Part shown: positions 1-50,693 of the stretch, piece by piece
Position numbering within the stretch: position 1 is the stretch's first letter
Layout of the letters: every line of letters starts with the position of its first letter
Assembly (NCBI GenBank): GCA_031275825.1
Contig: JAISOH010000059.1
Span: forward strand, 1-50,693
Reading direction: 5' to 3'
Source: Prevotellaceae bacterium
Lineage (GTDB): Bacteria > Bacteroidota > Bacteroidia > Bacteroidales > UBA932
DNA: 50,693 nucleotides
The notes under the pieces: generated by a model
What the model was told of the DNA's origin: nothing
Databases searched by the model: none
The model's input: the letters and a program-made list of their open reading frames with translations, nothing else
Made by a program: the position numbers and the translations under genes

Positions 1-1
1 C

Positions 2-136
2 ACGGGCAAATATGCCAAATCTTATCACAGGTACGAATGTAAAGGATTAAAGAACTGCAAGCGTGAAATAATAAAAACTACGCTTGAAGAGGCAAAAAAG
101 AAAGGTTACAAGCCCTGCGGGTATTGCTATAAATAA
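2..136 (+). CDS. 3' end of a gene truncated by the window edge; Cys-containing C-terminal tail
   Basis: The frame is open from position 2 to TAA at 134-136. It translates to TGKYAKSYHRYECKGLKNCKREIIKTTLEEAKKKGYKPCGYCYK. It is convergent with the integrase, whose stop abuts it at 137. Function cannot be assigned from 44 aa. Confidence 0.35.
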   Translation, partial: TGKYAKSYHRYECKGLKNCKREIIKTTLEEAKKKGYKPCGYCYK

Positions 137-1357
137 TCATTCTATAAGCCTTACAAGGTCTTTTTTCATTTCTTCGTCTATATCCCGATACCGGGCAAAT
201 GCTTTACTGCTTTCTGCATGTCCGGTTAATGCTCCTACCAAATTAGGGTCTTTAACCTGTTTGTATATATTGCCTATGAATGTTCTGCGGGCAATGTGAG
301 AACTTGCAATTTCATTCAAGGGTTTTTGTTCGGTTTTGCGCGTGCGCGGATTAATTATTGTAATTTGCCGTGTAATGCCTGCAATGGTGAATATTTTTTT
401 TAATGCTTCGTTGTATTTGACGTCAGATATGAACGGTAATAATTTATTGCTGCCATAATCTTTATATTTGTCTAAAATTCGCATTGCTACTTTATTTAAT
501 GGCACTCTCACTGTTTTTACATGTTCATCTATCGTTTTGCGAGGTATATATTCAATAGCCCCATCTATCAGATTATCTTTTGTGAAATTTATAAGGTCGC
601 TTACCCTGCAACCTGTACAGCAATGGAATATAAATATATCCCTCTGTATTTCAAGATGCGGAAAATTGCTAAAATCGCATTCATATATTTTATTTCGTTC
701 TTCAATAGTCAAATAGTATGGAGTGCCGTACAGGTCAGGAGGTATTGAGAATTTTTCAAACGGATTATTTTTGATATATTCATTCTCGAGAAGCCACCTG
801 AAAAATGTCCTCATTCTTTTCAATATTCCGTTTTTTGTGTTATGTCCTCTTTCTCCATTATCAATAAACATAAAAAAATCTTTAACAAATTCTACGCTGA
901 TATTACGTATGTCTATCTTTAATCTGTTTGCAGTTTCAAATTCTGTCATAAGTTTACACAATCCTCTAAATTGCCTTTCTCTCATGATTTTATATTGTTT
1001 TTTTGAAAGAAAAACATTGAACAAATCCTGTATTTGTTCTGTACGCTCGTGCGATTTGTTAAGCCGTCTGTTTATTTCTGCCGTTAGCAGTTCGGATGTT
1101 GGCTGCGGGAGCGACAAGTAAGATTGCAGTACTGTTGTTTTGCGCTCAAAAATTGCAGCATTTAAGCCAATGCGTTCCTGTGTTGCAATGTAAGCGTAAC
1201 GGGAACTTATGCCCTGCTCTTTTTTACTCCACGCCTTTGTCTTGATTTCGATTTCAGAGGTATAATAAAGTTTTTGTTTGCCTCTGCCCTGCGAAACTTC
1301 AAATCTTACTTTTGTCGTTTCTTTTTTCGATTTAATAAAAGCCGTTACCGTTGCCAT
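137..1357 (-). CDS. tyrosine site-specific recombinase (phage-integrase family)
   Basis: 406-aa ORF. The C-terminal catalytic region has HIARRTF (H-x-x-R), LTGH and a terminal ARY tyrosine. Its start lies about 165 bp from the 3' end of tRNA-Arg. Confidence 0.9.
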   Translation of the reverse strand: MATVTAFIKSKKETTKVRFEVSQGRGKQKLYYTSEIEIKTKAWSKKEQGISSRYAYIATQERIGLNAAIFERKTTVLQSYLSLPQPTSELLTAEINRRLNKSHERTEQIQDLFNVFLSKKQYKIMRERQFRGLCKLMTEFETANRLKIDIRNISVEFVKDFFMFIDNGERGHNTKNGILKRMRTFFRWLLENEYIKNNPFEKFSIPPDLYGTPYYLTIEERNKIYECDFSNFPHLEIQRDIFIFHCCTGCRVSDLINFTKDNLIDGAIEYIPRKTIDEHVKTVRVPLNKVAMRILDKYKDYGSNKLLPFISDVKYNEALKKIFTIAGITRQITIINPRTRKTEQKPLNEIASSHIARRTFIGNIYKQVKDPNLVGALTGHAESSKAFARYRDIDEEMKKDLVRLIE

Positions 1358-1522
1358 TTTTTAATGCAAAGTTAAAAAACTTTCCGAACATTTTCCGAAC
1401 ATAATTAAAAATAATTGAAACTTATTAAAAACAATTAAAAGTGAAGATACTTAAAAACGCCTGAAAAACAAGTAATTAGTTTTAATTAATTTTATTTGGT
1501 TTTAGTTGATTTTATAAAAAAG

Positions 1523-1594
1523 TAGTCTCGGCGGGATTCGAACCCACATCAAAAGAACCGGAATCTTTCATTCTATCCATTGAACTACGAGACC
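1523..1594 (-). tRNA. tRNA-Arg (anticodon CCG)
   Basis: The reverse complement reads GGTCTCG TA GTTC AATGGATA GAAT G AAAGA TTCCGGT TCTTT TGAT GTGGG TTCGAAT CCCGC CGAGACT A. This is a 72-nt cloverleaf with a TTCGAAT T-loop and an anticodon loop TT-CCG-GT. Folded by eye. Confidence 0.85.
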
Positions 1595-1824
1595 AAAATT
1601 TTTACAAAGGTAAGATAAAGTTTGTAAACTAATAAAATTTCGCAAGTCTGAAATTTGCTTTGCCTTGTCAATGACGAACAAGCAGCAGAGTGTCATTGCA
1701 CGAAGCGAAGAAAAAGACTAAGGGTTTATAAATAAAATGCATTATCGAGATTGCAGAATTTTAATCAATATCTGCATAAAATCCTGCATTTTCACTTATT
1801 TACTTCGGTTTGCGTTTTATTATC

Positions 1825-1855
1825 AATAAACTGTTTGTACGGCTATTAATGAGCG
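1825..1855 (+). repeat. dispersed motif copy 1 (AATAAACTGTTTGTACGGCTATTAATGAGCG)
   Basis: Near-identical strings occur at 28485-28515 and 34317-34346, all in the same orientation. Confidence 0.7.
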
Positions 1856-1904
1856 GCCGTTTATTGTAAATTATTTAATCACAATTAACAGTTTGTTTGT
1901 AAAA

Positions 1905-4268
1905 TCAATTTTTTTCAAAACGCGATTGATTCGGTTGCAGGTAATTTTTTTCTTTATAATTTCCTATTTTCCACGCAAATAGAAAAGATATGTAACTTTT
2001 GTTTATATTTTTTCTTATACTGTATTGTCCGCCAAAATCGACAATCATTAAATTTGGCATCTGTCGGCGTAAAATATTGCCGTATTGAACTGTAATGTAC
2101 GATTGATTTTTCAATGTCAGTTTCAAAGCAGATGACAGGTCGAAATTATCACTCAGGTCGTACACGCCCTGAATTGCAAGCGATTGATACCTTCCGTTAA
2201 TCTGTAATGAAAAATTTGGAGTTTCTTTTGAAATCAAAAATGTATTGCTCACAGCAATCGCTCCAACATAATGCTTTCTGTTGAAAGGTGAATTATAAAA
2301 ATCGCTTTTTTTATCCTGTATCCTAAGTCCGTGAACAGATATGCGAGTATTGAACCGTTCTTTTATTTTAACAGGAATAATTATACTTATATTTGTAAAC
2401 AGCGAAAAATCATAATTTTCGTAACGATAAACAGTTTTCAGCGTATTTTCGTCTTGATGCGGAATTTGCGCAAAGTAATCAGGCATATAAGATGCTGCTG
2501 CAATAAATATATATTTTTGTTTGTATATGTAAACTAATTGACCATTATATTCGCTGTATGGTTTCAAAGATGGATTTCCTGCTGTTTCAGTATAAGAATC
2601 CATATACGTTGTTTGCGGATTTACAGCCCAGTAAGATGGATAATTTTTGTTTGTCGAAATATTAAACTGTAAAATATGAGCAGGTGGCGAAATCATATAA
2701 TTAAATATTATTTTCGGATAAAAAGTCCAGTCTTTCCAAAGGGTTGTTTTCAGTGTTTTTTGATAATATGCGGAATGAAAATATTCGATTTCAAATCCAA
2801 ACGTTGTTGATATTTTATTTCCTGCTTTATGTGAAGATTCAACAAAAAATTTTCCTGTATATTCTTTTTGCTCATTGTCTGAATGTTGCTCAATATTTTC
2901 AATATAATTTCCATTTTGCGGATATAAATATTCAATTCGGGTATTTGAATTATTAAGTCCGCCGCTCATTCCAAATTCCAGTGTCCAACTCTTTGATATA
3001 TTTTGCTGCTTGTTTGCAAATGCTTTCCATTGAGCAATATTTTGTGTTGAATTATTTAGAAAATCATCAGCAGGAATATTATTTATATTAGATGTGAAAT
3101 GGTTATTATCAGGCGCATTATAATTTGTAAACTCAGCGCCAACTGTAAAATTGTGTTTTGTATCATACTGCAAATGCAAATTATGCAGCCGGTTTTTGGA
3201 ACTGCTTTTATTTATGCTGCTGACATCGTATGTTGCAGTTTCTTCATAATGATTGTCGGCAAAAATATTTGATTTTAATCTGGCTGCTTTTGTATAATAT
3301 GAAAACGACAACTGACTTTCGTTTTCAAATGTATAATCGGCGCCCAATCTGAAATTAAATCTGTTGTAGTTTGAGTTTTTGTACAGGCTTTGGTCTATTT
3401 CAAAAATATTATTTTTTAATGTATGTCGCGAAAAAGTATTATATTTTTGCCAGTCTTTTCCTGTTGAAATATTAGCCAGAAAATCCAAAGTGAATTTTTT
3501 GCCTGCGTACAGAATATTTCCTTTGAAGTCTTCGGATGCATAATGCGACTGTTTGTAACCTGCGCTTATTTCTCCAATGATTTTTTTATTGCTGTCGGTC
3601 GAAAGCACAACGTTTATCAGCGAACCGCGAAAATCATATTTTGCAGGAGCATTGTACATTACATCAATATTTTTGACTTGCGATGCTGGAATTGTTTTGA
3701 GCAAAACATATATTTGTTCTGTTGGCATTGTTGTTGTTTTTCCGTTTATGATAATGCGCAGTCTGTTTGCGCCCAACAGTTCTATGCTGTTTTCGGAACC
3801 TGTTATGCCCGGAATTTCTTTCAAAACATCAAAAGCAGTCGAAACGGGTTTGTTTTTTATCAATGATGATGCACTGTACGACAGCGCAGAACCATTTATT
3901 ATTAATTGCGGTCGCATTGCTTTAACTGTTGCTTCATCAATAGTTTGCTGTTTTTCGGTCATTGTTATTGAGCCTGCATCGTTTACATTGTTTTCTATTT
4001 TCATAAACAGCGGATTGTAAGAAATATGCTGAAAAATCAATATCAAATCTGAAAACGGACGCTGCTTAAAACGGAAATTCCCTGAATCATCCGTCAATTC
4101 TGCTTTAATAAATACTGAATCTGCCGTTTGCATAATAACGGATACATTTTCAACAGGAACATTTTGGTCGTTAACAACTTTTCCTATAAGTTCCGGCGCA
4201 TTTTGAGCTTTTACCGTAAATACACTTATCAGTAATAAAAAGATAAAAACGGAATATAATTTTTTCAT
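1905..4268 (-). CDS. outer-membrane beta-barrel family protein (CarboxypepD_reg-like N-domain, plug-like region, barrel); module A
   Basis: 787 aa. It has a signal peptide (MKKLYSVFIFLLLISVFTVKAQ) and an N-terminal GKVVNDQNVPVENVSV...DDSGNF segment typical of CarboxypepD_reg. A plug-like IPGI...INGK stretch is followed by a long Y/N/S/F-rich alternating beta-strand region ending in an aromatic-rich C-terminus. Confidence 0.8.
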   Translation of the reverse strand: MKKLYSVFIFLLLISVFTVKAQNAPELIGKVVNDQNVPVENVSVIMQTADSVFIKAELTDDSGNFRFKQRPFSDLILIFQHISYNPLFMKIENNVNDAGSITMTEKQQTIDEATVKAMRPQLIINGSALSYSASSLIKNKPVSTAFDVLKEIPGITGSENSIELLGANRLRIIINGKTTTMPTEQIYVLLKTIPASQVKNIDVMYNAPAKYDFRGSLINVVLSTDSNKKIIGEISAGYKQSHYASEDFKGNILYAGKKFTLDFLANISTGKDWQKYNTFSRHTLKNNIFEIDQSLYKNSNYNRFNFRLGADYTFENESQLSFSYYTKAARLKSNIFADNHYEETATYDVSSINKSSSKNRLHNLHLQYDTKHNFTVGAEFTNYNAPDNNHFTSNINNIPADDFLNNSTQNIAQWKAFANKQQNISKSWTLEFGMSGGLNNSNTRIEYLYPQNGNYIENIEQHSDNEQKEYTGKFFVESSHKAGNKISTTFGFEIEYFHSAYYQKTLKTTLWKDWTFYPKIIFNYMISPPAHILQFNISTNKNYPSYWAVNPQTTYMDSYTETAGNPSLKPYSEYNGQLVYIYKQKYIFIAAASYMPDYFAQIPHQDENTLKTVYRYENYDFSLFTNISIIIPVKIKERFNTRISVHGLRIQDKKSDFYNSPFNRKHYVGAIAVSNTFLISKETPNFSLQINGRYQSLAIQGVYDLSDNFDLSSALKLTLKNQSYITVQYGNILRRQMPNLMIVDFGGQYSIRKNINKSYISFLFAWKIGNYKEKNYLQPNQSRFEKN

Positions 4269-4310
4269 GATATTTTAATTTTCAATTACAAAATCAGGTT
4301 AATTATTTTT

Positions 4311-6167
4311 TTATTCGTTAAATAAATTACCTGTATCTGATTGTTTGATATAACTGTTTTTTGCGACATCGTTTATTTTTTTCTGTATATGAACAACATC
4401 GAAAAAACGGCAAGTTTTTGATACTTTGCATACTTCGCAATCAAAACACACGGGAAACTCATGATATTGAAAAATTTTATCAGGGTCGGATACATCTGCC
4501 ATAACTTCGTTTGCAATATTATCTCCGTACATCCGACCTAAGATATTTTCAATTTCGCTGCATGAATAATTTTTGACATGTTTAAGATAAACATAATCGG
4601 ATATGGCAAAATAATAAGAATATGTTTCGTTTTTGTCCAATAAAAATTCATCCAAATGCTGTTTTGCCTTATCATACTGATTTGAAAAATAAAAAAGTTT
4701 GAATAACAGCAGATTTTCATCAATATTTTGTATATCTTCGTCATCATTATATAAAACATAATCGCATAAGTAGTTTGATGTTTTTTCATGCATACCGACA
4801 TTTGTAACGTGTTCAATTGCATTGGCAAGCGCAAGCGTTTCATGTTTGGTTATTTTTCCAATATGTTTCATATTTGAAAGCGCTCTGAAATCATAGGTAT
4901 GGAACAATTCATAACGGCGATGATATTTAGTTGTCTGGCTAATGCCCGGAATAATAATATAATACGCAGGAAATCCCAATATGGAATTGTTTCTTATGTA
5001 AACGTTATATCCCATTTTTTGTATCAATTCCATGCTGTATTGAATATCTTTTTGATTTGATAATCCAAGTTCAGGATTAAATCCTGTAAATTTGTATGAT
5101 GATGCAGTATGCAAAATAGACCTGTGCCAAAATCCGGTACTGTTTTTAATTATTTTGTTAAAATTTATATCAATGGCAACATCGGACAATATATCGCCTT
5201 CCCAACAGAATTTTAACGGTAATCCTCTGAAATGCTGTCCTTGATAGGCTTCTGTTACACATCTTTCCAGTGCAATATGAGGAACAAAATCAGACCCAAG
5301 TTTAAAATTATATAACAAATTTTGTTTATCTGTAAAAATTACTCCGATTACAGGTATTCCTTTTCCTAAAGAACAGTCTTTTACAATTATTTCATATCCG
5401 GTCTTTTGTTTTATATAATTAATTTTCTCATAAGCATTTGTTCCTTTGAATGTTTCTAATGGAACAGTCGGCGGCGTAAGTTGGTTGTAATATATTTCTG
5501 AAGCAGCATATCGTTCAAATATTTCACAAATACTCTGCAAAATCGCTTCTTCTTCGGTATTTCCTGCCGCCATACCGTTTGAGCCTGTTGCGTATAAAAT
5601 AAGGCGAACAGGAATTAATATTTCCTTATTTTCTGATACGGAATAAGATGGTATCATTAAACTTTCGTTTATTTGCAGTTTATCAATAAAAAAAGTATGT
5701 AAATATGATTCATCTTCTATATTGTATAATTTCATTAATTCTTTGCCCCAATGTTCAATAATCTTGTCGATACTCCAAATTTCCTCTTTCGGGTCGTACA
5801 TAAAATCCAAAGAAGAATTGTTTTGTTTAAGTTTTTGTACGTACAAAGAGTTTTGCGGTAAAGTTTTAATAAAACTATCAGTGGAATAAGCAAGCCGGTG
5901 ATCGCTGAATAATATTCTGTTCTGAATTCTTTCCATAAATTCGGCATAACCGCTTGCCATTGAATATTCAAACGATATTCCTTTGCCATTAGTGCCTATG
6001 TCTAATTTATCCAGATTCCGATTACCTATTATGACACGACAGGAATACATTCCGTTTGTTTCTCGGTGTTGATCTTTTAACAATACGCCAATACCCGAAA
6101 GAATAGATTGAATATTACGTATTGTTTGCTCCGGTGCAGATTCTTTATATTTTTTATATTGTTTCAT
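4311..6167 (-). CDS. YcaO-domain protein, long E. coli-like architecture (module A)
   Basis: 618 aa. YcaO signatures are GTNGKGISFEYSMASGYAEFMERIQN and GSNGMAAGNTEEEAILQSICEIFERYA. The C-terminal half is helical and TPR-like. It ends in a CX2CX2CX5C motif (CFDCEVCKVSKTC). Confidence 0.88.
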   Translation of the reverse strand: MKQYKKYKESAPEQTIRNIQSILSGIGVLLKDQHRETNGMYSCRVIIGNRNLDKLDIGTNGKGISFEYSMASGYAEFMERIQNRILFSDHRLAYSTDSFIKTLPQNSLYVQKLKQNNSSLDFMYDPKEEIWSIDKIIEHWGKELMKLYNIEDESYLHTFFIDKLQINESLMIPSYSVSENKEILIPVRLILYATGSNGMAAGNTEEEAILQSICEIFERYAASEIYYNQLTPPTVPLETFKGTNAYEKINYIKQKTGYEIIVKDCSLGKGIPVIGVIFTDKQNLLYNFKLGSDFVPHIALERCVTEAYQGQHFRGLPLKFCWEGDILSDVAIDINFNKIIKNSTGFWHRSILHTASSYKFTGFNPELGLSNQKDIQYSMELIQKMGYNVYIRNNSILGFPAYYIIIPGISQTTKYHRRYELFHTYDFRALSNMKHIGKITKHETLALANAIEHVTNVGMHEKTSNYLCDYVLYNDDEDIQNIDENLLLFKLFYFSNQYDKAKQHLDEFLLDKNETYSYYFAISDYVYLKHVKNYSCSEIENILGRMYGDNIANEVMADVSDPDKIFQYHEFPVCFDCEVCKVSKTCRFFDVVHIQKKINDVAKNSYIKQSDTGNLFNE

Positions 6168-6281
6168 GTTTGTAAATGTATTATATCTGTAGAAAATATA
6201 TCAAATTCATTTAAATGTAATCTTTCATAGAAATCTTCGTTAAATTTAATTGCTGTAATAATTTAGGTGGAATATCCTCAA

Positions 6282-7377
6282 TTAATGTATTTTGTATGTA
6301 CATAAGTAGTAAAATATATCGAAACAATAAACAGATGGATTGTCAAATCCGTTTATTTCCGAAAATCTATGCATCAACAATCCGCCGCCACAAACATCTT
6401 TTACAATACAATTTCTACATTTTTTACATAAAACATTATCTTGATGAGCATTATAGAATTTATAAAAGATATCTTCATTAATTATATCGTCTAATTCGTT
6501 GTACATGATATTATATTTAGCCAGCAGCAAATTATTTCCACAAATTCGTAATGTATCAACTACGTCAATATCGCCATTAGTTCTTATATCAATGACTCCA
6601 TTAAAATTTCTGCCAAATAATTCTCCTCCTGCATAATTTTCATTCCCTAAAAATAAATTGATGGCATCCTCAAACATTCGTATTCTTGGTTTGTTTTTGT
6701 TTCTATCAAAATACCATAAATCAAATAATTTTATTAACCATAACCCAAGTTTATTTGCATTCATATCAAACTTGTCGTAAGTCGAATCAGGAGGTAGGCA
6801 ATCCATATATGACACAGATATATCGTTAAAAAAAGTATAATACTCATCAGTGTCAATATTGGTATTGATAACAGACAAAATGGCCGGTATTATATATTTT
6901 TTTGAAATGTTGTAACCATCCATAATGCTATTATATGCAGCATGTTCGTTGGTTTTAAAAATTCTATTATTTGATGCTGTTTTATTACCATCAATGCTTA
7001 TACATACTTGTATATTGTGCATTTTAAATAAATTACAGAACATTTCTGTTAACAATGTTCCATTTGTTTGAATAGAATAATGTAATTTTGCAGATGTAAC
7101 AATTTTCTCTGCCAATTTAATAAATTCCTCGTAAAATGATTTTCCAACTATAAGCGGTTCGCCTCCGTGAAATATAATGAGGAATGAGTTTAACTTATTT
7201 TTTTTACAATATTGCTCTATCTTTTGTAATATTTTTTTTTACTATATCAAAATCCATAATATCAGGTTCATTCAGGTATGATTTATCTGTTTTGTTATAA
7301 ACATAACAATATTTGCATGAAAGATTGCATATGTTTGTTACTTTTAATATTATGCATTTAATAATCATTATAAACAT
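6282..7377 (-). pseudogene. radical SAM / SPASM-domain peptide maturase, split by a frameshift in an A9 run (module A)
   Basis: The N-terminal piece runs from ATG 7377 (or 7368) and reads MFIMIIKCIILKVTNICNLSCKYCYVYNK..., with CX3CX2C. It stops at 7204-7206. The downstream frame (track ORF 6282-7115) continues ...KILQKIEQYCKKNKLNSFLIIFHGGEPL...IQTNGTLL... and ends with the SPASM-like CKKCRNCIVKDVCGGG. Both frames are open only across the T9 run at 7232-7240, which is A9 on the coding strand. Removing one A joins them. Confidence 0.8.
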
Positions 7378-7398
7378 TATTTAATTACAATAAAAAAG

Positions 7399-7446
7399 TA
7401 CCTGAAATACTTTTAGATCATATTACCACATACAATATTTCAGGTA
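7399..7446 (-). promoter_or_regulatory. stem-loop between precursor A and its maturase gene
   Basis: Perfect 11-bp inverted repeat: TACCTGAAATA (7399-7409) pairs with TATTTCAGGTA (7436-7446), with a 26-nt loop. Confidence 0.5.
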
Positions 7447-7463
7447 ACTTAAACATCTGTGAG

Positions 7464-7661
7464 TTAATGAACATCATGATATGTGTGGAATATTCCTATA
7501 TAGGCATTATCTTGAGCCATCAACTGAGATGTGTCGCCGGTTAAATTTCCTGAGTTACTTGTTCCTCCTTTTATCTTACCTAAAGATCTTTTGTTTAACA
7601 CTTTGGAAACTTCCTTGCCATTTTTTTTAAATTCATCTAATGTTAATTTTACTTTCTTCAT
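7464..7661 (-). CDS. GG-leader precursor peptide A
   Basis: 65 aa. The Lys-rich leader is MKKVKLTLDEFKKNGKEVSKVLNKRSLGKIKGG and the core is TSNSGNLTGDTSQLMAQDNAYIGIFHTYHDVH. It is the first gene behind the conserved promoter cassette and sits directly upstream of the rSAM/SPASM gene. Confidence 0.75.
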   Translation of the reverse strand: MKKVKLTLDEFKKNGKEVSKVLNKRSLGKIKGGTSNSGNLTGDTSQLMAQDNAYIGIFHTYHDVH

Positions 7662-7683
7662 TACTTTTATTTTTTTTTAATTT

Positions 7684-7820
7684 TCAGCTAATTTTCAGGC
7701 ATAGCCTTTCTCCTTTTATTTGACAAAGGTACAAACATGTTTTTTGAAAAAAATACTTTTGGGCGTAAATAAAATTTCACACTTTGTATAATTTTATTTC
7801 ACACTTTCGGGTAGGCGTTT
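7684..7820 (-). promoter_or_regulatory. conserved promoter cassette, copy 1
   Basis: Shared with 18658-18744 and 23092-23230. Elements are the direct repeats ATTTCACACT at 7774-7783 and 7796-7805 (22-bp period), the palindrome AAACATGTTT at 7733-7742, and TACCTTTG on the minus strand (7724-7731), which matches the Bacteroides -7 consensus TAnnTTTG. The conserved 5' leader reads GGCTATGCCTGAAAATTAGC. Confidence 0.7.
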
Positions 7821-7825
7821 GATGT

Positions 7826-7885
7826 TTAGCCGTTTATGTCGTAATAATCATAATAGTCAGATAATTCAGATGTGTTAGAATACAT
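7826..7885 (-). pseudogene. 3' remnant of an XRE-type HTH gene (paralog of 23236-23505)
   Basis: It translates to MYSNTSELSDYYDYYDING*. The C-terminus of the intact gene is ...SEFSDLYAYYDIFN*. It sits in the same position relative to the promoter cassette as the intact gene does. Confidence 0.5.
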
Positions 7886-7959
7886 TTTCACGTTTTTTTA
7901 TTTATTCTTGACTGCCTGATGTTTATAGCCGCACATTTTTTTATATTGAATCTTCATTT

Positions 7960-10626
7960 TTAAATTTTCATATTGAATTTCAACATAATATATCCGGGAA
8001 TACGGTAAAGATAATTTTCTACGATAACATTTTCTATATGTGAAATTTCGCGCCAGCGTTTATTCGACAAATGCAACATATCGCTGCCTGTTAATTCAAT
8101 TCCGTATTTTTCGTTGAATTTGTATCGCACATTTGCATCCCAGTAATAAAAATTTTGTGTAATCTTGCCTGCATTATTATTTTCATAACCAACAGATGTT
8201 GATATATAAAAACGGTTTTTAGCGAACGATATTTTTCCCGTATAACGTTGGATATCCTGCTTGTTCGAAACTGTTGTTTTGTAATATGACTGTGAAAAAT
8301 TTGCATAAACAGATCCATTGAAACCCTGTTTGTAACCGCTTTCTATTCCGATATTTGCCGATGGCGAATAACTGCGATATTTTATTTTGTTACTATTTAT
8401 AAAATATAGATATTTATTTTGCTGATAATTTATTTCTATTCTAAAATTTATCGGAGCAAATAAAAATTTTTTGGAAAAAGATGACATCGCAAAAAATGTT
8501 TGTTTTTCAGGACTTGTAACTGTTTTGACTTCATTTGTCAATCCTGCACGGAAATAATCTTTTGTTGTTGTATTTTTGTTGGTTTCGTACGATATATTTG
8601 TTATCAACTGTAAATTTCTGAATTGATTTACGATTATTAATAATGATGATATTCTGTGTTTTACGTAATATAAATCTGTAACATTGTTGCCGTACATATA
8701 GTTGCTGTAATCATTTAGATATATGCTCGAAATCAAATTTCCTGCTGATAATGAACTGATATTTTTGCTATAAGAAATTGTTAATCGCTGCGAGTGTTTC
8801 GGTACAAATGAAAATTCAATCTGCGGTTCGAAAATAATTTTATTGTTATCTGCAAGTATGTTTACATTATCTTTGGATGTGATATTTCGCAGAGCGCCTC
8901 CAATTTTAAATCCAAAAACTCCTTTGTTTTTTATAAATTTTAAGTTTAAACTTTGGTCAAAGCGATTAAAAAAAATATTATTTGATAAATTATCATCCGC
9001 AAGTAATTTTTTATTGCTGTTTGGAATCTTATCATAAATACAGGATGTAAATACATTATACATATAACCTGCTCCAAGCGTTATACGCATAAAATACTGT
9101 TCGTTAAACCTGTGTAAATATGAAAAATCCAATGTTGTATTAACATTTTTTGTTGCACTTTCCTGTAATCCGTAAAACATATTACCTGTTTCGGTAAAAG
9201 GTATCGGCAATAAAAGCGAATCTGTTCGAAAGTCGTAATATGCAGGACTCATTTTATATGAAAAACTTGCATTTGCCGTTAAAACATTTTCATTTATTTT
9301 TTTCAGCATGGTAAAAGCATGACTTGTATTCAACGATTTTTTACTGTTTTTGTCAAATACATAAAAATCAATATTTTTTACATCCGTATTGAATTTTACG
9401 AAAGTGTCATCAAATTTTCCCTGATAACTGTAATTTGTTTTTTCTGAAAAGTCGTATGCTAATTTCAAAAATACACTGCCGATGATATTGTATTTTTTTG
9501 TTTTTTCGAAATTAAAATAATTTTCATTCGTATCAAAGAAAGTATATCTTTTTTCCTTATCGGCTCTCAATTTCGATAAATTCAAAAGTCCATAAGAATT
9601 TATTTTAATTTTTTTGTTTGGCTGTGACGATAAATTTACGGAAGTTAAGGCGTTGGTATTACTGTAAACATTAGAAATATCAGGTTGCAGTAGCGCTGTT
9701 TCCGTTTCGTCAAACTCAAACGAAAATACATCGGTATTGTTAATAAATTCATTTAATCCGCCCTTCATTTTCAGATAATCCATAAAATCCAAAAGCGATT
9801 CGCCTGTATTATTTGCCGAAAGCGTTACAGAACTCATAATTTTAGGGAATAAACTTATAATATTGTTTTTCGTAGAATATTTATCTTTTACGCCTCCTGA
9901 AACACTTAAATTTCCGGTAATTTTTCCCAAAAAACTGTCGTTTACTTTCACATTTACAGCAGTTTTTTCATGCGATTGAAATCCTCTTAAAATACTGTAT
10001 TCGCTGTAATTGGTAACAACTTCCACTTTGTCGGCAATGTTTGCAGGCAAATTTTGCGTTGCTATTTGCGTATTGCCCGAAAACAGATCTCTTCCTTCGA
10101 TAAGAACTGTTTCAACATTTTTTCCCTGTGCTTTTATTCTTCCCGATTTATCGACTTCAATTCCCGGAAGTTTGTTCATCATGTCGCCGAGAGTAATTTC
10201 CGAACCATCGGTATATGCACGCGGGTCATAACGTATCGTGTCGCCGATAATTTCAAAACCTTTATAGTTTGCCGTTATTTTGGCTTCATTAATCTTCTCG
10301 GCTTCTTCTTTCAAAATAAAATCTGTTTCCAAATCATTGTTGCCGAAAAACCATACATTTGTACTTTCTGCCGAATATCCTATGCATCTTGCTTCTACGC
10401 TGTATTGTCCGTTTTGTATTCCGTTTATCTGATATTTACCTGCTTCGTCGCTTGATGTATATTTTACAACCGCGGAATCTTTTGTTGTACGTAATGTGAT
10501 TGTGGCAAATGAAACAGGATTATTGCTGTCATTGATTATTTTGCCTTTCAGTTTGTTTGTTTGAGCAAAAATCACGTTTGAAGAGTAACAACAAAATATC
10601 AATATAACGACAATAAATTTTTTCAT
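7960..10626 (-). CDS. outer-membrane beta-barrel family protein (CarboxypepD_reg-like N-domain); module B
   Basis: 888 aa. It has a signal peptide and an N-terminal GKIINDSNNPVSFATITL...DEAGKY segment. A plug-like LPGIEVDKSG...IEGRD stretch is followed by a long beta-strand-rich C-terminal region. Confidence 0.8.
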   Translation of the reverse strand: MKKFIVVILIFCCYSSNVIFAQTNKLKGKIINDSNNPVSFATITLRTTKDSAVVKYTSSDEAGKYQINGIQNGQYSVEARCIGYSAESTNVWFFGNNDLETDFILKEEAEKINEAKITANYKGFEIIGDTIRYDPRAYTDGSEITLGDMMNKLPGIEVDKSGRIKAQGKNVETVLIEGRDLFSGNTQIATQNLPANIADKVEVVTNYSEYSILRGFQSHEKTAVNVKVNDSFLGKITGNLSVSGGVKDKYSTKNNIISLFPKIMSSVTLSANNTGESLLDFMDYLKMKGGLNEFINNTDVFSFEFDETETALLQPDISNVYSNTNALTSVNLSSQPNKKIKINSYGLLNLSKLRADKEKRYTFFDTNENYFNFEKTKKYNIIGSVFLKLAYDFSEKTNYSYQGKFDDTFVKFNTDVKNIDFYVFDKNSKKSLNTSHAFTMLKKINENVLTANASFSYKMSPAYYDFRTDSLLLPIPFTETGNMFYGLQESATKNVNTTLDFSYLHRFNEQYFMRITLGAGYMYNVFTSCIYDKIPNSNKKLLADDNLSNNIFFNRFDQSLNLKFIKNKGVFGFKIGGALRNITSKDNVNILADNNKIIFEPQIEFSFVPKHSQRLTISYSKNISSLSAGNLISSIYLNDYSNYMYGNNVTDLYYVKHRISSLLIIVNQFRNLQLITNISYETNKNTTTKDYFRAGLTNEVKTVTSPEKQTFFAMSSFSKKFLFAPINFRIEINYQQNKYLYFINSNKIKYRSYSPSANIGIESGYKQGFNGSVYANFSQSYYKTTVSNKQDIQRYTGKISFAKNRFYISTSVGYENNNAGKITQNFYYWDANVRYKFNEKYGIELTGSDMLHLSNKRWREISHIENVIVENYLYRIPGYIMLKFNMKI

Positions 10627-10652
10627 AAAAATCTTGCTGTTTGCGCTGTATT

Positions 10653-11351
10653 TTAGAATTGCAGGGCATTCATACGCTTTTCAACCATTTTTTTGTATTC
10701 TTCTTTTGTTGTTTTAGCGCCTTTTACAGGATCTTTTATTTCGCAGGATAATTCATCCGATACCTTTATTGCAGTGAATGTTGCTTCTTTTCTTATCATT
10801 TCCAGAACCAGTCCCTGCAATCCCGTATAAATAACGCCATCGCTTACAGGTAAATTTTTGCAAAACCAGACAATAATTGAATCGGATTTACAAACAGCTT
10901 TGGTGCAAACATAATTCAGTATTTTTTTTGTTGAATCGATAACAGTCCATTCATCTGCTTTCAATTCGCCGTCAATCAAAAAATCTTTTCCCAAAAAACT
11001 TTTCTGCTGAATTTCTCTCTTTGTTTTATGGTTTCTGTAAGTAATATCGTCTCCGATGTTTTCATTCATGTTAACCTTCATACCCATGATTTCGATTTCA
11101 TTGTTTTTGGAGTCGAGTTTCATGTTTCTGAAAAGACTTTCGCCGTTTGAATAGCAAAAGCAATATTTCATTTTCAATCCTCTTACCGATTTCATAATGT
11201 CGTCCATTATGCTTTGGTCAACGCCTGCAATTTTAATTTTATTTGCAGCGGGCTTGGGCTGTACTTCGTACACCACTTCTATTGTTTGAGCGTTTGAATA
11301 TACAAATGTCGCCAAACAGAATACTGCTGTTAAAAATAGTTTCTTTTTCAT
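10653..11351 (-). CDS. GLPGLI-family protein (secreted)
   Basis: 232 aa with a signal peptide. The motif GLQGLVLEM sits where this Bacteroidota family carries GLPGLI. The gene is adjacent to an OMP of the family it usually accompanies. Confidence 0.65.
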   Translation of the reverse strand: MKKKLFLTAVFCLATFVYSNAQTIEVVYEVQPKPAANKIKIAGVDQSIMDDIMKSVRGLKMKYCFCYSNGESLFRNMKLDSKNNEIEIMGMKVNMNENIGDDITYRNHKTKREIQQKSFLGKDFLIDGELKADEWTVIDSTKKILNYVCTKAVCKSDSIIVWFCKNLPVSDGVIYTGLQGLVLEMIRKEATFTAIKVSDELSCEIKDPVKGAKTTKEEYKKMVEKRMNALQF

Positions 11352-11378
11352 TGTTTTTTTTATTTTTAAATTAATTCA

Positions 11379-12062
11379 CTATATTTTAATATTTTTCATC
11401 AAATCTTCTACATTATTTTCTATCATTAGATAAAGCTGTTGCTTTAATATGTCAAACTCATCTATCGGATATTTGTTTTTTATTTCTCCGTCGGATATAT
11501 AAAAAATATAATCGCAAATATCGGGCAAAACTTCGATAATATGAGATGTAACAATAACTGTTTTTGTTGATTTTTTAAGTTTTTTCATTATTGTTTTTAG
11601 AATTTGCACGCTTTCTACATCTAATCCGTTAAAAGGCTCATCAAAGATATATATGTTTTTATTCATCTTCAATCCAAACAAAACAGATAATTTCTTTTTC
11701 ATTCCTGTCGAATAGTTATCTATTAACTCGTTCAACGGAATATTAAATAATTTTCCCCATAAATCAGCATCAAAATTTTTATTATTTATCAGGTTGAGAT
11801 ATTCTTTTCCTTTGATATATGAGTAGAAAAAATTTTCTGCTTCGATATATGCAATATTTTGTTTAGATAATTTTTCGTTGTTTTGTAAAATTGTTCCAGC
11901 ATCAACTTTTTTTATTCCGTAAATTGCGTTTAGCAGGGTTGTTTTTCCTGAACCATTGAGTCCGACAATGCCGTAAACATTACCTTTTTCAATTTTCATA
12001 CTGACGTTTTTAAGTACTTTCTTTTTTCCGTACGATACATTTATGTTTTCAATCGAAATCAT
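11379..12062 (-). CDS. ABC transporter ATP-binding protein
   Basis: Walker A GLNGSGKTT, signature YSTGMKKKL and Walker B IYIFDEP. Overlaps the upstream membrane gene by 14 nt. Confidence 0.9.
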   Translation of the reverse strand: MISIENINVSYGKKKVLKNVSMKIEKGNVYGIVGLNGSGKTTLLNAIYGIKKVDAGTILQNNEKLSKQNIAYIEAENFFYSYIKGKEYLNLINNKNFDADLWGKLFNIPLNELIDNYSTGMKKKLSVLFGLKMNKNIYIFDEPFNGLDVESVQILKTIMKKLKKSTKTVIVTSHIIEVLPDICDYIFYISDGEIKNKYPIDEFDILKQQLYLMIENNVEDLMKNIKI

Positions 12063-12996
12063 CCAAATAGAAATTTAAGTTATTGATAGCCTGTTTATAA
12101 CTGATTATTGCAAACGGAACAGTAAAAATCAATAATGGTAAAATCAGATTGCTTAACAGAATAAACATAACAATAACAATGTTTGCGCCCGAATATTTTG
12201 CAGGTTTGTACGTTGCGTATTTATTTAAAATTATAACAGAAAAACAAAATATATTTACCGTAAAAAAACAAATTGTTAACAACCACAGTTCGCAATTCAG
12301 AATTCCATGCAGAATAATAATTGGAGCAATTACTTTAAAATAATTTTTCATGTGTGAAAATAATTTGTTATTAATGAATTTTTTTGCTCCGTATTCGTTT
12401 ATAACCAGCATATTCAAAGGTTCATTCGCTTCATAAAAAGATGCAAATATTAATAAAATAATCCATGCAAACACGAGCGAAACATAAGAAATAAACGACA
12501 AAGATAAAGCCAATATCCACAGCAAAAACACAAATAATCCTGCACTTCTTAATCCCGCTATCCATTCAAAATTTTCGTTTTTTGCAAGTCGTGAAAAAAG
12601 CGATATTGAGGCAGTTGAATTTTTACGATGATACATATTTACAGTTGAAATTAAAAACATGCCCGCCAGTGACAATATCAGATAAAACAAATTTGTTGCA
12701 AAGACAATAAGGACAAGTAAAGGCAATGTATAAACAAGATATTCGGTAAAATAAACCAAATACGGATGTTCAAAAACAGCAGCAACAAATTTTTTATCTT
12801 TTCGTAATGAATGAATGGTTGCACTGCAAATATAACATGCCAATATAGATAATTTTTTGTTTTGGCTGAATGCATTATTAAGATATACGGCAAACAGCAA
12901 AACAATTACAAAAAGGACTATGATTCTAAGTATTCCCAATTCTTTCATTATTCTAATAAATTGCAATAATCTTATATGCAGCAGCGCTTTTAACAT
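12049..12996 (-). CDS. polytopic membrane protein, putative permease partner
   Basis: 315 aa with multiple hydrophobic segments. It is translationally coupled to the ATPase at 11379-12062. No recognisable family motif. Confidence 0.55.
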   Translation of the reverse strand: MLKALLHIRLLQFIRIMKELGILRIIVLFVIVLLFAVYLNNAFSQNKKLSILACYICSATIHSLRKDKKFVAAVFEHPYLVYFTEYLVYTLPLLVLIVFATNLFYLILSLAGMFLISTVNMYHRKNSTASISLFSRLAKNENFEWIAGLRSAGLFVFLLWILALSLSFISYVSLVFAWIILLIFASFYEANEPLNMLVINEYGAKKFINNKLFSHMKNYFKVIAPIIILHGILNCELWLLTICFFTVNIFCFSVIILNKYATYKPAKYSGANIVIVMFILLSNLILPLLIFTVPFAIISYKQAINNLNFYLDDFD

Positions 12997-12997
12997 A

Positions 12998-13762
12998 TTA
13001 ATGCATTCCTAATTTTCCATGCTTTTTTGCATAGTTTTCGGCAAATTTAAAACACATAATTCCAATTACAAGGTAAACCGTGCTATTGGCAATAATCATT
13101 ATCATATCAAATATTCCAAAATCATAATTGATATTTTGTATTATCGACAACGAAACTTTATTTGATGTGCCAAACGGCAGAATATGAAAGAATATTGAGT
13201 CCATATTTTTCAGAGATAAATATGAAATTCCTGAAAAAAATATAACACTAAAAATAGTAACAATCATACTAACTTGCTTGAAAGCAAGAATAAATGCTCC
13301 TGCAATTAAACTGAATCCCCATATGGACGGAATTCCTAATATAATAATTGGCAATCCTATCAAAAAACCTAACAAATTTGTTTTAATAATCAGAGATATT
13401 ATGCAGATTATTGAAAATGTAGGTATCATATTTAATATGAACGAACTTAATGCTTTAAGAAAAATAATTTTGCAATACCCTCCGCTACTTATATATAATT
13501 GTTCTAGTGTTCCCAGTGTACTATCGCCAATAATGCCTTGCGTTATCGAAGTGAAACTGGTTTGCATTATTAGCCATAAAACCAAAGGACCAAGCACTAC
13601 AAGTTTACTTTTTCCATGTGTTGCTATCGCTATGAAAGTATCGGGAATTAACAATATTCCTAAAAATATAACAGACATAAATATTATGCTCGCAATAGTA
13701 TTAGCCTTGTATCTCCACAAGTATAAAAATTCTTTTCTAAAGATTGTTTTAAGCAGCAACAT
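12998..13762 (-). CDS. ABC-2-type permease
   Basis: 254 aa with about 6 hydrophobic spans. It lies immediately downstream of the ATPase at 13771-14682. Confidence 0.7.
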   Translation of the reverse strand: MLLLKTIFRKEFLYLWRYKANTIASIIFMSVIFLGILLIPDTFIAIATHGKSKLVVLGPLVLWLIMQTSFTSITQGIIGDSTLGTLEQLYISSGGYCKIIFLKALSSFILNMIPTFSIICIISLIIKTNLLGFLIGLPIIILGIPSIWGFSLIAGAFILAFKQVSMIVTIFSVIFFSGISYLSLKNMDSIFFHILPFGTSNKVSLSIIQNINYDFGIFDMIMIIANSTVYLVIGIMCFKFAENYAKKHGKLGMH

Positions 13763-13770
13763 ATAATAAT

Positions 13771-14682
13771 TTATTTTTCTTTTATAAAATTTAAGTAAAT
13801 AGTTTCAACATCGTTGTTCATTTTCAATATATCTGTAATATTTACATTTTCATGCTCAAGATAATTCAATACTGTTGATAATCGGATTTGTTCAGTATTT
13901 ACATATATGCAATTACTTTTAAATTCAACGCCTGCAAATTCCGTATTTTGCGTTAAACTACAATCAAACGTTATCTTGTATATGTTATTGTTTATGTTTT
14001 TCATATCAATATCATGAATTTTACCTGATTTTATGAATAAATGCTTTGATGCTATCGTCCGGATAAACTCCAAATCATGCGAAGTAGCCAGTATCAATTT
14101 GTTTTTCACAAATTCACCATGTGAAAAAAACTCTTTCAATTGATTTTTTGATTCTACATCCAAACCTAATGTTGGTTCATCTAAAAATACAACAGGAGTA
14201 TCAACGACCAAAGTACAAATTAAGGCGGTTTTTTGCTGCATGCCTCGCGATAAGGTTTCAACAAGACAGTCTTTTTTGTCATATATGTATAAAGCTTTAA
14301 GCAAATCGCTTGCAAAATTTTTGATTTTCGAATATTTTATGCCGCGCAAACCCGCAAAAAAACGAATATTCTCCAATACGGTTAATTTCCAATAGATATT
14401 TCTGTTACCTTCAAGTACGGCGCTGTAATCTTTATGTGTCAATTTTCGTTTTTTTCCATTTTCTTCAAGCGTAATATTACCATCAAATGATATTAGATTT
14501 GTGCATGATTTTATAAATGTGGTTTTACCAGAGCCGTTCTGTCCGAGCAAACCAACAATCTGGTTATCGCTTATCTCAACAGAAATATCATCAAGCGCTT
14601 TAACTGCACCTTTTTTGTGTGGGTAATATTTTGTTAAATTTTTTATAGAAATGGTAGTCATAAATTTTGATTTATTTAACAT
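13771..14682 (-). CDS. ABC transporter ATP-binding protein
   Basis: Walker A GQNGSGKTT, signature LSRGMQQK and Walker B VVFLDEPT. The start may be the internal MTTISIKNL. Confidence 0.9.
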   Translation of the reverse strand: MLNKSKFMTTISIKNLTKYYPHKKGAVKALDDISVEISDNQIVGLLGQNGSGKTTFIKSCTNLISFDGNITLEENGKKRKLTHKDYSAVLEGNRNIYWKLTVLENIRFFAGLRGIKYSKIKNFASDLLKALYIYDKKDCLVETLSRGMQQKTALICTLVVDTPVVFLDEPTLGLDVESKNQLKEFFSHGEFVKNKLILATSHDLEFIRTIASKHLFIKSGKIHDIDMKNINNNIYKITFDCSLTQNTEFAGVEFKSNCIYVNTEQIRLSTVLNYLEHENVNITDILKMNNDVETIYLNFIKEK

Positions 14683-14708
14683 GCAAAATTAATAAAAAAC
14701 AGTTATAT

Positions 14709-15854
14709 TCATATTATAAATTGATTAATTTTTAAAATTCTATCCTGTATTTTTGGATGAGTACTGACGCAAAAAGTATATAATGGATGTTTATTGATTT
14801 TAATTAACGAATCATCTTCGATTTTATTTAACAGTGAAATAATCGCATTTTTGTCAATTAAATTAGCGGCATATTTATCTGCGTTATATTCTATTTGACG
14901 CGATATTATGTTTCTCACAACATATAATATCACAATTATAGGTAAAATGTACAGATGAAAATAAATCAAATTAATTATTAAATAAGGCGTTACAAAAATA
15001 TGCTTCATAAACAGTATAAACAATCCAATGAAAATTATTATATAGAAAATATTTTCTATAAGCTGCTTAATATTATCATTATTTTTGTAATGTGCTAATT
15101 CGTGTGCATATAATGCACAAATTTCTTCATTTGAAAAATTACTATTCATTAATCTACTAGAAAATATAACTTTCTTATTATCTCCATGCCCACAAATGCA
15201 AGCGTTTGCAGTCTTACTTTTTAATTCTGACACAAATATTTTTGTCATAACTTTGGCATGTCTGGCAATATCCTCCAATGATTTTTTTAACATTTCATCA
15301 TCTATTTCTTTCGCTTTAATGCCAATTGTTTGTATTTTGTCTTGAAAAATGGTTGTTAGAATTATAAATGCAGACAAAAAAGACAGAAGCAATATGCTTG
15401 AATTATCGTACATATATACAATAATGCAAAAAAATGCAATGCTAAAAGCAATTATAATACCAGATCTTAACGTGTAATCTATTATAAATTTATGCAAATT
15501 TCGTTTTATTTTATATATTTGTGCATCAAATATAATATTTAATATGTTTTTTATTAGCATATATAATCTAATTACAAAAACAATCAAAAACCACAATAAA
15601 ATATTTATTAATAACGAATTATATTTATGTTGAGTAATATTTATTAATAATTTATTATTTATTATAATATAAATAACTACTATAATGGTAAATTTAAATA
15701 ACATTTTGATAAGATACAGACATGAAAATTTACATCGAAAATTTTTCAAATTTAATTGTTTTCCAGTATAGAAATAATTAATAATGTCTGCTACTAAAAC
15801 TAATAATGAAATTATTACAAAATTTATTGTGCTTATCTCATATATTGCTTTCAT
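14709..15854 (-). CDS. M48-family (HtpX/Ste24-like) membrane zinc metallopeptidase
   Basis: 381 aa with multiple TM segments. It has HELAH (HEXXH), then NADKYAA and STHPKIQDRI downstream, as in M48 peptidases. Confidence 0.75.
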   Translation of the reverse strand: MKAIYEISTINFVIISLLVLVADIINYFYTGKQLNLKNFRCKFSCLYLIKMLFKFTIIVVIYIIINNKLLINITQHKYNSLLINILLWFLIVFVIRLYMLIKNILNIIFDAQIYKIKRNLHKFIIDYTLRSGIIIAFSIAFFCIIVYMYDNSSILLLSFLSAFIILTTIFQDKIQTIGIKAKEIDDEMLKKSLEDIARHAKVMTKIFVSELKSKTANACICGHGDNKKVIFSSRLMNSNFSNEEICALYAHELAHYKNNDNIKQLIENIFYIIIFIGLFILFMKHIFVTPYLIINLIYFHLYILPIIVILYVVRNIISRQIEYNADKYAANLIDKNAIISLLNKIEDDSLIKINKHPLYTFCVSTHPKIQDRILKINQFII

Positions 15855-15868
15855 ATTTTCTTATAAAA

Positions 15869-17704
15869 TTATAAAAATTCTTTAAAACAACAATCTTGCT
15901 GCATTTGTGTGTTTATCATATATTTATTTATCCGCTTGGATATTGTAAATTGATGAATAGTTAAACAGTCACTATATAATTTGCATTGTTCACAAGCAGG
16001 ACATTGGGGTAAATCAATATTTGCAAAAAAGGCATCTAAATTTTTAAATCCCTCTGAAATTTCATTAGCTATATTTTTTCCTAAAATTATATTAGCATCA
16101 ATTCCATCTCTTTTTGCTTCTAAAAATATCAGAATATTCTTGTAATAAGTATTTTCTACGTGATTTGTAAGTTGCATAAAGAATTTCATCCAATTAACAG
16201 CATTATGGATGTCATTTAACATGTATAAAAAGGCAACCATAAAATAAGCAATAGGTATGTGATACCAATAAGAATCATGCCTAAATGATAATTTTAATAA
16301 ATCTTTCATTTTTATAAAATCTGTATCCATACCCACATTTTGTATAATATTTGCTATTTTGCGTATTTTATATTGAGAAAGATTTTTACTTGGGAAAAAT
16401 AAATCTTCTATAGTATCAAAATCAACGTAAGAATTGAGAGACACATTATCAGTAGATGCATTTTTTCTTCCTATTGCCGAAATAGTTGGAATATAAATGT
16501 AAAAAGACGGAAAACCAAGGAAAGATACGTTACGCAAATATACATTATATCCATCAACTAAAAAATTATTTATTATCTTTTTAACTTCTTGGTTATATGA
16601 ATCGCCAGAAGAAAAAGTAGAACTATCGAATTCATAAGAATAATTTGTGCCGAATAGTGATATTGGAAATACTCCACTGCCATTCATAATAAACTTTCGT
16701 AATATCTTATCTCTTTGATGGATTGATTGTTCATCAGAATTAATAAAATAATCAAGTTCTTTTTGTGGCACATCTAATAGATTTTCGGCAAAAGTCTTTA
16801 TATCTTTATATCCTTGATAAATTTCGGTTAACGCTCTGCTTAATGCAATAGGAAAAGATGTATCTGACCCAACATTTAATTTATATTTTGTTTTTTCTTT
16901 GTTAATTATAATTACTCCTATTGCAGGTAGATGTTTACCTGCAGAAAAATCTTTAACAATAACATTATAATTTCCATCTTTCTCTATTTCTTTTATTAAC
17001 TTATATTCAGATGGATATTGCTTTATAAAATCAATAGCAATAGTTGGGGGTGTCAATTTTTCAAAATAAACTGTTGATGAGGCATATCGTTCATATAATT
17101 CACATAAACCTTGAAAAACTCCTTCTGATATTGTGTTTCCTGCTGCCATTCCATTTGAGCCTGTAAACATTAGCATAATGTTATATGGTAGATATATTAT
17201 GCTATTGTTCTTTACATCAAAAAACGGGACAGAAATTATTCCGTCATATCCATTCTTTCTGGCTTTATTAAAATAAATTTCTATTTCTTTTTCTGTAAGT
17301 CCATGTTTAAATACATCATCTAAAAATTCTTTAGGTAAATTTTTGAATTCATCTTTTGTCATTATTTTTTCATCCGGAAAAAAAACAAAACCAGTTTCTT
17401 TCTTAATTTGATCTAAAAACATTCTATTGAGAGATGCAGATCCACTCACAAAGCCATTTTGTAAACGTTCTATGAATTCTGCATAAGCACTTGCCAATGC
17501 ATATTGGCGTGTTCTTCCTTTACCGTTTGTTCCAAATTGTCCTCCTGCCGTATCTGCTTCTACTCTTACTGAAAATGTTCCTTCATACGGATTTCCCCAA
17601 TAACTTTCATAAACAAATATATCAAGATTTGCTAATATTGCTCGTATTTTATGAATTGTATTATTTGGAGTATCTTCTTTGTATTTTCTTTTAGTCATAA
17701 TCAT
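15869..17704 (-). CDS. YcaO-domain protein, long E. coli-like architecture (module B)
   Basis: 611 aa. YcaO signatures are GTNGKGRTRQYALASAYAEFIERLQN and GSNGMAAGNTISEGVFQGLCELYERYA. It has a C-terminal CPACEQCKLYSDC (CX2CX2CX5C). Confidence 0.88.
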   Translation of the reverse strand: MIMTKRKYKEDTPNNTIHKIRAILANLDIFVYESYWGNPYEGTFSVRVEADTAGGQFGTNGKGRTRQYALASAYAEFIERLQNGFVSGSASLNRMFLDQIKKETGFVFFPDEKIMTKDEFKNLPKEFLDDVFKHGLTEKEIEIYFNKARKNGYDGIISVPFFDVKNNSIIYLPYNIMLMFTGSNGMAAGNTISEGVFQGLCELYERYASSTVYFEKLTPPTIAIDFIKQYPSEYKLIKEIEKDGNYNVIVKDFSAGKHLPAIGVIIINKEKTKYKLNVGSDTSFPIALSRALTEIYQGYKDIKTFAENLLDVPQKELDYFINSDEQSIHQRDKILRKFIMNGSGVFPISLFGTNYSYEFDSSTFSSGDSYNQEVKKIINNFLVDGYNVYLRNVSFLGFPSFYIYIPTISAIGRKNASTDNVSLNSYVDFDTIEDLFFPSKNLSQYKIRKIANIIQNVGMDTDFIKMKDLLKLSFRHDSYWYHIPIAYFMVAFLYMLNDIHNAVNWMKFFMQLTNHVENTYYKNILIFLEAKRDGIDANIILGKNIANEISEGFKNLDAFFANIDLPQCPACEQCKLYSDCLTIHQFTISKRINKYMINTQMQQDCCFKEFL

Positions 17705-17734
17705 TTAAAATAAGTTATTTAATTGATAATAAAA

Positions 17735-17762
17735 AAATAGGGTACAATATCGTACCCTATTT
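17735..17762 (-). terminator. hairpin plus T-run between the mini-ORFs and YcaO B (attenuator/terminator-like)
   Basis: AAATAGGGTAC (17735-17745) pairs with GTACCCTATTT (17752-17762) around a 6-nt loop. On the minus strand a T7 run follows it. Confidence 0.6.
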
Positions 17763-17773
17763 ATACTCTCAAC

Positions 17774-17890
17774 TTAGATTACAGATCTGTTTTGGAAATG
17801 AAAATAAGCCGGCGCAGCACTTGCTGCCATTAAAAGTAAGATAGGTACAGCAGCGACTTCATGTTCTTCTTCTTGTGTAAAATACTTCAT
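17774..17890 (-). CDS. mini-ORF B1 (38 aa), candidate precursor peptide or small membrane peptide
   Basis: Below the ORF-track cutoff. It reads MKYFTQEEEHEVAAVPILLLMAASAAPAYFHFQNRSVI and is a paralog of B2. Confidence 0.55.
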   Translation of the reverse strand: MKYFTQEEEHEVAAVPILLLMAASAAPAYFHFQNRSVI

Positions 17891-17945
17891 GATTTTGATT
17901 TTTAAAAAATTAAACATTAATAGATAATATAAGACCCCAAAGAAA

Positions 17946-18059
17946 TTATATCAAACTACGATTTTCATGAAAAAGAAGGAATCGTAATAAGGTAGCTAAA
18001 ATTGGAGCTAAATTTAATTCTTCATTTGAAGAATCCTCATAATTTGTAAAATACTTCAT
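17946..18059 (-). CDS. mini-ORF B2 (37 aa), paralog of B1
   Basis: It reads MKYFTNYEDSSNEELNLAPILATLLRFLLFHENRSLI. With B1 it shares the MKYFT start, an acidic stretch, a hydrophobic centre and an FH-x-NRS-(V/L)-I end. Confidence 0.55.
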   Translation of the reverse strand: MKYFTNYEDSSNEELNLAPILATLLRFLLFHENRSLI

Positions 18060-18179
18060 AACTTTGAAATTTTAATTTATTAAACATTTTATTAATTTTA
18101 TAAAAGCAATTTTCATCGCTCTTATTGATAGCGAAGTAAGTAATTAAATCTTTACAATCTATCAGATGTGTTCAACTAT

Positions 18180-18231
18180 CTAATAAGTGACAGATTTGAA
18201 CTAATAAGTGATAGACTTTTACAAATAAGTG
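18180..18231 (-). promoter_or_regulatory. three direct repeats at an exact 21-bp period upstream of the mini-ORFs
   Basis: On the plus strand: CTAATAAGTG at 18180-18189, CTAATAAGTG at 18201-18210 and CAAATAAGTG at 18222-18231. They lie 120-170 bp upstream of the B2 ATG. Confidence 0.6.
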
Positions 18232-18235
18232 TTTT

Positions 18236-18585
18236 TTATATCAGTTCAACAAAATGTTTTTTGAACTCTATCCACTTTCTGTCAGATACTTTCAGTTTTA
18301 TATTATTTGTGAGTAATATTTCCTTTTTTCTATTGTTAACTTGCTGTATGTATCTGGCATTAACCAAAGTATTATGATGTATTCTAATGAAACCATAAGT
18401 TGCAAGTTCGTTTTCAAAAGATTTTAAAAGTTTTGAACAAGTAATCCTGTCTTCTTTATCAATATATATATATCGCACAGGTAACAATCAGATATTATAT
18501 ACGTTATATTTATTGCCATAAGTTGACGAGTAATGCCGCCTGTTGTAACAACAATAGATTTTGTATTTTGTAAATCATAGTTCAT
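18236..18585 (-). pseudogene. standalone LytTR-domain DNA-binding protein, frame broken at an (AT)6 tract
   Basis: The upstream frame from ATG 18585 reads MNYDLQNTKSIVVTTGGITRQLMAINITYIISDCYLCDIYI.... The track ORF (18236-18487) reads ...YIDKEDRITCSKLLKSFENELATYGFIRIHHNTLVNARYIQQV..., which is LytTR-like (FxRxHxS/TxxVN). Deleting one AT from (AT)6 at 18462-18473 fuses them into a 115-aa protein. Confidence 0.7.
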
Positions 18586-18657
18586 TTTTACTTATTTTTA
18601 CAATTAAAAATCGTAAAGTCTTATTTGTTTGTTCGCAGTTACAGAAAAAACTTTTTT

Positions 18658-18744
18658 TACAAAGGTAAAAACATGTTTTTCAAAAAAACACTTTTTGGCG
18701 TAAATAAAATTTCACACTGTGTATAATTTTATTTCACACTTTCG
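18658..18744 (-). promoter_or_regulatory. conserved promoter cassette, copy 2 (upstream of the LytTR gene)
   Basis: ATTTCACACT at 18709-18718 and 18731-18740, palindrome at 18669-18678, and the -7 box CAAAGGTA (plus strand) at 18660-18667. Confidence 0.7.
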
Positions 18745-18992
18745 GCATAACCGCTTGCCATTGAATATTCTATGCTCGTTCCTTTGCCATTAGTGCCTAT
18801 ATCAAATTCCATTAAGTTATCATTAGCGATTACAATTCTACAAGTAAAATAATCACCATCTTGTATAAATTTTTCGGATACAAATATACCAAGTTCACTC
18901 AGTATAGAACGAATTTTGTTTATAGTAATTACCGGCTTTTCTTCTTTATACGGTTTTAACATCTTATTCATACCATTATATTTTAAATCCAT
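18729..18992 (-). pseudogene. YcaO N-terminal stub (about 85 codons), truncated at the junction with promoter cassette copy 2
   Basis: It reads ...INKIRSILSELGIF...DIGTNGKGTSIEYSMASGYAE and then runs into cassette sequence (SVK*). The DNA around 18743-18810 closely matches YcaO A at 5940-6000. Confidence 0.8.
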
Positions 18993-18994
18993 TT

Positions 18995-21409
18995 TTATAA
19001 TCTTTGTTTTTCATCTGCGTTTGAAGGCAAAGATATTTGTGGCGTTTTGTTATACCAGTTGCCGAGCCTCCACGACAATGTTAATCTAAACATTCGCGTG
19101 TCATTATAATTTCGGTAAATTTGTTTAACACCGCCACTTATGTAAGTATATTCAGGATTTGCTGTTTTTAAAATGTCGCCGACCAAAAACCTCGCTTCAA
19201 ATCCCTTTTTACTGTTTGTGTAATTAAATCCAATATCTATTTTGAAAAAATTATTCATCGATCTGTAATTATATAAACCGGGAAATCTTTCTTCTAAATT
19301 GCAAACTATCTGAAATTTTTTGTTAATGCGAAATGTGTTATTTGCTATAACTGTGCTACTTATACCGTACATATCCGCAAACTCTTTTTTATTTGGATGA
19401 TATTCGGAATAATTGAAATTGCCCTGTAAAACTGTTTCCAGCCAATTAAACAGTTTTAAAAATTTATAGATACTGATTCCATAAATATTCACATTAAAAA
19501 AGTTGTCTGTTTGCTGTATCTGTTCCAAAATATTGAGAGAATCAAGAACTACATACTGTCCTGTTTTATCATCTTGACGAGTGTAATATATTTTTGTACT
19601 GAATGTATGATTAAGCACATAAGTTAATTCCAGATTTTTGATATACGATGGTTTTAAAAAAGGATTTCCCACACCATAACTGTATTTGTTGATGTACCAT
19701 TTAAAAGGGTCCAAGTATTGATATGGAGGTCTTTCTATTCTGCTGGCATAACTGAGTGAAATACTGCTTTTGTTATTCAGTTTATGAGAAATATAAATTG
19801 ACAGAAAAAAATCCGTATAATTATTTTTATACTGTTCATTCGTAATCAGAGAATTGCCGACGGTTTGAGTCATTTCTGAACGTATTCCTGCTTTGAAAGA
19901 CCATTTTGGAATGGTTTTTTCCATACTGTAATACACTGATTGCACTTCTTCGGTGTACTTGTATTTATTTGACTGGGAAGGATCTAATATATTGATATGG
20001 TCAACAAAGTTAAATAATTCATTATCAGAGGAAGTTTTAATAAATGACAGTTTAAGACCTGCATTAACCGTACAGTTAAACAGAGAAAAAACGAAGTCTA
20101 TTTTTGGAGTTAAAATATTATAATTCTGGCCTCCTTTTGTATAATAATTATCAGTTGTTGAATTTACACTGTTTATTTGCGTTAAGGAAGAAAAGTCTCT
20201 TCTTTTTTCAGTGTGATTATTGAGATAAGCCATACTTGCCGTAAAGTATGATTCCCTGTTCGGAAACAAATGCTTAAAAAACACTTCGGAATTGAATGTG
20301 TAATTATTTGTTATCATTGTTCCAGTAGAATACATAATTGAATCTGTCTGATTATTGGCAGAATTAACAAAAGAGGTTTGGTTTTCTATATCGATCATTG
20401 TTTCTTTGTTATGTAACGGTATTTGAAAATCAACAATAATATTTGAGTTTTTATTGAAATTATATCCTAATTTTACCTCTGCATCAGAAATATTAAAACG
20501 CCATTTTCTTGGATTAAATGTGCTTATTGTTTCATCGGGAAAATAATCGTAAAAATTAATTTGATTTAAGACTAATGAATTCCAATTGTTTATATTACCC
20601 TCGAAAAATATTTTTTCTCCGGTATAATTTACTAATGCAGAAACCATGTAAGATGAGTAAGTAGCTTGAACATAACCCGCTCTAAAGTATTCTTTCCAGC
20701 CCGGAAGAATATTTTTTTTAGTTACTATTTTAATAATTCCCGGATTACCTTCAGCATCGTATTGAGCAGGAGGCGAGGTTATTATTTCTACACTGCTTAT
20801 AATATCAGGTGGAAAAGAGTTAAGGTAGTTTAATAAAGACTGTCCTTCCAATCGTACAATTCTATCGTTAATATACACAATAACAGATGATTTGCCGAAG
20901 ATATTCATACTTTGGTCAGTGATATTTACAGTTGGTAACTGCTTCAAAATATCAGTGATTTCTTTACCTTTAGTTTCTACGTTTCCGCTAATGTTTACCA
21001 CAAGTCTGTCGGATTTAGCCTCAATTAATTCTTTTTGTCCAATTATTGTCGCCTCAGAAATAATAAGCGGATCAGGCTGTAAAACAAAATCGATTATGGT
21101 GTCATTTTTCAAAGCGAATTTATTGGAAACCGCAGAATAGCCTAAAATATTTACTAACAACTCACAATCGCCTGTTTTTGTCGTCTCTAAATAATAATTT
21201 CCCATAGAATCGCTTAATGCGTATTGATGATAAACAGATTCAAATAACAGTTGAATACTGGCAAATTCAACAGGCTCGCCATTTGAGTTTTTTATATTTC
21301 CTTTGATAATGAACGTTTGAGAGCGCAACTCATTCACTCCTGATGCAAATATTATAACAAGCAGTAACTTAAACAGTTTGAACATAATATGATTAGTTTT
21401 TCCATTCAT
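18995..21409 (-). CDS. outer-membrane beta-barrel family protein (CarboxypepD_reg-like N-domain); module C
   Basis: 804 aa. The likely true start is MFKLFKLLLVIIF at 21385. It has an N-terminal GNIKNSNGEPVEFASIQL...DSMGNY segment and a beta-strand-rich remainder. Confidence 0.8.
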   Translation of the reverse strand: MNGKTNHIMFKLFKLLLVIIFASGVNELRSQTFIIKGNIKNSNGEPVEFASIQLLFESVYHQYALSDSMGNYYLETTKTGDCELLVNILGYSAVSNKFALKNDTIIDFVLQPDPLIISEATIIGQKELIEAKSDRLVVNISGNVETKGKEITDILKQLPTVNITDQSMNIFGKSSVIVYINDRIVRLEGQSLLNYLNSFPPDIISSVEIITSPPAQYDAEGNPGIIKIVTKKNILPGWKEYFRAGYVQATYSSYMVSALVNYTGEKIFFEGNINNWNSLVLNQINFYDYFPDETISTFNPRKWRFNISDAEVKLGYNFNKNSNIIVDFQIPLHNKETMIDIENQTSFVNSANNQTDSIMYSTGTMITNNYTFNSEVFFKHLFPNRESYFTASMAYLNNHTEKRRDFSSLTQINSVNSTTDNYYTKGGQNYNILTPKIDFVFSLFNCTVNAGLKLSFIKTSSDNELFNFVDHINILDPSQSNKYKYTEEVQSVYYSMEKTIPKWSFKAGIRSEMTQTVGNSLITNEQYKNNYTDFFLSIYISHKLNNKSSISLSYASRIERPPYQYLDPFKWYINKYSYGVGNPFLKPSYIKNLELTYVLNHTFSTKIYYTRQDDKTGQYVVLDSLNILEQIQQTDNFFNVNIYGISIYKFLKLFNWLETVLQGNFNYSEYHPNKKEFADMYGISSTVIANNTFRINKKFQIVCNLEERFPGLYNYRSMNNFFKIDIGFNYTNSKKGFEARFLVGDILKTANPEYTYISGGVKQIYRNYNDTRMFRLTLSWRLGNWYNKTPQISLPSNADEKQRL

Positions 21410-22703
21410 GAAAATTAATATTATTGCCGCTAATTATAACAGGATGCAATTGAATGTACAATTTAATCATTGCACTCCAATAAATATTGTAAGTTTTACA
21501 CAGATATTCGGATGGTTCTTCTGTGTTTTTGTTTTCCAACCATTTTATTGCAAAACAAGAGCCGGAACATAAATATTTCATCCAGCAAACTTTGCACGTT
21601 GGATAATTATCTACCGGCTTGGCATAATAATTATTCTTGAGTATTTTCTCATAATCAATTCCTGTGTAGATATTACCGACAGATAAATCTATAGAACTGG
21701 AATGATAGGAACAGGGAAATATGTTTCCATCAATATCTATAAAATAACCTTCTTTTGATGCTACACATCCATTTTTATTAACCGCACCATAATGAATTCT
21801 TTTTAAGTCATTTATTATTTTAGTTGAGTATATTTTGTGATTGTCTTCAATCAATTTTCTGTAATTGTCAATAACTGTATCCAGTTGTTCTTCAAAAGTT
21901 TTAAGATCTTCGGTATTTGGTGAAAAATGATTGTCAAATGAATTTGTAGCGATAGTGAAAATAAAATGAATTTTGTTTTGTTCAAAAAATAAAAATGTTT
22001 CGACAAGATTTTTATTATCAGGGAGAACAACAGTTTTACATGAGAATTTAATATTATTTTCTTTTAACAAATTCATGTTATGAAATACATCTTTAAAACT
22101 TCCCTTACCATTATGATATATGCGAGATTCATCGTTAATTTTTTCATTACCATCCACACTTATATATATTGTAAACTTATTCAATTTGAAAAATTCAATC
22201 ATTTCATTTGTTAATATTGTTCCATTTGCAGTTAAATCAAAATCACATTTATTAAATCCATTTTTTTTGCACAGATAAGGTATTTGTTTTAATAAATTAA
22301 AATTTAAAGCAGGTTCTCCATACCCTGTAAAATAGAAAGTAATATGATTATTTTTTACATTCTTTAGAAACTTTAATATATCTAAAAACTTTTCTGTATT
22401 TAGTAGTTTTAGTGACTTTTTAGATGCAGAAACATAGCAATATGTGCAATCCAAAGTACAACCATGCGCTATATCAATTCCAATAGTATTGATGATTTTA
22501 CCGTCCATAAAATCATTTTCTATATTTGCTCTTTCATTTTTATCTATGGTTGCATTGGATTTTTCTTTTTCAGTTTTTATTTCCTGCAATACATTTTCAA
22601 TATTTTCACCTTGCTGTATTTTGCAAATTTCAAAATCTTCAACGCAAAATATGTATCCTGAATTATCAACATTAAACTGTTTATATGCCAAGTTCATTTT
22701 CAT
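21393..22703 (-). CDS. radical SAM / SPASM-domain peptide maturase (module C, intact)
   Basis: 436 aa. It has CTLDCTYC (CX3CX2C), GYGEPAL, and the C-terminal Cys-rich SPASM-like stretches GCVASKEG...FPCSY...CKVCWMKYLCSGSC. An extension of about 75 aa precedes the SAM cluster. Confidence 0.88.
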   Translation of the reverse strand: MKMNLAYKQFNVDNSGYIFCVEDFEICKIQQGENIENVLQEIKTEKEKSNATIDKNERANIENDFMDGKIINTIGIDIAHGCTLDCTYCYVSASKKSLKLLNTEKFLDILKFLKNVKNNHITFYFTGYGEPALNFNLLKQIPYLCKKNGFNKCDFDLTANGTILTNEMIEFFKLNKFTIYISVDGNEKINDESRIYHNGKGSFKDVFHNMNLLKENNIKFSCKTVVLPDNKNLVETFLFFEQNKIHFIFTIATNSFDNHFSPNTEDLKTFEEQLDTVIDNYRKLIEDNHKIYSTKIINDLKRIHYGAVNKNGCVASKEGYFIDIDGNIFPCSYHSSSIDLSVGNIYTGIDYEKILKNNYYAKPVDNYPTCKVCWMKYLCSGSCFAIKWLENKNTEEPSEYLCKTYNIYWSAMIKLYIQLHPVIISGNNINFHEWKN

Positions 22704-22777
22704 TCAATAAATTATAATTTATTTAAAATATTGTAAAACAAAATTACTACTTATTTAATACAAAACAATTAAAGAAA

Positions 22778-22830
22778 GTTTCCTCAAAAAATCAACTTAA
22801 TTAAAGATAGGTTTAATTTATTGAGGAAAC
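22778..22830 (-). promoter_or_regulatory. stem-loop between precursor C and its maturase gene
   Basis: Perfect 10-bp inverted repeat: GTTTCCTCAA (22778-22787) pairs with TTGAGGAAAC (22821-22830), with a 33-nt loop. Confidence 0.45.
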
Positions 22831-22881
22831 AATAATGATATTACATCATTCATTTAGTTAACTTATTATTGTCAACCATCA

Positions 22882-23067
22882 TTAATGATTATAACCAGGG
22901 TAACAAGCAGCGTAACAAGCATTATCAGTGTTTCCATCTAATAGTATGTCGCCTAAGTTCTCTCCCTTTCCTCCTCCTTTAAGTTTTTTTAGCATCTCGC
23001 CATTTAACGAAAAGTACTTGATTTCATTTAATTTGGTGCTTTGTACCTTTTTTGATACTTTTTTCAT
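22882..23067 (-). CDS. GG-leader precursor peptide C
   Basis: 61 aa. The leader is MKKVSKKVQSTKLNEIKYFSLNGEMLKKLKGG and the core is GKGENLGDILLDGNTDNACYAACYPGYNH. It is the first gene behind cassette copy 3. Confidence 0.75.
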   Translation of the reverse strand: MKKVSKKVQSTKLNEIKYFSLNGEMLKKLKGGGKGENLGDILLDGNTDNACYAACYPGYNH

Positions 23068-23091
23068 ATTAATAAAATTTTTTAATTTTTG

Positions 23092-23230
23092 GCTAATTTT
23101 CAGGCATAGCCTTTTTCCTTTTTTATTTTTTCACAAAGGTACAAACATGTTTTTCAAAAAAAATGCTTTTTGGCGTAAATAAAATTTCACACTATGTATA
23201 ATTTTATTTCACACTTTTACGTAAGCGTTT
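23092..23230 (-). promoter_or_regulatory. conserved promoter cassette, copy 3
   Basis: ATTTCACACT at 23184-23193 and 23206-23215, palindrome at 23143-23152, and the -7 box at 23134-23141. Confidence 0.7.
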
Positions 23231-23235
23231 ATTAT

Positions 23236-23505
23236 TCAGTTGAATATATCATAATAAGCATACAAGTCAGAAAATTCGGAATCTTCGGGAAATTTTTCTT
23301 TTTCCTTAAAATGTTTAAAGAAATTATAATCCAATACCTTTGATATTTGCAGCAGCAATGCAGTATCAATGCTCGAACGCTTAAAAATATCATAAACATT
23401 TTCGCGTGTTTTATTGATTAGCCTTGCAAATTCGGTAACAGTAAGAGAACTTTGATTTACCTTTTGCCGTATAAGGTTGCCTATGTGAACTTCATTTTTT
23501 TTCAT
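23236..23505 (-). CDS. small XRE-type helix-turn-helix protein
   Basis: 89 aa. LTVTEFARLINKTRENVYDIFKRSSID is an HTH-like stretch. The gene heads the whole minus-strand locus. Confidence 0.7.
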   Translation of the reverse strand: MKKNEVHIGNLIRQKVNQSSLTVTEFARLINKTRENVYDIFKRSSIDTALLLQISKVLDYNFFKHFKEKEKFPEDSEFSDLYAYYDIFN

Positions 23506-24010
23506 TTTTATTTTTTAAAATTCTGCTTTTGAATACTGCTTTCATTTATTTAAGATGTTTCCACGCATCTCGTGTCAATTTATTTATATCGTTGATAATA
23601 TGCCAATTATCCGATATTTTTTGTGCTGTTTCGCTTTATGGTAATACGGCTTTATTTGTTGCCATAAAAATTTAATTTTACATATTGCAAATTTAACAAT
23701 TTTATTTTAATATTTCCAAATTTTCAGGTAAAAATATTTTATTTCAATGCACTGCTTGAGATTTTAATTAAATTTGTTACGCAGTCGCTCCTTGCGAATA
23801 AAAATAAGCAAAAGATAAGATGTTAAAATTTCCGGTCAGTAATATATCATTGCCGGTTTTTATTCGTAAGGAACAGTTAAATAATAATACCGACATGTTT
23901 TACGTTTAATTTTGATAATTATTTTCAAATAATTGTTGTTGTAATATAAAATTTCATTAACTTTGCAGCCCAAAAATCGAAGTAAGGTTTTTTAATAAAC
24001 CATACAAGTA

Positions 24011-24084
24011 GGCGCGGTAGCTCAGCTGGTTAGAGCGCATGATTCATAATCATGAGGTCTCCGGTTCAATCCCGGATCGCGCTA
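24011..24084 (+). tRNA. tRNA with CAT anticodon (elongator Met, or Ile2 if lysidinylated)
   Basis: It folds as GGCGCGG TA GCTC AGCTGGTTA GAGC G CATGA TTCATAA TCATG AGGTC TCCGG TTCAATC CCGGA TCGCGCT A. It is not initiator-like: there is no C1-A72 mismatch and no GGG/CCC anticodon stem. Confidence 0.85.
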
Positions 24085-24103
24085 CTGCTCAATTCCCAAC
24101 TAC

Positions 24104-24140
24104 AAAGCGGCTTTCAAAAGATTGCCGCTTTTTGGTTTTT
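24104..24140 (+). terminator. hairpin plus T-run after the tRNA
   Basis: AAAGCGGC (24104-24111) pairs with GCCGCTTT (24124-24131), followed by TTGGTTTTT. Confidence 0.5.
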
Positions 24141-24291
24141 CCGAAGTTACGGCTAAATTTAACCGATATTTCGGACGTTTTTCACAATATTTTTACGACA
24201 AAACCGCAAAATCACTTGGCGAACTGTCATCTTTGACAAATGTAAATTTATCAGGATTAGACCCGGGCAGGTAAAGCAAGTAAAACAGGCA

Positions 24292-24763
24292 ATGGCGGAT
24301 TTTACCGATAAAATACAGGATGTGAAAAACGAGATAAAAGGACTTGATACAGGACGGTTTGCAGCAAACTTGGCAGAAGAAATATGGGCTATAGCAACAA
24401 GTTTTAGCATATTAGCCAATGGATTAAAGATTCTCGGCGTTGAAGAAAGCATATTGGGTGACTTGCAAAAGAAATCACCGAACTTATTACCACAGTTCAG
24501 GCTTTGGGTGTTGCAACCGAATACCTGTCGAAAAAAATGCAGTTAATAGCGGCAAATATTAAGAATATATCCACAACTATACAAAAAACTGTTCAGAAGA
24601 AATTACTGGCAAGCCTTCAACGGATGCAGTTGTGCATGCGGCAGATAACTTTGGCATATCCGGCAGACAGGATATTTTTACGCCCGCAATAAAAGAATTT
24701 AGTAATAATGTGGCTAATGGAGTTGCAAGTACATACGCTAAAGAAATAATATCAAATTTATGA
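24292..24763 (+). pseudogene. degenerate ORF spread over three frames (possible mobile-element or prophage remnant)
   Basis: Three successive pieces in different frames read through one another: MADFTDKIQDVKNEIKGL...GDLQKK, then ...LGVATEYLSKKMQLIAANIKN..., then ...GISGRQDIFTPAIKEFSNNVANGVASTYAKEIISNL*. GC is higher than the surroundings. Confidence 0.3.
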
Positions 24764-24928
24764 ATATGGTAATAACTATTTAGATTTCTTAAATGGTCGT
24801 ATAAAAAACTCAATAAACGCACCTAATTATCCAAATTATTGTCAATGCTGCAATAAATTTTCCATATCATAATATTTTAATTAACGTACAAAATTACAAA
24901 AATAAATTAAATAACAAATAAAAAAATT

Positions 24929-25249
24929 ATGGCAGACACAGAAAAAACCGTACTGGTAAAAGCGGATATAATAACAAACTTTGTAAGCACAAAAAAAGAA
25001 CTTGACAACGTAAAAAAAGGTTACGATGATTTAAGCGAACTGCTTGAAAAAATAGCGGCAGAACAGGAAAAAAACTCCGAAGCCTACAAAAAGACAAACG
25101 CTCAACTTGCCGCACAAGCCATCAAACTTGCCAATGCAAACAACGAATACAAACTTTTTCAAAAAATCAAATTATTCGAACATTTTGCAAAGGTACCATA
25201 CTCTAAAATTAAATTTGTGATATACCGAAATGTTGATTATCTTTGCTGA
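24929..25249 (+). CDS. hypothetical coiled-coil protein or fragment
   Basis: 106-aa ORF. It starts MADTEK..., like the neighbouring degenerate ORF, and is Lys/Glu/Ala-rich. No motif is recognisable. Confidence 0.25.
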   Translation: MADTEKTVLVKADIITNFVSTKKELDNVKKGYDDLSELLEKIAAEQEKNSEAYKKTNAQLAAQAIKLANANNEYKLFQKIKLFEHFAKVPYSKIKFVIYRNVDYLC

Positions 25250-25394
25250 AAAAATTATAAAAATAAATGCCAATTACGAAATTCAATGTGTTTAATTCTC
25301 TGTTTTTCAAAGTTGTAACAGTCATTTGTTTGTAATTTTAAAATATGAAAATACAGTTTGTAATCAATAACAGTAATAAGTAGAAACGTAAATT

Positions 25395-28300
25395 ATGAAA
25401 AATTTTGAAAAATACATGCCGCATCGTTTTATGGTAAAATCATTTTTAATTTTTATATGTATAATTTTAACGGCGAAATTTTCGATTGCCCAAAATCAGC
25501 GAATAATTAATATTAATAATGAAAGCAGTTTTCAAAATCTTGTCAAACAACAAAATCACCTTTCATTAAAGAATATGTTTCCGAAAGAAGTTGAAAATTT
25601 TCGACCCTTTGAACATAACTTGCAATTAAAAAATTTAACGTCAAAAAACCATGGCGATATTTTATTGCTTGATTTTTTTGACAATAAAAAATATAAGGCT
25701 ATTGTGCAAAAGGTAACAGTCGATTACGATGGTATAAAAGGAATAACGGCAAAAATACTTGATACAGATTTCGGATACTGCTATATTTCGATTTCGAAAA
25801 AAGGAATATCAATTTCTGCAGACATTCCTCTACTCAACGAGCAGTTTTTTGTTGCAAAGAAAAACGGTAAAAGTTATTTAACGCACTGCAAAATGTCGGA
25901 AATGAAAAAAAATGAATTGGACTGTGACGATATTGATTTGCACGAATTGGAAAATTCGGAACATACAGATACATCGGGACATGCAAATATTACTCATTAT
26001 GAAGATATTGCATTTGATGCAGGCAGTTGCACATTTCCTCCGGACAATATATCCGATTCAGTAACAGTTAATGTGATGATTGTATATACTGAAAATGCCG
26101 AACAGTATGCCGATGATTATTTTACCGATATTGACAATGTTATTGATCAGGCTATGCAAAGAGCCAATGTTGCCATGGAAAATTCCTTGACAAACATAAC
26201 TTTCACTTTGGCATATAAACATAAAGTCAATTATACCGAAGTTAATAACAATAATGATTTGTATAATTTAACAAACACCGCCGATGGCTATATGGATGAA
26301 GTACACGATCTTCGCAAACAGTATAAAGCCGACTTGGTAATGCTTATTCCGAAAGTAGGATTTACAGGCGGTTTGGCTTGGTTATTGGATGCTTATATAC
26401 CGGGAAACGGTCGTCCTGCTTATGGTTTTGGATTATCAAGAGTGCAACAGACTTCGTGGACTTATACAATGGTACATGAAATGGGACACAATATGGGATG
26501 CGGTCATCACTGGCAACAAAATTCAGGACCAGGACCCGGTCTGTTTTCATATTCTTCGGGTTATCGTGGACAGGATGAAAATTTAAACTGGTATTCAACC
26601 ATAATGACTTATGAAAATGGCATTTATTATACCGATGGAAATGAGGCTCCACGAATTGCGTTTTTTTCTGACCCCGATATAATTCACAGTGGAGTTAATA
26701 TAGGAGATGCTGTTTATGCCAACAATGCTTTAACTTTGCGACAGTCAAAACATGCCGTGTCAAGGTATTCGGATTATTTTGTTCCGGGATTGAAATGTTT
26801 AAGTGTAAGCGAAGGAACTCTTTCTCCTGTATTTCATACCGATACCGCTAACTATACGGTAACCGTACCATCAAGTGTTTCATCTGTTACCGTATATGCA
26901 ATGCCTTCGCATCCAAGTTCAACCATTCTTGCAGGAGGAACAGGAACACATTCATTATTATGCAATTCAAACCATATAACAGTTACTGTTCAGACCCCTG
27001 ATAATTCAACAAAATCATATACGCTAACAGTTATCCGTACATGTGAAGCAACAGTTTCACCTTCAGATACTGCAATATGTGTCGGCGGTTCGGCAACATT
27101 AAGAGCAGGCGGAAATGCAGGAGCAATATTCAAATGGTATGACAGCCAGACAGGAGGAACATTGCTTCATACAGGAAACATCTATACGGTATCCCCGGCA
27201 TATACAACAGATTACTATGTATCTCAAACAGATTCGGGAATAGAAAGTACTCGCGCCAAAGCAACAGTAACAGTAATTCCGTTACCAAATGCGCCAACGG
27301 CAAACGATATTAACACATGTTATGATGGGAATACGCATACGGCAGGCGCAACAGCTGAGACAGACGAATCGGTTGTCTGGTACGCACTAGCAAGCGGTGG
27401 AACCGTAACGGCAGCGCCAAGCCGAAACACAGCAGGAACAACAACGGCTTATGCAGCCGCAAAAAACAATATTACAGGTTGTGAAAGCGCAACCCGCACA
27501 GCAGTGAGCGTTACAATAAATCCTGAATATAACATAAATATTTATGATACCGTATGTACAAGCGAAAGTTACATGTTCAACGGAAATACATATACGGCAA
27601 CAGGAATTTATACAGACAGTTTAATATCCTGTTTTGGATGCGATAGTATTATTACGCTTGATTTGACAGTATTGCAGTCATGTAATCAACAAAATATAAA
27701 TACAGATAACGATTATTACGAACTTGTGTATGGTGCAATTCCGTTTAATTTTACCGCAACGGCATCAAGCGGCTTGCCTCTTACATTCACCACAACGGGA
27801 ACATCTGTCGATATACGGAATATATCCGCAGGACAGTATTTGGCAACTGTGCAGGAAACCGGTACAACCGTAGTTACATTTCAACAGGCAGGAGACAGTT
27901 ATTTTGCACCTGCAGAATTATCAGTTACAATAAAAATCAATCCTGCCGAATTAACCATTAAAGCCGAAGATTACATTATCTATGCAGGCGATGCTCTTCC
28001 TGTATTCGGATACAAATGCAGCGGATTTGTATATGGAGAGGATTCTACCGTTCTCACGAAATTTCCCGTCATATCATGTTCTGCCGTCAATACAAATGTT
28101 GCAGGAGAATATCCTGTAACAGTAAATGGAGCTGAAGCTGATAACTATACAATAAAATATATAAGCGGAAGATTGAAAATCAAAAACAGAAAAGAGCCGT
28201 TACCAAATGTATTTACGCCGTATAATCAGGATAATATTAATGATATTTTTGGGGAAAATTATGATTTGCATATATTCAACCGTTTGGGTATTTGTTTGTT

Positions 28301-28430
28301 TAAAGGCAATAATGGATGGGATGGAAAATATAAAGGGAAAATGGTGCCTCCCGGCGTATATTATTACTGTGCAAAAGATTCAAACGGATACGAATACAAA
28401 GGTTCGATAATACTGATAAAGAATAATTAG
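25395..28430 (+). CDS. secreted metzincin zinc metalloprotease with Ig-like/cadherin-like/MBG-like repeats and a T9SS type-B C-terminal sorting domain
   Basis: 1011 aa with a signal peptide. It has HEMGHNMGCGHH (HEXXHXXGXXH) and a cadherin-like segment LSVSEGTLSPVFHTDTANYTVTV. A repeated Ig-like segment reads ICVGGSATLRA...WYDSQTGG. The C-terminus PNVFTPYNQDNINDIF...PPGVYYYCAKD...GSIILIK is typical of gliding-motility-associated C-terminal domains. Confidence 0.85.
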   Translation: MKNFEKYMPHRFMVKSFLIFICIILTAKFSIAQNQRIININNESSFQNLVKQQNHLSLKNMFPKEVENFRPFEHNLQLKNLTSKNHGDILLLDFFDNKKYKAIVQKVTVDYDGIKGITAKILDTDFGYCYISISKKGISISADIPLLNEQFFVAKKNGKSYLTHCKMSEMKKNELDCDDIDLHELENSEHTDTSGHANITHYEDIAFDAGSCTFPPDNISDSVTVNVMIVYTENAEQYADDYFTDIDNVIDQAMQRANVAMENSLTNITFTLAYKHKVNYTEVNNNNDLYNLTNTADGYMDEVHDLRKQYKADLVMLIPKVGFTGGLAWLLDAYIPGNGRPAYGFGLSRVQQTSWTYTMVHEMGHNMGCGHHWQQNSGPGPGLFSYSSGYRGQDENLNWYSTIMTYENGIYYTDGNEAPRIAFFSDPDIIHSGVNIGDAVYANNALTLRQSKHAVSRYSDYFVPGLKCLSVSEGTLSPVFHTDTANYTVTVPSSVSSVTVYAMPSHPSSTILAGGTGTHSLLCNSNHITVTVQTPDNSTKSYTLTVIRTCEATVSPSDTAICVGGSATLRAGGNAGAIFKWYDSQTGGTLLHTGNIYTVSPAYTTDYYVSQTDSGIESTRAKATVTVIPLPNAPTANDINTCYDGNTHTAGATAETDESVVWYALASGGTVTAAPSRNTAGTTTAYAAAKNNITGCESATRTAVSVTINPEYNINIYDTVCTSESYMFNGNTYTATGIYTDSLISCFGCDSIITLDLTVLQSCNQQNINTDNDYYELVYGAIPFNFTATASSGLPLTFTTTGTSVDIRNISAGQYLATVQETGTTVVTFQQAGDSYFAPAELSVTIKINPAELTIKAEDYIIYAGDALPVFGYKCSGFVYGEDSTVLTKFPVISCSAVNTNVAGEYPVTVNGAEADNYTIKYISGRLKIKNRKEPLPNVFTPYNQDNINDIFGENYDLHIFNRLGICLFKGNNGWDGKYKGKMVPPGVYYYCAKDSNGYEYKGSIILIKNN

Positions 28431-28484
28431 TCTATCCTCAATAATGCATTTTCATTCATTAATTTCGGCATGTGATTTGTTTTT

Positions 28485-28515
28485 AATAAACAGTTTGTGC
28501 GGCTATTAATGAGCG
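28485..28515 (+). repeat. dispersed motif copy 2 (AATAAACAGTTTGTGCGGCTATTAATGAGCG)
   Basis: See 1825-1855 and 34317-34346. Confidence 0.7.
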
Positions 28516-28626
28516 ATTGTTTAATTGTTTCCTACTTTTTCGGGTTGTTTAGTTTGTTATTTCGCTTTACGAAAACAGCAGAATCAATATTATTATGGCT
28601 AAAATTACCTATATACTCGTTCTTTA

Positions 28627-28872
28627 TCAATCAAGCATTTTGGAATGAAATAAATGAGAAAAAACAACGGAAAAAAATTGAACGAAAAAGTCGTTTGGCT
28701 TTTCTGCCAATATTTCCATTTTTTTCTTCAAATTACATGCCGTTACCGACATGAATGCATTGATTCGCATATATTTAACTCCATGCAAATAATTTTGCAC
28801 CATCCGAAAATCTGTTTTTAAGCGCCCGATAACCGGTTCTATGCCAGCCTGCGAACGAAATTTCTTCCGCTT
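28627..28872 (-). pseudogene. C-terminal remnant of an IS (IS5/IS4-like DDE) transposase
   Basis: The minus strand translates to KRKKFRSQAGIEPVIGRLKTDFRMVQNYLHGVKYMRINAFMSVTACNLKKKMEIL.... The (A/S)xIEPVIGxLKxDxRMxxNxL block is the conserved C-terminal motif of these transposases. The upstream part is interrupted by stops. Confidence 0.6.
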
Positions 28873-29103
28873 TTAACGCTTTTTATATTCAGTATCAGTA
28901 TTTTCAGGTTTATCAAGGCTATTTCAAATTTGACAGCAAGCAGGTATATGTTTCACAAAAAGTTCAGAACAGTTTAAGCAGTCACGACGAATTGAAAGAT
29001 GTTCCCAAAGGAATTTTAAAATTGTGGACATGCTCAATTTCACTATGACATATAGAATTTTTTAAATAAATAGTAATAACCGAATAAAAAACTGTTGATT
29101 AAT

Positions 29104-29236
29104 GGAGGCTGTCTTAAAACTCCGGTTTCGTCATTGCGAGCCGTTAGGCAAAGCAATCTAAATGTTGATTATCAATAGATTGCTTCGGGTTGCACCCTCG
29201 CAATGACGTGTAAAATACCATTTTGAGACAGCCTCT
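29104..29236. repeat. 133-bp REP/MITE-like nested palindrome
   Basis: The outer arms are GGAGGCTGTCTTAAAA and TTTTGAGACAGCCTCT. The inner arms are CGTCATTGCGAG and CTCGCAATGACG. The innermost arms are GCAATCT and AGATTGC. Half-copies of the CTCGCAATGACG motif occur near 1690-1710 and 42290-42310. Confidence 0.7.
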
Positions 29237-29311
29237 ATTTTTCATAAAAGACGCGAATAAATATTACATAAGACCTCTTGCGGAATCAAAAAAAACCTGT
29301 ACTTTTGTTGA

Positions 29312-29791
29312 ATGAAATACGATAACATCAAAAATTATAAACAGGAAGAATTTCGTCGCTTAACCGGAGTAAAGCCCGACACATCCTCGGTCATGGTAGA
29401 AGTATTGGTCAGGGCATATGCCGTTAAACACGGTCGCTGCTGTCGTTCGCCGAAGCTAAGTATTGAAGATATGTTATTGGCTACGCCGGGATATTTACGG
29501 GAATACAGTACATACACACACATAGCAGCCGATTTTGGCATTTCGGAAAGTAATCTGTTTCGAGCAGTAAGGTGGGTTGAAAATACGCTCGTAAAAGACG
29601 GACGTTTTCATTTGCCCGGCAAGAAGGAGTTAGTAAAAAGCGATGCACAGTATGAAGTGGTATTGGTTGACGCAACCGAAACCCCGTGCGAACGCCAAAA
29701 AAAACAGCGGAAACGGTATAGCGGCAAGAAAAAAACGGTTCCCGCCTGCAATGCAATTTTACAATATGTTTGCCGAAGAAACTGTGTGTAA
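29312..29791 (+). pseudogene. N-terminal part of a DDE_Tnp_4/IS5-like transposase, truncated
   Basis: FRRLTGVKPDT...LSIEDMLLATPGYLREYSTYTHIAADFGISESNLFRAVRWVENTL...EVVLVDATETPCERQKKQRKRYSGKKK matches the HTH plus first catalytic-D region of this family. The sequence then diverges and stops before the rest of the DDE domain. Confidence 0.55.
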
Positions 29792-29947
29792 AGTCATGTG
29801 CGAAAATAAAACTGTTGATAAAAAATCTTCCGAACATTGGCAGTTTCGGATATTTTGCCAACACATACTGTCAGACCTGCTTATAATAATGCAGAGTGCG
29901 TAAAATAAAAAAAATCTTTTTAAATACAATACATCTTTAAATAAATT

Positions 29948-32317
29948 ATGAATAAAAAAATTAAAATTATCGGTTTTTTATCTTTGTTGATGCTAAATAT
30001 GCAGATTTGCTACTGCCAATATTCACTGAATGGAAAAATAACAGATGCTCAACAGAATGTTATTGAGTATTTTCAAATATCCATACTGAATCCTGAAGAC
30101 AGTACTTTATTAACAGGAGGTTCATTTGTCAATGGACATTTTGAAATACGGCAGAATCAGGAAAAATCCATCCTGAAAATTTCGGCTCCCGGATACAAAG
30201 ACAGATATTTTCCTGTTTACATACGGGAACAGTCTTCTAAAACATTGGAAACCGTAGAATTGGAAAAAAATGTGATTGAACTGTCGGAGACGGTTGTCAG
30301 GGCAAATATGCCGCGGGTCAAAATCGAACAGGACAAAATGGTTGTTAATATTGAAAACACTTTGATTAGCGATGCCGGAACGGCTGTCGATGTCCTCCGA
30401 CGGACGCCCTTCGTGCTGGTGGACGCAAACAGTAACATTTCCGTCGCCGGAAGAGAAAATACGCTGATACTCTTAAACGGACGGCAAATACGCAGCAATG
30501 AAGAAATTTCTTTCCTGAACTCGTCCGATATAAAAAGAATAGAAGTAATTGAAAATCCTTCTTCAAAATACGATGCCGAAGGACATGCCATTATCAACAT
30601 AATCACCGTGAAAGCAAATAAACCGCAACTGAACGCAAGCCTCTATTCGCGGTTTTCGCACGGGCGAACGCCTGCATTTACAGAATCTGCGGAATTATCC
30701 TGCAATGTTTCCGGATTAAGTTTTTATTTAAGATACGCATACAGTCATTCGGAAAACGAAGGATTTAACAATGATCGGATGCAGTACGACAAGGCAAACT
30801 ACAGTTTCAAGTCCTGGCTGTATGATGTGGAGAACAAATCGAAGTTATTAAGACACAGTTACAATTTCGGGTTCGATTATGCGCCGAACGATAAACACAA
30901 AATAGGCATGCAGGCTGACGGATATTTCACAAACCGAAGTTCGGCATATCTCCGTTATCTGGAAATAGAACGCAACGGCATTGAAAATCCGGCACAGGAA
31001 TCGCGCAAGCGGTCTGATGCAAAATCGCAAAGCAATACCTTCGGTGTGAATTACAGCTACAAAGACACACTTGGGTTTGAATTAAACGTTATCGCCGATT
31101 ATACCGGTTACAGTTCGCCAAATACGGAAAATATCCATGAAACAAATGCAATTCAATCTTACGAAAGTTTATTGAAAAACATGTCAACAGCTGATTACAG
31201 TTTATTTTCCGCTAAAATAGACGGAATAATCCCGCTGAAAAAAATAAGTTCAAGATTGGAAGTGGGAAGTAAATTTTCTATGGTTGATAATAAAAGCGCT
31301 GTGGATTTCTATAAATACCAGACCAATCAATGGGACAGGGTTGATGAATACAGCAGTAACGCTTCATATACGGAAAAATTACTGGCTTTTTATGTTCTGC
31401 TTGCGGGAAAATTGAAAAAGTGGGATTATACTTTGGGAATGAGAATGGAAAATGACAATGTTACCAATAAAGATCAGTCGGATTTGCAGACCACGCTTCG
31501 CAATGAACGGTTTTCCCTGTTTCCAAATATATCTGCCGGCTATCGCATAAATGAAAATTATTCCATAAGCATGAGCTATTCGCGCAGAATTTCCCGTCCG
31601 GGTTATGCTACGCTCAACAACACCCTCTATTATCTGGATTCGCTTTCCACACGGCAGGGCAATCCTTACCTTAAATCTACTTTTTTTAATACCTTATCCC
31701 TGAAAACAGTTTTGAACAAAAATATTGTCGCCACTGTTACGTATTCATTCATAGAAGATCCTGTTGATCTAATGTTTATCAACGACAATGTACACATTGA
31801 GCAGTTTACCATTATAAGAAAAAATACGAAGAATACCCGGCAAATCGGATTTAACATTAGCGGCTCGTTCAATTATAAAATTTGGGCAACGCAACCGTTT
31901 TTGTCTTACGGTTACAGACCGTCCGCCATTGTTGACAATGACACTGAATACGTATTTAAAAATCCTTATTACACAATTTCATGGAATAATCAGTTTTCTC
32001 TTCCGAAATCATGGGTCATTGAAGCCAACCTGAGTTACTCGCAGCCGGGAGGAAGCTATATGGACTTTGGCAAGCAACTCGATTTTAACATTGGCGTAAG
32101 AAAAAAACTTTTGAAAGATAGGTTAACCATCCAGTTCGCCTATTATGATGGATTGTACAAATGGACGCAACATTATCAATACAGTTATAAGACTTATAAC
32201 ATGACTTACGATGACGAACGCAGGTATGCAAGCATTAGCCTGCGGTACAATTTCAATGCAAAATCGCCTTCATTTAAGAAAAAATCTGCAAGTGAAGAAG
32301 AACGAAACAGGATGTAG
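29948..32317 (+). CDS. outer-membrane beta-barrel family protein (CarboxypepD_reg-like N-domain), orphan fourth paralog
   Basis: 789 aa with a signal peptide. It has an N-terminal GKITDAQQNVIEYFQISIL segment and a plug-like LRRTPFV...LLNGRQ stretch, then a beta-strand-rich remainder. GC is noticeably higher than in the other three paralogs. Confidence 0.8.
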   Translation: MNKKIKIIGFLSLLMLNMQICYCQYSLNGKITDAQQNVIEYFQISILNPEDSTLLTGGSFVNGHFEIRQNQEKSILKISAPGYKDRYFPVYIREQSSKTLETVELEKNVIELSETVVRANMPRVKIEQDKMVVNIENTLISDAGTAVDVLRRTPFVLVDANSNISVAGRENTLILLNGRQIRSNEEISFLNSSDIKRIEVIENPSSKYDAEGHAIINIITVKANKPQLNASLYSRFSHGRTPAFTESAELSCNVSGLSFYLRYAYSHSENEGFNNDRMQYDKANYSFKSWLYDVENKSKLLRHSYNFGFDYAPNDKHKIGMQADGYFTNRSSAYLRYLEIERNGIENPAQESRKRSDAKSQSNTFGVNYSYKDTLGFELNVIADYTGYSSPNTENIHETNAIQSYESLLKNMSTADYSLFSAKIDGIIPLKKISSRLEVGSKFSMVDNKSAVDFYKYQTNQWDRVDEYSSNASYTEKLLAFYVLLAGKLKKWDYTLGMRMENDNVTNKDQSDLQTTLRNERFSLFPNISAGYRINENYSISMSYSRRISRPGYATLNNTLYYLDSLSTRQGNPYLKSTFFNTLSLKTVLNKNIVATVTYSFIEDPVDLMFINDNVHIEQFTIIRKNTKNTRQIGFNISGSFNYKIWATQPFLSYGYRPSAIVDNDTEYVFKNPYYTISWNNQFSLPKSWVIEANLSYSQPGGSYMDFGKQLDFNIGVRKKLLKDRLTIQFAYYDGLYKWTQHYQYSYKTYNMTYDDERRYASISLRYNFNAKSPSFKKKSASEEERNRM

Positions 32318-32810
32318 CATATTAATGAATATCTTTATTTGTTAATATTTGGCTGTAATTTGTTGTTTGCAAATGATTTACTCCCTTATTACATGACGGC
32401 TGGTACGGTTTTCCATGATGGGAAAATTGATATTTTATTTTAATTTTCAGACAGTATATTTCAATTTTAACTGTTTATGTGAATCAAACACGGTATTTTG
32501 ATTATAAATCATTAAAAAAAACAGTATGATAATTAAAATATCAAACATTATATTTTTCCGTGAAAATCTTACATGAAAATTAATTTTTGCAAAAAGTATT
32601 TTGTCGCGGTTTTTGCATAATAAACATATTGGTTACATGTTAAAATCAATGTGATTTACACAGGTAAAAAATATTGTAAATGTTGTTTTGTTAGTTTGAA
32701 TTTTCAATATTTATTTGGAATGAAGTTATAATTATCAGGCAATATATCTAAAATAATAACATAATAATGTTAAATTAAAGCATGTTGATTGTTGAGTTGA
32801 ATTGCCTGCA

Positions 32811-33899
32811 TCAGAAATATTTTCTGTTTTTGAGCAAAGCTTCATCAACTAATTTTTTGATGTCGTTATCGTTTGTTTTGGGACAAACAAGCAAAACATC
32901 ATCGGTATCTACAATCAAATAATTATCAATGTCTTTTATCACAACAAGTTTGTTCGGATTTGCCTTTATCATTGATTTTTTAACATTTTCGATAAAAATA
33001 TTTTTTGCATCTATCAAATTATGTGATTCGTCTTTAGTTTTATGCAAAAATAAAGAACCCCATGTTCCAAGGTCGCTCCAACCGAAATCGGCGCATACAA
33101 CATCTACATTTTGAGCCTTTTCCATAATTCCAAAATCTATGGAAATAGCTCTGCATTCCGAATAGGCATTTAAAATAAAATCTTTTTCCCTGTCCGTACA
33201 GTAAATATTTGCTCCTGCCGACAAAAGTTCGGAAATATCGGGAAGGTAAGTGTCAAAAGCTTTTTTTATCGTATCAAGCGACCAGATAAAAATACCCGAA
33301 TTCCAAAAAAATTCTCCGCTTTCGACAAATATTTTCGCCATTTCAAAATTTGGTTTTTCAGTAAAAGTTTTCACCTTAAACACTCCCGATTCGTCGCTTT
33401 CTTTTTTATTAATCTGAATATATCCGTAGCCTGTTTCCGGTCGCGTAGGCTGAATTCCTATTGTTACCATTGTTTTTTTTTGTTCGGCTGTATGTAAACA
33501 TTTTTGTACGGTATCAATAAAAGTGTTTTCGTCTAAAATCAAATGATCTGAAGGCGAAACAACAACCGTAGCATCCGGATTTTTTGCAAGCAGTTTATAA
33601 GTTGCATAAGCAATGCAGGGCGCCGTATTACGCCTGACAGGTTCTATCAAAATATTTTCATCTGCTATATCGGGTAATTGTTTTTTTACAAGATTTACAT
33701 GCGATTCTCCGATTACAACCAAAATATTTTCTTTCGGAATTATTTTTTCAAATCTGGCAAATGTTTGCTGTATAAATGTTTTGCCTGTTCCGAGAATATC
33801 AAGAAACTGTTTGGGATGCCTGTCTCGACTTAATGGCCAGAAACGAACGCCTGCGCCGCCTGCCATTATTACGCAATAGTGATTTTTGTTTTTTATCAT
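32811..33899 (-). CDS. mannose-1-phosphate guanylyltransferase (nucleotidyltransferase family)
   Basis: It has VIMAGGAGVRFWPLSRDRHPKQFL (the GGxGxRLWPLS signature). I place the start at MIKNKNHYC (33899) rather than the longest ORF (33980). Confidence 0.85.
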   Translation of the reverse strand: MIKNKNHYCVIMAGGAGVRFWPLSRDRHPKQFLDILGTGKTFIQQTFARFEKIIPKENILVVIGESHVNLVKKQLPDIADENILIEPVRRNTAPCIAYATYKLLAKNPDATVVVSPSDHLILDENTFIDTVQKCLHTAEQKKTMVTIGIQPTRPETGYGYIQINKKESDESGVFKVKTFTEKPNFEMAKIFVESGEFFWNSGIFIWSLDTIKKAFDTYLPDISELLSAGANIYCTDREKDFILNAYSECRAISIDFGIMEKAQNVDVVCADFGWSDLGTWGSLFLHKTKDESHNLIDAKNIFIENVKKSMIKANPNKLVVIKDIDNYLIVDTDDVLLVCPKTNDNDIKKLVDEALLKNRKYF

Positions 33900-34316
33900 G
33901 ATTTTATGATTAAAATAATAATTATGCAAAATTAAGAAATTAAATGATATTTTGCCATAATCTGCAAAAAAACATTGCAAAAACGACAGAATAATTATAT
34001 AAAGTCTAATAAAATTTTATAAATAATTGTGATTATAATATTAAAAATCAACAATTCAATTTTAATGTAATTGAACTTTTCGACTATATTCTATAATAAT
34101 CGAAAAAATATTTTTTGCCTGACATATTAGCAGCGTTTATTGCAGTTGAACAAACAATTACGCTGCAGATAAAAACAGGCAAAAGCCACCGCGCCTGCAA
34201 AAAACATGAGCGCCCGAAAACACCGCCATCTTGAAAATAAACAAAAGTGAACATGGAAACTAATTGAAAATCAAAAATGTTATTTTTTCGGCAATCTGCG
34301 TTTATGATTTCTTTTT

Positions 34317-34346
34317 AACAAACAGTTTGTGCGGTTTTAAGGAGCG
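34317..34346 (+). repeat. dispersed motif copy 3 (AACAAACAGTTTGTGCGGTTTTAAGGAGCG)
   Basis: This is the most diverged copy. With copy 2 it also shares the upstream TGATTT(G/C)TTTTT. Confidence 0.6.
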
Positions 34347-34500
34347 ACTAAATAACAAAAAAACGTTTTTTTCATGTCGTGAAAATCCAAAAACAGAATT
34401 CAAAATCAAAAAAAAATGATAATCTTTTCCATAAAATAGAAAAAAGTATTAACTTTGCGCCTCAATTGTTAAAAGTTACATGAAATAATATCAAAAAAAT

Positions 34501-37500
34501 ATGCAAAGTAAAGGAACTATCAAACTTATAACTGTTCTTTTGATTTTGGCTTGTTTGTACCAGTTGTCGTTTACATGGGTAACAAGCCGCGTCGAAAGCG
34601 CCGCAGACGAATTTGCAACAGTTGTTGATGAAAATGGAATAACAAAAATCGACGAAAAGAAACGAACAGAATATCTCGATTCAATAGCCACAACCAAGGT
34701 ATATCCGTTGGGACTGTTCAATTATAAAGAATGTCAGGAAAAAGAGCTGGCTCTTGGTCTTGACCTTAAAGGCGGCATGAATGTTATGCTCGAAATTTCG
34801 GTTGCCGATATGATAAAAGCATTGGCAAATAACAGCAATGATGCTGATTTTCAGAAAATACTTGCAGCAACCGAAGCAAAATACGCCAATAGCGGAAAAG
34901 ACTATTTGACGCTTTTTGATGAAACATGGAAAGAAATTGCGCCTGACAAAAAAATGTCATCCGTTTTTGTTTCGTATGACGGGCAAAAAGAAATAACCTA
35001 TTCCACATCAAACAAAGATATAATCGAAAAGTACATATCCGTTCAGGTTGAAAACACGATAAACAATTCATTCAACGTACTTCACAGTCGTATTGACCGT
35101 TTTGGAGTTGTTTCGCCGAATATTCAAAAAGTAGGCAATTCGGGCAGAATTTTAATTGAATTGCCGGGAGTAAAAGAACCCGAACGCGTACGTAAACTTT
35201 TACAGGGAACGGCAAGCCTTGAATTTTGGGAAACATTCGATTGCAGGCGGGACGGCATTAGTCAGTATATTATTGATGCGGATAAAAAAATAAAAGAGTT
35301 GAAAGATGCCGAAAAAGCGCTGGCAAAACAGTCAGATACAGTTTCGATAGCGCCTGCCGACACTGCCGGCATAAATCAGACCAATACTTTGCTTGCGGCA
35401 GCAGACAGCGCCGATGATGCGGAAAATTTAATCGGTAAATTAAATCAGGACAGTACAGGTACATCCGAAGCAACTCAACAGAATGTAAGAGAGCAATATC
35501 CATTGTTGTCGATATTACTGTTAAATGAAGATGTGAATAACAGAAATGAAAAAGTAAACAAAGCCTGCGTAGGTCGCGCACGCTACAGCGATACGGCAAA
35601 AATAAACGAAATGCTGGCGCTTCCTCAGATTAAACTGATGAAACCTGGCAATTTGCGCTTTTTGTGGACAAGCAAACCTGTTGGAACAGATGGAGTATTT
35701 TATGAATTGATAGCCATAAAAATTAATCCGCGCTATGAAAATAAAGCTCCGCTTTCAGGAGATGCCATAGTTGACGCCCGCAAAGAATTTAATCAGGCAA
35801 GCGGAAGTCCCTATCCGCATGTAAGCATGTCGATGAATTCAAGCGGAACCAAAATATGGGCGCAACTTACAAAAGAAGCGGCAGGCGAAAACTCTGATAA
35901 AAAAGATGAAATAGCAGTAGTGCTTGATGGTTATGTTTATTCATATCCATCGGTTAGTGAAGAAATAACGAGAGGAACTTCACAAATAACAGGGAGTTTT
36001 AGCACACAGGAAGCAGACGACCTTGTAAACGTTTTAAGTTCGGGAAAAATGCCCGCTCCTGCGCATATAGTTCAGGAAGCCGTTGTAGGACCAACATTGG
36101 GAAAAGAATCAATAAGCGCCGGAATGTTCTCGTTTCTGATAGCATTTCTGATGATTCTTATTTATATAGGGCTGTTCTATAATACAGCAGGTTTAGCGGC
36201 AAATGTAGCCTTAATAACCAACGTATTCCTTATTTTTGGAGTTTTGGCGTCATTCGGTGCAGTACTCACAATGCCCGGCATTGCAGGTATAGTACTTACG
36301 CTTGGTATGGCGGTAGACGCCAATATTATTATTTATGAACGCATAAAAGAAGAACATGCAACAGGAAAAGCCCTGCGTCTGGCAATCGCCGATGGATACA
36401 AAAATGCATATTCGGCAATTATCGATGGACAGCTGACAACTCTTATAACCGGCATAGTACTGTTATCGTACGGAACAGGACCCGTGAAAGGTTTTGCAAC
36501 AACGCTTATAATCGGTATCATAACATCGCTGTTTACTTCAATATTTATTTCCCGTTTGATTTTTGAATGGTTTTTAAATCATGGCAAAAACATAAAATTC
36601 GGATTTTCATGGTCGTTAAGGTTTTTGAAAAATACAAAAATCAAATTTATAGATGTACGCAGAAAAGTATTCGCCATTGTGGCTGTTATATTGATTGCGG
36701 GATTATCCGTGATGCTGGTAAAAGGAAATTTCGGCTTGTTTAAAAACAAAAAAACAGTTTATCTTGACTGGGCAAAAGTATTCAGTTTGGGAGTTGATTT
36801 TACTGGAGGAAGAACCTATGTCGTTCGTTTTGACAAAAACATTACAACAAACGAAGTGCGTGATGCGCTGCTGGCTGAAATGGGCGAAGCGTCCGAAGTA
36901 AAACAGTACGGTAATTCCGACCAAATGAAAATCACAACAAAATACAAATACGCCGACCAGTCTGAAAATGTGGATGCCGAAGTTGAAATCAGATTGCATA
37001 ATGCCTTAAAAGATTTATTTGTTAATAACGATATAACTTTGGAAGAATTTGTATCAACGCAAACCAATCCTTTTGGAATTATAAGTTCCGAAAAAGTAGG
37101 ACCTGCAATAGCAAGCGATATTACGCGAAATGCCGTTTGGGCGGTTATTATTTCCCTTTGCCTTATATTTGTTTATATTGCCATTCGCTTTTCGCAGTGG
37201 CAGTGGGGATTGGGCGGCGTTTTAGCATTAACTGCAAATGCATTGTTCACTCTGTCTCTGTTTTCATTCGGATCTGGAATTTTTCCGTGGGGAATGGAAA
37301 TCAACCAAACATTTATTGCCGCCATGCTCACAATAATCGGATATTCGATAAACGATACGGTGATTATTTTTGACCGTATCAGAGAATATCGCCGGCTTTA
37401 TCCCAAACATCATTTGAGCAACAATATCAACGATGCGATAAATGCAACTCTTGCCAGAACCCTGAATACATCCGCTACAACAATATTTGTTCTTTTGGTA

Positions 37501-37674
37501 ATATTTTTCTTTGGCGGCGATGTTATTCGCGGATTTGCATTTGCAATGACTGTGGGAATCATGTTTGGTACATTCTCGTCAATATTTATTGCAACGCCTG
37601 TTGCTTACGAATTGATACAGTACAGGCAAAAAGCAAAAACAAAAGTTGTGAAGCCCGAACTGTTGAAACGATAA
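34501..37674 (+). CDS. secDF: protein translocase subunit SecDF (fused)
   Basis: 1057 aa. It has an N-terminal TM, a large periplasmic domain, and two 6-TM blocks with the conserved LGLDLKGG, GPTLG and IIIYERIKEE / IIFDRIREY motifs. Confidence 0.95.
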   Translation: MQSKGTIKLITVLLILACLYQLSFTWVTSRVESAADEFATVVDENGITKIDEKKRTEYLDSIATTKVYPLGLFNYKECQEKELALGLDLKGGMNVMLEISVADMIKALANNSNDADFQKILAATEAKYANSGKDYLTLFDETWKEIAPDKKMSSVFVSYDGQKEITYSTSNKDIIEKYISVQVENTINNSFNVLHSRIDRFGVVSPNIQKVGNSGRILIELPGVKEPERVRKLLQGTASLEFWETFDCRRDGISQYIIDADKKIKELKDAEKALAKQSDTVSIAPADTAGINQTNTLLAAADSADDAENLIGKLNQDSTGTSEATQQNVREQYPLLSILLLNEDVNNRNEKVNKACVGRARYSDTAKINEMLALPQIKLMKPGNLRFLWTSKPVGTDGVFYELIAIKINPRYENKAPLSGDAIVDARKEFNQASGSPYPHVSMSMNSSGTKIWAQLTKEAAGENSDKKDEIAVVLDGYVYSYPSVSEEITRGTSQITGSFSTQEADDLVNVLSSGKMPAPAHIVQEAVVGPTLGKESISAGMFSFLIAFLMILIYIGLFYNTAGLAANVALITNVFLIFGVLASFGAVLTMPGIAGIVLTLGMAVDANIIIYERIKEEHATGKALRLAIADGYKNAYSAIIDGQLTTLITGIVLLSYGTGPVKGFATTLIIGIITSLFTSIFISRLIFEWFLNHGKNIKFGFSWSLRFLKNTKIKFIDVRRKVFAIVAVILIAGLSVMLVKGNFGLFKNKKTVYLDWAKVFSLGVDFTGGRTYVVRFDKNITTNEVRDALLAEMGEASEVKQYGNSDQMKITTKYKYADQSENVDAEVEIRLHNALKDLFVNNDITLEEFVSTQTNPFGIISSEKVGPAIASDITRNAVWAVIISLCLIFVYIAIRFSQWQWGLGGVLALTANALFTLSLFSFGSGIFPWGMEINQTFIAAMLTIIGYSINDTVIIFDRIREYRRLYPKHHLSNNINDAINATLARTLNTSATTIFVLLVIFFFGGDVIRGFAFAMTVGIMFGTFSSIFIATPVAYELIQYRQKAKTKVVKPELLKR

Positions 37675-37703
37675 TGTTTTTAATTGATAATATTTAAGCA
37701 GTT

Positions 37704-37735
37704 GAACTGTCGATTTTTTCGGCAGTTCTTTTTTT
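37704..37735 (+). terminator. hairpin plus T7 after secDF
   Basis: GAACTGTCG (37704-37712) pairs with CGGCAGTTC (37720-37728) with one mismatch, followed by TTTTTTT. Confidence 0.55.
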
Positions 37736-38062
37736 ATCATTAAGGAGAAACTGTTTACTCTTGAATGGTAATCATAACATGCGAAAATTTTATTAGACGT
37801 TTAGCAGGCGGCGGCGTTCCCTCATGTCATTATCCAAAATCGGAGTTGTCGGCAGCCTTTGATTTTTCTCTTCTTTTATATTTGATTTTAATTAAAAAAA
37901 GAAAAAATATTTAAAAAATTCTTGCATAATTTAAAAACTGTTTTATATCTTTGTAATATTTTTTATAAAAAATTAAGCAAATATTAATGAATAAAACGTG
38001 TGAAAATACTAAAATTGTTGATAAAAAAACCGATGAATATTTGGCGGTTTCGAATATTTTGC

Positions 38063-38124
<62 letters not shown>

Positions 38125-38348
38125 CATCAACAGGTCTGCATAATTATAACGCGCGCGGAATATAAAAAAACTTTTTTTAATAAGATAGATCCCGCAAACT
38201 CAAATTGCAGGAATTTCTCAATAAAAATTTTTTCCGCCATTTCGCAGTTTACACTCGCCTTTATAGATTATTGGAATACTCGAGGCTGTCGGCTTTCGAC
38301 TGTTTCGTGTTTTTATCATATTAACAATAAAATAAAATATAAAAAATT

Positions 38349-39080
38349 ATGGCAACAATTTTACACAAAATCAAGGCGTATTTGTACAGCAATGCGCTGA
38401 CCGACAACCCTAACGACTATATTGCGAGGGTAAGTTCGGAACGCTCGCTGAGCGTAAATGACATTTGCGAATCGGCAATAACGCGCGGCGGCGCTGATAT
38501 TTCGGCTGCGGCTATGGAACACGCCGTAAACCTGTGGCTTAAAGAAATGGGTTACCGTCTTTGCGACGGATTTTCGATTAATACGGGCTGGTTTACGGCG
38601 AGCACCCACATCAAAGGCGTGTTTGACAGTCCAAACGAACATTTTGACCCCGAAAAACACACTGTCCTGTTTGAGTTTCAGCAGGGCTCGCTTCTGCGCA
38701 GGGAACTTGAATCAATAAGCGTGGACATACTCGGAGTTGCCGATTCGGCTCTGCGCATTTTGCAGGTTACGGATGTCAAAACAGGCTCGGTGAACGACAT
38801 CCTCACGCCCGACCGCAACCTCAAAATCAGCGGTAACAAAATCAAAATTGCGGGCGACAATGCGGCTAACGGCGTGTACTTTGTAAACCAAACCACGCAG
38901 GAACGCACTGCCGTAGATGCTTCGGACATCGTAACAAACAACCCTTCGGAGTTGATAATTGTGATTCCCGCGCTGACGGCGGGAACGTATTCGCTGGAGA
39001 TTGCAACGCAGTATGCGGTAGGCGCCTTACTGAAAGAGCCAAGAACGGCAATCTTCGACAAACCTCTGACGGTACAGTGA
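38349..39080 (+). CDS. Bacteroidota HU-like DNA-binding N-domain plus Ig-like (DUF4469-type) C-domain protein
   Basis: 243 aa. I recall the N-terminus MATILHKIKAYLYSNALTDNPNDYIARVSSERSLSVNDICESAITRGGADISAAAMEHAVNL from this family. The C-terminal part LKISGNKIKIAGDNAANGVYFVNQTT...PSELIIVIPALTAGTYSLEI fits the Ig-like domain. GC is clearly higher than in neighbouring genes. Confidence 0.65.
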   Translation: MATILHKIKAYLYSNALTDNPNDYIARVSSERSLSVNDICESAITRGGADISAAAMEHAVNLWLKEMGYRLCDGFSINTGWFTASTHIKGVFDSPNEHFDPEKHTVLFEFQQGSLLRRELESISVDILGVADSALRILQVTDVKTGSVNDILTPDRNLKISGNKIKIAGDNAANGVYFVNQTTQERTAVDASDIVTNNPSELIIVIPALTAGTYSLEIATQYAVGALLKEPRTAIFDKPLTVQ

Positions 39081-39083
39081 TTA

Positions 39084-39198
39084 ACAGTCAAAGACCTTTT
39101 GTCCGTACAGTCAAAGACCTTTTGACAGCACAGCCAAAGACCTTTTGACAGCACAGCCAAAGACCTTTTGACAGCACAGCCAAAGATCTTTTGACTGA
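39084..39198 (+). repeat. 5 x 23-bp tandem repeat
   Basis: The unit is ACAG(C/T)CAAAGACCTTTTGACAGC. Units start at 39084, 39107, 39130, 39153 and 39176. The array begins 4 nt after the stop of 38349-39080. Confidence 0.9.
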
Positions 39199-39224
39199 AC
39201 GGAACAGGAGGCAGGATTAAATCT

Positions 39225-39286
39225 AACGGCGGAACCCGAAAAGCCGGAACAGAGTAGGGATTTTTTACAGAACGTATTTTTTTAAT
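39225..39286 (+). repeat. 62-bp intergenic element, copy 1
   Basis: AACGGCGGAACCCGAAAAGCCGGAACAGAGTAGGGATTTTTTACAGAACGTATTTTTTTAAT. It is repeated at 43716-43777 with one indel and one mismatch. Confidence 0.85.
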
Positions 39287-39335
39287 TGTAAAAACAGTGA
39301 AATCTTTAGTTTGTAATTTTTTAATATGGAATTTT

Positions 39336-40298
39336 ATGAAAAGAATGAATCTGAGACGAATACTTTTAGTTCCGGTATTCCTGTTTGCAACAATGGCAGC
39401 AGTGCCGGCGCAAACCACAGCCGCAAAAAAAACAGACCGGGACAAAAGCGGCTTAAAAGGTAAGGTGAAAAGTGCGGAAATGATTACTTACGAAACAATA
39501 AACAAATTCGGCGAACTTACCAAAGGAGAGATAAATGAGCATACATTAGTAAAATATGATGCTAAAGGGAATGGGACTGAATATAATAAATATAACTCCG
39601 GTGGCAGTTTAATTGAAAAACAGACTTACAAATACGACGCCAAAGGGAATATGACTGAATATAATAAATATAACTCCGGTGGCAGTTTAATTGAAAAACA
39701 GACTTACAAATACGACGCCAAAGCGAACATGGTTGAATATAATGCATATAACTCCGATGGCAGTTTAGATTGTATAAATACTTACAAATACGATGACGGA
39801 GGGAACAAGATTGAACAGAATCAATTTTGCCCGAACAAAAGATTATCCTGGAAGTGGAACTGGAGTAAAACCTGGAAATATAATGCTAAAGGGAAGGTGA
39901 TTGAACATAATAACCCTGTAACTTCTCCCGATGGCAATTTAATGGCAAAACAGACTTGGGAATACGATGCCACCGGAGAAAATGCGATTGAATATAATAA
40001 ATATAACCCCGATGGCAGTTTAGATTATAAAAATACTTGGAAATATGACGGCAGAGGAAATATGATTGAACAGAATGTATATAGTTCCAATGGCAGTTTA
40101 CATCATAAAAATACCTGGAAATATGACGACAGAGGCAACCGGATAGAGGAAAACCGGTATAACTCCGGTGGCAGTTTAGAACATAAAGAGACTCGGGAAT
40201 ATGACAACAAAGGGAATACGGTTAAAATGACTGAGTATAAAGGCGAAGTAAGTATTGCCACAAAAATTATTGAGCAAATCATAGAATATTATGAATAA
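39336..40298 (+). CDS. secreted protein built of YD-like repeats, paralog 1
   Basis: I place the start at MKRMNLRRILLVPVFLFATMAAVPAQ (a signal peptide). The body is about 26-aa repeats of the form (Y/W)KYDxxGNxxExxxYNxDGSLxxKxT. It ends in IIEYYE*. Confidence 0.6.
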   Translation: MKRMNLRRILLVPVFLFATMAAVPAQTTAAKKTDRDKSGLKGKVKSAEMITYETINKFGELTKGEINEHTLVKYDAKGNGTEYNKYNSGGSLIEKQTYKYDAKGNMTEYNKYNSGGSLIEKQTYKYDAKANMVEYNAYNSDGSLDCINTYKYDDGGNKIEQNQFCPNKRLSWKWNWSKTWKYNAKGKVIEHNNPVTSPDGNLMAKQTWEYDATGENAIEYNKYNPDGSLDYKNTWKYDGRGNMIEQNVYSSNGSLHHKNTWKYDDRGNRIEENRYNSGGSLEHKETREYDNKGNTVKMTEYKGEVSIATKIIEQIIEYYE

Positions 40299-41067
40299 AA
40301 AAAATAAAAAAATGAAACGTATAATATTATTAACATTATTCGCAGCAGCGATGGCAGTATGCGGCGTAGCCCAAACCGCAGATTTGAAAGGCAAAGTGAA
40401 AAGCATAAGAGTAATCCCTTATGAAGCAAGGGAAGAGTCCGGATATCTTACCAAAGAGTATATAAGCGAATGGGAATATAATTACATGATTAAATATAAT
40501 GACAAAGGTTATATGACAGACCGGATATACTACAAATACGACGGCAGTTTAGAAAGTAGAAATACATATACTTATAAATATGACGCGCAGAGCAACATGA
40601 CAGAGAAGTACAGGTATGACTCAAACGGCAGTTTAGATGAGCAAATAAAATACAAATATGACGCCAAAGGCAAGATGACAGAGTCCAGCGTGTATAATTC
40701 GGACGGCAGTTTGAGGTATAAGTACACTTATAAATATAACGCACAGGGCAAAATAACAGAGCAAAACAGATATAAACCGGACGGCAGTTTATTCGACAAA
40801 TATACTTACAAATATGACGCTAATGGAAATCGAACAGAAACGAACGATTATAATTCGGACGGCAGTTTAAGGAGTAAAGAAACTTCTAAATATGATACCG
40901 GAGGCAACGAGATAGAATATAACAGGTATAAATCAGACGGCAAATTAAACAGGAAAGGTACTTTTAAATACAGATATGATAATAAGGGCAACTGGATTGA
41001 ACAGACAGCATATTACGACTCGGATGCTCCGATTATCATTGAACGTACAATAGAATATTATGAATAA
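40291..41067 (+). CDS. secreted protein built of YD-like repeats, paralog 2
   Basis: It has a signal peptide (possibly starting at 40312, MKRIILLTLFAAAMAVCG), the shared GKVKS motif and the same repeat type. It ends in IEYYE*. Its ATG overlaps the stop of paralog 1 (TATGAATAA). Confidence 0.6.
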   Translation: MNKKNKKMKRIILLTLFAAAMAVCGVAQTADLKGKVKSIRVIPYEAREESGYLTKEYISEWEYNYMIKYNDKGYMTDRIYYKYDGSLESRNTYTYKYDAQSNMTEKYRYDSNGSLDEQIKYKYDAKGKMTESSVYNSDGSLRYKYTYKYNAQGKITEQNRYKPDGSLFDKYTYKYDANGNRTETNDYNSDGSLRSKETSKYDTGGNEIEYNRYKSDGKLNRKGTFKYRYDNKGNWIEQTAYYDSDAPIIIERTIEYYE

Positions 41068-42214
41068 AATGAATAATGAAACAATAAAAATGAAAACAAT
41101 TTTAACAATTCTAATGCTTTGCGGGGTTTGCTGCGGCAATGCGCAAAAAAACGACGTAGAAAACGACGGTTTGAAAGGCAACGTTAAAACAGTTAAATAT
41201 GACGTGTATCAGGCGTCGGTTACCGCCGCCGGCGTTGTTCCGGGTGAAAAAACAGAGGACACCAAAAGCCATTACTGGAGGTCATACGACCGCAACGGAA
41301 ACTCGCTTCACAGTGTATATTACCGTAAAGACGGGACAAAGTATTCCGAATATATTTACGGCAACGGTAAACTGATACGGTATAACATGTATAACGATTA
41401 TGAAGAAATATACGAATATATTCAATATGAATATAACAGCAGGGGGAAACCCGTTTTAGAAAGCACTTACGAAAATGGCGACGAGGATGAATTTCGCACG
41501 GGATTTTATGGCAATAAACAAACAGCCAATACCATTTACGGACACTTGGATAGAACGTGCGAATATACATACGACGCCAATGACAGGGTTATAAAAAAAA
41601 TGTATAAATCGTATGATTATAAAAATGAACTTTCCTTTCAGAGCCTCGCAGAATATACGTATGACAGTGCAGGCAAAATGACCGGTAAATATGAACGCAG
41701 GGCATTTAATAAACACAGCAACGGCGTTGAAGAAAGATGTACTTATACCTATGACGCCAAAGGGAAACTGGTGGAAGAAATTATTTATACCCGTCATGGC
41801 AGTAATTATGACAAACCCATGAACAGAAAATATTATTACGACGCCAATGACCGGTTGATCCTGAAAGAACAGTATTATCCACCCGGCAAAAAATCACGAA
41901 GCGAAACATATACCCGCGACAGCAACGGTAGAACCGTTAAATATGAAGTATGGGACAGCAGCAGCAGGTTGAATGCAACAGATATTGTAAACCGGGACTA
42001 CAGCGGCACGGAAATAGACGAATGTAGCTATGATGATAAAGGGAATATCGTAGCAAGGACACTGACAGATAAAAACGGCGTTATACAAAAAGTTGAAATA
42101 ACATACGAATACGACGCACACGGGAACATAATAAAAAATATTCAGAAATACAGCCGGAATAATGAGCCTTTTAAGTACAGTTTAATTTGTATACAGGAAA
42201 TAGAATATTATTAA
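41060..42214 (+). CDS. secreted protein built of YD-like repeats, paralog 3 (more diverged)
   Basis: It has a signal peptide, GLKGNVKTVKY and YTYDANDR / YTYDAKGK / YEYDAHGN repeats. It ends in IEYY*. The same ATG/stop overlap is seen with paralog 2. Confidence 0.6.
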   Translation: MNKMNNETIKMKTILTILMLCGVCCGNAQKNDVENDGLKGNVKTVKYDVYQASVTAAGVVPGEKTEDTKSHYWRSYDRNGNSLHSVYYRKDGTKYSEYIYGNGKLIRYNMYNDYEEIYEYIQYEYNSRGKPVLESTYENGDEDEFRTGFYGNKQTANTIYGHLDRTCEYTYDANDRVIKKMYKSYDYKNELSFQSLAEYTYDSAGKMTGKYERRAFNKHSNGVEERCTYTYDAKGKLVEEIIYTRHGSNYDKPMNRKYYYDANDRLILKEQYYPPGKKSRSETYTRDSNGRTVKYEVWDSSSRLNATDIVNRDYSGTEIDECSYDDKGNIVARTLTDKNGVIQKVEITYEYDAHGNIIKNIQKYSRNNEPFKYSLICIQEIEYY

Positions 42215-42337
42215 TTATTAAACAGCGTACTCGACACGGGCGATATTTGCAGGCAGGAAATAATTTCCACAATAAAAAACGTTTCGGGCTAACGCCCTCG
42301 CAATGACGAAAAAAAATAAATTAAAAATTAAAATACA

Positions 42338-43711
42338 ATGAAAAAGAGTATCAATTTATCAGGCTTAATACTGCTGACAGCAGTATGTATTTTTGCTTCG
42401 GCGGCAACAGTATATGCTAATGAACAGATTGTTATGAAAACAGCTGGAGATTATGTATCCTTTAACATAACAAGAAATTGTGTAGAGAGAATAGATTGGG
42501 GAGACGGAACAACGGCGACACTTTACGACTCGGATTACTCGAATAACGAGATTAACAGTTTTACACATAAGTATTCGGATAAAAGATCGCGCACAATTGT
42601 TATAACAGCCAAAGCCTCTATTTACACGTTTGTTTGCATAAACGGAGATTTAACAAGTTTGGACGTAAGTAAATGTCTGCATTTGGGTTATCTAACTTGC
42701 CGCAAAAATCAATTAACGAGTTTGGATATAGACAAATGTACGGAGTTAGAAGATTTAGATTGCGCCGAAAATCAATTGACGCAATTAGATATTAATGCCT
42801 GTCCGAAACTGAGATCTTTGTCTTGTTACAACAATTCATTAACATATCTGGATTTGAGCAAAGCCGCTGCATTGAAGACATTCAACTGCGACAAAACCCG
42901 GATATCCAGTATAGATTTACGTAAACTTCCTGCACTGACAGGTTTATCTTGCAGCGGCACGCCAATATCGGAACTGCATATTGAGCATTGCCCGTTGCTT
43001 AAGTATCTGTATTGTTCCGGAACGCGACTGCAACAGCTCGATTGCAACGCCTGTCCGCAGTTGGAAAAACTGGATTGCAGCAGAATCCCGATACATTATT
43101 TATATGTTGACAAATGTACAGAATTGAAGGAACTTAATTGCAGCGAAACGGAACTGTACAGTTTGGATGTACGGGGAAACACAAAATTGTATAAACTAAT
43201 AGTATTCAAATGCAAAATGTTGCAGGAACTGCGGTACGACCGCGATAGAATAATATCAGCGGGTAACGGTTATGGTGTTGTCAATGATTCGGACTGTCCA
43301 TTACTGCCTAAACCAAATCCGCAAGGCACAATTTCGATAAATATGCGCAACGCTAACAACGGCAACACAATTGTTATCATAAATGATTTCGACAATAAGG
43401 GTTTTTACATAGATGCGGAAAACTTTGAAGGCAAGGACTGGCAATTTGTAAAAATTGGTGCAACAAAAGGATTGGGTCACATGTACCGCCCCATAGGTTA
43501 CTATATACAGACATACAAGCCGAAATGGTCAGACCGCGTATCGGTAACTCCCGGGTATGGATATATCGCCCGCTGCCGTTACGGCGCTTGGCATGGTTAC
43601 CTTATAATATATGTTGTAAGGGAAATAATAAGCGCCGAAGATGGAAAATCTGTCATAGGTGCGGAGATAGATTATGTGGAAAACGGAAAGTATCCAGTAA
43701 GAGTGCAGTAA
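42338..43711 (+). CDS. secreted leucine-rich-repeat protein
   Basis: 457 aa with a signal peptide. It has about 9 repeats of roughly 22-23 aa of the form LTSLD(V/I)xxCxxLxxLxCxxNxL, followed by a non-repeat C-terminal domain. Confidence 0.75.
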   Translation: MKKSINLSGLILLTAVCIFASAATVYANEQIVMKTAGDYVSFNITRNCVERIDWGDGTTATLYDSDYSNNEINSFTHKYSDKRSRTIVITAKASIYTFVCINGDLTSLDVSKCLHLGYLTCRKNQLTSLDIDKCTELEDLDCAENQLTQLDINACPKLRSLSCYNNSLTYLDLSKAAALKTFNCDKTRISSIDLRKLPALTGLSCSGTPISELHIEHCPLLKYLYCSGTRLQQLDCNACPQLEKLDCSRIPIHYLYVDKCTELKELNCSETELYSLDVRGNTKLYKLIVFKCKMLQELRYDRDRIISAGNGYGVVNDSDCPLLPKPNPQGTISINMRNANNGNTIVIINDFDNKGFYIDAENFEGKDWQFVKIGATKGLGHMYRPIGYYIQTYKPKWSDRVSVTPGYGYIARCRYGAWHGYLIIYVVREIISAEDGKSVIGAEIDYVENGKYPVRVQ

Positions 43712-43715
43712 TTTC

Positions 43716-43777
43716 AACGGCGGAACCCGAAAAGCCGGAACAGAGTAGGGATTTTTTAACAGAAGTATTTTTTTAAT
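43716..43777 (+). repeat. 62-bp intergenic element, copy 2
   Basis: See 39225-39286. It starts 5 nt after the stop of the LRR gene. Confidence 0.85.
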
Positions 43778-44006
43778 CATTTAACAGTTGCGCCCGACAC
43801 ATATCAGGGATTATAAAATGAAAAAACTGTATCTACTCTTTGTGATGTTCGCGGCGGCGCGATTAGGGCTTGAAGAATGTCAGAACTGGCTGCGGGATAA
43901 CGGGTATAGCTGGTAGAATAAATAATTTAATCGGGATACGTAATACGGATTACATAATACAATTAATAAATAACAAATTAAAAAAATAAATAAAATTACA
44001 AAAATA

Positions 44007-45938
44007 ATGAAAAGAATATTTTTATTTCAAATGTTAATTGCATTGTTTTTATGCAGCAACATCGTATTTGCCCAGGAAACAAATACAAAAGAATACAAAG
44101 AGACGGAAGCGACCGTCAAAAAAGAAATAAAAGAGATGTATGCCAAAGCGTTGAAATCCGAAAAAACAGATAAGGAAGAAGCGATAACCCTGTATAAAGA
44201 GGTTGTTTTGCGAGATTCTGAGTTTGCAGACGCATATTTGAGGCTGGCGTATATTTACGAAAAAGATGTGGATGGGTACGATTCTGCTTCGGCGGCAGTA
44301 TCTTTTTACAAAAAATATCTGGAATTAAAACCAAAAGATTTTAACGCCGAAATGATAAAAGTTAAGATTTTATTGATGGAAGAAAAGTTAAAAAATATTG
44401 ATAAAAATTCCAAAATTGAAGAAACTGTTGTTTTAAAAAGCGTACCGTTTGAAAATACGGACGTTTTCGACAATGTTGATCTTACCGAAGATTATTTGAA
44501 AGGGCGTTGGGTATCAGATTTATTCAGTCTTGACGATGGTCGTGAAACGTGGATAATCGACATAGACGTTGACAGTAAAGAAATAAAGGCTAAAATTTAT
44601 TCCGTATCAGCCATTGCCAGAGCATCGCTCTTACGTTATTTTTCGCAAAATCAAAACGGAAACAGTTATTTGGATGCGCTTGTAACATACAATGCGGATG
44701 TGGCAATAGAAGATGGCGAATTGAACTTTAAATATGAAATAGACCATCATTACAAACCCAAAACAGTTGCGGTAACAAAAGGTGGTTCTTTAATTAAATT
44801 TGTCAATCTGTTTATCAAAGATGGAAGCACAGTTTCTAATCTTTTCAGCAAACTGAACGATTTGGAAGATGGAATTCATGACGCGAAGGCAACCGAATGG
44901 AATGCAAACATAAACAGTATGGAAGTGCATACTAAAGCATTTTATGAATTTAATCTGACACCTGTAAAGGCAGGATTAAAAGGCAGGGTGAAAATATTCA
45001 GGGAGCAGGAAATGGAAAAAGGCAAAAATGTTTTGGTTGATGAAAAAATGGAATGTATTCTGTTTAAGGTTAATCCCGGTTACGCCGGATTTACATTTGC
45101 CAGACCTGTTGAAGATAAGGAAATAATTAAGAGAAAAACAAATACTCATAAAAAGTTGATTGATATTTATACAAAAGAATCGAAAACAGACAGCAATGCT
45201 ATGAATGATTTGGGTTATTTACATTTGAACTGTTTTTACTGGCTTGAAAATTCATCAACTTCAATGCAGTATGATTCTTACTGGAAAAAGGCATTAAGCT
45301 TTTTCGAAGAAGCGGCAAAACAAAACAATACTGTTGCCATGCGAAATCTGGCATTAATGTACAGGAGAGGCTTGGGGCTTAAACAAAGAGATGTTGTCAA
45401 GGCAATATCATTGTACGCAAAGGCAGCCGAACTTGGCGACAGCGACGCAATGACCGAACTTGCGGCTCTTTATCTGGGAAACGAACATACCGATTATGAA
45501 AAAGCAAAAGAATTGTGCAGAAAAGCGGCAGAGCAGGGCAATTCCAATGCACTGTGCGAAATGGGCTGGATGTTTACCGAAGGAATCGGAGTAGCCAAAA
45601 ATTACGCAGTCGCTATGGATTATTATGTAGAAGCAGCCAACAAAGGAAATACCACCGCGCTGAACGCTATTGCCAATGCCTATAAAAACGGTTACGGAAT
45701 TGACAGAAATTATACCGAAGCTTTTAGCCTGTATATGAAATCGGCAAAGCAGGGAGACAGAGATGCAATGTACGAACTGTCGAGCATGTATCTGACAGGA
45801 TTAGGCGTTGAAAAAGATTTTTTTGAAGCAATGAACTGGCGGCGGCGAATGTTCGAAACAGCGATACACAGCCATATAGGAGTATCGATAAGCGCAATAC
45901 CTTATAATTTCATAGTTTATAATAATAACGACCTGTAA
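44007..45938 (+). CDS. secreted TPR / Sel1-like-repeat protein
   Basis: 643 aa with a signal peptide. The C-terminal third holds about 5 Sel1-like units (AMxxLAxMYxxGxGVxxDxxxAxxWYxKAAxxG pattern). Confidence 0.75.
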   Translation: MKRIFLFQMLIALFLCSNIVFAQETNTKEYKETEATVKKEIKEMYAKALKSEKTDKEEAITLYKEVVLRDSEFADAYLRLAYIYEKDVDGYDSASAAVSFYKKYLELKPKDFNAEMIKVKILLMEEKLKNIDKNSKIEETVVLKSVPFENTDVFDNVDLTEDYLKGRWVSDLFSLDDGRETWIIDIDVDSKEIKAKIYSVSAIARASLLRYFSQNQNGNSYLDALVTYNADVAIEDGELNFKYEIDHHYKPKTVAVTKGGSLIKFVNLFIKDGSTVSNLFSKLNDLEDGIHDAKATEWNANINSMEVHTKAFYEFNLTPVKAGLKGRVKIFREQEMEKGKNVLVDEKMECILFKVNPGYAGFTFARPVEDKEIIKRKTNTHKKLIDIYTKESKTDSNAMNDLGYLHLNCFYWLENSSTSMQYDSYWKKALSFFEEAAKQNNTVAMRNLALMYRRGLGLKQRDVVKAISLYAKAAELGDSDAMTELAALYLGNEHTDYEKAKELCRKAAEQGNSNALCEMGWMFTEGIGVAKNYAVAMDYYVEAANKGNTTALNAIANAYKNGYGIDRNYTEAFSLYMKSAKQGDRDAMYELSSMYLTGLGVEKDFFEAMNWRRRMFETAIHSHIGVSISAIPYNFIVYNNNDL

Positions 45939-45940
45939 AA

Positions 45941-47944
45941 ATGAAAGCGTTTTTGAAAATATCTGTTTTATCCTGTTGCCTGATGATTTTATGCACGAAA
46001 CTTGTTACCCAAAGTTATGGTCAAAATATCGTCGGCGAAATATTCAAAACAGTGGGACAATTTAAACAGAACATAACAAACAGTATCAGGAATTACGCCA
46101 ACAGTCTTAAATGGAAAATTACTGCAACGCAGGAAAAAATATACGAATTACAGATACAGGATATGATAACGGTTGATTTACCGGACGAGCAAGCATGTCT
46201 GTCAGTTATTGATCTGTTTAGAGAAGAATGTTCAAAATATCTTGAGAAAGTGAAAAAGAAAGCGGAAAGAAATCTGAAGGAAACGGAAAAAAATCTGAAT
46301 AATGCGCCCAAAGAAGGAAAAGAAGGAAAAAATGCAATAAGAAAAATACGTAATTTAATAGATAAGATTAAAATGCAACAAACACTAGAGGAATTGATTA
46401 AGAGCGGAGCCATCCGGTATAATCCAAAACCGAATCCGTCATATTCTCCTAAACCTCCCGATGAGGAAAACGATCCGCCACAACTCAGAACATATATTGG
46501 CAAGAATACTACAGATATTATTAAAGACAACAAAAATATAGGTATAGCAGGCAAAGAAAGGAATGAAAAAAAAGAAAAGACTGTATTGGCAAATAACCTT
46601 TCAGAAAATAATGACACAAAAAAAATAACGGATAGCGATATCAGGGATATTACGGAAACATGTTTAAGTAAAAAAACATACTCTTCGCTGTGCGATTGTT
46701 TTCGGAACCATTATCAGAGTGCAACTGGCAAAGATAAAATGAGATTGAACCCCAAAGAAAAAGATGTAAAAGAATATAATGATTTTTTGGAGAAAGTATC
46801 AGAAATCAGCGCCAGTATGCATCAAGAACTCAAATATGCAGAGATAGCAATGCTTGCAAACCATGCGTATAATCCAACAAAACCACTGGCAGACGGATGG
46901 GAGCTGATAACCTCTGAAAATTTAAAAAATATTGACGAAACTGTTATTAATTTATTCTTGGAAAAATACAATAAAAAAGAAGATGGAAGCCAATATGACG
47001 GATTTAATGCTCAAATATATTATAACGATAAGACAAATGAATACGTATTATCATTTAGAGGGTCGGAATTTCCTACCAAAGATATGTTAGACTGGGTTAC
47101 CAATTACAGTCAGGCAATAGGATCTGATGAATATAGAAAACAATATGTCAAAGCACAAAACCTGGCATTAATATTACAGAAAACATGCAAGGACTGTAAG
47201 ATTTCAATCACAGGACACTCGCTTGGCGGCGGGCTTGCAAGCGCCGCAGGTTTGGTAACAGGGTTGCCTACCTATACTTTTAACGCGGCAGGTCTGCATA
47301 AAAATACCGTTGATGACTTTGACAATAAAGTAAAAAATTCAAATATCAAGGCGTATTATTCGGATGATGACATACTAAGTCAAGCACAGTATGGAAGATA
47401 TTCAGATATTGTACTATCAAATCCTAAAGTAGCAGGTGCTATTGTTGGAGCAGAATTGTTAGGAGGAAAAGGAACAATAAAAAATATAGTAGATAAAGGA
47501 GGAAAAGGGTTAATAGAGGGAGCACGAGGAGGGTCAGGGAAACAAGCTGCATTAACAGGATTAACAAGATTAATACAAGGAATAAAGCAAGAGTCATCAA
47601 CGAGAACAGGATTAGTAGCAGGAGCAGTAGCAGGAAAACTAATTGAATTATCTGCCGAATTTTCCAATTCTGAATCGGAAACTGTAAAAGGCGAAATATT
47701 AAGGCTTATAGAAGTTGCTGCAGAAGCAGGAATTAATGCGATAACAAATGAATTGGAAGACATAATGGAACAGTTTCATCTGCCGTCTGCCGTTGGAGAA
47801 AGAATAAAAATAGGAACAACAGGACAGGGGCATTTTATGGATGGCCATTTTATGGATGGCATAGAAGACAAATTAAAAAAAGAAAAAGAACTGTTTGAAC
47901 GAAACGTTGATTTACAGCAACAATTAAAAGATTGTATGATATGA
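45941..47944 (+). CDS. secreted alpha/beta-hydrolase, class-3-lipase-like
   Basis: 667 aa with a signal peptide. The nucleophile elbow is ITGHSLGGGLASAAG, preceded by YVLSFRGSE. The gene starts 3 nt after the Sel1 gene stop. It contains a 15-bp perfect tandem duplication (GHFMD GHFMD) at 47831-47860. Confidence 0.7.
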   Translation: MKAFLKISVLSCCLMILCTKLVTQSYGQNIVGEIFKTVGQFKQNITNSIRNYANSLKWKITATQEKIYELQIQDMITVDLPDEQACLSVIDLFREECSKYLEKVKKKAERNLKETEKNLNNAPKEGKEGKNAIRKIRNLIDKIKMQQTLEELIKSGAIRYNPKPNPSYSPKPPDEENDPPQLRTYIGKNTTDIIKDNKNIGIAGKERNEKKEKTVLANNLSENNDTKKITDSDIRDITETCLSKKTYSSLCDCFRNHYQSATGKDKMRLNPKEKDVKEYNDFLEKVSEISASMHQELKYAEIAMLANHAYNPTKPLADGWELITSENLKNIDETVINLFLEKYNKKEDGSQYDGFNAQIYYNDKTNEYVLSFRGSEFPTKDMLDWVTNYSQAIGSDEYRKQYVKAQNLALILQKTCKDCKISITGHSLGGGLASAAGLVTGLPTYTFNAAGLHKNTVDDFDNKVKNSNIKAYYSDDDILSQAQYGRYSDIVLSNPKVAGAIVGAELLGGKGTIKNIVDKGGKGLIEGARGGSGKQAALTGLTRLIQGIKQESSTRTGLVAGAVAGKLIELSAEFSNSESETVKGEILRLIEVAAEAGINAITNELEDIMEQFHLPSAVGERIKIGTTGQGHFMDGHFMDGIEDKLKKEKELFERNVDLQQQLKDCMI

Positions 47945-48172
47945 TACCATCAAAATGATAATGATTCGTTTTTGATAGGATCCTGGTTACCTTGGTAATA
48001 ATGCAAAAGAAGAAAGAAAAAATTTATTCATTATATTAAGGTCAATAATAATTTACAATTAAATTAAACGCAAATGAGTAATAGTCAATGACTTTAAATT
48101 AATTTAAATGTCTATAATTGAAAATATTTATCAGTCCTTATATAATTTAATTGCCGAAGCGGGTTTAAAATT

Positions 48173-48199
48173 AAAAAGCCCTGCAAATACAAGGCTTTT
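48173..48199 (-). terminator. hairpin plus T-run after groEL
   Basis: The minus strand reads AAAAGCCTTGTATTTGCAGGGCTTTTT. The stem AGCC-TG has one mismatch and is followed by T5. Confidence 0.5.
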
Positions 48200-48222
48200 A
48201 ATATAATTTGTTATTATGATTT

Positions 48223-49884
<1,662 letters not shown>

Positions 49885-49901
49885 TTAATAATTAATTTGA
49901 A

Positions 49902-50183
49902 TTAAACTATTGCCAAAATATCGCTTTGTTTCATTATAAGATAATCAACACCATCGATATTAATTTCAGTGCCGGCATATTTTCCATAAAGCACTTCATC
50001 GCCTGTTTTAACTTCCATAACAACATCTTTTGTACCGTTGCCGATAGCAACAATAATTCCGCGTTGCGGTTTTTCCTTTGCCGTGTCGGGAATATAAATT
50101 CCGCTTGCAGTTTTTTCTTCGGCAGCTTTCGGTTCTACTACTACTCTGTCTGCCAATGGTTTAATGTTAATTTGTTTACTCAT
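49902..50183 (-). CDS. groS: co-chaperonin GroES
   Basis: 93 aa. It has [12 protein letters not shown]...[25 protein letters not shown] and lies 41 nt upstream of groEL. Confidence 0.97.
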
Positions 50184-50693
50184 ATTGATTTTATTTTAAA
50201 TTAATTTTATTTGTTTGTTTATAATTATTTTTTCCTGTTTGGTAAACTATCATAAAGTATGCCAAAGTATTTTCTGACAGAAATACGGAAATTTTTTCAG
50301 GAAATTGCATTTATTTCATGTCAAAAAATGACATATTGTCGGTTTTTGCATATTTCTGCAAAAAAAAGTGAACCATAAGTTCAATCTCATAAAATTGCCT
50401 GCAATAAATTTCAACATTTCCGTATTTTTGCAACAGACATATTTTCAGCATAATATTTATGACAATTAAAATATTGTCAATATTTATTAATAAAATTTTG
50501 CTTTTCGGATAAAACAGCAGAACGCTTACCGATGGTAGCGTTCAATTCGAATAATCTTGCTTGTATGCAATTAAAAAATTTGGTAGTGTCTCAAATTGTA
50601 TGGTTAATTATTTCCATAAATTCCGGTTTTGTAATAAAATTTTTCAATATACATTCCAATAATATTGTCATGTATTTGTTCATTCTTTGAAAA

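What the first reader, a model, noticed from the sequence alone, without database searches (positions are those of the whole stretch)
7464..7661. Two GG-leader precursors with unrelated cores that share aromatic/His-rich C-termini
Precursor A has the leader ...RSLGKIKGG and the core TSNSGNLTGDTSQLMAQDNAYIGIFHTYHDVH. Precursor C (22882-23067) has the leader ...EMLKKLKGG and the core GKGENLGDILLDGNTDNACYAACYPGYNH. The leaders resemble the Lys-rich, GG-terminated leaders of Bacteroidales rSAM-associated peptides.

The cores share only an (S/E)-x-NL-(T)-GD stretch and a C-terminus rich in Tyr/Phe/His (FHTYHDVH and CYPGYNH). Aromatic-X-X motifs are the substrates of cyclophane-forming rSAM/SPASM enzymes, so a C-terminal crosslink is a reasonable guess. 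What the YcaO would add is open; backbone activation, amidine, thioamide or macrocyclisation are possibilities. No C39 peptidase is present to cut at GG.
Basis: partly seen in the sequence, partly recalled or inferred. Interest (0 to 1): 0.65.

Follow-up and report, generated by a model that had tools for sequence, protein, structure and literature searches.

The report
Two RiPP precursors, one frameshifted
Two small genes next to radical-SAM enzymes are real precursors of modified peptides from two already-catalogued Bacteroidales families. The histidine/aromatic tail they seemed to share is a coincidence: a one-base deletion creates it in one, and it is not conserved in the other.

Summary
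Both ORFs exist exactly as described (7464-7661 and 22882-23067, minus strand). Both are genuine GG-leader RiPP precursors: homologues of each sit directly upstream of the same rSAM type in other Bacteroidota.

They belong to two different families. These were already listed bioinformatically as BGC7 (P. gingivalis/T. forsythia) and BGC8 (P. gulae) in PMC10352776. The complete operon is precursor, rSAM/SPASM, YcaO, TonB-like OMP, C39 PCAT, like the itf cluster.

The shared aromatic/His-rich tail is not a real feature.
- Family A cores carry a conserved [QN]D[NS]x-Y-x-R motif. This fits the Tyr-Arg cyclophane chemistry of the closest enzymes (YhhB, ChlB). A 1-nt deletion after ...QDNAY removed the motif from the window copy and created IGIFHTYHDVH. 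Its rSAM has two further frameshifts.
- Family C cores conserve D-x-x-C-x(2,3)-C beside a PapB/CteB/QhpD-like rSAM. That points to a thioether, not a cyclophane. CYPGYNH recurs only in the nearest homologue.

The C cassette's own YcaO is cut to 87 codons, and no PCAT is in the window.

Verdict: new, partly decayed members of a known, chemically uncharacterised kind.

The parts
7464..7661 (-). Precursor A ORF (65 aa). The leader is residues 1-33 (7563-7661) and ends KIKGG. The core is intact up to ...AQDNAY; a 1-nt deletion at about 7499-7501 then puts the last 11 codons (IGIFHTYHDVH) out of the family's reading frame.
   Evidence: ORF. DNA alignment with L001/L002 shows the single-base gap. 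Codon comparison gives 3 synonymous to 1 non-synonymous change in the relatives' frame, against 0 to 5 in the window's frame. Relatives read QD[NS]xY-x-R.
7392..7445 (-). Hairpin followed by a U-tract between precursor A and its rSAM. Likely a partial terminator or attenuator.
   Evidence: strand folding z = -2.3 in the window and -2.45 for the orthologous stretch of L001. The stem sequence is conserved. Function is inferred.
6214..7377 (-). rSAM/SPASM maturase of cassette A (triceptide-synthase-like). It is a pseudogene with a +1 frameshift in an A9 run (plus strand T9 at 7232-7240) and a -1 frameshift near 6315.
   Evidence: Three-frame translation. tblastn with the intact 393-aa orthologue gives three pieces in different frames. 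DNA alignments A4 and A5. NCBIfam best match is YhhB. Best PDB match is ChlB, 9gm3.
4311..6167 (-). YcaO of cassette A, intact (618 aa).
   Evidence: Pfam PF02624, E = 3.5e-52. 86% identical to the L001/L007 orthologue. Best PDB match is E. coli YcaO, 4q84.
1905..4268 (-). TonB-dependent-receptor-like outer membrane protein of cassette A (OMP_b-brl_3 plus CarboxypepD_reg).
   Evidence: Pfam. Same position in L001, L087, L091 and L092.
7662..7870 (-). Promoter/5'-UTR module A. It has paired exact GTGTGAAAT repeats (7774-7782, 7796-7804) and a TAccTTTG -7-like box (7724-7731). It includes a remnant of the 3' end of the HTH gene (7826-7891).
   Evidence: 83% identical over 155 nt to the module upstream of precursor C (alignment A1). 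The exact 9-mers occur only in the three modules. The promoter role is inferred.
22882..23067 (-). Precursor C ORF (61 aa), intact. The leader is residues 1-32 (22972-23067) and ends KLKGG. The core GKGENLGDILLDGNTDNACYAACYPGYNH carries the family motif D-x-x-C-x3-C.
   Evidence: ORF. Homologues P0004-P0008, L029, L031 and L037 have a near-identical leader and variable cores. An HMM built without the window sequence scores it 95.7 bits.
21393..22703 (-). rSAM/SPASM maturase of cassette C, intact (436 aa), thioether-type relatives.
   Evidence: Pfam Radical_SAM plus SPASM. NCBIfam best matches are PapB at 185 bits (cutoff 340), nif11-like rSAM maturase at 127.7 bits and QhpD at 125 bits. Best PDB match is CteB, 5wgg, E = 1.5e-24.
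18995..21409 (-). TonB-dependent-receptor-like outer membrane protein of cassette C.
   Evidence: Pfam OMP_b-brl_3, E = 5.7e-72. Same position in L003, L029, L031 and L037.
18729..18992 (-). N-terminal 87-codon fragment of the cassette C YcaO. It is cut off exactly where a third copy of the promoter module begins.
   Evidence: ORF translation. tblastn finds 48% identity to YcaO1 residues 2-88. It closely resembles the N-terminus of the L003 YcaO by eye. Junction. The junction is colinear in Logan's contig of run X1.
23068..23280 (-). Promoter/5'-UTR module C, with GTGTGAAAT repeats at 23184-23192 and 23206-23214.
23236..23505 (-). Small HTH (XRE-like) protein upstream of cassette C. Candidate regulator of the GTGTGAAAT modules.
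   Evidence: Pfam HTH_3, E = 2.4e-4, below the curated cut-off. Orthologue upstream of precursor A in L001 and a related HTH gene in L090. The regulator role is inferred.

Best explanation
The two ORFs are genuine double-glycine-leader RiPP precursors, but of two unrelated families with different chemistry. Each normally heads an operon of precursor, rSAM/SPASM, YcaO, TonB-like OMP and C39-ABC exporter (PCAT).

Family A corresponds to 'BGC7' of PMC10352776. Its cores carry a conserved [QN]-D-[NS]-x-Y-x-R motif. Its rSAM is a sister of the triceptide synthases YhhB and ChlB, which link Tyr-C3 to Arg-C-beta. The inferred modification is therefore a three-residue Tyr-x-Arg cyclophane.

Family C corresponds to 'BGC8'. 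It has an almost invariant leader and hypervariable cores that keep only D-x-x-C-x(2,3)-C(G). Its rSAM is PapB/QhpD/CteB-like. The inferred modification is one or two Cys thioethers, possibly onto the conserved Asp.

By analogy with ItfB, the YcaO would then activate a backbone amide (C-terminal amidine). The PCAT would cut after GG and export. The OMP would carry the product across, or back through, the outer membrane.

In this genome both cassettes are damaged.
- A 1-nt deletion right after ...QDNAY destroys the Y-x-R motif in precursor A. It creates the His/aromatic tail as an out-of-frame product.
- The cassette A rSAM carries two frameshifts.
- The cassette C YcaO is truncated to 87 codons at a duplicated promoter module.
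- No PCAT is nearby.

The resemblance of the two C-termini is therefore coincidental.

Shown: ORFs, homologues, synteny, frameshifts, enzyme family similarity. Inferred: all the chemistry, the regulation and the transport roles.
For: Conservation next to the rSAM genes
- A-type precursors lie directly upstream of rSAM_A homologues in L001/L007, L033, L086-L092.
- C-type precursors lie upstream of rSAM_C homologues in L003, L007, L029, L031 and L037.
- Complete operons with a PCAT: L003, L037, L087, L092. L091 has the same order, but its last gene runs off the contig with no domain on record.

Frameshift in precursor A
- There is a single-base gap against L001/L002.
- Restoring one T gives ...AQDNAYYRNIPHIS*.
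- Substitutions are 3 synonymous to 1 non-synonymous in that frame, and 0 to 5 in the window's frame.
- Y-x-[RK] is present in 7 of 9 sequences collected here outside the window, counting L001/L002/L007 once. It is also present in the published BGC7 peptide (...QADSCYYRAIKYPV).
- The family HMM aligns the window peptide only as far as residue 55. The repaired version scores 10 bits more.

Frameshifts in rSAM_A.

Independent assembly: Logan's contig of run X1 (17x depth) matches window 6200-8000 with 0 differences and 0 gaps.

Enzyme relatives
- rSAM_A orthologues score 272-285 bits against YhhB, 228-246 against FxsB and about 170 against XyeB. The best structure is ChlB, E = 4.6e-45.
- YhhB makes Tyr-Arg and His-Arg links and ChlB acts on YDR (PMC11002830, PMC11499958).
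- rSAM_C scores 185 bits against PapB and 125 against QhpD. The best structure is CteB.

Family C motif and non-conserved tails.

Published clusters with the same gene set, and the ItfB amidine: PMC10352776, PMC11002830.
Against: - No product has been observed for either family anywhere. All chemistry is by homology, and every rSAM score is below the NCBIfam equivalog cut-offs.
- The syn/non-syn test rests on only 4-5 substitutions.
- Read in the window's frame, L001 gives TGIFRPYRDVY*, which keeps G-I-F..Y.D-V and the TAA stop. This is an odd coincidence.
- Both assemblies come from the same reads. Raw reads were not available, so a systematic error cannot be fully excluded.
- The A9 run in rSAM_A could allow transcriptional slippage that partly restores the frame.
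- The relation of the window's YcaOs to ItfB was not measured directly, because the ItfB sequence could not be fetched.
Confidence: 0.8

Rival explanations
1. Both precursors are functional as written, and both receive a C-terminal aromatic (Tyr/Phe/His) cyclophane crosslink from their rSAM/SPASM enzymes. The shared tail is the common substrate feature.
For: The cassette A rSAM does belong to the cyclophane-forming group. Triceptide synthases accept His and Tyr motifs. The window tail contains F-H-T, Y-H-D and H-D-V triplets.
Against: - The tail of A is out of frame relative to all relatives, and its rSAM is frameshifted twice.
- The tail of C is not conserved, and its rSAM is thioether-type.
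- A against C gives BLASTP E = 1.
Confidence: 0.05
2. The three indels in cassette A are sequencing or assembly errors. The organism really encodes ...AQDNAYYRNIPHIS and an intact rSAM, so cassette A is fully functional.
For: One indel lies in a 9-base homopolymer. The neighbouring YcaO and OMP are intact.
Against: An independent assembler (Logan) gives an identical sequence at 17x depth. Three separate indels fall within 1.4 kb while 4.2 kb of adjacent coding sequence has none. Relatives show comparable decay: the C-type rSAM is fragmented in L001, and the precursor and rSAM are deleted in L035.
Confidence: 0.12
3. The frameshifted precursor A is a functional neo-core. The new His/aromatic tail is made and then modified in trans, by the intact YcaO, by rSAM_C, or by rSAM_A rescued through slippage on the A9 run. 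Frameshifting would then be a route to new RiPP cores.
For: The leader, promoter module and downstream hairpin are intact. The ORF still ends at a stop codon that is conserved in that frame. Long A runs are known from the wider literature to promote transcriptional slippage.
Against: There is no second example of such a tail. All five substitutions in that frame are non-synonymous. The second rSAM frameshift is not in a homopolymer. No expression data exist.
Confidence: 0.06
4. The ORFs are chance open frames in AT-rich intergenic DNA and encode nothing.
For: They are short ORFs in 26-28% GC DNA and have no Pfam or NCBIfam hit.
Against: Leaders are conserved at the protein level across orders of Bacteroidota (termite-gut Bacteroidales, Marinifilum, Porphyromonas). 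They always lie in the same position and orientation upstream of the same enzyme genes. The first 53 codons of A show 11 synonymous against 7 non-synonymous changes.
Confidence: 0.01

Closest known systems
'BGC7' of Porphyromonas gingivalis / Tannerella forsythia (PMC10352776, Table S5). Bioinformatic description only.
   Same: - GG-leader precursor whose core ends ...QADSCYYRAIKYPV, the same [QN]D[NS]x-Y-x-R motif as the A family (L001, L087, L091, L092).
- rSAM + YcaO + PCAT + OMP gene set.
- It is hit by the A-family HMM built here (28.8 bits).
   Different: - The leader is only distantly similar.
- The regulator is an aminotransferase-homeodomain (DNA-binding) fusion protein, not the small HTH or LytTR seen here.
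- The window copy has lost the motif by frameshift, its rSAM is broken, and no PCAT is nearby.
'BGC8' of Porphyromonas gulae COT-052 (PMC10352776). Predicted gamma-thioethers plus a C-terminal amidine; not tested experimentally.
   Same: - The precursor core ...EDRLCNGGCGPTAAW... carries the C-family motif D-x-x-C-x(2,3)-C-G and the leader element SLNG..L.KI.GG (50.1 bits against the C-family HMM).
- Its rSAM groups with CteB, Tte1186 and QhpD.
- YcaO + PCAT + OMP are present.
   Different: - The window core reads TDNACYAACY (C-x3-C followed by Tyr, not Gly) and ends in CYPGYNH.
- Its cognate YcaO is truncated and the PCAT is absent.
- It is driven by a duplicated HTH-associated promoter module.
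itf cluster of Bacteroides thetaiotaomicron (ItfA-F; Clark & Seyedsayamdost 2022, as summarised in PMC11002830 and PMC10352776)
   Same: The operon logic is the same: GG-leader precursor, SPASM rSAM, stand-alone YcaO, C39-ABC exporter, TonB-dependent-type OMP. It is the only experimentally characterised example, and it gives the precedent for what the YcaO does (a backbone amidine at the C-terminus).
   Different: ItfA (…SPWTITF) is unrelated in both leader and core. ItfD makes a Trp-C7 to Ile-C-delta link, which is neither a Tyr-Arg cyclophane nor a thioether. The similarity of the YcaOs to ItfB was not measured here.
Triceptides / three-residue cyclophane-forming rSAM enzymes (YhhB, ChlB, XyeB/XncB, FxsB; Morinaka laboratory)
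   Same: rSAM_A is full-length alignable to YhhB (272-285 bits) and to the ChlB structure (E = 4.6e-45). The family A cores carry an aromatic-x-Arg triplet like the YhhB (Y-x-R, HNR) and ChlB (YDR) substrates.
   Different: - Scores are below every curated cut-off.
- There is one motif per core instead of repeats.
- The precursor has a GG leader, and the operon has YcaO/OMP/PCAT partners not described for triceptides in the papers read here.
- The window copy is a pseudogene.
Ranthipeptide/sactipeptide and QhpD-type thioether-forming rSAM/SPASM enzymes (PapB, CteB, QhpD)
   Same: These are the best NCBIfam and PDB matches of rSAM_C. The substrate has conserved Cys and a conserved Asp. From my own knowledge of the literature, PapB and QhpD link Cys to Asp/Glu.
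   Different: Scores are below cut-off (185 against 340 bits). The Asp lies three residues N-terminal to the Cys (D-x-x-C), whereas PapB uses C-x3-D. The combination with a YcaO is also different.
   Same: Lys-rich leaders ending in GG, next to rSAM genes, in Bacteroidales.
   Different: TIGR04149 does not hit either peptide at E<=1. TIGR04148 scores 20-65 bits against a cut-off of 300. No pseudo-rSAM partner was seen.

Membership tests
Double-glycine-leader peptides processed by C39 PCAT exporters | Leader ending in GG, with hydrophobic residues at -4, -7 and -12 | tested here: met
   A reads ...L(-12)NKRSL(-7)GKI(-4)KGG. C reads ...L(-12)NGEML(-7)KKL(-4)KGG. The pattern is conserved in homologues.
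Double-glycine-leader peptides processed by C39 PCAT exporters | Recognised by curated leader models (TIGR01847 / TIGR04149) | tested here: not met
   No NCBIfam model hits either peptide at E<=1.
Double-glycine-leader peptides processed by C39 PCAT exporters | C39-peptidase ABC transporter encoded with the precursor | tested here: not met
   None is in the window. One is present in the relatives' clusters L003, L037, L087 and L092 (L091: last gene runs off the contig, no domain on record), and in L089 a few genes downstream. A copy elsewhere in this genome cannot be excluded.
Triceptides (3-residue cyclophane RiPPs), cassette A | rSAM/SPASM maturase of the 3-CyFE clade | tested here: inconclusive
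   The best NCBIfam hits are YhhB, FxsB and XyeB, but all are below cut-off (272 against 445 bits for the intact orthologue). The best PDB match is ChlB, E = 4.6e-45. The window gene is frameshifted twice.
Triceptides (3-residue cyclophane RiPPs), cassette A | Conserved aromatic-X-X motif in the core | tested here: not met
   Y-x-[RK] is conserved in 7 of 9 collected relatives and in BGC7. The window peptide as encoded has lost it. Its other aromatic triplets are not conserved anywhere.
Triceptides (3-residue cyclophane RiPPs), cassette A | Aromatic carbon to C-beta crosslink in the product | not testable with these tools
   Needs co-expression with MS/NMR.
Thioether RiPPs (ranthipeptide/sactipeptide), cassette C | rSAM/SPASM related to PapB, CteB or QhpD | tested here: inconclusive
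   PapB 185 bits (cut-off 340), QhpD 125 bits, SCIFF maturase 113 bits. CteB structure, E = 1.5e-24.
Thioether RiPPs (ranthipeptide/sactipeptide), cassette C | Conserved Cys residues in the core | tested here: met
   Two Cys in a C-x(2,3)-C arrangement, preceded by D-x-x, in all 9 family members and in P. gulae BGC8.
Thioether RiPPs (ranthipeptide/sactipeptide), cassette C | S-C thioether in the product | not testable with these tools
   Needs MS (-2 Da per link, loss of alkylatable thiols) and NMR.
itf-type rSAM + YcaO RiPP clusters of Bacteroidales | Gene set of GG precursor + SPASM rSAM + YcaO + PCAT + TonB-like OMP | tested here: inconclusive
   The complete set is in relatives of both families (L003, L037, L087, L092; L091 likely, its last gene runs off the contig). 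The window has the precursor, rSAM, YcaO and OMP, but no PCAT. One rSAM and one YcaO are broken.
itf-type rSAM + YcaO RiPP clusters of Bacteroidales | ItfA-like precursor (C-terminal I-T-F) | tested here: not met
   ItfA (MTEVQEEQIQGGLKS...SPWTITF) is hit by neither family HMM. No ITF terminus is present.
itf-type rSAM + YcaO RiPP clusters of Bacteroidales | YcaO installs a C-terminal backbone amidine | not testable with these tools
   Literature precedent only.
BGC7 / BGC8 precursor families of PMC10352776 | Precursor sequence similarity, including the core motif | tested here: met
   HMMs built from relatives without the window sequences score BGC7 at 28.8 bits (E = 7e-5 at Z = 1e6) and BGC8 at 50.1 bits (E = 1e-11). 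The window peptides score 65.0 and 95.7 bits.
GG-Bacteroidales system (TIGR04148-04150) | Precursor, rSAM and pseudo-rSAM match the three curated models | tested here: not met
   There is no TIGR04149 hit. TIGR04148 scores 20-65 bits against a cut-off of 300. No pseudo-rSAM was seen among the ORFs scanned.

The most novel reading that the evidence does not exclude
The roughly 155-nt module shared by the cassettes acts as a portable recombination handle. It comprises the 3' end of the HTH gene, paired GTGTGAAAT sites, the -7 box and the 5'-UTR. Through it, whole precursor-rSAM cassettes would be swapped, reordered, truncated and silenced within one locus of termite-gut Prevotellaceae.

The observations behind this:
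- The cassette order is C...A here and A-C in L001.
- In each genome the second cassette keeps only an HTH remnant.
- A YcaO is cut exactly at a module boundary.
- In L035 the precursor and rSAM have been deleted.

On this reading the frameshifted His/aromatic tail would be one snapshot of a fast birth-and-death process for RiPP cores, possibly even a usable neo-core.
Probability: 0.2. Interest if true: 0.5.

Novelty: new member of a known kind. Interest (0 to 1): 0.3.

Why it matters
It corrects a tempting but wrong lead: there is no shared His/aromatic crosslink site.

It also gives sharper, testable predictions for two Bacteroidales RiPP families that are catalogued but chemically unknown.
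- BGC7-like peptides should carry a Tyr-x-Arg cyclophane made by a YhhB/ChlB-like enzyme.
- BGC8-like peptides should carry Cys thioethers around a conserved D-x-x-C-x(2,3)-C.
- In both, this would be combined with a YcaO modification.

A cyclophane or thioether combined with a YcaO-modified backbone has not been demonstrated for these families in the papers read here. The best genes to express are the intact relatives (L001/L007, L087, L092 for A; L003, L037 or the window's own precursor C and rSAM for C). The window's cassette A is not suitable.

It is also a reminder that short precursor ORFs need a frame check against relatives before their cores are interpreted.

Tried and rejected
- Pfam and NCBIfam scans of the two peptides gave no hit, so family assignment had to come from collected homologues.
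- The word-indexed protein search with precursor A found only one relative. More came from looking up the genomic contexts of rSAM_A homologues.
- The metagenome scan with the promoter pattern returned only a chance hit in an unrelated high-GC contig (L006).
- No RNA run holds the locus, so transcription could not be checked.
- Only Logan contigs were available for the source run, not raw reads. The indels are confirmed at assembly level, not at read level.
- The sigma-70 and terminator consensus scans were uninformative. Bacteroidota promoters differ, and the hairpin loops exceed the scanner's limit. Folding was used instead.
- I first suspected that the Bacteroides loci L013-L017 were the itf cluster. 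Their precursors end in G[IV]PL, not ITF, so they are a different family.
- The primary itf paper is not in the library, so secondary summaries were used.
- I considered that L001 rather than the window carries the frameshift. This was rejected because L092, L087, L091, L033 and P. gingivalis BGC7 all share the L001 reading.
Full report
**Observation**

- A is at 7464-7661, 65 aa.
- C is at 22882-23067, 61 aa.

Both leaders end in KGG and have hydrophobic residues at -4, -7 and -12.

A lies upstream of an rSAM, a YcaO (4311-6167) and an OMP_b-brl_3 outer membrane protein (1905-4268). C lies upstream of an rSAM/SPASM (21393-22703) and a second OMP (18995-21409).

No C39 peptidase, intact or fragmentary, is in the window.

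**Are they real precursors?**

Yes. Precursor C has a family with an almost invariant leader, MKKVSKKVQSTKLNExKYFSLNGxMLKKIKGG, in metagenomes and genomes. Members come from termite-gut Bacteroidales and from Marinifilum.

In every locus with context, the C-type precursor sits directly upstream of an rSAM_C homologue, then an OMP, then a YcaO. L003 and L037 add a C39 PCAT.

Precursor A had only one close homologue by direct search. Looking up the contexts of homologues of its rSAM produced eight more peptides. They share the leader MKKVKLSLxxLxxNxxxIxxxLxKRxLxxIKGG and always lie immediately upstream of the rSAM.
- L087 and L092 have the full set of precursor, rSAM, YcaO, OMP and PCAT.
- L091 has the same order, but its last gene runs off the contig and carries no domain record.

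**The tail of precursor A is a frameshift product**

DNA alignment with the orthologue in L001/L002 shows that the window lacks one base right after ...GCC TAT (about 7499-7501).

| Sequence | Reading |
|---|---|
| Relatives | ...AQDNAYYRNIPPIS* |
| Window as encoded | ...AQDNAYIGIFHTYHDVH* |
| Window with one T restored | ...AQDNAYYRNIPHIS* |

Four lines of evidence support the relatives' frame.
- Downstream of the indel, the substitutions between the two genomes are 3 synonymous to 1 non-synonymous in the relatives' frame. They are 0 to 5 in the window's frame. The upstream 53 codons show 11 to 7.
- More distant family members decide the question:
  - L092 ...KQDNAYVRNIVVPPTR
  - L091 ...AQDSCYSRAIVMQ
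  - L087 ...QQDSCYYRACRT...
  - L033 ...NDSIYYRRVVP...
  - L089 ...STYVRRLPPP...
  - L088 ...STYVKH
- The published P. gingivalis 'BGC7' peptide ends ...QADSCYYRAIKYPV.
- An HMM built without the window sequence aligns the window peptide only up to residue 55. It scores the repaired version 10 bits higher.

The rSAM gene next to it is also broken.
- A +1 frameshift in an A9 run (plus-strand T9 at 7232-7240) separates the CxxxCxxC N-terminus from the body.
- A -1 frameshift lies near 6315.

Logan's independent assembly of the source run (termite gut metagenome, 17x) reproduces window 6200-8000 without a single difference. It is colinear with the window out to about 23.1 kb. The indels are therefore not an artefact of one assembler. 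Raw reads could not be inspected.

**The tail of precursor C is not a family feature**

Only the nearest homologue (P0004, 84% identical) keeps CYPNYNH. The others end GATAAFVNGSTAN, GNPAWYADDDNNS, GTNAGLLSPVLK, GPDKSWSGH and so on.

What the family conserves is D-x-x-C-x(2,3)-C, usually followed by Gly. The same motif is in the P. gulae 'BGC8' peptide...EDRLCNGGCGPTAAW....

A against C gives BLASTP E = 1.0. The (S/E)-x-NL-GD stretch is conserved in neither family. The 'shared C-termini' are coincidental.

**Likely mechanism**

*Cassette A.* Intact rSAM_A orthologues match the cyclophane-forming maturases best.

| Model | Score (bits) | Cut-off (bits) |
|---|---|---|
| YhhB | 272-285 | 445 |
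| FxsB | 228-246 | 370 |
| XyeB | about 170 | 450 |

The best solved structure is the triceptide synthase ChlB, E = 4.6e-45.

YhhB links Tyr-C3 or His-C2 to Arg-C-beta, and ChlB's native motif is YDR (PMC11002830, PMC11499958). The conserved Y-x-R of family A fits this chemistry precisely. A single Tyr-x-Arg cyclophane is the best inference for intact members.

*Cassette C.* rSAM_C matches PapB best (185 bits; cut-off 340), then QhpD, sulfatase and SCIFF maturases. Its best structure is CteB. With two invariant Cys and an invariant Asp three residues upstream, Cys thioether formation is the best inference. The link may go onto that Asp, as in PapB and QhpD by my knowledge of the literature.

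*The YcaOs.* They are stand-alone and E. coli-YcaO-like. The only characterised YcaO in this kind of operon, ItfB, makes a C-terminal backbone amidine (PMC11002830, PMC10352776). That is the working hypothesis, at low confidence.

*Other steps.* In complete clusters a PCAT explains GG cleavage and export. The OMP probably handles outer-membrane passage. Each precursor is followed by a hairpin and a U-tract (z = -2.3 to -3.6), consistent with attenuation between the precursor and the enzyme genes.

**State of the locus**

Both cassettes are headed by a duplicated module (83% identical over 155 nt). It contains two exact GTGTGAAAT repeats 22 nt apart and a TAccTTTG box.
- Upstream of C lies a complete 89-aa HTH gene.
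- Upstream of A only its last roughly 20 codons remain.
- A third copy of the module cuts the cassette C YcaO after 87 codons (18729-18992). It leads into a LytTR gene and an unrelated YcaO/M48/ABC block.

In the related MAG (L001/L007) the order is A then C. There the C-type rSAM is fragmented. In L035 the module is followed directly by the tail of rSAM_C, with no precursor.

These termite-gut loci therefore look recombinogenic and frequently decayed.

**Comparison with what is known**

The gene set matches three published clusters:
- the experimentally studied itf cluster of B. thetaiotaomicron;
- 'BGC7' of PMC10352776 (P. gingivalis/T. forsythia);
- 'BGC8' of PMC10352776 (P. gulae).

The BGC7 and BGC8 precursors are recognisably the A and C families.

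The finding is thus a pair of new, partly degraded members of known but chemically uncharacterised families. The headline feature of the finding is not supported.

**Scores**

Interest is 0.3. The families themselves remain worthwhile targets, but this window's copies are not the ones to study.

Noticed in passing
window 18236-18585 (-): A LytTR-domain gene is split into two ORFs (18424-18585 and 18236-18487). The frameshift lies in a (TA)n run. The gene sits right after the third copy of the GTGTGAAAT promoter module. Intact 115-aa LytTR genes precede C-type precursors in L003-L005, and a LytTR gene (78-aa product as called) precedes an A-type precursor in L086.
   Followed up: partly
window 18183-18231 (-); L003 757-805: Three exact CACTTAT repeats at 21-nt spacing lie just downstream of the LytTR gene, with none expected by chance. 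The same triplet at the same spacing lies between the LytTR gene and the precursor in L003. It is a candidate LytTR binding site.
   Followed up: partly
window 17774-18059 (-): Two paralogous small ORFs lie directly upstream of a third, divergent YcaO (15869-17704). They read MKYFTNYEDSS...LAPILATLLRFLLFHENRSLI and MKYFTQEEEHE...PILLLMAASAAPAYFHFQNRSVI. They have no GG leader. They could be YcaO substrates, signalling peptides or small membrane proteins.
   Followed up: no
window 7960-17704 (-): A block sits between the two cassettes: YcaO2, an M48 metalloprotease, two ABC ATPases with ABC-2 permease-like proteins, a GLPGLI-family protein and a CarboxypepD_reg OMP. YcaO2-like proteins recur in very different phyla in the genome scan (for example L044, L046, L057, L074, L085). 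This may be a separate peptide system.
   Followed up: no
window 137-1357 (-): A tyrosine integrase gene flanks cassette A. Together with the low GC of 26-33% over 1-24 kb, against 35-42% in the right half, this suggests the whole RiPP region may be a mobile or recently acquired island.
   Followed up: no
L009, L010, L019, L020, L022, L024-L026, L034 (Tannerella forsythia ATCC 43037): Another GG-leader peptide family, with the core Y.GGTLxE[IV][IV]VTP, lies immediately upstream of the YcaO. Most of these loci then have an OMP and a PCAT. No rSAM homologous to rSAM_A or rSAM_C was detected nearby.
   Followed up: no
L013-L015, L017 (Bacteroides spp.): GG-leader peptides ending in ...G[IV]PL or ...EEVPL (for example MIMRTESMINELEGKLTAEEMEGVNGGLAVPPLAPMFIDPDGIPL) lie upstream of YcaO, OMP, PCAT and a roughly 436-aa protein. 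They are distinct from ItfA.
   Followed up: no
L086, L088, L089, L090: These A-type precursor and rSAM pairs have no YcaO. Instead they are followed by a roughly 345-aa esterase/hydrolase-like gene (cut to 108 aa at the contig end in L090). L089 also has a PCAT and an HlyD-like protein. The L086 and L090 cores are Pro/Tyr-rich and lack Y-x-R.
   Followed up: no
L035 5009-5561; L001 16568-17873: Relatives show decay too. In L035 the HTH gene and promoter module run straight into the last roughly 50 codons of rSAM_C, so the precursor and most of the rSAM are deleted. In L001/L007 the C-type rSAM is broken into three ORFs.
   Followed up: partly
window 37987-42214 (+): A chain of five abutting or overlapping ORFs, two of which carry RHS repeats. 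It looks like a fragmented RHS/YD toxin-type gene. LRR and Sel1-repeat proteins follow (42338-45938).
   Followed up: no
window 25395-28430 (+): A 1011-aa reprolysin-like M12 metalloprotease with Ig-like, cadherin-like and MBG domains and a CHU_C type IX secretion signal.
   Followed up: no

What the first reader, a model, noticed from the sequence alone, without database searches (positions are those of the whole stretch)
7684..7885. A promoter cassette with 22-bp-phased direct repeats occurs three times and drives both precursors and the LytTR gene
Copies lie at 7684-7820, 18658-18744 and 23092-23230. Read on the transcribed (minus) strand, each contains AAGTGTGAAAT-N11-AAGTGTGAAAT (22-bp period). 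Then come the 10-bp palindrome AAACATGTTT, the box TACCTTTG (a match to the Bacteroides -7 consensus TAnnTTTG) and, in copies 1 and 3, a conserved leader GGCTATGCCTGAAAATTAGC before the ATG.

Two 9-11-bp direct repeats two helical turns apart, placed 45-75 bp upstream of the -7 box, is the architecture bound by LytTR regulators such as AgrA, ComE, PlnC and BlpR. Copy 2 sits in front of the LytTR gene itself, which would give positive autoregulation. The palindrome is a separate candidate operator for the XRE-type HTH protein (23236-23505). The 3' end of that gene is part of the duplicated unit, as the remnant at 7826-7885 shows.
Basis: partly seen in the sequence, partly recalled or inferred. 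Interest (0 to 1): 0.7.

Follow-up and report, generated by a model that had tools for sequence, protein, structure and literature searches.

The report
Repeat-bearing promoter module tied to HTH regulator
Three copies of a roughly 140-bp promoter module with two phased 10-bp repeats really do sit in front of two peptide-precursor genes and a LytTR regulator gene, but comparison with related genomes ties the repeats to the small helix-turn-helix gene next door, while the LytTR protein has its own, different repeat array.

Summary
Three minus-strand cassettes carry AGTGTGAAAT twice at a 22-bp period, then AAACATGTTT and TACCTTTG. These are the only six exact AGTGTGAAAT in the 50.7-kb window.

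The locus is a RiPP (ribosomally made, modified peptide) gene cluster of a Prevotellaceae genome.

Eight related cassettes from other Prevotellaceae assemblies show where conservation lies:
- A contiguous 45-bp repeat block is conserved (0.88-0.98 pairwise identity).
- The -7 box TACYTTTG is conserved (0.93).
- The flanks (0.47-0.64) and the palindrome are not well conserved.

In 10 of 11 cassettes an XRE-type HTH gene, or its remnant, lies upstream, 20-50 nt away in most. All seven HTH homologs of at least 68% identity carry the block downstream.

The LytTR gene is cargo of the cassette, not its partner:
- All three cassette-driven copies are broken.
- Four intact orthologs lack the motif.
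- All five LytTR genes are followed by a different array, three CACTTATT-like units at exactly 21 bp, which fits LytTR sites better.

Best model: HTH protein acts on the cassettes (two precursors and LytTR), and LytTR acts on its own array. This is a cascade, not LytTR autoregulation. The binding step is inferred, not shown. It is an ordinary kind of regulated promoter in a little-studied setting.

The parts
23236..23505 (-). Only intact XRE-type HTH gene of the locus (89 aa). It is the candidate binder of the repeat blocks.
   Evidence: Pfam HTH_3. The AlphaFold model is a five-helix XRE bundle with a disordered tail, and its nearest folds are HipB, restriction-modification controller (C) proteins, ClgR and SinR. 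The family has only 13 proteins.
23172..23216 (-). Cassette 3 repeat block: AAGTGTGAAAT-AAAATTATACA-TAGTGTGAAAT-TTTATTTACGCC. Repeat units are at 23206-23215 and 23184-23193.
23134..23152 (-). Cassette 3 core promoter: AAACATGTTT (23143-23152) and the -7 box TACCTTTG (23134-23141).
   Evidence: The box is conserved as TACYTTTG in all related cassettes.
23091..23111 (-). Leader stem-loop GGCTA-N11-TAGCC in the 5' UTR of precursor A.
   Evidence: Five-pair stem, two pairs with compensatory changes across 8 leaders. The identical leader sits behind a LytTR-type promoter in L119.
22882..23067 (-). Precursor peptide A (61 aa, GG-type leader ...LKKLKGGG).
   Evidence: Ortholog in L026.
18697..18741 (-). 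Cassette 2 repeat block (units 18731-18740 and 18709-18718). It is fused upstream to a truncated YcaO fragment (18729-18992).
   Evidence: The YcaO fragment matches full-length orthologs in L026 and L073.
18660..18678 (-). Cassette 2 core promoter: AAACATGTTT (18669-18678) and TACCTTTG (18660-18667).
18236..18585 (-). LytTR-only regulator gene (115 aa when repaired). It is frameshifted in an (AT)6 run at 18462-18473, and removing one AT unit restores the frame.
   Evidence: Pfam LytTR, sequence, colinear alignment with four intact 115-121 aa orthologs. Only the last ~60 nt before the ATG are homologous to the orthologs' upstream regions, which indicates a promoter swap.
18182..18231 (-). Separate array of three CACTTATT units at an exact 21-bp period (starts 18231, 18210, 18189), directly after the LytTR stop codon. 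It is the probable LytTR binding site.
   Evidence: 2 overlapping matches against 0.15 expected. The same array follows all four intact LytTR orthologs.
17774..18059 (-). Two paralogous small hydrophobic peptide genes (18059-17946; 17890-17774). They are the likely targets of the LytTR array. A terminator lies at 17762-17735.
   Evidence: The -7-like box upstream is degenerate (TTACTTCG, 18132-18139).
7826..7885 (-). 3' remnant of a second HTH gene (…SELSDYYDYYDING*).
   Evidence: (repeat D2: 7716-7870 against 23126-23280, 83%).
7762..7806 (-). Cassette 1 repeat block (units 7796-7805 and 7774-7783).
7724..7742 (-). Cassette 1 core promoter: AAACATGTTT (7733-7742) and TACCTTTG (7724-7731).
7686..7706 (-). 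Leader stem-loop GGCTA-N11-TAGCT in the 5' UTR of precursor B.
7464..7661 (-). Precursor peptide B (65 aa, leader ...LGKIKGG).
   Evidence: Ortholog in L038.

Best explanation
Each cassette is a portable, activator-dependent Bacteroidota promoter module. It consists of four parts:
1. A conserved 45-bp block holding two TGTGAAAT-centred units two helical turns apart.
2. About 30 nt of variable A/T-rich spacer.
3. A sigma-ABfr-type -7 box, TACYTTTG.
4. For precursor genes, a leader with a small 5' stem-loop.

The block is most likely the tandem operator of the small XRE-type HTH protein whose gene travels with it. In this window that protein is encoded once intact (23236-23505) and would act in trans on all three cassettes.

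The cassettes drive precursor A, precursor B and the LytTR gene. The LytTR protein in turn most likely binds a different array: three CACTTATT units at 21 bp, just after its own gene and ahead of two small peptide genes. The result is a two-tier cascade, not LytTR autoregulation. In this genome the second tier looks broken, because the LytTR gene is frameshifted and its target -7 box is degenerate.

Shown: the sequence anatomy, the conservation pattern, the gene linkage and the module swapping. Inferred: which protein binds which repeats, that binding activates rather than represses, and where transcription starts.
For: 1. Conservation maps a footprint.
- Across 10 cassettes, mean pairwise identity is 0.96-0.98 for the repeat cores, 0.88-0.89 for the stretches between and after them, and 0.93 for the -7 box.
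- It is 0.63-0.64 for the flanks and 0.47 after the box.
- The two precursor genes in the window are barely alignable, although their promoters are 83-93% identical.

2. Linkage to the HTH gene.
- An HTH gene or remnant lies upstream of 10 of 11 cassettes. It is about 20-50 nt away in most and about 300 nt away in L067.
- All seven HTH homologs of at least 68% identity found by protein search, which is independent of the DNA motif, have the block downstream.
- L133 was fetched as a prediction test and passed.

3. Parallel change.
- In L126 both units read GTGTAAAAT, and the HTH recognition helix reads RTRQNVYDIF instead of KTRENVYDIF.
- Homologs at 54-61% identity, with helices CHRV.. or RSRSD.., have other 21-22-bp-phased repeats at the same place, TTACGCGA x2 and TTGACGCT x2, again followed by TAATTTTG.

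4. Module swapping.
- L119 has the identical leader GGCTATGCCTGAAAATTAGCC and a similar core promoter (72% identity).
- There the upstream half is the LytTR gene plus its CCACTTATT array (48% identity, about background).
- Each regulator gene therefore moves together with its own repeats.

5. The LytTR protein has a better site.
- The three-unit, 21-bp array follows all five LytTR genes.
- Its units include CAGTT/CGGTT variants close to the LytTR consensus.
- Its spacers vary, as described for LytTR systems: 9-bp repeats separated by 12 bp (PMC6193735).

6. TACCTTTG also sits 10 nt before tRNA-Arg (1605-1612), so this box type is plausibly used as a promoter element in this genome. The -7 consensus itself is from PMC7366714.
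Against: - No binding or transcription data exist.
- XRE proteins usually bind inverted repeats, and the dyad symmetry inside each unit is weak (GTGAAAT against GTATAAT 5 of 7; second unit 4 of 7).
- Five of the related cassettes were found with a pattern that required the repeat cores, so core conservation is partly ascertainment. The spacer, post-repeat and box conservation, and the loci found through the protein, are not affected.
- Only about seven genomes, all close relatives, carry the cassette, so part of the conservation may reflect recent ancestry or gene conversion.
- At least one genome (JAISYZ, loci L073 and L122) has both the cassette and an intact LytTR gene, so action of LytTR in trans is not excluded.
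- Repeat-to-box geometry is the same for both array types (41-42 nt) and does not discriminate between them.
- No TTTG lies at the canonical -33 distance.
Confidence: 0.55

Rival explanations
1. One reading: the LytTR protein binds the two AGTGTGAAAT repeats, activates both precursor promoters and, through cassette 2, activates its own gene.
For: - Two 10-bp direct repeats at a 22-bp period fall within the 20-22 bp range reported for LytTR sites (PMC6193735).
- Cassette 2 does sit in front of the LytTR gene here and in L001 and L067.
- LytTR regulators commonly control peptide and bacteriocin loci (general knowledge).
- One genome (JAISYZ) has both an intact LytTR gene and a cassette.
Against: - The repeat has no GTT core and does not fit [TA][AC][CA]GTTN[AG][TG] (consensus recalled from the literature).
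- The reverse strand shares only CACTT with the LytTR array, and that T is not conserved in the second unit.
- The spacers are conserved, unlike typical LytTR sites.
- The four intact orthologs have another conserved upstream region and no AGTGTGAAAT in up to 20 kb.
- All three cassette-driven LytTR genes are inactivated independently: a frameshift, a truncation after residue 40 and a truncation after residue 15.
- A canonical 21-bp array follows every LytTR gene.
- Cassette loci L126, L129, L132 and L133 show no LytTR gene in the sequence available.
Confidence: 0.12
2. The block is bound by a third regulator encoded elsewhere in the genome. The HTH gene is merely a hitch-hiking neighbour, or it acts on another element such as the leader or the palindrome.
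For: - Nothing here tests binding.
- Direct repeats are unusual for XRE proteins.
- A TTACGC-like motif recurs downstream of several HTH homologs and could be the real HTH site: TTTACGCC in the window, TTGACGCT in L123 and L126, TTACGCGA in L125.
Against: - The window encodes no other obvious regulator of the cluster.
- The linkage between HTH gene and block is tight: 10 of 11 cassettes, and 7 of 7 by protein search.
- The regulator-plus-repeat unit is swapped as a whole against the LytTR-plus-array unit.
- Both units changed in parallel, together with the recognition helix, in L126.
Confidence: 0.22
3. The repeats are not protein-binding sites. The similarity of the copies reflects recent duplication or gene conversion of a promoter fragment, or an intrinsic DNA property such as an A-tract, UP-like element.
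For: - Few, closely related genomes carry the cassette.
- The locus is visibly rearranging, with gene fragments, deletions and frameshifts.
- The sequence is A/T-rich.
Against: - Within the same alignment the repeat block and the box are far better conserved than the sequence between and around them.
- The block persists in front of at least five different cargos: precursors A, B and C, the LytTR gene and a radical SAM gene.
- In L126 both units changed to the same new base.
Confidence: 0.08

Closest known systems
LytTR-regulated peptide and bacteriocin promoters (AgrA P2/P3, ComE, PlnC/D, BlpR; HdrR/BrsR 'LytTR regulatory systems', PMC6193735)
   Same: Paired direct repeats of about 9-10 bp spaced about two helical turns apart, upstream of promoters that drive small peptide genes. 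A receiver-less LytTR-only regulator is present in the locus.
   Different: - The cassette repeat lacks the LytTR consensus core.
- Its spacers are conserved.
- It lies about 20 nt further from the expected -33 position than the 4-11 nt reported for LytTR sites.
- It travels with an XRE gene, not with the LytTR gene.

The element in the window that does look like a LytTR site is the separate CACTTATT x3 array at 18182-18231. That array lies downstream of the LytTR gene, so it does not give autoregulation of the LRS type.
Tandem operators of small XRE/Cro-type HTH proteins (lambdoid OR1-OR2, restriction-modification controller C-protein OL/OR boxes, SinR sites)
   Same: - A 70-90 aa HTH_3 protein (fold matches).
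- Two adjacent sites of about 17-22 bp, centre to centre about two turns, which suggests cooperative binding of two dimers.
- The regulator gene is physically linked to its sites.
   Different: - The sites lie downstream of the regulator gene, about 55-100 nt upstream of the target start, rather than overlapping the regulator's own promoter.
- Dyad symmetry within each unit is weak.
- The promoter is of the Bacteroidota -7 type.
Bacteroidota primary-sigma (sigma-ABfr) promoters, -33 TTTG / -7 TAnnTTTG (PMC7366714 and references therein)
   Same: TACYTTTG is conserved in all cassettes, about 60 nt before the start codon. The same box precedes a tRNA gene in the window.
   Different: No TTTG lies at the canonical -33 distance, which is consistent with, but does not prove, dependence on an activator.

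Membership tests
LytTR-dependent promoter | Two direct repeats of about 9-10 bp separated by 11-13 bp | tested here: met
   10-bp units separated by 12 bp, giving a 22-bp period, in all three copies. The reference range is from PMC6193735.
LytTR-dependent promoter | Repeat sequence fits the LytTR consensus (central GTT, [TA][AC][CA]GTTN[AG][TG]) | tested here: not met
   AGTGTGAAAT has no such core on either strand (read from the sequence; consensus recalled from the literature). The CACTTATT/CAGTTATT/CGGTTGTT units of the second array fit much better.
LytTR-dependent promoter | Repeats sit immediately (4-11 nt) upstream of the -35-equivalent element | tested here: inconclusive
   The second repeat ends 42 nt before the -7 box, which is about 20 nt beyond the expected -33 position. 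The presumed genuine LytTR array has the same 41-nt geometry, so the rule may not carry over to Bacteroidota.
LytTR-dependent promoter | Motif co-occurs with the cognate LytTR gene | tested here: not met
   Intact orthologs (L119-L122) lack the motif. The cassette loci L126, L129, L132 and L133 show no LytTR gene. The LytTR copies linked to a cassette are all defective.
LytTR-dependent promoter | LytTR protein binds the repeats | not testable with these tools
   Needs a gel-shift or footprinting experiment.
XRE-type tandem operator | Sites are physically and evolutionarily linked to the XRE regulator gene | tested here: met
   10 of 11 cassettes have the HTH gene or its remnant upstream. All 7 homologs of at least 68% identity have the block downstream.
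XRE-type tandem operator | Each site is an inverted repeat bound by a dimer | tested here: inconclusive
   Only weak pseudo-dyads are present: GTGAAAT-AAA-ATTATAC (5 of 7 positions) and GTGAAAT-TTT-ATTTACG (4 of 7), in A/T-rich DNA (read).
XRE-type tandem operator | DNA specificity tracks the recognition helix | tested here: inconclusive
   KTRE helix goes with TGTGAAAT (8 loci), RTRQ with TGTAAAAT (L126), and CHRV and RSRSD helices with other phased repeats. This is suggestive, but there are few independent lineages.
Bacteroidota sigma-ABfr promoter | -7 element TAnnTTTG | tested here: met
   TACYTTTG is present in 11 of 11 cassettes. The motif alone is not significant in the window (109 matches against 87 expected).
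Bacteroidota sigma-ABfr promoter | -33 element TTTG at the canonical distance | tested here: not met
   The nearest TTTG ends 13 nt (copies 2 and 3) or 0 nt before the box, and none lies at about 17-20 nt.
Bacteroidota sigma-ABfr promoter | Transcription starts a few nt downstream of the box | not testable with these tools
   Needs 5'-RACE, dRNA-seq or metatranscriptome reads.

The most novel reading that the evidence does not exclude
A tiny XRE-family protein of Prevotellaceae acts as a far-upstream (class-I-like) activator. It binds two head-to-tail sites two turns apart. Together with its operator and a core promoter it forms a self-contained 'regulator + operator + promoter' cartridge. This cartridge is exchanged with an equivalent 'LytTR + array' cartridge in front of the same leader and precursor genes, which would make regulatory input to RiPP clusters modular and swappable, and wired here into a two-tier HTH-to-LytTR cascade.
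Probability: 0.35. Interest if true: 0.5.

Novelty: new member of a known kind. Interest (0 to 1): 0.35.

Why it matters
Very little is known about how Bacteroidota switch on peptide natural-product clusters, or about their activator-dependent promoters.

This locus offers two compact, testable pairs of regulator and operator:
- an 89-aa HTH protein with a 45-bp block;
- a 115-aa LytTR protein with a three-unit 21-bp array.

Both pairs are attached to the same core promoter and leader. Such pairs could serve as parts for controlled expression in Bacteroidales, and as handles to activate silent RiPP clusters from uncultured gut bacteria.

The result also corrects a tempting mis-assignment: phased direct repeats next to a LytTR gene are not necessarily LytTR sites.

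Tried and rejected
- **Genome-collection scan** with GTGTGAAAT-N13-GTGTGAAAT. Only five true cassettes were recovered, so the census is incomplete.
- **Metagenome scan** with a stricter pattern. It gave two chance hits unrelated to the cassette.
- **Rfam**. No RNA family matches in or near the cassettes.
- **Sigma-70 promoter scan**. It was at background level, as expected for Bacteroidota.
- **Plasmid and phage collections**. No match, so the cassette is not a known mobile-element sequence.
- **PDB searches** by sequence and by fold for the HTH protein. They returned only generic XRE relatives and gave no guidance on binding mode. The PDB sequence search for LytTR was uninformative.
- **Literature search** for LytTR in Bacteroidota RiPP clusters. 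Nothing relevant was found.
- **Palindrome AAACATGTTT as the HTH operator.** Rejected because it is not conserved.
- **Leader GGCTA..TAGCC as a protein operator.** Considered less likely than an RNA stem-loop, because the loop length varies from 5 to 14 nt while pairing is kept.
- **Reverse-strand CACTT shared with the LytTR array.** Rejected as coincidence, because the T is variable in the second unit.

Full report
**1. What is in the window**

All three share an invariant core of about 85 nt with four parts:
- AAAGTGTGAAAT-AAAATTATACA-nAGTGTGAAAT-TTTATTTACGCC;
- a T/A-rich stretch;
- AAACATGTTT;
- TACCTTTG.

Exact AGTGTGAAAT occurs six times in 50.7 kb, always as these three pairs. The 11-mer AAGTGTGAAAT is duplicated only in copy 1.

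Copies 1 and 3 continue into a common leader (GGCTATGCCTGAAAATTAGC) and also share about 60 nt upstream of the repeats. That upstream stretch is the 3' end of an XRE-type HTH gene. The gene is intact at 23236-23505 and reduced to a remnant at about 7826-7885.

**2. Gene context**

Everything from about 23.5 kb down to 1.9 kb is on the minus strand and forms a RiPP-type cluster. In transcription order it contains:
- the HTH gene;
- cassette 3;
- precursor A;
- a radical SAM/SPASM gene;
- an outer-membrane beta-barrel gene;
- an 87-aa N-terminal YcaO fragment that ends exactly at cassette 2;
- cassette 2;
- a LytTR-only gene;
- two genes for 37-38 aa peptides;
- YcaO, an M48 peptidase, ABC transporter genes and a large outer-membrane protein;
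- the HTH remnant;
- cassette 1;
- precursor B;
- a radical SAM gene;
- YcaO;
- an outer-membrane barrel gene.

tRNA genes and a tyrosine recombinase flank the cluster.

The LytTR gene is split by a frameshift in an (AT)6 run at 18462-18473. Deleting one AT unit gives a 115-aa protein colinear with intact orthologs. The radical SAM gene after precursor B has two frameshifts. The locus is thus decaying, or the assembly has indel errors.

**3. Related cassettes**

A genome-collection scan for the repeat pair was mostly noise but returned five true cassettes from four Prevotellaceae metagenome-assembled genomes: L001, L026 and L038 (same contig), L067 and L073. Protein searches with the HTH protein found a family of only 13 proteins. 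Their contigs added three more cassettes: L126, L132 and L133.

Block-wise mean pairwise identity across ten cassettes was as follows:

| Region | Mean pairwise identity |
|---|---|
| Repeat cores | 0.96-0.98 |
| Sequence between and just after the repeats | 0.88-0.89 |
| -7 box | 0.93 |
| Upstream flank and A/T spacer | 0.63-0.64 |
| Palindrome region | 0.76 |
| Sequence after the box | 0.47 |

The conserved objects are therefore a contiguous 45-bp block and the box TACYTTTG. The palindrome is exact in only 6 of 11 cassettes. It has one mismatch in L001 and L073 and is absent from L126, L132 and L133.

Part of the core conservation is ascertainment, because five loci were found with a pattern that required the cores. 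This does not apply to the conservation of the spacer, the post-repeat stretch or the box, nor to the three loci found through the protein.

TAnnTTTG on its own is not significant in the window (109 matches against 87 expected). However, the box matches the published Bacteroidota -7 consensus (PMC7366714), and the same TACCTTTG precedes tRNA-Arg by 10 nt. No TTTG lies at the canonical -33 distance.

**4. Which regulator goes with the repeats**

*The HTH gene.* tblastn of the window's proteins against the related loci shows the HTH gene upstream of every related cassette. It is about 20-50 nt away, except about 300 nt in L067. In the window it is intact before cassette 3 and a remnant before cassette 1. 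Only cassette 2 lacks it.

All seven HTH homologs of at least 68% identity found by protein similarity have the block downstream. L133 was fetched as a deliberate prediction test and passed.

In L126 both units read GTGTAAAAT, and the predicted recognition helix is RTRQNVYDIF instead of KTRENVYDIF. In homologs of 54-61% identity, with helices CHRV… or RSRSD…, the same position holds other 21-22-bp-phased repeats, TTACGCGA x2 and TTGACGCT x2, again followed by TAATTTTG.

*The LytTR gene.* In the three loci where LytTR follows a cassette, it is inactivated in three different ways:
- a frameshift in the window;
- truncation after residue 40 in L001;
- truncation after residue 15, with fusion to the end of the M48 gene, in L067.

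Four intact orthologs (64-70% identity) have a different conserved upstream region. They share only the last ~60 nt before the ATG with the window, so cassette 2 is a promoter swap. They have no AGTGTGAAAT anywhere in up to 20 kb.

**5. The LytTR protein has its own array**

Directly after the LytTR stop codon the window has three CACTTATT units with starts at 18231, 18210 and 18189. This is an exact 21-bp period (0.15 expected by chance).

The same three-unit array follows all four intact orthologs. Its features are:
- variable spacers;
- unit variants such as CCAGTTATT and CCGGTTGTT, which approach the LytTR consensus;
- a concerted CCACTT-to-CCGGTT change in L121.

About 41 nt downstream lies a -7-like TTTACTTTG, followed by a GG-leader precursor gene. 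In L119 that precursor has exactly the window's leader, GGCTATGCCTGAAAATTAGCC.

Comparing L119 with cassette 3 gives 72% identity from the core promoter to the ATG, with the hairpin segment identical. The regulator-proximal half is only 48% identical.

Two interchangeable cartridges therefore exist, HTH gene plus TGTGAAAT block and LytTR gene plus CACTTATT array, and either can be attached to the same core promoter and leader. The LytTR literature describes 9-bp repeats separated by 12 bp, occasionally 11 or 13 (PMC6193735). This fits the 21-bp array at least as well as it fits the cassette.

The only similarity between the two repeat types is CACTT on the opposite strand of the cassette. The final T of that 5-mer is variable in the second unit, so I treat the similarity as coincidence.

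**6. Other features**

The leader forms a five-pair stem-loop. Two pairs show compensatory changes across eight leaders (GGCTA/TAGCC, TGTTA/TAACA; L132 has GGTATA/TATACC), and the loop length varies. It is most simply a 5' RNA stem-loop.

The HTH protein models as a five-helix XRE bundle with a disordered acidic and aromatic tail. Its nearest structures are HipB, restriction-modification controller (C) proteins, ClgR and SinR. These fold matches are uninformative about binding mode, although tandem operators about two turns apart are classical for this fold. Dyad symmetry within each unit is weak.

**7. Model and rivals**

Best model (confidence about 0.55): the single intact HTH protein binds the 45-bp block of all three cassettes and controls precursor A, precursor B and LytTR. 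It probably activates, given that the block lies about 55-100 nt upstream of the start and the -33 element is poor. LytTR then acts on its own array ahead of the two small peptide genes. This is a cascade, and its second tier is defective in this genome: the LytTR gene is frameshifted, and the target box is degenerate (TTACTTCG at 18132-18139).

Rivals:
- LytTR binds the cassette (0.12).
- An unlinked third factor binds it (0.22).
- There is no protein site, only recent duplication or an intrinsic DNA property (0.08).

None of the binding steps is shown. The decisive experiments are gel-shift and footprinting assays with both proteins on both arrays, reporter assays with repeat mutations, and transcription-start mapping.

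**8. Novelty and interest**

This is an ordinary class of object, a regulated promoter with tandem operator repeats, in an uncharacterised setting. No publication on it was found, and the cassette is absent from the plasmid and phage collections and essentially absent from the metagenome collection.

It is a new member of a known kind. The modest points of interest are the swappable regulator-operator cartridges and the possible HTH-to-LytTR cascade in Bacteroidota RiPP clusters.

Noticed in passing
window 18182-18231 (minus strand); also L119 10353-10403, L122 649-678, L120 ~1650-1700, L121 ~10355-10405: Three CACTTATT-type units at an exact 21-bp period directly after the LytTR stop codon, conserved after all five LytTR genes.
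   Followed up: yes
window 18462-18473: An (AT)6 dinucleotide run carries the LytTR frameshift, and loss of one unit restores the frame. It could be a real inactivation, an assembly error or a slippage-prone switch.
   Followed up: partly
window ~6214-7368 (minus strand): The radical SAM/SPASM maturase gene after precursor B has two frameshifts relative to the intact 390-aa ortholog in L129. The listed 277-aa ORF (6282-7115) is only its middle part.
   Followed up: partly
window 18729-18992: An 87-aa N-terminal YcaO fragment ends exactly where cassette 2 begins (…ASGYAE|SVK*). Full-length orthologs occupy this position in L026 and L073, so a rearrangement put the cassette and the LytTR unit inside a YcaO gene.
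   Followed up: partly
window 17774-18059, terminator 17735-17762: Two paralogous 37-38 aa hydrophobic peptides (MKYFT…NRS[LV]I) without a GG leader, followed by a strong hairpin terminator. Their role (precursor, signal or membrane partner of LytTR) is unknown.
   Followed up: no
window 7686-7706 and 23091-23111; L026, L038, L119, L122, L126, L132 leaders: A small 5'-UTR stem-loop with compensatory base changes. The identical leader is found behind both HTH-type and LytTR-type promoters.
   Followed up: partly
window 39226-39260 and 43717-43751: Two copies of the Rfam DUF805b RNA motif, each inside a 69-nt repeat (39218-39286 and 43709-43777).
   Followed up: no
window 39084-39198: A five-unit tandem array of a 23-bp sequence (ACAGYCAAAGACCTTTTGACAGC, itself partly palindromic). 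It lies between an HU-like DNA-binding gene and RHS-repeat genes, just before the first DUF805b motif.
   Followed up: no
window 39492-40995: 78-nt periodic repeats inside three consecutive RHS-repeat ORFs (39297-42214).
   Followed up: no
window 1780-1863 and 28440-28523: An 84-nt repeat (79% identity) located just downstream of two outer-membrane or secreted-protein genes. Function unknown.
   Followed up: no
window 137-1594 and 24011-24085: A tyrosine recombinase gene next to tRNA-Arg(ccg) at one end of the cluster, and tRNA-Met at the other end. In L129 the orthologous cluster instead abuts pheT, so the cluster's location differs between genomes.
   Followed up: no
L011, L012, L021, L023, L051 and many other loci: Alphaproteobacterial arrays of GTGTGAAATGACGAA at a 22-bp period next to TTATCCACA (DnaA-box-like) sequences. 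These are iteron-like origin repeats that merely share the 9-mer with the cassette.
   Followed up: no
P0006-P0011 C-termini; window 23236-23280 and 7826-7870: The HTH family ends in an acidic and aromatic tail (SDYYDYYDI) that is predicted to be disordered and is duplicated in P0009. Its role is unknown.
   Followed up: no

What the first reader, a model, noticed from the sequence alone, without database searches (positions are those of the whole stretch)
17774..18059. Two unannotated tandem paralogous mini-ORFs (38 and 37 aa) immediately upstream of YcaO B
B2 (18059-17946) reads MKYFTNYEDSSNEELNLAPILATLLRFLLFHENRSLI. B1 (17890-17774) reads MKYFTQEEEHEVAAVPILLLMAASAAPAYFHFQNRSVI. Both are below the 60-aa ORF-track cutoff.

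They share an identical MKYFT start, an acidic segment, a hydrophobic centre around AP(I/V)L, and a conserved FH-x-NRS-(V/L)-I C-terminus, while the middle has diverged. That pattern is expected for selected coding sequence. They sit exactly where a YcaO substrate would be encoded, and a hairpin plus T-run follows them. They contain no Cys and few Ser/Thr, so any YcaO chemistry would be non-azoline.

There is an alternative reading. In LytTR regulatory systems such as HdrRM and BrsRM of Streptococcus mutans, the LytTR gene is followed by a small membrane inhibitor. The hydrophobic centres would also fit that role.
Basis: partly seen in the sequence, partly recalled or inferred. Interest (0 to 1): 0.75.

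Follow-up and report, generated by a model that had tools for sequence, protein, structure and literature searches.

The report
Conserved small peptides preceding a YcaO
The two tiny genes are real and belong to an unnamed family of small peptides that sits directly in front of one clade of YcaO enzymes in at least seven bacterial phyla, so they are most likely the peptides this enzyme chemically modifies.

Summary
Both mini-ORFs exist exactly as described, on the minus strand: B2 at 18059-17946 (37 aa) and B1 at 17890-17774 (38 aa).

They are not chance ORFs.
- In 32 of 43 loci carrying a relative of YcaO B (35-52% identity), a small same-strand ORF ends just upstream. Six more loci have variants.
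- These ORFs start M-[K/R]-[F/Y] and end R-[P/S/A]-[V/I/L]-[L/I/V/M]-stop.
- That tail occurs in 0.17% of background reading frames.
- A peptide-only profile search found 17 unnamed 41-53 aa proteins. All four I looked up lie 49-94 nt upstream of a YcaO.
- Close peptide pairs give pN/pS of 0.19-0.37, with whole-codon indels only.
- B1 and B2 keep N-R-S-x-I using different codons.

No Pfam or NCBIfam model matches the family, and no searchable paper describes it.

The only universal partner is the YcaO. M48, ABC transporter and LGT-like genes are lineage-specific. LytTR occurs in none of the related loci, so the LytTR-inhibitor reading is rejected.

Best reading: B1 and B2 are RiPP-type precursors whose conserved C-terminus is the site of ATP-dependent backbone amide activation by YcaO B, giving a thioamide or amidine. 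This follows ItfB and E. coli YcaO by analogy. The chemistry is inferred, not shown.

The parts
17946..18059 (-). B2, a 37-aa precursor-type peptide (MKYFT...FHENRSLI)
   Evidence: ORF confirmed. It has the family N-terminus M-K-Y and the tail R-S-L-I.
17774..17890 (-). B1, a 38-aa precursor-type peptide (MKYFT...FHFQNRSVI), tandem paralogue of B2
   Evidence: ORF confirmed. The NRSxI motif is kept with different codons from B2. Its ...AASAAPAYFxxxxR... stretch parallels relatives such as L164...LLASIPTPAYFQYSHRALI.
17865..17906 (-). Duplicated unit boundary: the upstream A/T-rich element plus the first codons, shared with 18034-18075
   Evidence: Direct repeat D8 at 76% identity. ATGAAGTATTTTACA and AATGTTTAAT are identical in both units.
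17735..17762 (-). Intrinsic-terminator-like hairpin plus T-run between B1 and YcaO B; probable attenuator that sets the precursor-to-enzyme ratio
   Evidence: one site found against 0.1 expected.: -19.2 kcal/mol, z = -5.8. About 19 of 31 related loci have a hairpin with a stem of at least 9 bp after the last peptide gene.
15869..17704 (-). YcaO B, an E. coli-type YcaO with a C-terminal CxxCxxCx5C motif; the proposed modifying enzyme
   Evidence: Pfam YcaO at 1.6e-46. Best PDB match is 4q84 at 6.5e-44, with the S/E/E and SNGMxAGN...E..ER motifs aligned. C566, C569, C572 and C578 are invariant in 32 homologues. pI is 6.36.
14709..15854 (-). Multi-pass membrane M48 zinc metalloprotease (HELAH at residue 251); a lineage-specific accessory and candidate processing protease
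   Evidence: Pfam Peptidase_M48 at 1.1e-22. An M48 or M56 gene follows the YcaO only in L001-L003, L164 and L021.
11379..14682 (-). Transport genes: ABC ATPase (14682-13771), ABC-2 permease (13762-12998), a 315-aa multi-pass membrane protein (12996-12049) and a second ABC ATPase (12062-11379)
   Evidence: Pfam hits and hydropathy. The same four genes lie beside the closest relative's YcaO at 32-54% identity (L001). ABC ATPases occur in 16 of 44 loci.
7960..11351 (-). GLPGLI family protein (11351-10653) and an 888-aa CarboxypepD_reg-type outer-membrane protein (10626-7960); the operon tail, with an uncertain link to the peptides
   Evidence: A GLPGLI homologue also follows the ABC genes in L038.
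18236..18585 (-). Stand-alone LytTR DNA-binding protein gene, split between two frames (frameshift or assembly error)
   Evidence: Pfam LytTR at 3.9e-13 for the 83-aa part. No related locus has a LytTR gene.
18180..18215 (-). Two copies of TCTRTCACTTATTAG, 21 nt apart start to start, between the LytTR gene and B2; a candidate operator (inference)
   Evidence: the only two exact copies in the window. The 21-nt spacing is the usual geometry of LytTR binding sites (from my own knowledge).
18652..18745 (-). Copy of a promoter-like repeat also found at 7716-7870 and 23126-23280. It carries TACCTTTG, which fits the Bacteroidetes -7 motif TAnnTTTG, and two copies of GTGTGAAAT
   Evidence: Repeat families D1, D2, D5 and D6. 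TACCTTTG lies at 18667-18660, 7731-7724 and 23141-23134 on the minus strand.

Best explanation
B2 and B1 are two paralogous precursor peptides of a ribosomally made, post-translationally modified peptide (RiPP) system. Its minimal module is one or more small peptides plus one E. coli-type YcaO.

Proposed steps:
1. Transcription starts upstream and reads through B2 and B1. The candidate start sites are the promoter-like repeat at about 18660 and a LytTR-type operator at 18215-18180.
2. Most transcripts stop at the hairpin at 17762-17735. Some read through into ycaO, M48 and the ABC genes. This would give an excess of precursor over enzyme.
3. YcaO B binds the peptide through its conserved ends: M-K-[F/Y]-h at the N-terminus and [G/N]-R-[P/S/A]-[V/I/L]-[L/I/V/M] at the C-terminus.
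4. YcaO B uses ATP to O-phosphorylate a backbone amide within the last four residues.
5. Sulfide or ammonia then displaces the phosphate, giving a thioamide or an amidine.
6. In this lineage the membrane M48 protease trims the hydrophobic peptide, and the ABC systems export it or confer immunity.

What is shown: the genes, their conservation, their linkage and selection on the frames. What is inferred: that the peptide is the YcaO substrate, the site of modification, the type of chemistry, and the roles of M48 and the ABC systems.
For: 1. The peptide-YcaO linkage is conserved across phyla.
- 32 of 43 clade loci have a same-strand small ORF with the R[PSATV][VILA][LIVM] tail upstream of the YcaO.
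- Six more loci have variant tails: GKTVL/GETVL, SYPVL, GLPIL, IGALL, SRPRM, and KRPVM in a shifted frame.
- The background rate of the tail is 0.17%.
- The taxa include Bacteroidota, Spirochaetota, Bacillota, Desulfobacterota, Acidobacteriota, Chloroflexota and Omnitrophota.

2. The test works in the other direction. A profile of peptides alone retrieved 17 unnamed proteins of 41-53 aa. All 4 looked up lie 49-94 nt upstream of a YcaO.

3. In 44 family peptides the information is concentrated at the two ends.
- Position -4 is R in 39 of 44.
- Position -3 is P/S/A in 41 of 44.
- Position -1 is L/I/V/M in 44 of 44.
- Position 3 is F/Y in 35 of 44.

4. The frames are under purifying selection. 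Close pairs give pN/pS of 0.19-0.37, with whole-codon indels only. B1 and B2 keep N, R, S and I with different codons.

5. Some loci carry 2-5 tandem copies (L012, L014, L024, L010), as RiPP precursor arrays often do.

6. The peptide and the YcaO are the only genes shared by all loci.

7. YcaO B looks catalytically intact. The Pfam domain is full length, and the ATP/Mg motifs align with E. coli YcaO.

8. YcaO B is not acidic (pI 6.36). Rice et al. 2026 note that non-acidic members grouping with EcYcaO sit in putative RiPP clusters (PMC13063428).

9. The characterised relatives both act on backbone amides without forming azolines.
- ItfB is a YcaO fused to an Fe-S-type domain. It makes an amidine at the conserved C-terminal I-T-F motif of ItfA (PMC11002830; PMC10352776).
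- EcYcaO thioamidates uL16 at Met82, next to Arg81 (PMC13063428).

10. The operon has a precursor-hairpin-enzyme layout.
Against: - There is no experimental evidence here for translation, binding or modification.
- The chemistry rests only on analogy with enzymes that are at most about 30% identical.
- Conservation of both peptide ends with a variable middle is unusual for a leader/core precursor, so which part is the product is unknown.
- No protease or transporter is universal. M48 cannot be a core component of the family.
- No close relative of B1 or B2 exists in the databases; the best YcaO match is 52% identical. Selection on these two genes is therefore judged from the B1/B2 comparison and from family-level pairs.
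- B1 against B2 over the whole length is near saturation (pS 0.65, pN 0.50).
Confidence: 0.72

Rival explanations
1. The peptides are real small proteins functionally tied to the YcaO, but not as its substrate. They could be a partner or scaffold subunit, an immunity or membrane accessory factor, or an unmodified secreted peptide.
For: - The linkage data show association, not a substrate relationship.
- Bacteroidota members have an Ala-rich hydrophobic centre, borderline for a membrane helix.
- Membrane proteins (M48, ABC, LGT-like) are frequent neighbours.
Against: - The hydrophobic centre is missing in other phyla, where the middle is poly-Q or acidic/aromatic, while the termini are kept.
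- Tandem arrays of 2-5 diverged copies fit substrates better than subunits.
- No other candidate substrate is encoded in the minimal two-gene loci.
- Every characterised YcaO acts on a peptide or protein backbone (background knowledge).
Confidence: 0.12
2. The mini-ORFs are regulatory leader or arrest peptides. Translation of a conserved C-terminal sequence next to the stop codon would control the downstream hairpin, and so ycaO expression.
For: - They lie immediately upstream of the YcaO and are followed by a terminator-like hairpin.
- The strongest conservation lies in the last five residues, often R-P. This loosely recalls TnaC-type arrest peptides (from my own knowledge).
Against: - The extreme N-terminus is conserved as well.
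- Whole-length purifying selection is seen within subfamilies.
- Lengths range from 25 to 112 aa.
- Up to five tandem copies occur, each with its own start.
- The YcaO would then lack any encoded substrate in the two-gene loci.
- The hairpin in the window begins 11 nt after the B1 stop codon. I found no alternative antiterminator pairing, but I did not search for one systematically.
Confidence: 0.07
3. B1 and B2 are small membrane inhibitors of the adjacent stand-alone LytTR regulator, as in HdrRM and BrsRM of Streptococcus mutans.
For: - A stand-alone LytTR-domain gene lies directly upstream.
- B1 has a hydrophobic stretch of about 19 residues.
Against: - No LytTR homologue was found in any of the related loci, while the peptide travels with the YcaO.
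- The LytTR gene here is frame-split.
- B2 does not reach a transmembrane-like score over 19 residues.
- The conserved features are the termini, not the hydrophobic centre.
Confidence: 0.02
4. They are chance ORFs in A/T-rich intergenic DNA, with no product.
For: - The window is 33.5% G+C, so short ORFs abound.
- There is no Shine-Dalgarno sequence.
Against: - The tail is enriched about 30-fold, specifically upstream of the YcaO.
- Searching from the peptide recovers the YcaO context.
- pN/pS is below 0.4.
- B1 and B2 show synonymous codon turnover at the conserved residues.
- Gene callers have predicted family members on up to 71 contigs.
Confidence: 0.01

Closest known systems
ItfA/ItfB of Bacteroides thetaiotaomicron (Clark and Seyedsayamdost 2022, as summarised in PMC11002830 and PMC10352776)
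   Same: - The YcaO is not an azoline former and carries an extra C-terminal Cys-rich (Fe-S-type) part.
- The precursor has a short conserved motif at its very C-terminus, and the modification, a backbone amidine, is made there.
- The host is a Bacteroidales organism.
- YcaO A in the same window looks like a true Itf-type cluster and is 29% identical to YcaO B.
   Different: - Operon B has no radical SAM partner and no peptidase-containing ABC exporter.
- B1 and B2 have no GG-type leader.
- The C-terminal motif is R-[P/S/A]-h-h rather than I-T-F.
- The family spans at least seven phyla, and its minimal form is two genes.
- The chemistry is untested.
E. coli YcaO (PDB 4q84), which thioamidates ribosomal protein uL16 (Rice et al. 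2026, PMC13063428)
   Same: - It is the best solved-structure match, at 6.5e-44 over residues 14-518.
- The ATP/Mg motifs are shared.
- It acts alone, without an E1-like or TfuA partner.
- The modified residue follows an Arg (R81-M82), as a conserved Arg precedes the peptide tail here. This parallel is my own and is speculative.
   Different: - EcYcaO is very acidic (pI 4.4) and recognises the folded uL16 protein.
- YcaO B has a pI of 6.36 and a dedicated small peptide gene upstream.
- YcaO B scores 218 bits against a cut-off of 700 for the NCBIfam model NF040716.
- The alignment to EcYcaO stops at query residue 518, so the Cys motif region has no aligned counterpart there.
Streptamidine-type amidine RiPPs with stand-alone YcaO enzymes in Actinobacteria (10.1101/2020.05.04.076059)
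   Same: - Short, mostly unannotated precursors were found by looking next to stand-alone YcaOs.
- There is no Cys/Ser/Thr-rich core.
- The peptide family co-evolves with one YcaO clade.
   Different: - It occurs in a different phylum with different motifs.
- That family was defined in Actinobacteria only.
- No actinobacterial locus appeared among the relatives of YcaO B.
HdrRM and BrsRM LytTR systems of Streptococcus mutans
   Same: A stand-alone LytTR-domain gene is followed by small genes with a hydrophobic centre.
   Different: The pairing is not conserved: none of the related loci has a LytTR gene. The peptides are linked to the YcaO instead.

Membership tests
YcaO superfamily (the enzyme next to the peptides) | A full-length YcaO domain | tested here: met
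   PF02624 at 1.6e-46, covering profile positions 1-324 of 325.
YcaO superfamily (the enzyme next to the peptides) | ATP/Mg-binding residues conserved | tested here: met
   ALASAYAEFIERL and SNGMAAGNT...QGLCELYERY align with the equivalent EcYcaO segments. S70, E74, E77, N188, E200, E203 and R204 are invariant in 32 homologues. The assignment of these residues to ATP/Mg binding is from memory of Dunbar et al. 2014.
YcaO-B-clade small peptide family (defined in this report) | A same-strand small ORF ending within a few hundred nt upstream of a clade YcaO | tested here: met
   The B1 stop codon is 70 nt from the YcaO B start, and B2 lies 55 nt upstream of B1. The same arrangement is seen in 32-38 of 43 loci.
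YcaO-B-clade small peptide family (defined in this report) | N-terminus M-[K/R]-[F/Y] and C-terminus R-[P/S/A]-[V/I/L]-[L/I/V/M]-stop | tested here: met
   B1 reads MKY...RSVI and B2 reads MKY...RSLI.
Itf-type rSAM/YcaO RiPPs | Radical SAM/SPASM partner, peptidase-containing ABC exporter and a GG-leader precursor ending I-T-F | tested here: not met
   Operon B has no rSAM and no C39-ABC gene. B1 and B2 have no GG leader and end in RS(V/L)I. The rSAM genes in the window belong to the neighbouring clusters A and C.
Itf-type rSAM/YcaO RiPPs | YcaO carrying an additional C-terminal Cys-rich (Fe-S-type) part | tested here: met
   CPACEQCKLYSDC in YcaO B aligns with CFDCEVCKVSKTC in YcaO A. The four Cys are invariant. 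Metal content is not testable here.
Azol(in)e-forming YcaO systems (TOMM/LAP, cyanobactin type) | A Cys/Ser/Thr-rich core, an E1-like/Ocin-ThiF partner or fusion, and often an FMN dehydrogenase | tested here: not met
   B1 and B2 have no Cys and only 2-4 Ser/Thr. The operon has no such domains. The TOMM model TIGR03604 scores 56.7 bits against a cut-off of 219.
TfuA-dependent thioamide RiPPs | A tfuA gene adjacent to ycaO | tested here: not met
   No TfuA hit among the operon proteins. None appeared among the conserved neighbour families.
Housekeeping EcYcaO (uL16 thioamidation) | A strongly acidic enzyme, an equivalog-level match, and no dedicated peptide gene | tested here: not met
   pI is 6.36 against 4.4 for EcYcaO. 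NF040716 scores 218 bits against a cut-off of 700. A dedicated peptide gene is present.
LytTR regulator plus membrane inhibitor (HdrRM/BrsRM type) | A conserved gene pair of a LytTR regulator and a downstream membrane protein | tested here: not met
   None of the related loci has a LytTR homologue. The hydrophobic centre is absent in most phyla.
Any YcaO-modified RiPP | The peptide is actually modified by the YcaO | not testable with these tools
   This needs co-expression or in vitro reconstitution with mass spectrometry.

The most novel reading that the evidence does not exclude
B1 and B2 are members of a previously undescribed RiPP class found across phyla. Its minimal form is a two-gene module: a small peptide with the M-K-[F/Y] and G/N-R-P/S-h-h ends, plus an E. 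coli-type YcaO carrying four conserved Cys. In this class the YcaO would perform a C-terminal backbone modification not yet catalogued. Candidates are a TfuA-independent thioamide, an amidine, or an Arg-assisted cyclic amidine. Lineage-specific membrane processing would follow, by M48 here and by LGT-like or LspA-like enzymes elsewhere.
Probability: 0.45. Interest if true: 0.8.

Novelty: new variant of a known kind. Interest (0 to 1): 0.68.

Why it matters
Most YcaO enzymes outside the azoline, TfuA and bottromycin types have no known substrate. This finding pairs one large clade of E. coli-like YcaOs with a recognisable, genetically encoded peptide partner.

- More than 500 homologues scored E below 1e-20 in the protein search.
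- The pairing is seen in gut Bacteroidales, sulfate reducers, Chloroflexota and other groups.
- The recognition rule is simple: a same-strand small ORF that starts M-K/R-F/Y and ends R-P/S/A-h-h.
- That makes the function of this clade directly testable by co-expression and mass spectrometry.
- The peptides are missed or unnamed by current annotation: no Pfam model, no NCBIfam model, and at best "hypothetical protein".
- The family could yield new backbone chemistry at a peptide C-terminus.

Tried and rejected
- **Pfam and NCBIfam scans.** B1, B2 and ten diverse family members gave no meaningful hits.
- **Literature searches.** YcaO with M48, HtpX, Ste24 or CAAX returned nothing relevant. A list of YcaO papers from 2024 to 2026 and a search for stand-alone or orphan YcaO showed no description of this family. 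The original ItfB paper is not in the library, so I cite it through two secondary sources. Figure S33 of PMC13063428 shows putative RiPP clusters near EcYcaO-like enzymes, but it is held only as an image. Overlap with this family cannot be excluded.
- **Metagenome scan.** It returned mostly housekeeping YcaOs at 25-29% identity and only three useful loci.
- **First peptide-profile search.** I repeated it with a 45-aa first row.
- **M48 as a defining partner.** Rejected. It is present only in the closest Bacteroidota loci.
- **Lipoprotein idea.** Some relatives have a lipobox-like LAAC or LASC, and LGT-like or LspA genes lie next to the YcaO. But three LGT-linked peptides have no lipobox Cys, and B1 and B2 have no Cys. 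I kept this only as a side note.
- **Sigma-70 promoter scan.** Uninformative: 7 sites against 8.7 expected.
- **TAnnTTTG as a whole-window signal.** Only weakly enriched: 109 sites against 87 expected.
- **Whole-length B1/B2 dN/dS.** Near saturation, so it is not decisive on its own.
- **Not attempted.** I ran no structure prediction. The tool cannot model an enzyme-peptide complex, and a monomer model would add nothing beyond the EcYcaO sequence match.
Full report
**1. The observation**

The two form a tandem duplication.
- The first 15 coding bases (ATGAAGTATTTTACA) and an upstream AATGTTTAAT element are identical in both units.
- B1 has a further in-frame ATG at 17917. The matching upstream DNA of B2 is out of frame, and relatives begin at M-K-[Y/F], so 17890 is the likely start.
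- A 12-bp hairpin followed by a T-run lies at 17762-17735, starting 11 nt after the B1 stop. Its fold energy is -19.2 kcal/mol, z = -5.8.
- YcaO B starts at 17704.

**2. Surroundings**

The minus-strand operon continues in this order:
- YcaO B (17704-15869);
- a multi-pass M48 zinc protease (15854-14709, HELAH motif);
- two ABC ATPases, an ABC-2 permease and a 315-aa multi-pass membrane protein;
- a GLPGLI protein;
- an 888-aa outer-membrane protein.

Upstream of B2 lie two features:
- a stand-alone LytTR-domain gene, split between two frames (18585-18236);
- two exact-type 15-mers, 21 nt apart (18215-18180).

**3. Is it more than chance? Related loci**

YcaO B has no close relative. The best match is 52% identical.

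The closest relative has a called 45-aa gene just upstream of its YcaO: MKYLVNHAAAPVDAQAGAAGGLALAAALAAIPTDANFQQSNRPLI. It is followed by an M48 gene and flanked by the same four ABC-type genes.

I fetched 79 genome loci with an alignment of YcaO B homologues and listed the upstream ORFs.
- Loci whose YcaO is at least 35% identical almost always carry one to five small same-strand ORFs.
- These begin M-x-[F/Y] and end R-[P/S/A]-[V/I/L]-[L/I/V/M].
- Example endings are ...EETGRPVL, ...GPGDIGRPIM, ...AFNRSIL and ...EFARPVL.
- Loci with more distant YcaOs (about 30% identical) instead carry GG-leader peptides.

A formal count gave these results:
- The tail pattern is in 32 of 18725 background frames (0.17%).
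- It is in 42 of 824 frames that end within 900 nt upstream of the YcaO on the same strand.
- 32 of 43 loci have at least one such ORF.
- Six more have near variants, and two lack upstream DNA.
- In the window itself, 6 of 2337 frames match, and two of them are B1 and B2.

**4. Test in the other direction, and selection**

A profile built only from 16 peptides retrieved 17 proteins of 41-53 aa from the 5.8-billion-protein collection. None is named beyond "hypothetical protein", and none has a Pfam domain. All four that I looked up lie 49-94 nt upstream of a YcaO gene.

Codon-level comparison of close pairs gives pN/pS of 0.19-0.37, and the indels are whole codons.

Between B1 and B2, the conserved N, R, S and I are each encoded by different codons: AAC/AAT, AGA/CGT, TCT/AGT and ATC/ATA.

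**5. Anatomy of the family**

In 44 peptides of 25-112 aa, conservation sits at the two ends.
- Position 2 is K/R in 28 of 44.
- Position 3 is F/Y in 35 of 44.
- Position -5 is G/N in 28 of 44.
- Position -4 is R in 39 of 44.
- Position -3 is P/S/A in 41 of 44.
- Positions -2 and -1 are aliphatic.

The middle is lineage-specific:
- Ala-rich and hydrophobic in Bacteroidota and Spirochaetota, as in B1 and B2;
- acidic and aromatic in some Bacillota-like MAGs;
- long poly-Gln in Desulfobacterota and Acidobacteriota.

29 of the 44 peptides have no Cys.

**6. What travels with the peptide**

Clustering all neighbouring ORFs shows that only the YcaO is universal.
- ABC ATPases occur in 16 of 44 loci.
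- LuxR-type regulators occur in 9.
- ABC-2 permeases occur in 6.
- An LGT-like gene occurs in 5.
- M48 occurs only in the nearest Bacteroidota loci.
- LytTR occurs in none.

The LytTR-inhibitor reading therefore fails. M48 is an accessory component, not a core one. A stable hairpin after the last peptide gene is common, in about 19 of 31 loci.

**7. The enzyme**

- YcaO B has a full-length YcaO domain.
- Its best solved relative is E. coli YcaO, at 6.5e-44 with the ATP/Mg motifs aligned.
- It is far below the equivalog cut-off for that family, at 218 bits against 700.
- It is not acidic, with a pI of 6.36.
- It carries an invariant C-terminal CxxCxxCx5C motif, shared with YcaO A of the same window at 29% identity.
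- The operon has no E1-like partner, no dehydrogenase, no TfuA and no radical SAM gene.

**8. Mechanism (inference)**

Two characterised relatives guide the model.
- ItfB of B. thetaiotaomicron is a YcaO with an Fe-S-type extension. It installs a backbone amidine, with ammonium as the nitrogen source, at the conserved C-terminal I-T-F of its precursor (PMC11002830; PMC10352776).
- E. coli YcaO alone, with ATP, Mg and sulfide, thioamidates uL16 at Met82, next to Arg81 (PMC13063428). The same paper notes that non-acidic members grouping with EcYcaO sit in putative RiPP clusters.

I therefore propose that YcaO B activates a backbone amide within the conserved R-S-(V/L)-I tail of B1 and B2 and converts it to a thioamide or an amidine. 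The hairpin would set the precursor-to-enzyme ratio. M48 and the ABC systems would process and export the hydrophobic product in this lineage.

Only the linkage, the conservation and the intact catalytic motifs are shown. The rest is inferred.

**9. Rivals**

- A non-substrate partner or membrane accessory protein (0.12).
- A regulatory leader or arrest peptide (0.07).
- A LytTR inhibitor (0.02).
- Chance ORFs (0.01).

The evidence for and against each is given in the rivals section.

**10. Novelty**

No Pfam or NCBIfam model (June 2026 release) hits any member. No searchable paper describes the family.

It is a YcaO-dependent RiPP-type system, which is a known kind. Its precursor family, its minimal two-gene form and its phylogenetic breadth are new. 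I rate it a new variant of a known kind.

One caveat applies. Subscription-only literature and the image-only Figure S33 of PMC13063428 could not be checked.

**11. Genomic context of the operon**

- Window 1901-7871 and 18653-23512 are 81-92% identical at the DNA level to Prevotellaceae MAG contigs. The isolate names suggest termite-gut MAGs, which is my inference.
- In one of those contigs (L060/L061) the two flanking rSAM/YcaO clusters are adjacent, 86 nt apart.
- In the window they are separated by the roughly 10.8-kb B operon. It lies between two copies of a promoter-like repeat (18652-18745 and 7716-7870).
- The upstream cluster's YcaO is cut down to an 87-aa stub.
- The B operon therefore looks like an acquired cassette in a RiPP island next to an integrase gene (137-1357).

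Noticed in passing
window 1905-7661 (-): Cluster A is a second, Itf-like RiPP cluster. It holds a 65-aa GG-leader peptide (7661-7464...KGGTSNSGNLTGDTSQLMAQDNAYIGIFHTYHDVH), a radical SAM/SPASM gene split into two ORFs (7377-7204 and 7115-6282), YcaO A (6167-4311) and a TonB-dependent-type outer-membrane protein (4268-1905).
   Followed up: partly
window 18729-23067 (-): Cluster C is a third cluster. It holds a 61-aa GG-leader peptide (23067-22882...LKGGGKGENLGDILLDGNTDNACYAACYPGYNH), a PapB-like rSAM/SPASM gene (22703-21393) and an outer-membrane protein (21409-18995). Its last gene is an 87-aa stub that is the N-terminus of a YcaO-A-type enzyme (52% identical to YcaO A), truncated at the repeat.
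   Followed up: partly
window 7716-7870, 18652-18745, 23126-23280: Three copies (83-94% identical) of a promoter-like element sit upstream of the three peptide operons. On the minus strand each carries TACCTTTG (fitting TAnnTTTG) and two GTGTGAAAT boxes about 22 nt apart. They may be a shared regulatory site.
   Followed up: partly
window about 7871-18652; L060/L061: In a related Prevotellaceae MAG contig, clusters A and C are adjacent, 86 nt apart. In the window the roughly 10.8-kb B operon lies between them, flanked by two copies of the repeat. It therefore looks like an inserted cassette, and an integrase gene lies at 137-1357.
   Followed up: partly
window 18236-18585 (-) and 18180-18215 (-): The stand-alone LytTR gene is split by a frameshift. 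Directly downstream are two copies of TCTRTCACTTATTAG spaced 21 nt apart, the usual geometry of LytTR operators. This could mean peptide-operon regulation by a LytTR protein.
   Followed up: partly
L004, L005, L008, L163 (gene right after the YcaO); L165, L168; L169: An LGT-like (prolipoprotein diacylglyceryl transferase) gene follows the YcaO in several Bacteroidales loci, with a 9-nt gap in L163. A signal peptidase II gene follows in L169. Some of the matching peptides carry lipobox-like LAAC or LASC, hinting at lipidated products. Three LGT-linked peptides lack the Cys, however.
   Followed up: partly
L166 4309-4998: A rhodanese-thioredoxin fusion gene lies directly downstream of the YcaO in one NR-x-LI-type locus. 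It is a possible sulfur donor, which would favour thioamide chemistry.
   Followed up: no
L022, L023, L028-L031, L034: The Desulfobacterota and Acidobacteriota versions of the peptide are 59-112 aa, start M-x-F-F-P, have long poly-Gln tracts and end ...YGPGD[I/L]GRP-h-h. A second conserved Met/Pro-rich protein of 72-123 aa is encoded just upstream.
   Followed up: no
L014, L024: Five tandem, diverged peptide copies (41-42 aa...E[E/D]TGRPVL) precede a single YcaO in two MAGs labelled Mcinerneyibacteriota and Bacillota. These are the largest arrays seen.
   Followed up: no

What the first reader, a model, noticed from the sequence alone, without database searches (positions are those of the whole stretch)
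18180..18231. Three direct repeats at an exact 21-bp period between the LytTR gene and the mini-ORFs
On the transcribed strand the sequence is CACTTATTTG-N11-CACTTATTAG-N11-CACTTATTAG. On the plus strand these are C(T/A)AATAAGTG at 18180, 18201 and 18222. They lie 120-170 bp upstream of the B2 start and abut the LytTR stop codon.

Exact two-turn phasing of a 10-mer three times is unlikely by chance, even in AT-rich DNA. It again matches LytTR-type operator geometry. The repeat differs from the cassette repeat (AAGTGTGAAAT), although both contain AAGTG/CACTT in opposite orientations. Module B may therefore be under related but distinct control.
Basis: partly seen in the sequence, partly recalled or inferred. 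Interest (0 to 1): 0.65.

Follow-up and report, generated by a model that had tools for sequence, protein, structure and literature searches.

The report
LytTR operator upstream of RiPP peptides
The three evenly spaced repeats are real and are most likely the binding site of the small LytTR regulator encoded just upstream, a regulator-plus-operator unit also found in front of peptide-antibiotic-like genes in related termite-gut Bacteroidales; it is a well-known type of switch in a new lineage, and in this genome the regulator gene is broken.

Summary
CACTTATT(T/A)G occurs three times on the minus strand at an exact 21-bp period (18222-18231, 18201-18210, 18180-18189). The first copy starts 4 nt after the LytTR stop codon. 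The copies lie 121-172 nt upstream of the first mini-ORF. Chance expectation is about 0.02 such triples per window.

Comparative evidence supports the interpretation. Thirteen other loci (11 non-redundant) encode a 113-142 aa stand-alone LytTR protein 30-70% identical to the repaired window protein. All carry the same three in-phase boxes immediately after the gene; the first box is degenerate in one locus. The consensus is nCCACTTATTAG. Boxes are conserved and spacers are not. A -7-type Bacteroidota promoter box sits about 50 nt after the third box. The 9-mer ACCACTTAT with a 12-bp spacer is identical to published operators of stand-alone LytTR regulators such as BrsR.

The cargo downstream varies: GG-leader precursors with radical-SAM genes elsewhere, and YcaO-type mini-ORFs here.

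In this window the LytTR gene has a +2 frameshift in an (AT)6 run. The -7 box carries a T-to-C change. No terminator separates an upstream promoter from the mini-ORFs. The operator may therefore be orphaned here.

This is a new member of a known kind. Protein binding and promoter activity remain untested.

The parts
18222..18233 (-). LytTR box R1 (AACACTTATTTG), promoter-distal. It begins 2 nt after the LytTR stop codon.
   Evidence: Searches give the sequence. It is in register with R1 of 13 related loci.
18201..18212 (-). LytTR box R2 (ATCACTTATTAG), exactly 21 bp from R1.
   Evidence: (family D2).
18180..18191 (-). LytTR box R3 (GTCACTTATTAG), exactly 21 bp from R2. This is the best-conserved box in the family.
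18159..18179 (-). Conserved extension ATAGTTGA and the position of a degenerate fourth box. Relatives have ACCAC, ACCAT or nACAC exactly 21 bp after R3. The window has only AACAC, shifted by 2 nt (18172 down to 18168).
   Evidence: The interpretation as a fourth site is inferred.
18132..18139 (-). -7-type promoter box TTACTTCG, 50 nt after the start of R3. Closest relatives have TTACTTTG, L022 has TTGCTTTG and L023 has TAATTTTG at the same offset. The window carries T-to-C at the otherwise invariant TTTG.
   Evidence: The box is homologous to the consensus TACCTTTG box of the cassette promoter. The consensus TAnnTTTG is from PMC7366714. No perfect TAnnTTTG lies on this strand between 18060 and 18235.
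18236..18585 (-). Stand-alone LytTR regulator gene, broken by a +2 frameshift in an (AT)6 run at 18462-18473. Removing one AT unit gives a 115-aa protein that aligns end to end with intact homologs.
   Evidence: An independent Logan contig of the source run has the same sequence.
18652..18745 (-). Copy 2 of the 'cassette' promoter. It holds AGTGTGAAAT twice at a 22-bp period, a 16-bp palindrome, and the -7 box TACCTTTG at 18660-18667. It is placed to drive the LytTR gene, and transcripts could read through into the mini-ORFs.
17946..18059 (-). Mini-ORF 1 (37 aa, MKYFTNYEDSS...FHENRSLI). It belongs to a peptide family encoded upstream of ~615-aa YcaO genes.
   Evidence: Peptides ending NR(P/A)LI (L011, L015) or TRPVL (L013) lie upstream of YcaO homologs in L011, L013 and L015.
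17774..17890 (-). Mini-ORF 2 (38 aa, MKYFTQEEE...FHFQNRSVI), a paralog of mini-ORF 1.
   Evidence: (family D1).
17735..17762 (-). Intrinsic terminator hairpin followed by a T-run after the mini-ORFs. It is the only terminator-like site between 17600 and 18850.
13771..17704 (-). Downstream biosynthetic genes: YcaO (15869-17704), M48 peptidase (14709-15854) and ABC ATPase (13771-14682). The same gene order is found next to such peptides elsewhere.

Best explanation
The three repeats are the operator of the stand-alone LytTR regulator encoded immediately upstream.

Each 12-mer, nCCACTTATT(A/T)G, would bind one LytTR domain. The 21-bp (two-turn) spacing places the bound proteins on one face of the DNA. 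The array ends at a fixed distance from a weak Bacteroidota -7 box that has no -33 TTTG motif. Relatives also have a degenerate fourth site in phase. The bound regulator most likely recruits RNA polymerase and activates transcription of the peptide genes downstream.

Gene, operator and promoter together form a conserved portable unit. In related termite-gut Bacteroidales it precedes different cargo: GG-leader precursors with radical-SAM maturases, or membrane proteins. In this window it precedes two YcaO-type mini-ORFs.

In this genome the unit looks disabled or switchable. The LytTR gene has a +2 frameshift in an (AT)6 run, and the -7 box has a T-to-C change. Expression of the mini-ORFs may now depend on read-through from the cassette promoter upstream of the LytTR gene, or on a LytTR paralog elsewhere in the genome.

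Shown: the repeats, their conservation and geometry, and the LytTR identity of the neighbouring gene. Inferred: binding, activation and the position of the transcription start.
For: 1. The repeats are exact and non-random.
2. The neighbouring gene is a LytTR-domain protein once repaired. The fold model of homolog P0001 (pLDDT 74) gives LytTR structures as its 13 best PDB hits.
3. All 13 other loci of this LytTR subfamily (30-70% identity; L001-L004, L007, L009, L018, L019, L022-L025, L027) have three boxes at an exact 21-bp period right after the gene on the same strand.
4. In 36 units from 12 non-redundant loci, information content is 1.31 bits per position in box positions 2-12 and 0.28 in the spacers. 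Mean identity between loci is 77% in boxes and 50% in spacers.
5. The Gx481 and Gx485 loci changed CCACTT to CCG(G/T)TT in all three boxes together.
6. Phased box pairs lie directly after this subfamily's LytTR gene in 190 kb of loci, apart from one isolated hit elsewhere in L023 (position 1045). They are absent from YcaO loci without it and from more distant LytTR response regulators. In the window there is a single such site.
7. A -7 box lies 49-50 nt after the start of R3 in most of the relatives (a perfect TAATTTTG in L023). In L001 the box and the 5'UTR after it line up with the cassette's consensus TACCTTTG box and its 5'UTR.
8. Published operators of stand-alone LytTR regulators are ACCACTTAT-12 bp-ACCGCTTAT (BrsR), ACCACTTAC-12 bp-ACCACTTAC and similar (PMC6193735). 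The LytTR consensus [TA][AC][CA]GTTN[AG][TG] has 12-13 bp spacers upstream of the promoter (PMC5600425).
Against: - No binding, footprint, transcription start or expression data exist. No RNA run holds the region.
- The regulator gene is frameshifted in this window, and no other LytTR gene is in the window.
- The -7 box is imperfect (TTACTTCG), and no perfect TAnnTTTG lies between the boxes and the mini-ORF.
- No terminator separates the cassette promoter from the mini-ORFs, so read-through alone could express them.
- If the -7 assignment is right, R3 ends about 20 bp upstream of the -33 region. That is farther than the 4-11 bp typical of Firmicute LytTR promoters. The fourth in-phase site that would bridge this gap is poorly preserved in the window.
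- YcaO-type peptide genes in other genomes have ordinary promoters without these boxes.
Confidence: 0.75

Rival explanations
1. The boxes bind the LytTR protein, but it represses rather than activates. It would block RNA polymerase at the downstream promoter or act as a roadblock to read-through from its own gene.
For: - The LytTR gene has no terminator, so transcripts enter the box region.
- In relatives the fourth degenerate site overlaps the -33 region.
- From my own knowledge (not checked here), some LytTR regulators such as PlnD repress from the same type of repeats.
Against: - The core promoters are mostly weak (TTACTTTG, TTGCTTTG, TATCTTGG) and lack a -33 TTTG, which fits dependence on an activator.
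- The boxes lie upstream of the -7 box, not over it.
- Characterised stand-alone LytTR regulators with this box sequence are activators (PMC6193735).
Confidence: 0.12
2. In this particular genome the operator is a non-functional relic. The regulator is a pseudogene, the -7 box is mutated, and the mini-ORFs are transcribed only by read-through from the cassette promoter at about 18660.
For: - The frameshift lies in the (AT)6 run and is reproduced in an independent contig.
- The invariant TTTG of the -7 box carries T-to-C.
- There is no terminator between 18660 and 17762.
- Other genes of the island are also broken: the radical-SAM gene near 7220 and a truncated YcaO at 18729-18992.
- In locus L010 the LytTR gene is truncated.
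Against: - The three boxes are intact. R2 and R3 are identical, and the boxes are 61-91% identical to those of the relatives.
- The distance from the boxes to the -7 box is preserved.
- A paralogous LytTR protein elsewhere in the genome could use them. Two different paralogs (L001 and L023) come from the same metagenome sample.
- The frameshift could revert by slippage.
Confidence: 0.3
3. The repeats are not a LytTR site. They could be a neutral 21-bp tandem duplication, or the binding site of another protein such as integrase arm sites, iterons or the HTH_3 protein.
For: - Units 1 and 2 are 81% identical over the full 21 bp in the window, as a recent duplication would be.
- An integrase gene (137-1357) and an HTH_3 gene (23236-23505) are present in the window.
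Against: - The boxes are conserved in 13 other loci while the spacers diverge.
- They always accompany the LytTR gene, not an integrase or HTH_3 gene.
- The HTH_3 gene travels with a different repeat and palindrome.
- No RNA structure or Rfam family covers the site.
Confidence: 0.04

Closest known systems
Operators of stand-alone LytTR regulators (LytTR Regulatory Systems: HdrR and BrsR of Streptococcus mutans and orthologs; PMC6193735)
   Same: - The regulator is a LytTR domain alone, without a receiver domain.
- Repeats are 9 bp with a 12-bp spacer (21-bp period).
- The repeat sequence is essentially identical: BrsR has ACCACTTAT-12 bp-ACCGCTTAT, and the relatives here have ACCACTTAT.
- The repeats lie upstream of the promoter.
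- The systems control bacteriocin or peptide genes.
   Different: - There are three full boxes (plus a degenerate fourth) instead of two.
- The boxes lie downstream of the regulator gene, so there is no positive autoregulation through them.
- No membrane-inhibitor gene is co-transcribed.
- The host is Bacteroidales, with a -7 TAnnTTTG-type promoter rather than -35/-10.
- The proximal full box is about 20 bp, not 4-11 bp, from the -33 region.
AgrA P2/P3, and ComE, BlpR and PlnC promoters of Firmicutes (two-component LytTR response regulators; PMC5600425)
   Same: - Imperfect direct repeats with 12-13 bp spacers lie upstream of the core promoter.
- The core is C(A/C)(G/C)TT.
- These systems regulate secreted-peptide and bacteriocin loci.
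   Different: - The regulator here has no receiver domain and no histidine kinase nearby.
- The box core has C where the AgrA consensus has G (CACTT against CAGTT), although some relatives carry CCAGTT or CCGGTT.
- There are three boxes.
Regulators reported in Bacteroidales RiPP gene clusters (PMC10352776)
   Same: The cargo is the same: GG-motif precursors with radical-SAM and/or YcaO enzymes, transporters and outer-membrane proteins.
   Different: That survey reports HTH and histidine-kinase/response-regulator genes. It never mentions LytTR (0 occurrences of the word), and I found no operator description in the passages I read.

Membership tests
LytTR-family operator (direct repeats bound by LytTR domains) | Imperfect direct repeats of about 9 bp separated by 12-13 bp (period 21-22 bp) | tested here: met
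   The period is exactly 21 bp three times in the window. The same holds in 13 related loci. The definition is taken from PMC5600425 and PMC6193735.
LytTR-family operator (direct repeats bound by LytTR domains) | Repeat sequence conforms to the family consensus ([TA][AC][CA]GTTN[AG][TG], or the ACCACTTAT type) | tested here: met
   The family consensus here is nCCACTTAT, which equals the BrsR and C. botulinum repeats in PMC6193735. The window boxes are (A/T)CACTTAT, one position away. Variants CCAGTT and CCGGTT in L002, L003 and L004 match the AgrA-type core.
LytTR-family operator (direct repeats bound by LytTR domains) | A LytTR-domain protein is available as cognate binder | tested here: met
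   The adjacent gene matches Pfam PF04397 at 50 bits against a cut-off of 22.6. The fold of its homolog matches AgrA and ComE LytTR domains. The window copy is frameshifted.
LytTR-family operator (direct repeats bound by LytTR domains) | Position immediately upstream of a core promoter | tested here: inconclusive
   A conserved -7-type box lies 49-50 nt after R3 in most of the relatives, but no transcription start is mapped. The window box is mutated (TTACTTCG). The full boxes end about 20 bp from the -33 region.
LytTR-family operator (direct repeats bound by LytTR domains) | Sequence-specific binding by the protein, and repeat-dependent transcription | not testable with these tools
   This needs EMSA or footprinting and reporter assays. 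No RNA data are available.
LytTR Regulatory System (LRS, HdrRM/BrsRM type) | Stand-alone LytTR regulator without a receiver domain | tested here: met
   The proteins are 113-142 aa and contain only the LytTR domain.
LytTR Regulatory System (LRS, HdrRM/BrsRM type) | Membrane inhibitor protein co-transcribed with the regulator | tested here: not met
   In the window and in the loci whose downstream DNA was available, the regulator gene is followed directly by the boxes and then the cargo. L022 and L023 have a 201-225 aa protein after the boxes that looks like a membrane protein from its translated start. Its role is unknown.
LytTR Regulatory System (LRS, HdrRM/BrsRM type) | Positive autoregulation through repeats upstream of the regulator's own operon | tested here: not met
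   No phased boxes lie upstream of any of the LytTR genes. All are downstream.
Two-component LytTR response regulators (AgrA, ComE, PlnC type) | N-terminal receiver domain and a partner histidine kinase | tested here: not met
   There is no Response_reg hit in the protein and no kinase in the neighbourhood.

The most novel reading that the evidence does not exclude
The LytTR gene, its three or four phased boxes and a weak -7 promoter form a portable 'plug-in switch'. Termite-gut Bacteroidales have repeatedly recombined it in front of unrelated peptide or RiPP cargo. In this window it sits behind a second, HTH_3-associated promoter cassette, which would make a two-tier cascade. The (AT)6 run inside the LytTR gene could act as a slippage-based on/off switch for the YcaO-type peptides.
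Probability: 0.15. Interest if true: 0.55.

Novelty: new member of a known kind. Interest (0 to 1): 0.4.

Why it matters
I found no description of how RiPP or bacteriocin-like clusters are regulated by LytTR proteins in Bacteroidales; a 2023 mining survey of Bacteroidales RiPP clusters never mentions LytTR. This work gives a concrete, testable unit: a 115-aa protein, a 12-bp box and a fixed promoter distance. The same DNA word is used by stand-alone LytTR regulators of Firmicutes, here wired to a different promoter type (-7 TAnnTTTG). The unit could be used to predict or switch on silent peptide clusters from uncultured termite-gut bacteria. It also shows that promoter-plus-regulator modules have been swapped between peptide families in this island. 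The mechanism itself is the familiar LytTR direct-repeat operator, so the surprise for a specialist is modest.

Tried and rejected
- **RNA evidence:** no RNA run holds the region.
- **DNA reads:** DNA runs are available only as contigs, so read-level heterogeneity of the (AT)n run could not be examined. The contig reproduces the frameshift.
- **Sigma-70 promoter scan:** no enrichment over shuffles, and it is not appropriate for Bacteroidota.
- **RNA element at the repeats:** no Rfam hit, and the fold z-score is only -1.69. Rejected.
- **Sequence search of the PDB with the family profile:** only a marginal LytTR hit (3d6w, E = 0.15). The fold search was needed.
- **NCBIfam:** no model matches the mini-ORFs or the GG-leader precursor.
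- **Leader upstream of the relatives' LytTR genes:** a conserved hairpin plus T-run, but no compensatory changes. Left unexplained.
- **Other LytTR genes in the window:** none found among the proteins scanned.
- **Chance or pure tandem duplication:** rejected by simulation and by cross-locus conservation.
- **More distant LytTR proteins:** response regulators L017, L020 and L021, and the 35%-identical stand-alone L026, lack the boxes. The motif is therefore specific to this subfamily.

Full report
**Observation**

The + strand reads CTAATAAGTG at 18180 and 18201 and CAAATAAGTG at 18222. On the minus strand, which is the coding strand of all neighbouring genes, this is CACTTATTTG-N11-CACTTATTAG-N11-CACTTATTAG. 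These are the only exact matches to the motif in the window. A blind scan for any 10-mer present three times at a constant period of 12-40 bp recovers only this site and an unrelated 23-bp tandem array. Markov simulations give 0.023 such triples per 50.7 kb over all periods, and none in 300 runs at periods 20-22. The first repeat starts 4 nt after the LytTR stop codon (18236-18238). The repeats lie 121-172 nt upstream of the mini-ORF start at 18059.

**Local anatomy (all features on the minus strand)**

Reading from high to low coordinates:
- An 87-aa N-terminal fragment of a YcaO gene (18729-18992). It is truncated at a copy of a ~100-bp promoter 'cassette'.
- Cassette copy 2 (18652-18745). 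It holds AGTGTGAAAT twice at a 22-bp period, a 16-bp palindrome, and a consensus -7 box TACCTTTG at 18660-18667.
- A LytTR gene split into 53-aa and 83-aa ORFs (18236-18585).
- The three repeats.
- Two paralogous mini-ORFs (17946-18059 and 17774-17890).
- A strong terminator hairpin (17735-17762).
- YcaO, M48 peptidase and ABC transporter genes.

The LytTR reading frame is broken inside an (AT)6 run at 18462-18473. Deleting one AT unit gives a 115-aa protein. That protein aligns without gaps to intact 115-aa homologs and scores 50 bits against Pfam LytTR, whose cut-off is 22.6. An AlphaFold model of the closest homolog (pLDDT 74) has AgrA, ComE and a B. cereus LytTR domain as its 13 best PDB matches. 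No receiver domain, kinase or second LytTR gene was found among the window proteins scanned.

**Comparative evidence**

Protein searches found a small subfamily of stand-alone LytTR proteins of 113-142 aa. Those whose loci were examined are 30-70% identical to the repaired window protein. Most that carry a name are from Prevotellaceae or Bacteroidales MAGs. The window itself is held by a termite-gut metagenome run.

I retrieved 13 other loci (11 non-redundant): L001-L004, L007, L009, L018, L019, L022-L025 and L027. In every one, three boxes at an exact 21-bp period follow the LytTR gene on the same strand. They usually start 2-7 nt after the stop codon, and in L002, L018 and L027 they overlap the end of the ORF. 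In L027 the first box is degenerate.

- **Conservation.** The 36-unit consensus is nCCACTTATTAG. Information content is 1.31 bits per position in box positions 2-12 and 0.28 in the spacers. Mean pairwise identity between loci is 77% in boxes and 50% in spacers.
- **Concerted change.** The two Gx loci carry CCG(G/T)TT in all three boxes. A concerted change of this kind is expected if one protein reads all three.
- **Specificity.** Across 190 kb of fetched loci, phased box pairs lie directly after this subfamily's LytTR gene, apart from one isolated hit elsewhere in L023 that I read as chance. They are absent from YcaO loci that lack this LytTR, from LytTR response regulators, and from a 35%-identical stand-alone LytTR.

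**Promoter geometry**

In most of the relatives a -7-type box starts 49-50 nt after the first C of box R3; I could not place one in L018 or L027. The closest six relatives have TTACTTTG or TTTCTTTG, L022 has TTGCTTTG, L023 has a perfect TAATTTTG, and L019 and L024 have TATCTT(A/G)G. The Bacteroidota consensus is TAnnTTTG at -7 and TTTG near -33 (PMC7366714). In L001 the box and the following 5'UTR (…GGCTATGCCTGAAAATTAGCC…) are homologous to the cassette promoter and its consensus TACCTTTG box. This supports reading it as the -7 element.

None of these promoters has a TTTG at the -33 position. Relatives instead carry a degenerate fourth half-box (ACCAC, ACCAT or nACAC) exactly 21 bp after R3, at about -45 to -34. 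A weak core promoter with phased upstream sites is the classic layout of an activator-dependent promoter. I did not test this, so activation is an inference.

In the window the -7 box reads TTACTTCG (18139 down to 18132), with T-to-C at an otherwise invariant position. The fourth half-box is present only as a shifted AACAC.

**Cargo**

Downstream of the unit, the relatives encode:
- GG-leader precursor peptides followed by radical-SAM/SPASM, S41 or C39-transporter genes (L001, L004, L007, L019, L024, L025, L027).
- Membrane or lipoproteins (L009, L022, L023).

The window's mini-ORFs are a different family. Homologs of the 611-aa YcaO (about 50% identity) are preceded in L011, L013 and L015 by 43-55 aa peptides ending NR(P/A)LI or TRPVL, and in L011 and L015 they are followed by an M48 peptidase gene, with ABC-transporter genes nearby in all three. 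Those loci have ordinary promoters and no LytTR boxes. The mini-ORFs are therefore real genes, and the LytTR-operator-promoter unit has been joined to a new cargo here.

**Comparison with known systems**

The LytTR consensus is a pair of imperfect 9-bp direct repeats, [TA][AC][CA]GTTN[AG][TG], separated by 12-13 bp upstream of the promoter (PMC5600425). Stand-alone LytTR regulators of the 'LytTR Regulatory Systems' use ACCACTTAT-12 bp-ACCGCTTAT (BrsR), ACCACTTAC-12 bp-ACCACTTAC and similar repeats (PMC6193735). The boxes found here are the same word with the same spacing.

Differences:
- There are three full boxes (plus a degenerate fourth) rather than two.
- The boxes lie downstream of the regulator gene, so there is no autoregulatory loop through them.
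- There is no co-transcribed membrane inhibitor.
- The promoter is of the Bacteroidota type.

The site meets the defining features of a LytTR operator as far as sequence can test them. It does not meet two defining features of an LRS, nor those of a two-component LytTR system. A survey of Bacteroidales RiPP clusters lists HTH and kinase/response-regulator genes but never mentions LytTR.

**State in this genome**

The regulator is frameshifted, and an independent Logan contig of the source run shows the same sequence. The -7 box is mutated. No terminator lies between the cassette promoter and the mini-ORFs. Other genes of the island are also damaged: the module-A radical-SAM gene is frameshifted near 7220, and there is a truncated YcaO fragment.

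The operator may therefore be an orphan here, with the mini-ORFs expressed by read-through. Alternatively, it may be served by a paralog elsewhere in the genome, or by reversion of the (AT)n run. No RNA data are available to decide.

**Verdict**

It is a new member of a known kind, with moderate interest.

Noticed in passing
window 7716-7870, 18652-18745, 23126-23280: There are three copies of a promoter 'cassette'. Each holds AGTGTGAAAT twice at a 22-bp period, which also forms a 16-bp palindrome AAATAAAATTTCACAC/GTGTATAATTTTATTT, followed by a consensus -7 box TACCTTTG. Copy 3 follows an intact HTH_3 (XRE-type) gene at 23236-23505. Copy 1 appears to retain only the 3' remnant of such a gene. 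The palindrome fits an XRE dimer better than a LytTR protein.
   Followed up: partly
window 18729-18992: An 87-aa ORF is the N-terminal fragment of a YcaO gene. Positions 18732-18808 are 83% identical in DNA to 5931-6007 of the intact YcaO at 4311-6167. The fragment is cut off exactly where cassette copy 2 begins, at the shared letters TTCGG. This suggests the LytTR/mini-ORF/YcaO module was recombined into an older cluster.
   Followed up: partly
window 6282-7400 (minus strand): The radical-SAM gene of the first peptide module is frameshifted near 7215-7225, next to poly-A runs. This is a second broken gene in the island.
   Followed up: partly
window ~7690-7715 and ~23095-23120; L001 ~10470-10490: A conserved 5'UTR element, GGCTATGCCTGAAAATTAGCC (a small hairpin), precedes GG-leader precursor genes. 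It occurs both behind the cassette promoter and behind the LytTR-box promoter of L001. Its function is unknown.
   Followed up: no
L001 9885-10000, L003, L004, L007, L010 (upstream of the LytTR genes): A leader of about 100 nt is conserved upstream of the relatives' LytTR genes. It has a hairpin GCTCGCGAG-AATCGTGAGC plus a T-run, then CATTTGTATGG. No compensatory changes were seen. In the window its distal part, including the hairpin, is absent and cassette copy 2 sequence lies there instead.
   Followed up: partly
window 39084-39198: Five tandem copies of a 23-bp unit, ACAG(T/C)CAAAGACCTTTTGACAGC, lie immediately after an HU-DNA_bdg/DUF4469 gene (38349-39080). DUF805b RNA motifs (Rfam RF02914) are at 39226-39260 and 43717-43751.
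   Followed up: no
window 39297-42214: A 78-bp periodicity in the DNA corresponds to RHS-repeat proteins split over three consecutive ORFs. An LRR protein follows at 42338-43711.
   Followed up: no
window 137-1594 and 24011-24085: A tyrosine integrase gene (137-1357) lies next to tRNA-Arg (1522-1594), and tRNA-Met is at 24011-24085. The peptide-cluster island lies between the two tRNA genes and may be a mobile island.
   Followed up: no
L010 3427-3519; run X2 contig at window 18542: In one related MAG the LytTR gene is truncated after 31 codons. In a second termite-gut sample a contig shares the cassette promoter and the first 44 nt of the LytTR gene, then diverges. The 5' end of this gene appears to be a recurrent rearrangement point.
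   Followed up: no
L011 4796-4933, L013 4542-4673, L015 4744-4911; window mini-ORFs: A family of 37-55 aa peptides, mostly alanine-rich or hydrophobic in the middle, ends NR(P/A/S)(L/V)I (TRPVL in L013). It is encoded upstream of ~615-aa YcaO genes, with M48-peptidase and/or ABC-transporter genes nearby, in diverse bacteria. No NCBIfam model matches it.
   Followed up: partly

What the first reader, a model, noticed from the sequence alone, without database searches (positions are those of the whole stretch)
18236..18585. Standalone LytTR regulator gene is out of frame at an (AT)6 dinucleotide tract
The N-terminal 41 codons (from 18585) and the LytTR-domain body (to 18236) are in different frames. 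Deleting one AT unit from (AT)6 at 18462-18473 yields a continuous 115-aa protein, ...ITYIISDCYLCDIYIDKEDRITCSKLLKSFENELATYGFIRIHHNTLVNARYIQQV.... There is no receiver domain, and no histidine kinase lies in the window.

A dinucleotide tract inside the putative master regulator of the locus is a plausible slipped-strand phase switch. It could equally be a decay lesion or an assembly error.
Basis: seen in the sequence. Interest (0 to 1): 0.6.

Follow-up and report, generated by a model that had tools for sequence, protein, structure and literature searches.

The report
Frameshifted LytTR regulator at AT repeat
A small DNA-binding regulator that should switch on a neighbouring peptide-antibiotic-like gene cluster is broken by one extra AT unit in a short AT repeat. 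This looks like a recent, ordinary slippage mutation in a decaying locus, not a built-in on/off switch.

Summary
An (AT)6 tract at 18462-18473 splits a minus-strand gene into a 41-codon N-part and a 77-codon C-part (Pfam LytTR positions 23-97 of 98). One AT unit fewer gives a 115-aa protein, collinear with 16 intact stand-alone LytTR proteins (113-121 aa) found almost only in this genus.

Each family member, this one included, is followed by 21-bp-phased CACTTATT repeats and a peptide operon. The repeats match the published BrsR operator, so this is the local activator of the YcaO module downstream, not master of the whole locus.

A maintained phase switch is not supported:
- Relatives encode the same D-I/V-Y-I motif with codons that break the tract.
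- AT tracts in the genome fall off geometrically, with no enrichment.
- Six units is below published dinucleotide cut-offs.
- The closest orthologues in two sister species are destroyed by other lesions.
- The island also holds a truncated YcaO.

The break is recent: dN/dS is about 0.16 in both halves, there are no further stops, and operator and operon are intact. Assembly error and real reversibility need reads and cannot be excluded.

Earlier notes from this scan on this window had already recorded the operator and that the regulator gene is broken.

The parts
18236..18585 (-). Frameshifted stand-alone LytTR regulator gene; 115 aa if the tract were (AT)5
   Evidence: The halves are collinear with 16 intact family members.
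18462..18473 (.). (AT)6 tract, site of the +2-nt frame break. It is formed by the codons for D-I-Y-I.
   Evidence: It is the only (AT) tract of 6 or more units inside a coding frame in the genome.
18463..18585 (-). N-part: 41 native codons, covering strands beta1-beta4 of the LytTR fold
   Evidence: Alignment. Strands at residues 9-15, 18-24, 29-31 and 39-41 in the model of the G004 homologue. 76% nt identity to the nearest intact homologue.
18236..18469 (-). C-part: 77 codons plus stop, the LytTR body in the other frame
   Evidence: Pfam LytTR positions 23-97 of 98, E 3.9e-13. 74% nt identity to the same homologue.
18182..18231 (-). Three CACTTATT direct repeats at an exact 21-bp period, directly after the stop codon; putative operator of this regulator
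   Evidence: The same arrangement follows 13 of 17 family copies. It matches the BrsR operator ACCACTTAT-12 bp-ACCGCTTAT in Table 2 of PMC6193735.
18709..18740 (-). AGTGTGAAAT-N12-AGTGTGAAAT repeat of the promoter cassette upstream of the LytTR gene. Other copies lie at 7774-7805 and 23184-23215.
17774..18059 (-). Two small peptide ORFs between the operator and YcaO B; presumed targets of activation
Evidence: Their position downstream of the operator is shown.
15869..17704 (-). Intact YcaO (module B), followed by an M48 peptidase and ABC transporter genes
   Evidence: YcaO profile 1-324 of 325, M48 4-183 of 186, ABC_tran.
18729..18992 (-). 87-aa N-terminal remnant of another YcaO, cut off where the promoter cassette begins
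   Evidence: 52% identity to residues 2-76 of the YcaO at 4311-6167. No Pfam hit.
23236..23505 (-). 89-aa ORF with an HTH-like sequence but no Pfam hit, at the head of the island next to cassette copy 3
   Evidence: Its homologue sits upstream of the cassette in G002. No Pfam hit for the G002 copy.

Best explanation
The gene is a genuine member of a genus-restricted family of receiver-less LytTR proteins of about 115 aa.

**What the intact protein would do (inferred).** It binds the three 21-bp-phased CACTTATT repeats directly after its own stop codon. From there it activates the promoter of the two small peptide genes and the YcaO / M48 peptidase / ABC transporter operon.

**What happened here.** The codons GAT-ATA-TAT-ATT (D-I-Y-I) formed an (AT)5 run. 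Replication slippage added one unit, so translation stops after 53 codons. The fold is cut inside strand beta4, and the allele is a null.

**Most likely status.** This is a recent, ordinary loss-of-function slippage mutation in a regulator lineage and island that are being eroded across the genus. Loss may be tolerated, or even favoured, because producing the peptide is costly. An intact paralogue on another contig, whose operator has the same core, might also cover for it.

Shown here: the frame break, family membership, conservation of the operator, and the lesions in sister genomes. Inferred: DNA binding, activation, and the origin by slippage.
For: **Break sits exactly in the tract.**

**Family membership.** LytTR domain. 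16 intact copies of 113-121 aa; 9 of 10 genus genomes hold the family. The predicted fold of a homologue matches AgrA and ComE LytTR domains over 102-113 columns.

**Operator.** It is conserved after 13 of 17 copies and equals the BrsR repeat.

**Tract is not a conserved feature.** It is absent from the relatives' codons. AT tracts are not enriched. About 12 (AT)5 tracts sit intact in long ORFs.

**Other lesions in the same lineage and family.**
- In G002, homology ends inside the tract and unrelated genes on the opposite strand follow.
- In G007, a 3.7-kb deletion fuses codon 15 to the M48 C-terminus.
- G008 has two N-terminal remnants.
- The window has a truncated YcaO next door.

**Recent event.**
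- dN/dS is 0.16 against the nearest homologue: 0.24 in the N-part and 0.12 in the C-part.
- Only 2 of 21 otherwise-invariant columns are changed, against 0-3 in intact members.

**Not a chimera.** Both halves are nearest to the same homologue.

**Possible back-up.** The intact paralogue on C52 has a CACTTATT/CCGCTTATT operator.
Against: - There are no reads and no same-species genomes, so neither the tract length in the population nor its stability is known.
- The gene has no second lesion, and the operator and operon are intact. That pattern is also what a reversible OFF state or an assembly error would give.
- The window copy carries H29Y at a family-invariant histidine. This hints at relaxation but is within the range of intact members.
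Confidence: 0.6

Rival explanations
1. Slipped-strand phase variation. The tract is a contingency switch that toggles the regulator, and so the peptide operon, between ON at (AT)5 or (AT)8 and OFF at (AT)6 or (AT)7. Switching would occur at a selected, elevated rate.
For: - The break is exactly one repeat unit.
- Both halves are otherwise pristine and under long-term purifying selection.
- The operator and operon are intact.
- There is a precedent in a LytTR regulator: reversible poly(A) changes in agrA give revertible Agr-negative variants (PMC6686034).
- In G002 the same tract is also a breakpoint, so it is a fragile spot.
Against: - The tract is not conserved in any of 16 intact relatives.
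- AT tracts fall off geometrically in the genome, with no phasome-like enrichment.
- Six dinucleotide units is the detection floor and below the cut-off of 8 or more in PMC5953494. That study saw no length changes at dinucleotide tracts.
- The orthologues in sister species are lost irreversibly.
Confidence: 0.15
2. Assembly or consensus artefact. The organism really carries (AT)5 and an intact 115-aa gene, or the population is mixed and the assembler picked one allele.
For: - The genome is a draft of 202 contigs, 85% complete.
- The gene has no other defect.
- There is no independent copy of this sequence in public data to confirm it.
Against: - Frame-switch signatures at 2540 homopolymer sites (1.77%) equal the rate at random positions (1.56%), so the assembly is not indel-ridden.
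- A 58-bp (AC)29 tract was assembled on the same contig.
- That 12-bp dinucleotide runs are not a usual error site for short-read assemblies is my own knowledge.
Confidence: 0.17
3. Recoding. Full-length protein is made from the (AT)6 template by a ribosomal shift on the repeat, or by RNA polymerase slippage. A +2 slip of tRNA-Tyr or tRNA-Ile would re-pair perfectly.
For: A 2-nt slip on a dinucleotide repeat restores identical codons and would give the family sequence. This comes from reading the sequence.
Against: - There is no X-XXY-YYZ heptamer in the shift zone 18427-18487.
- No relative uses a shifted arrangement; all 16 are single ORFs.
- That +2 shifts and dinucleotide transcriptional slippage are not known as programmed events in bacteria is my own knowledge.
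Confidence: 0.03

Closest known systems
agrA frameshift and poly(A) variants of Staphylococcus aureus (PMC6686034)
   Same: A LytTR-domain activator of a secreted-peptide regulon is switched off by a slippage indel in a short repeat inside its coding sequence. The mutants carry single lesions, and some revert.
   Different: - AgrA has a receiver domain and a kinase partner.
- Its repeat is a homopolymer, not a dinucleotide.
- Reversion was measured there and nothing is measured here.
- The organism here is an uncultured member of the Bacteroidales. Homologues carry the source label 'Prevotellaceae bacterium'.
LytTR Regulatory Systems: HdrR/HdrM and BrsR/BrsM of Streptococcus mutans (PMC6193735)
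   Same: - A receiver-less LytTR protein.
- 9-bp direct repeats with 12-bp spacers just upstream of a promoter, with a repeat sequence almost identical to the BrsR site.
- Control of bacteriocin-like peptide genes.
- Paralogues with overlapping operator cores.
   Different: - There is no membrane-inhibitor gene after the regulator.
- The repeats lie downstream of the regulator gene, in front of the target operon. They are not upstream of its own operon, so there is no evident positive autoregulation.
- There are three repeats rather than two.
SSR contingency loci of Neisseria, Haemophilus and Campylobacter (PMC5953494, PMC6321876)
   Same: An intragenic repeat whose unit number sets the reading frame.
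   Different: - The tract is short (6 units) and not conserved among homologues.
- It is not part of an SSR-rich genome.
- No length polymorphism has been observed.

Membership tests
LytTR DNA-binding domain (Pfam PF04397) | Sequence match to the domain profile above the curated cut-off | tested here: met
   The C-part scores 49.9 bits against a cut-off of 22.6 and covers profile positions 23-97 of 98. The missing first 22 positions correspond to the N-part in the other frame.
LytTR DNA-binding domain (Pfam PF04397) | All-beta LytTR fold as in AgrA and ComE | tested here: met
   Tested on the intact G004 homologue, not the window gene. The model has pLDDT 73. The top 11 PDB matches are all LytTR domains, TM 0.52-0.64.
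LytTR DNA-binding domain (Pfam PF04397) | Binds paired 9-bp direct repeats spaced 12 bp apart | not testable with these tools
   Such repeats are present and conserved next to the gene, but binding itself was not assayed.
LytTR Regulatory System (regulator plus membrane inhibitor) | Stand-alone LytTR protein without a receiver domain | tested here: met
   The family length is 113-121 aa, a single domain.
LytTR Regulatory System (regulator plus membrane inhibitor) | Gene for a transmembrane inhibitor directly downstream in the same operon | tested here: not met
   In the window and in 13 of 17 family copies, the operator repeats follow the stop codon; where the flank was read on (window, G004, G001), a small peptide gene comes next.
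LytTR Regulatory System (regulator plus membrane inhibitor) | Own operator upstream of its own promoter (positive autoregulation) | tested here: not met
   The upstream repeat is AGTGTGAAAT, shared with the precursor promoters. The CACTTATT repeats occur only downstream.
AgrA/ComE-type two-component response regulator | N-terminal receiver domain and a cognate histidine kinase | tested here: not met
   There is no receiver in the 115-aa frame. No kinase was found in the scanned ORFs of the window.
SSR contingency (phase-variable) gene | Repeat tract retained among homologues or orthologues | tested here: not met
   The relatives use GAT-GTA-TAT-ATC, GAT-ATT-TAT-ATT and similar codons.
SSR contingency (phase-variable) gene | Tract length in the hypermutable range | tested here: not met
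   The tract has 6 units. PMC5953494 uses 8 or more for dinucleotides, with 6 as the detection floor.
SSR contingency (phase-variable) gene | Repeat-number polymorphism within or between strains | not testable with these tools
   No reads are available. No same-species sequence turned up in the protein collection or the metagenome contigs.

The most novel reading that the evidence does not exclude
The AT tract is a true reversible switch. A gut Bacteroidales lineage would use it to bet-hedge production of a YcaO-modified peptide by toggling a receiver-less LytTR activator. This would be a dinucleotide-repeat contingency locus in a phylum where phase variation is known mainly from DNA inversions.
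Probability: 0.12. Interest if true: 0.5.

Novelty: new member of a known kind. Interest (0 to 1): 0.25.

Why it matters
On the evidence here the module B peptide operon probably lacks its dedicated activator in this genome. Anyone mining the cluster should therefore expect it to be silent unless the paralogue substitutes.

Across the genus, this regulator lineage is the part of the island that breaks: by frameshift, by truncation and by deletion. That fits the general pattern that regulators of costly secreted peptides are lost first.

If reads showed mixed tract lengths, it would become a rare example of dinucleotide-repeat switching in Bacteroidales. Without that, it is an ordinary frameshift.

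Tried and rejected
**Looking for other strains to compare tract length.**
- The protein collection gave 4 hits; none near-identical from another sample.
- An exact-flank pattern scan of metagenome contigs gave 0 hits.
- A protein-guided scan of metagenome contigs gave only relatives of 33-39% identity.
- The genus holds only 11 genomes.

**Chimera hypothesis** (N-part and C-part joined by recombination at the tract). Rejected: both halves are nearest to the same homologue, at 76% and 74% nt identity.

**Indel-ridden assembly.** Rejected: the frame-switch signature at homopolymers equals the random background.

**Canonical -1 frameshift site.** None is present in the shift zone (read).

**AGTGTGAAAT cassette as this regulator's operator.** Set aside. 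The repeat conserved next to family members is CACTTATT, and the intact paralogue on C52 has no AGTGTGAAAT box upstream.

**Not done.** The mended 115-aa sequence was not folded. An intact homologue was folded instead.

Full report
**1. Observation**

On the minus strand the gene starts at ATG 18585. It reads 41 codons that look like the start of a LytTR protein and then enters GCG-(AT)6-TGATAAAG, with the tract at 18462-18473. In that frame 12 aberrant codons and a stop follow, giving a 53-aa ORF at 18424-18585.

The frame that ends at 18236 holds the rest of the domain. Pfam LytTR (PF04397) matches it at E 3.9e-13, covering profile positions 23-97 of 98. Deleting one AT unit gives a 115-aa ORF, and adding two units gives 117 aa.

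When both pieces are aligned with intact relatives they abut at CDIYI|DKEDRITC. The tract encodes the shared I-Y-I in both frames, so the 2-nt excess lies in the tract and nowhere else.

**2. What the gene is**

A family-wide genome search found the protein almost only in the window's own genus. Nine of the 10 other genus genomes have it, with 16 intact copies of 113-121 aa; outside the genus there are only weak matches. A source label on two homologues reads 'LytTR family transcriptional regulator, Prevotellaceae bacterium'.

The model of the nearest intact homologue (pLDDT 73) has a single beta-rich domain. Its best 11 matches among solved structures are all LytTR domains: AgrA, ComE and 3d6w. 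There is no receiver domain. The Pfam scans of the window's larger ORFs found no histidine kinase.

**3. Its cis element and likely job**

Directly after the stop codon lie three CACTTATT repeats at an exact 21-bp period, at 18231-18224, 18210-18203 and 18189-18182. They are followed by two small peptide ORFs, an intact YcaO, an M48 peptidase and ABC transporter genes.

The same three-repeat array follows 13 of 17 family copies, with core (A/C)CACTTATT or a CCGGTT variant. It always sits between the regulator gene and the next promoter. In this genome the array occurs only here and after the intact paralogue on contig C52.

The repeat is nearly the same as the published operator of the stand-alone LytTR regulator BrsR, ACCACTTAT-12 bp-ACCGCTTAT (PMC6193735, Table 2). 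I therefore infer that the protein binds these repeats and activates the module B operon.

The other repeat pair, AGTGTGAAAT-N12-AGTGTGAAAT, is a different sequence. It sits in a roughly 90-bp cassette found three times in the window: before two GG-leader precursors and before the LytTR gene. The intact paralogue has no such box. So the LytTR protein is a second-tier, local activator, not the master regulator of the whole island.

**4. Switch, decay or error?**

*Against a maintained switch:*
- None of the intact relatives has the tract. They encode D-I/V-Y-I with codons such as GAT-GTA-TAT-ATC or GAT-ATT-TAT-ATT.
- AT tracts in the 2.46-Mb genome number 206, 26, 3 and 1 for 4, 5, 6 and 8 units. 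This is a plain geometric fall.
- About a dozen (AT)5 tracts sit intact in long ORFs, and this is the only tract of 6 or more units inside a coding frame.
- Six units is the detection floor and below the cut-off of 8 or more used for dinucleotides in a Neisseria phasome study. That study also saw no length changes at dinucleotide tracts (PMC5953494).

*For decay:*
- The two sister species with the closest orthologous DNA have each lost the gene in another way.
- In G002 (88% identity), homology stops inside the tract after (AT)4A. An unrelated region with a peptidase gene on the other strand follows.
- In G007 (96-98% identity), a 3.7-kb deletion fuses codon 15 to the C-terminus of the M48 peptidase.
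- G008 carries two N-terminal remnants.
- In the window, the ORF just upstream is the first 76 residues of another YcaO, cut off at the promoter cassette.

*The lesion is recent:*
- In the read-through frame, dN/dS against the nearest homologue is 0.16: 0.24 in the N-part and 0.12 in the C-part.
- Only 2 of 21 otherwise-invariant columns differ (H29Y and K46R), against 0-3 in intact members.
- Both halves are nearest to the same homologue, so the gene is not a recombinant joint.

*Assembly error:*
- The genome is a draft of 202 contigs, 85% complete.
- Frame-switch signatures at homopolymers (1.77%) equal those at random positions (1.56%).
- A 58-bp (AC)29 tract was assembled on the same contig.
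- An artefact is possible but not favoured.

No reads and no same-species sequences could be found. The decisive test was therefore out of reach.

**5. Mechanism, with odds**

| Reading | Odds |
|---|---|
| One-unit replication slippage in a chance (AT)5 run made a null allele; tolerated or favoured | about 0.6 |
| Assembly or consensus artefact | about 0.17 |
| Selected reversible switch | about 0.15 |
| Recoding on the repeat | about 0.03 |

In the leading reading, the break falls in strand beta4 of the fold, so neither piece can form the domain. The allele would be tolerated or favoured because the peptide is costly. It might also be tolerated because the C52 paralogue, whose operator has the same core, can substitute (substitution is inferred).

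The slip is reversible in principle, as for the agrA poly(A) variants (PMC6686034). Nothing here shows that reversal is frequent or selected.

**6. Comparison with known systems**

- It works like a stand-alone LytTR activator of bacteriocin-type genes (HdrR, BrsR). It fails two defining features of the LytTR Regulatory System: there is no membrane-inhibitor gene downstream, and its own operator is not upstream of its own promoter.
- It is not an AgrA/ComE-type response regulator, because it has no receiver.
- As a lesion, it resembles the slippage frameshifts of agrA.

**7. Verdict**

The feature is real, and the event is ordinary: a recent frameshift in a short repeat, within a locus undergoing erosion. 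Earlier notes of this scan on the same window had already described the operator and remarked that the regulator is broken. I re-derived the operator independently before reading them.

Noticed in passing
window 38065-38122: An (AC)29 tract of 58 bp, by far the longest simple repeat in the 2.46-Mb genome. It lies about 230 bp upstream of an HU-DNA_bdg/DUF4469 gene (38349-39080). It is a much better candidate for repeat-length variation than the (AT)6 tract.
   Followed up: partly
L008:1400-1760 (G007:C12): A sister species carries a 3.7-kb deletion relative to window 14842-18541. It fuses codon 15 of the LytTR gene in frame to the last 43 residues of the M48 peptidase and removes YcaO B and both peptide genes.
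   Followed up: partly
L007:1780-1800 and L051 (G002:C211): Homology to the window ends inside the same AT tract, after (AT)4A. Sequence with inverted-repeat-like ends and a gene on the other strand that reads like an Xaa-Pro aminopeptidase (by eye, not scanned) follow. So the tract is a rearrangement breakpoint in a second species.
   Followed up: partly
L039:1-420 and L050:1-420 (G008:C103, C9): Two near-identical copies of a LytTR N-terminal remnant of about 32 codons, fused to unrelated sequence, both about 190-260 bp from the low-coordinate end of their contigs. This may be a repeated element.
   Followed up: no
window 18131-18143 (minus strand): At the place where relatives have a TACTTTG promoter-like motif downstream of the operator, the window reads TTACTTACTTCG. 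This may be a 4-nt duplication or a substitution in the -7 box, and so perhaps a second lesion. No orthologue is available for comparison.
   Followed up: no
window 18499-18501 (codon 29): The window copy has Tyr where all 16 intact family members, and the G002 remnant, have His in the motif I-T/S-H-I/V.
   Followed up: partly
L038/L022 (G005:C392:2062-2805): Two family members lie in tandem, 70 bp apart, without the CACTTATT array after them.
   Followed up: no
window 137-1357: A tyrosine-integrase gene lies at the downstream end of the three tandem peptide-modification modules, which suggests the island is or was mobile.
   Followed up: no
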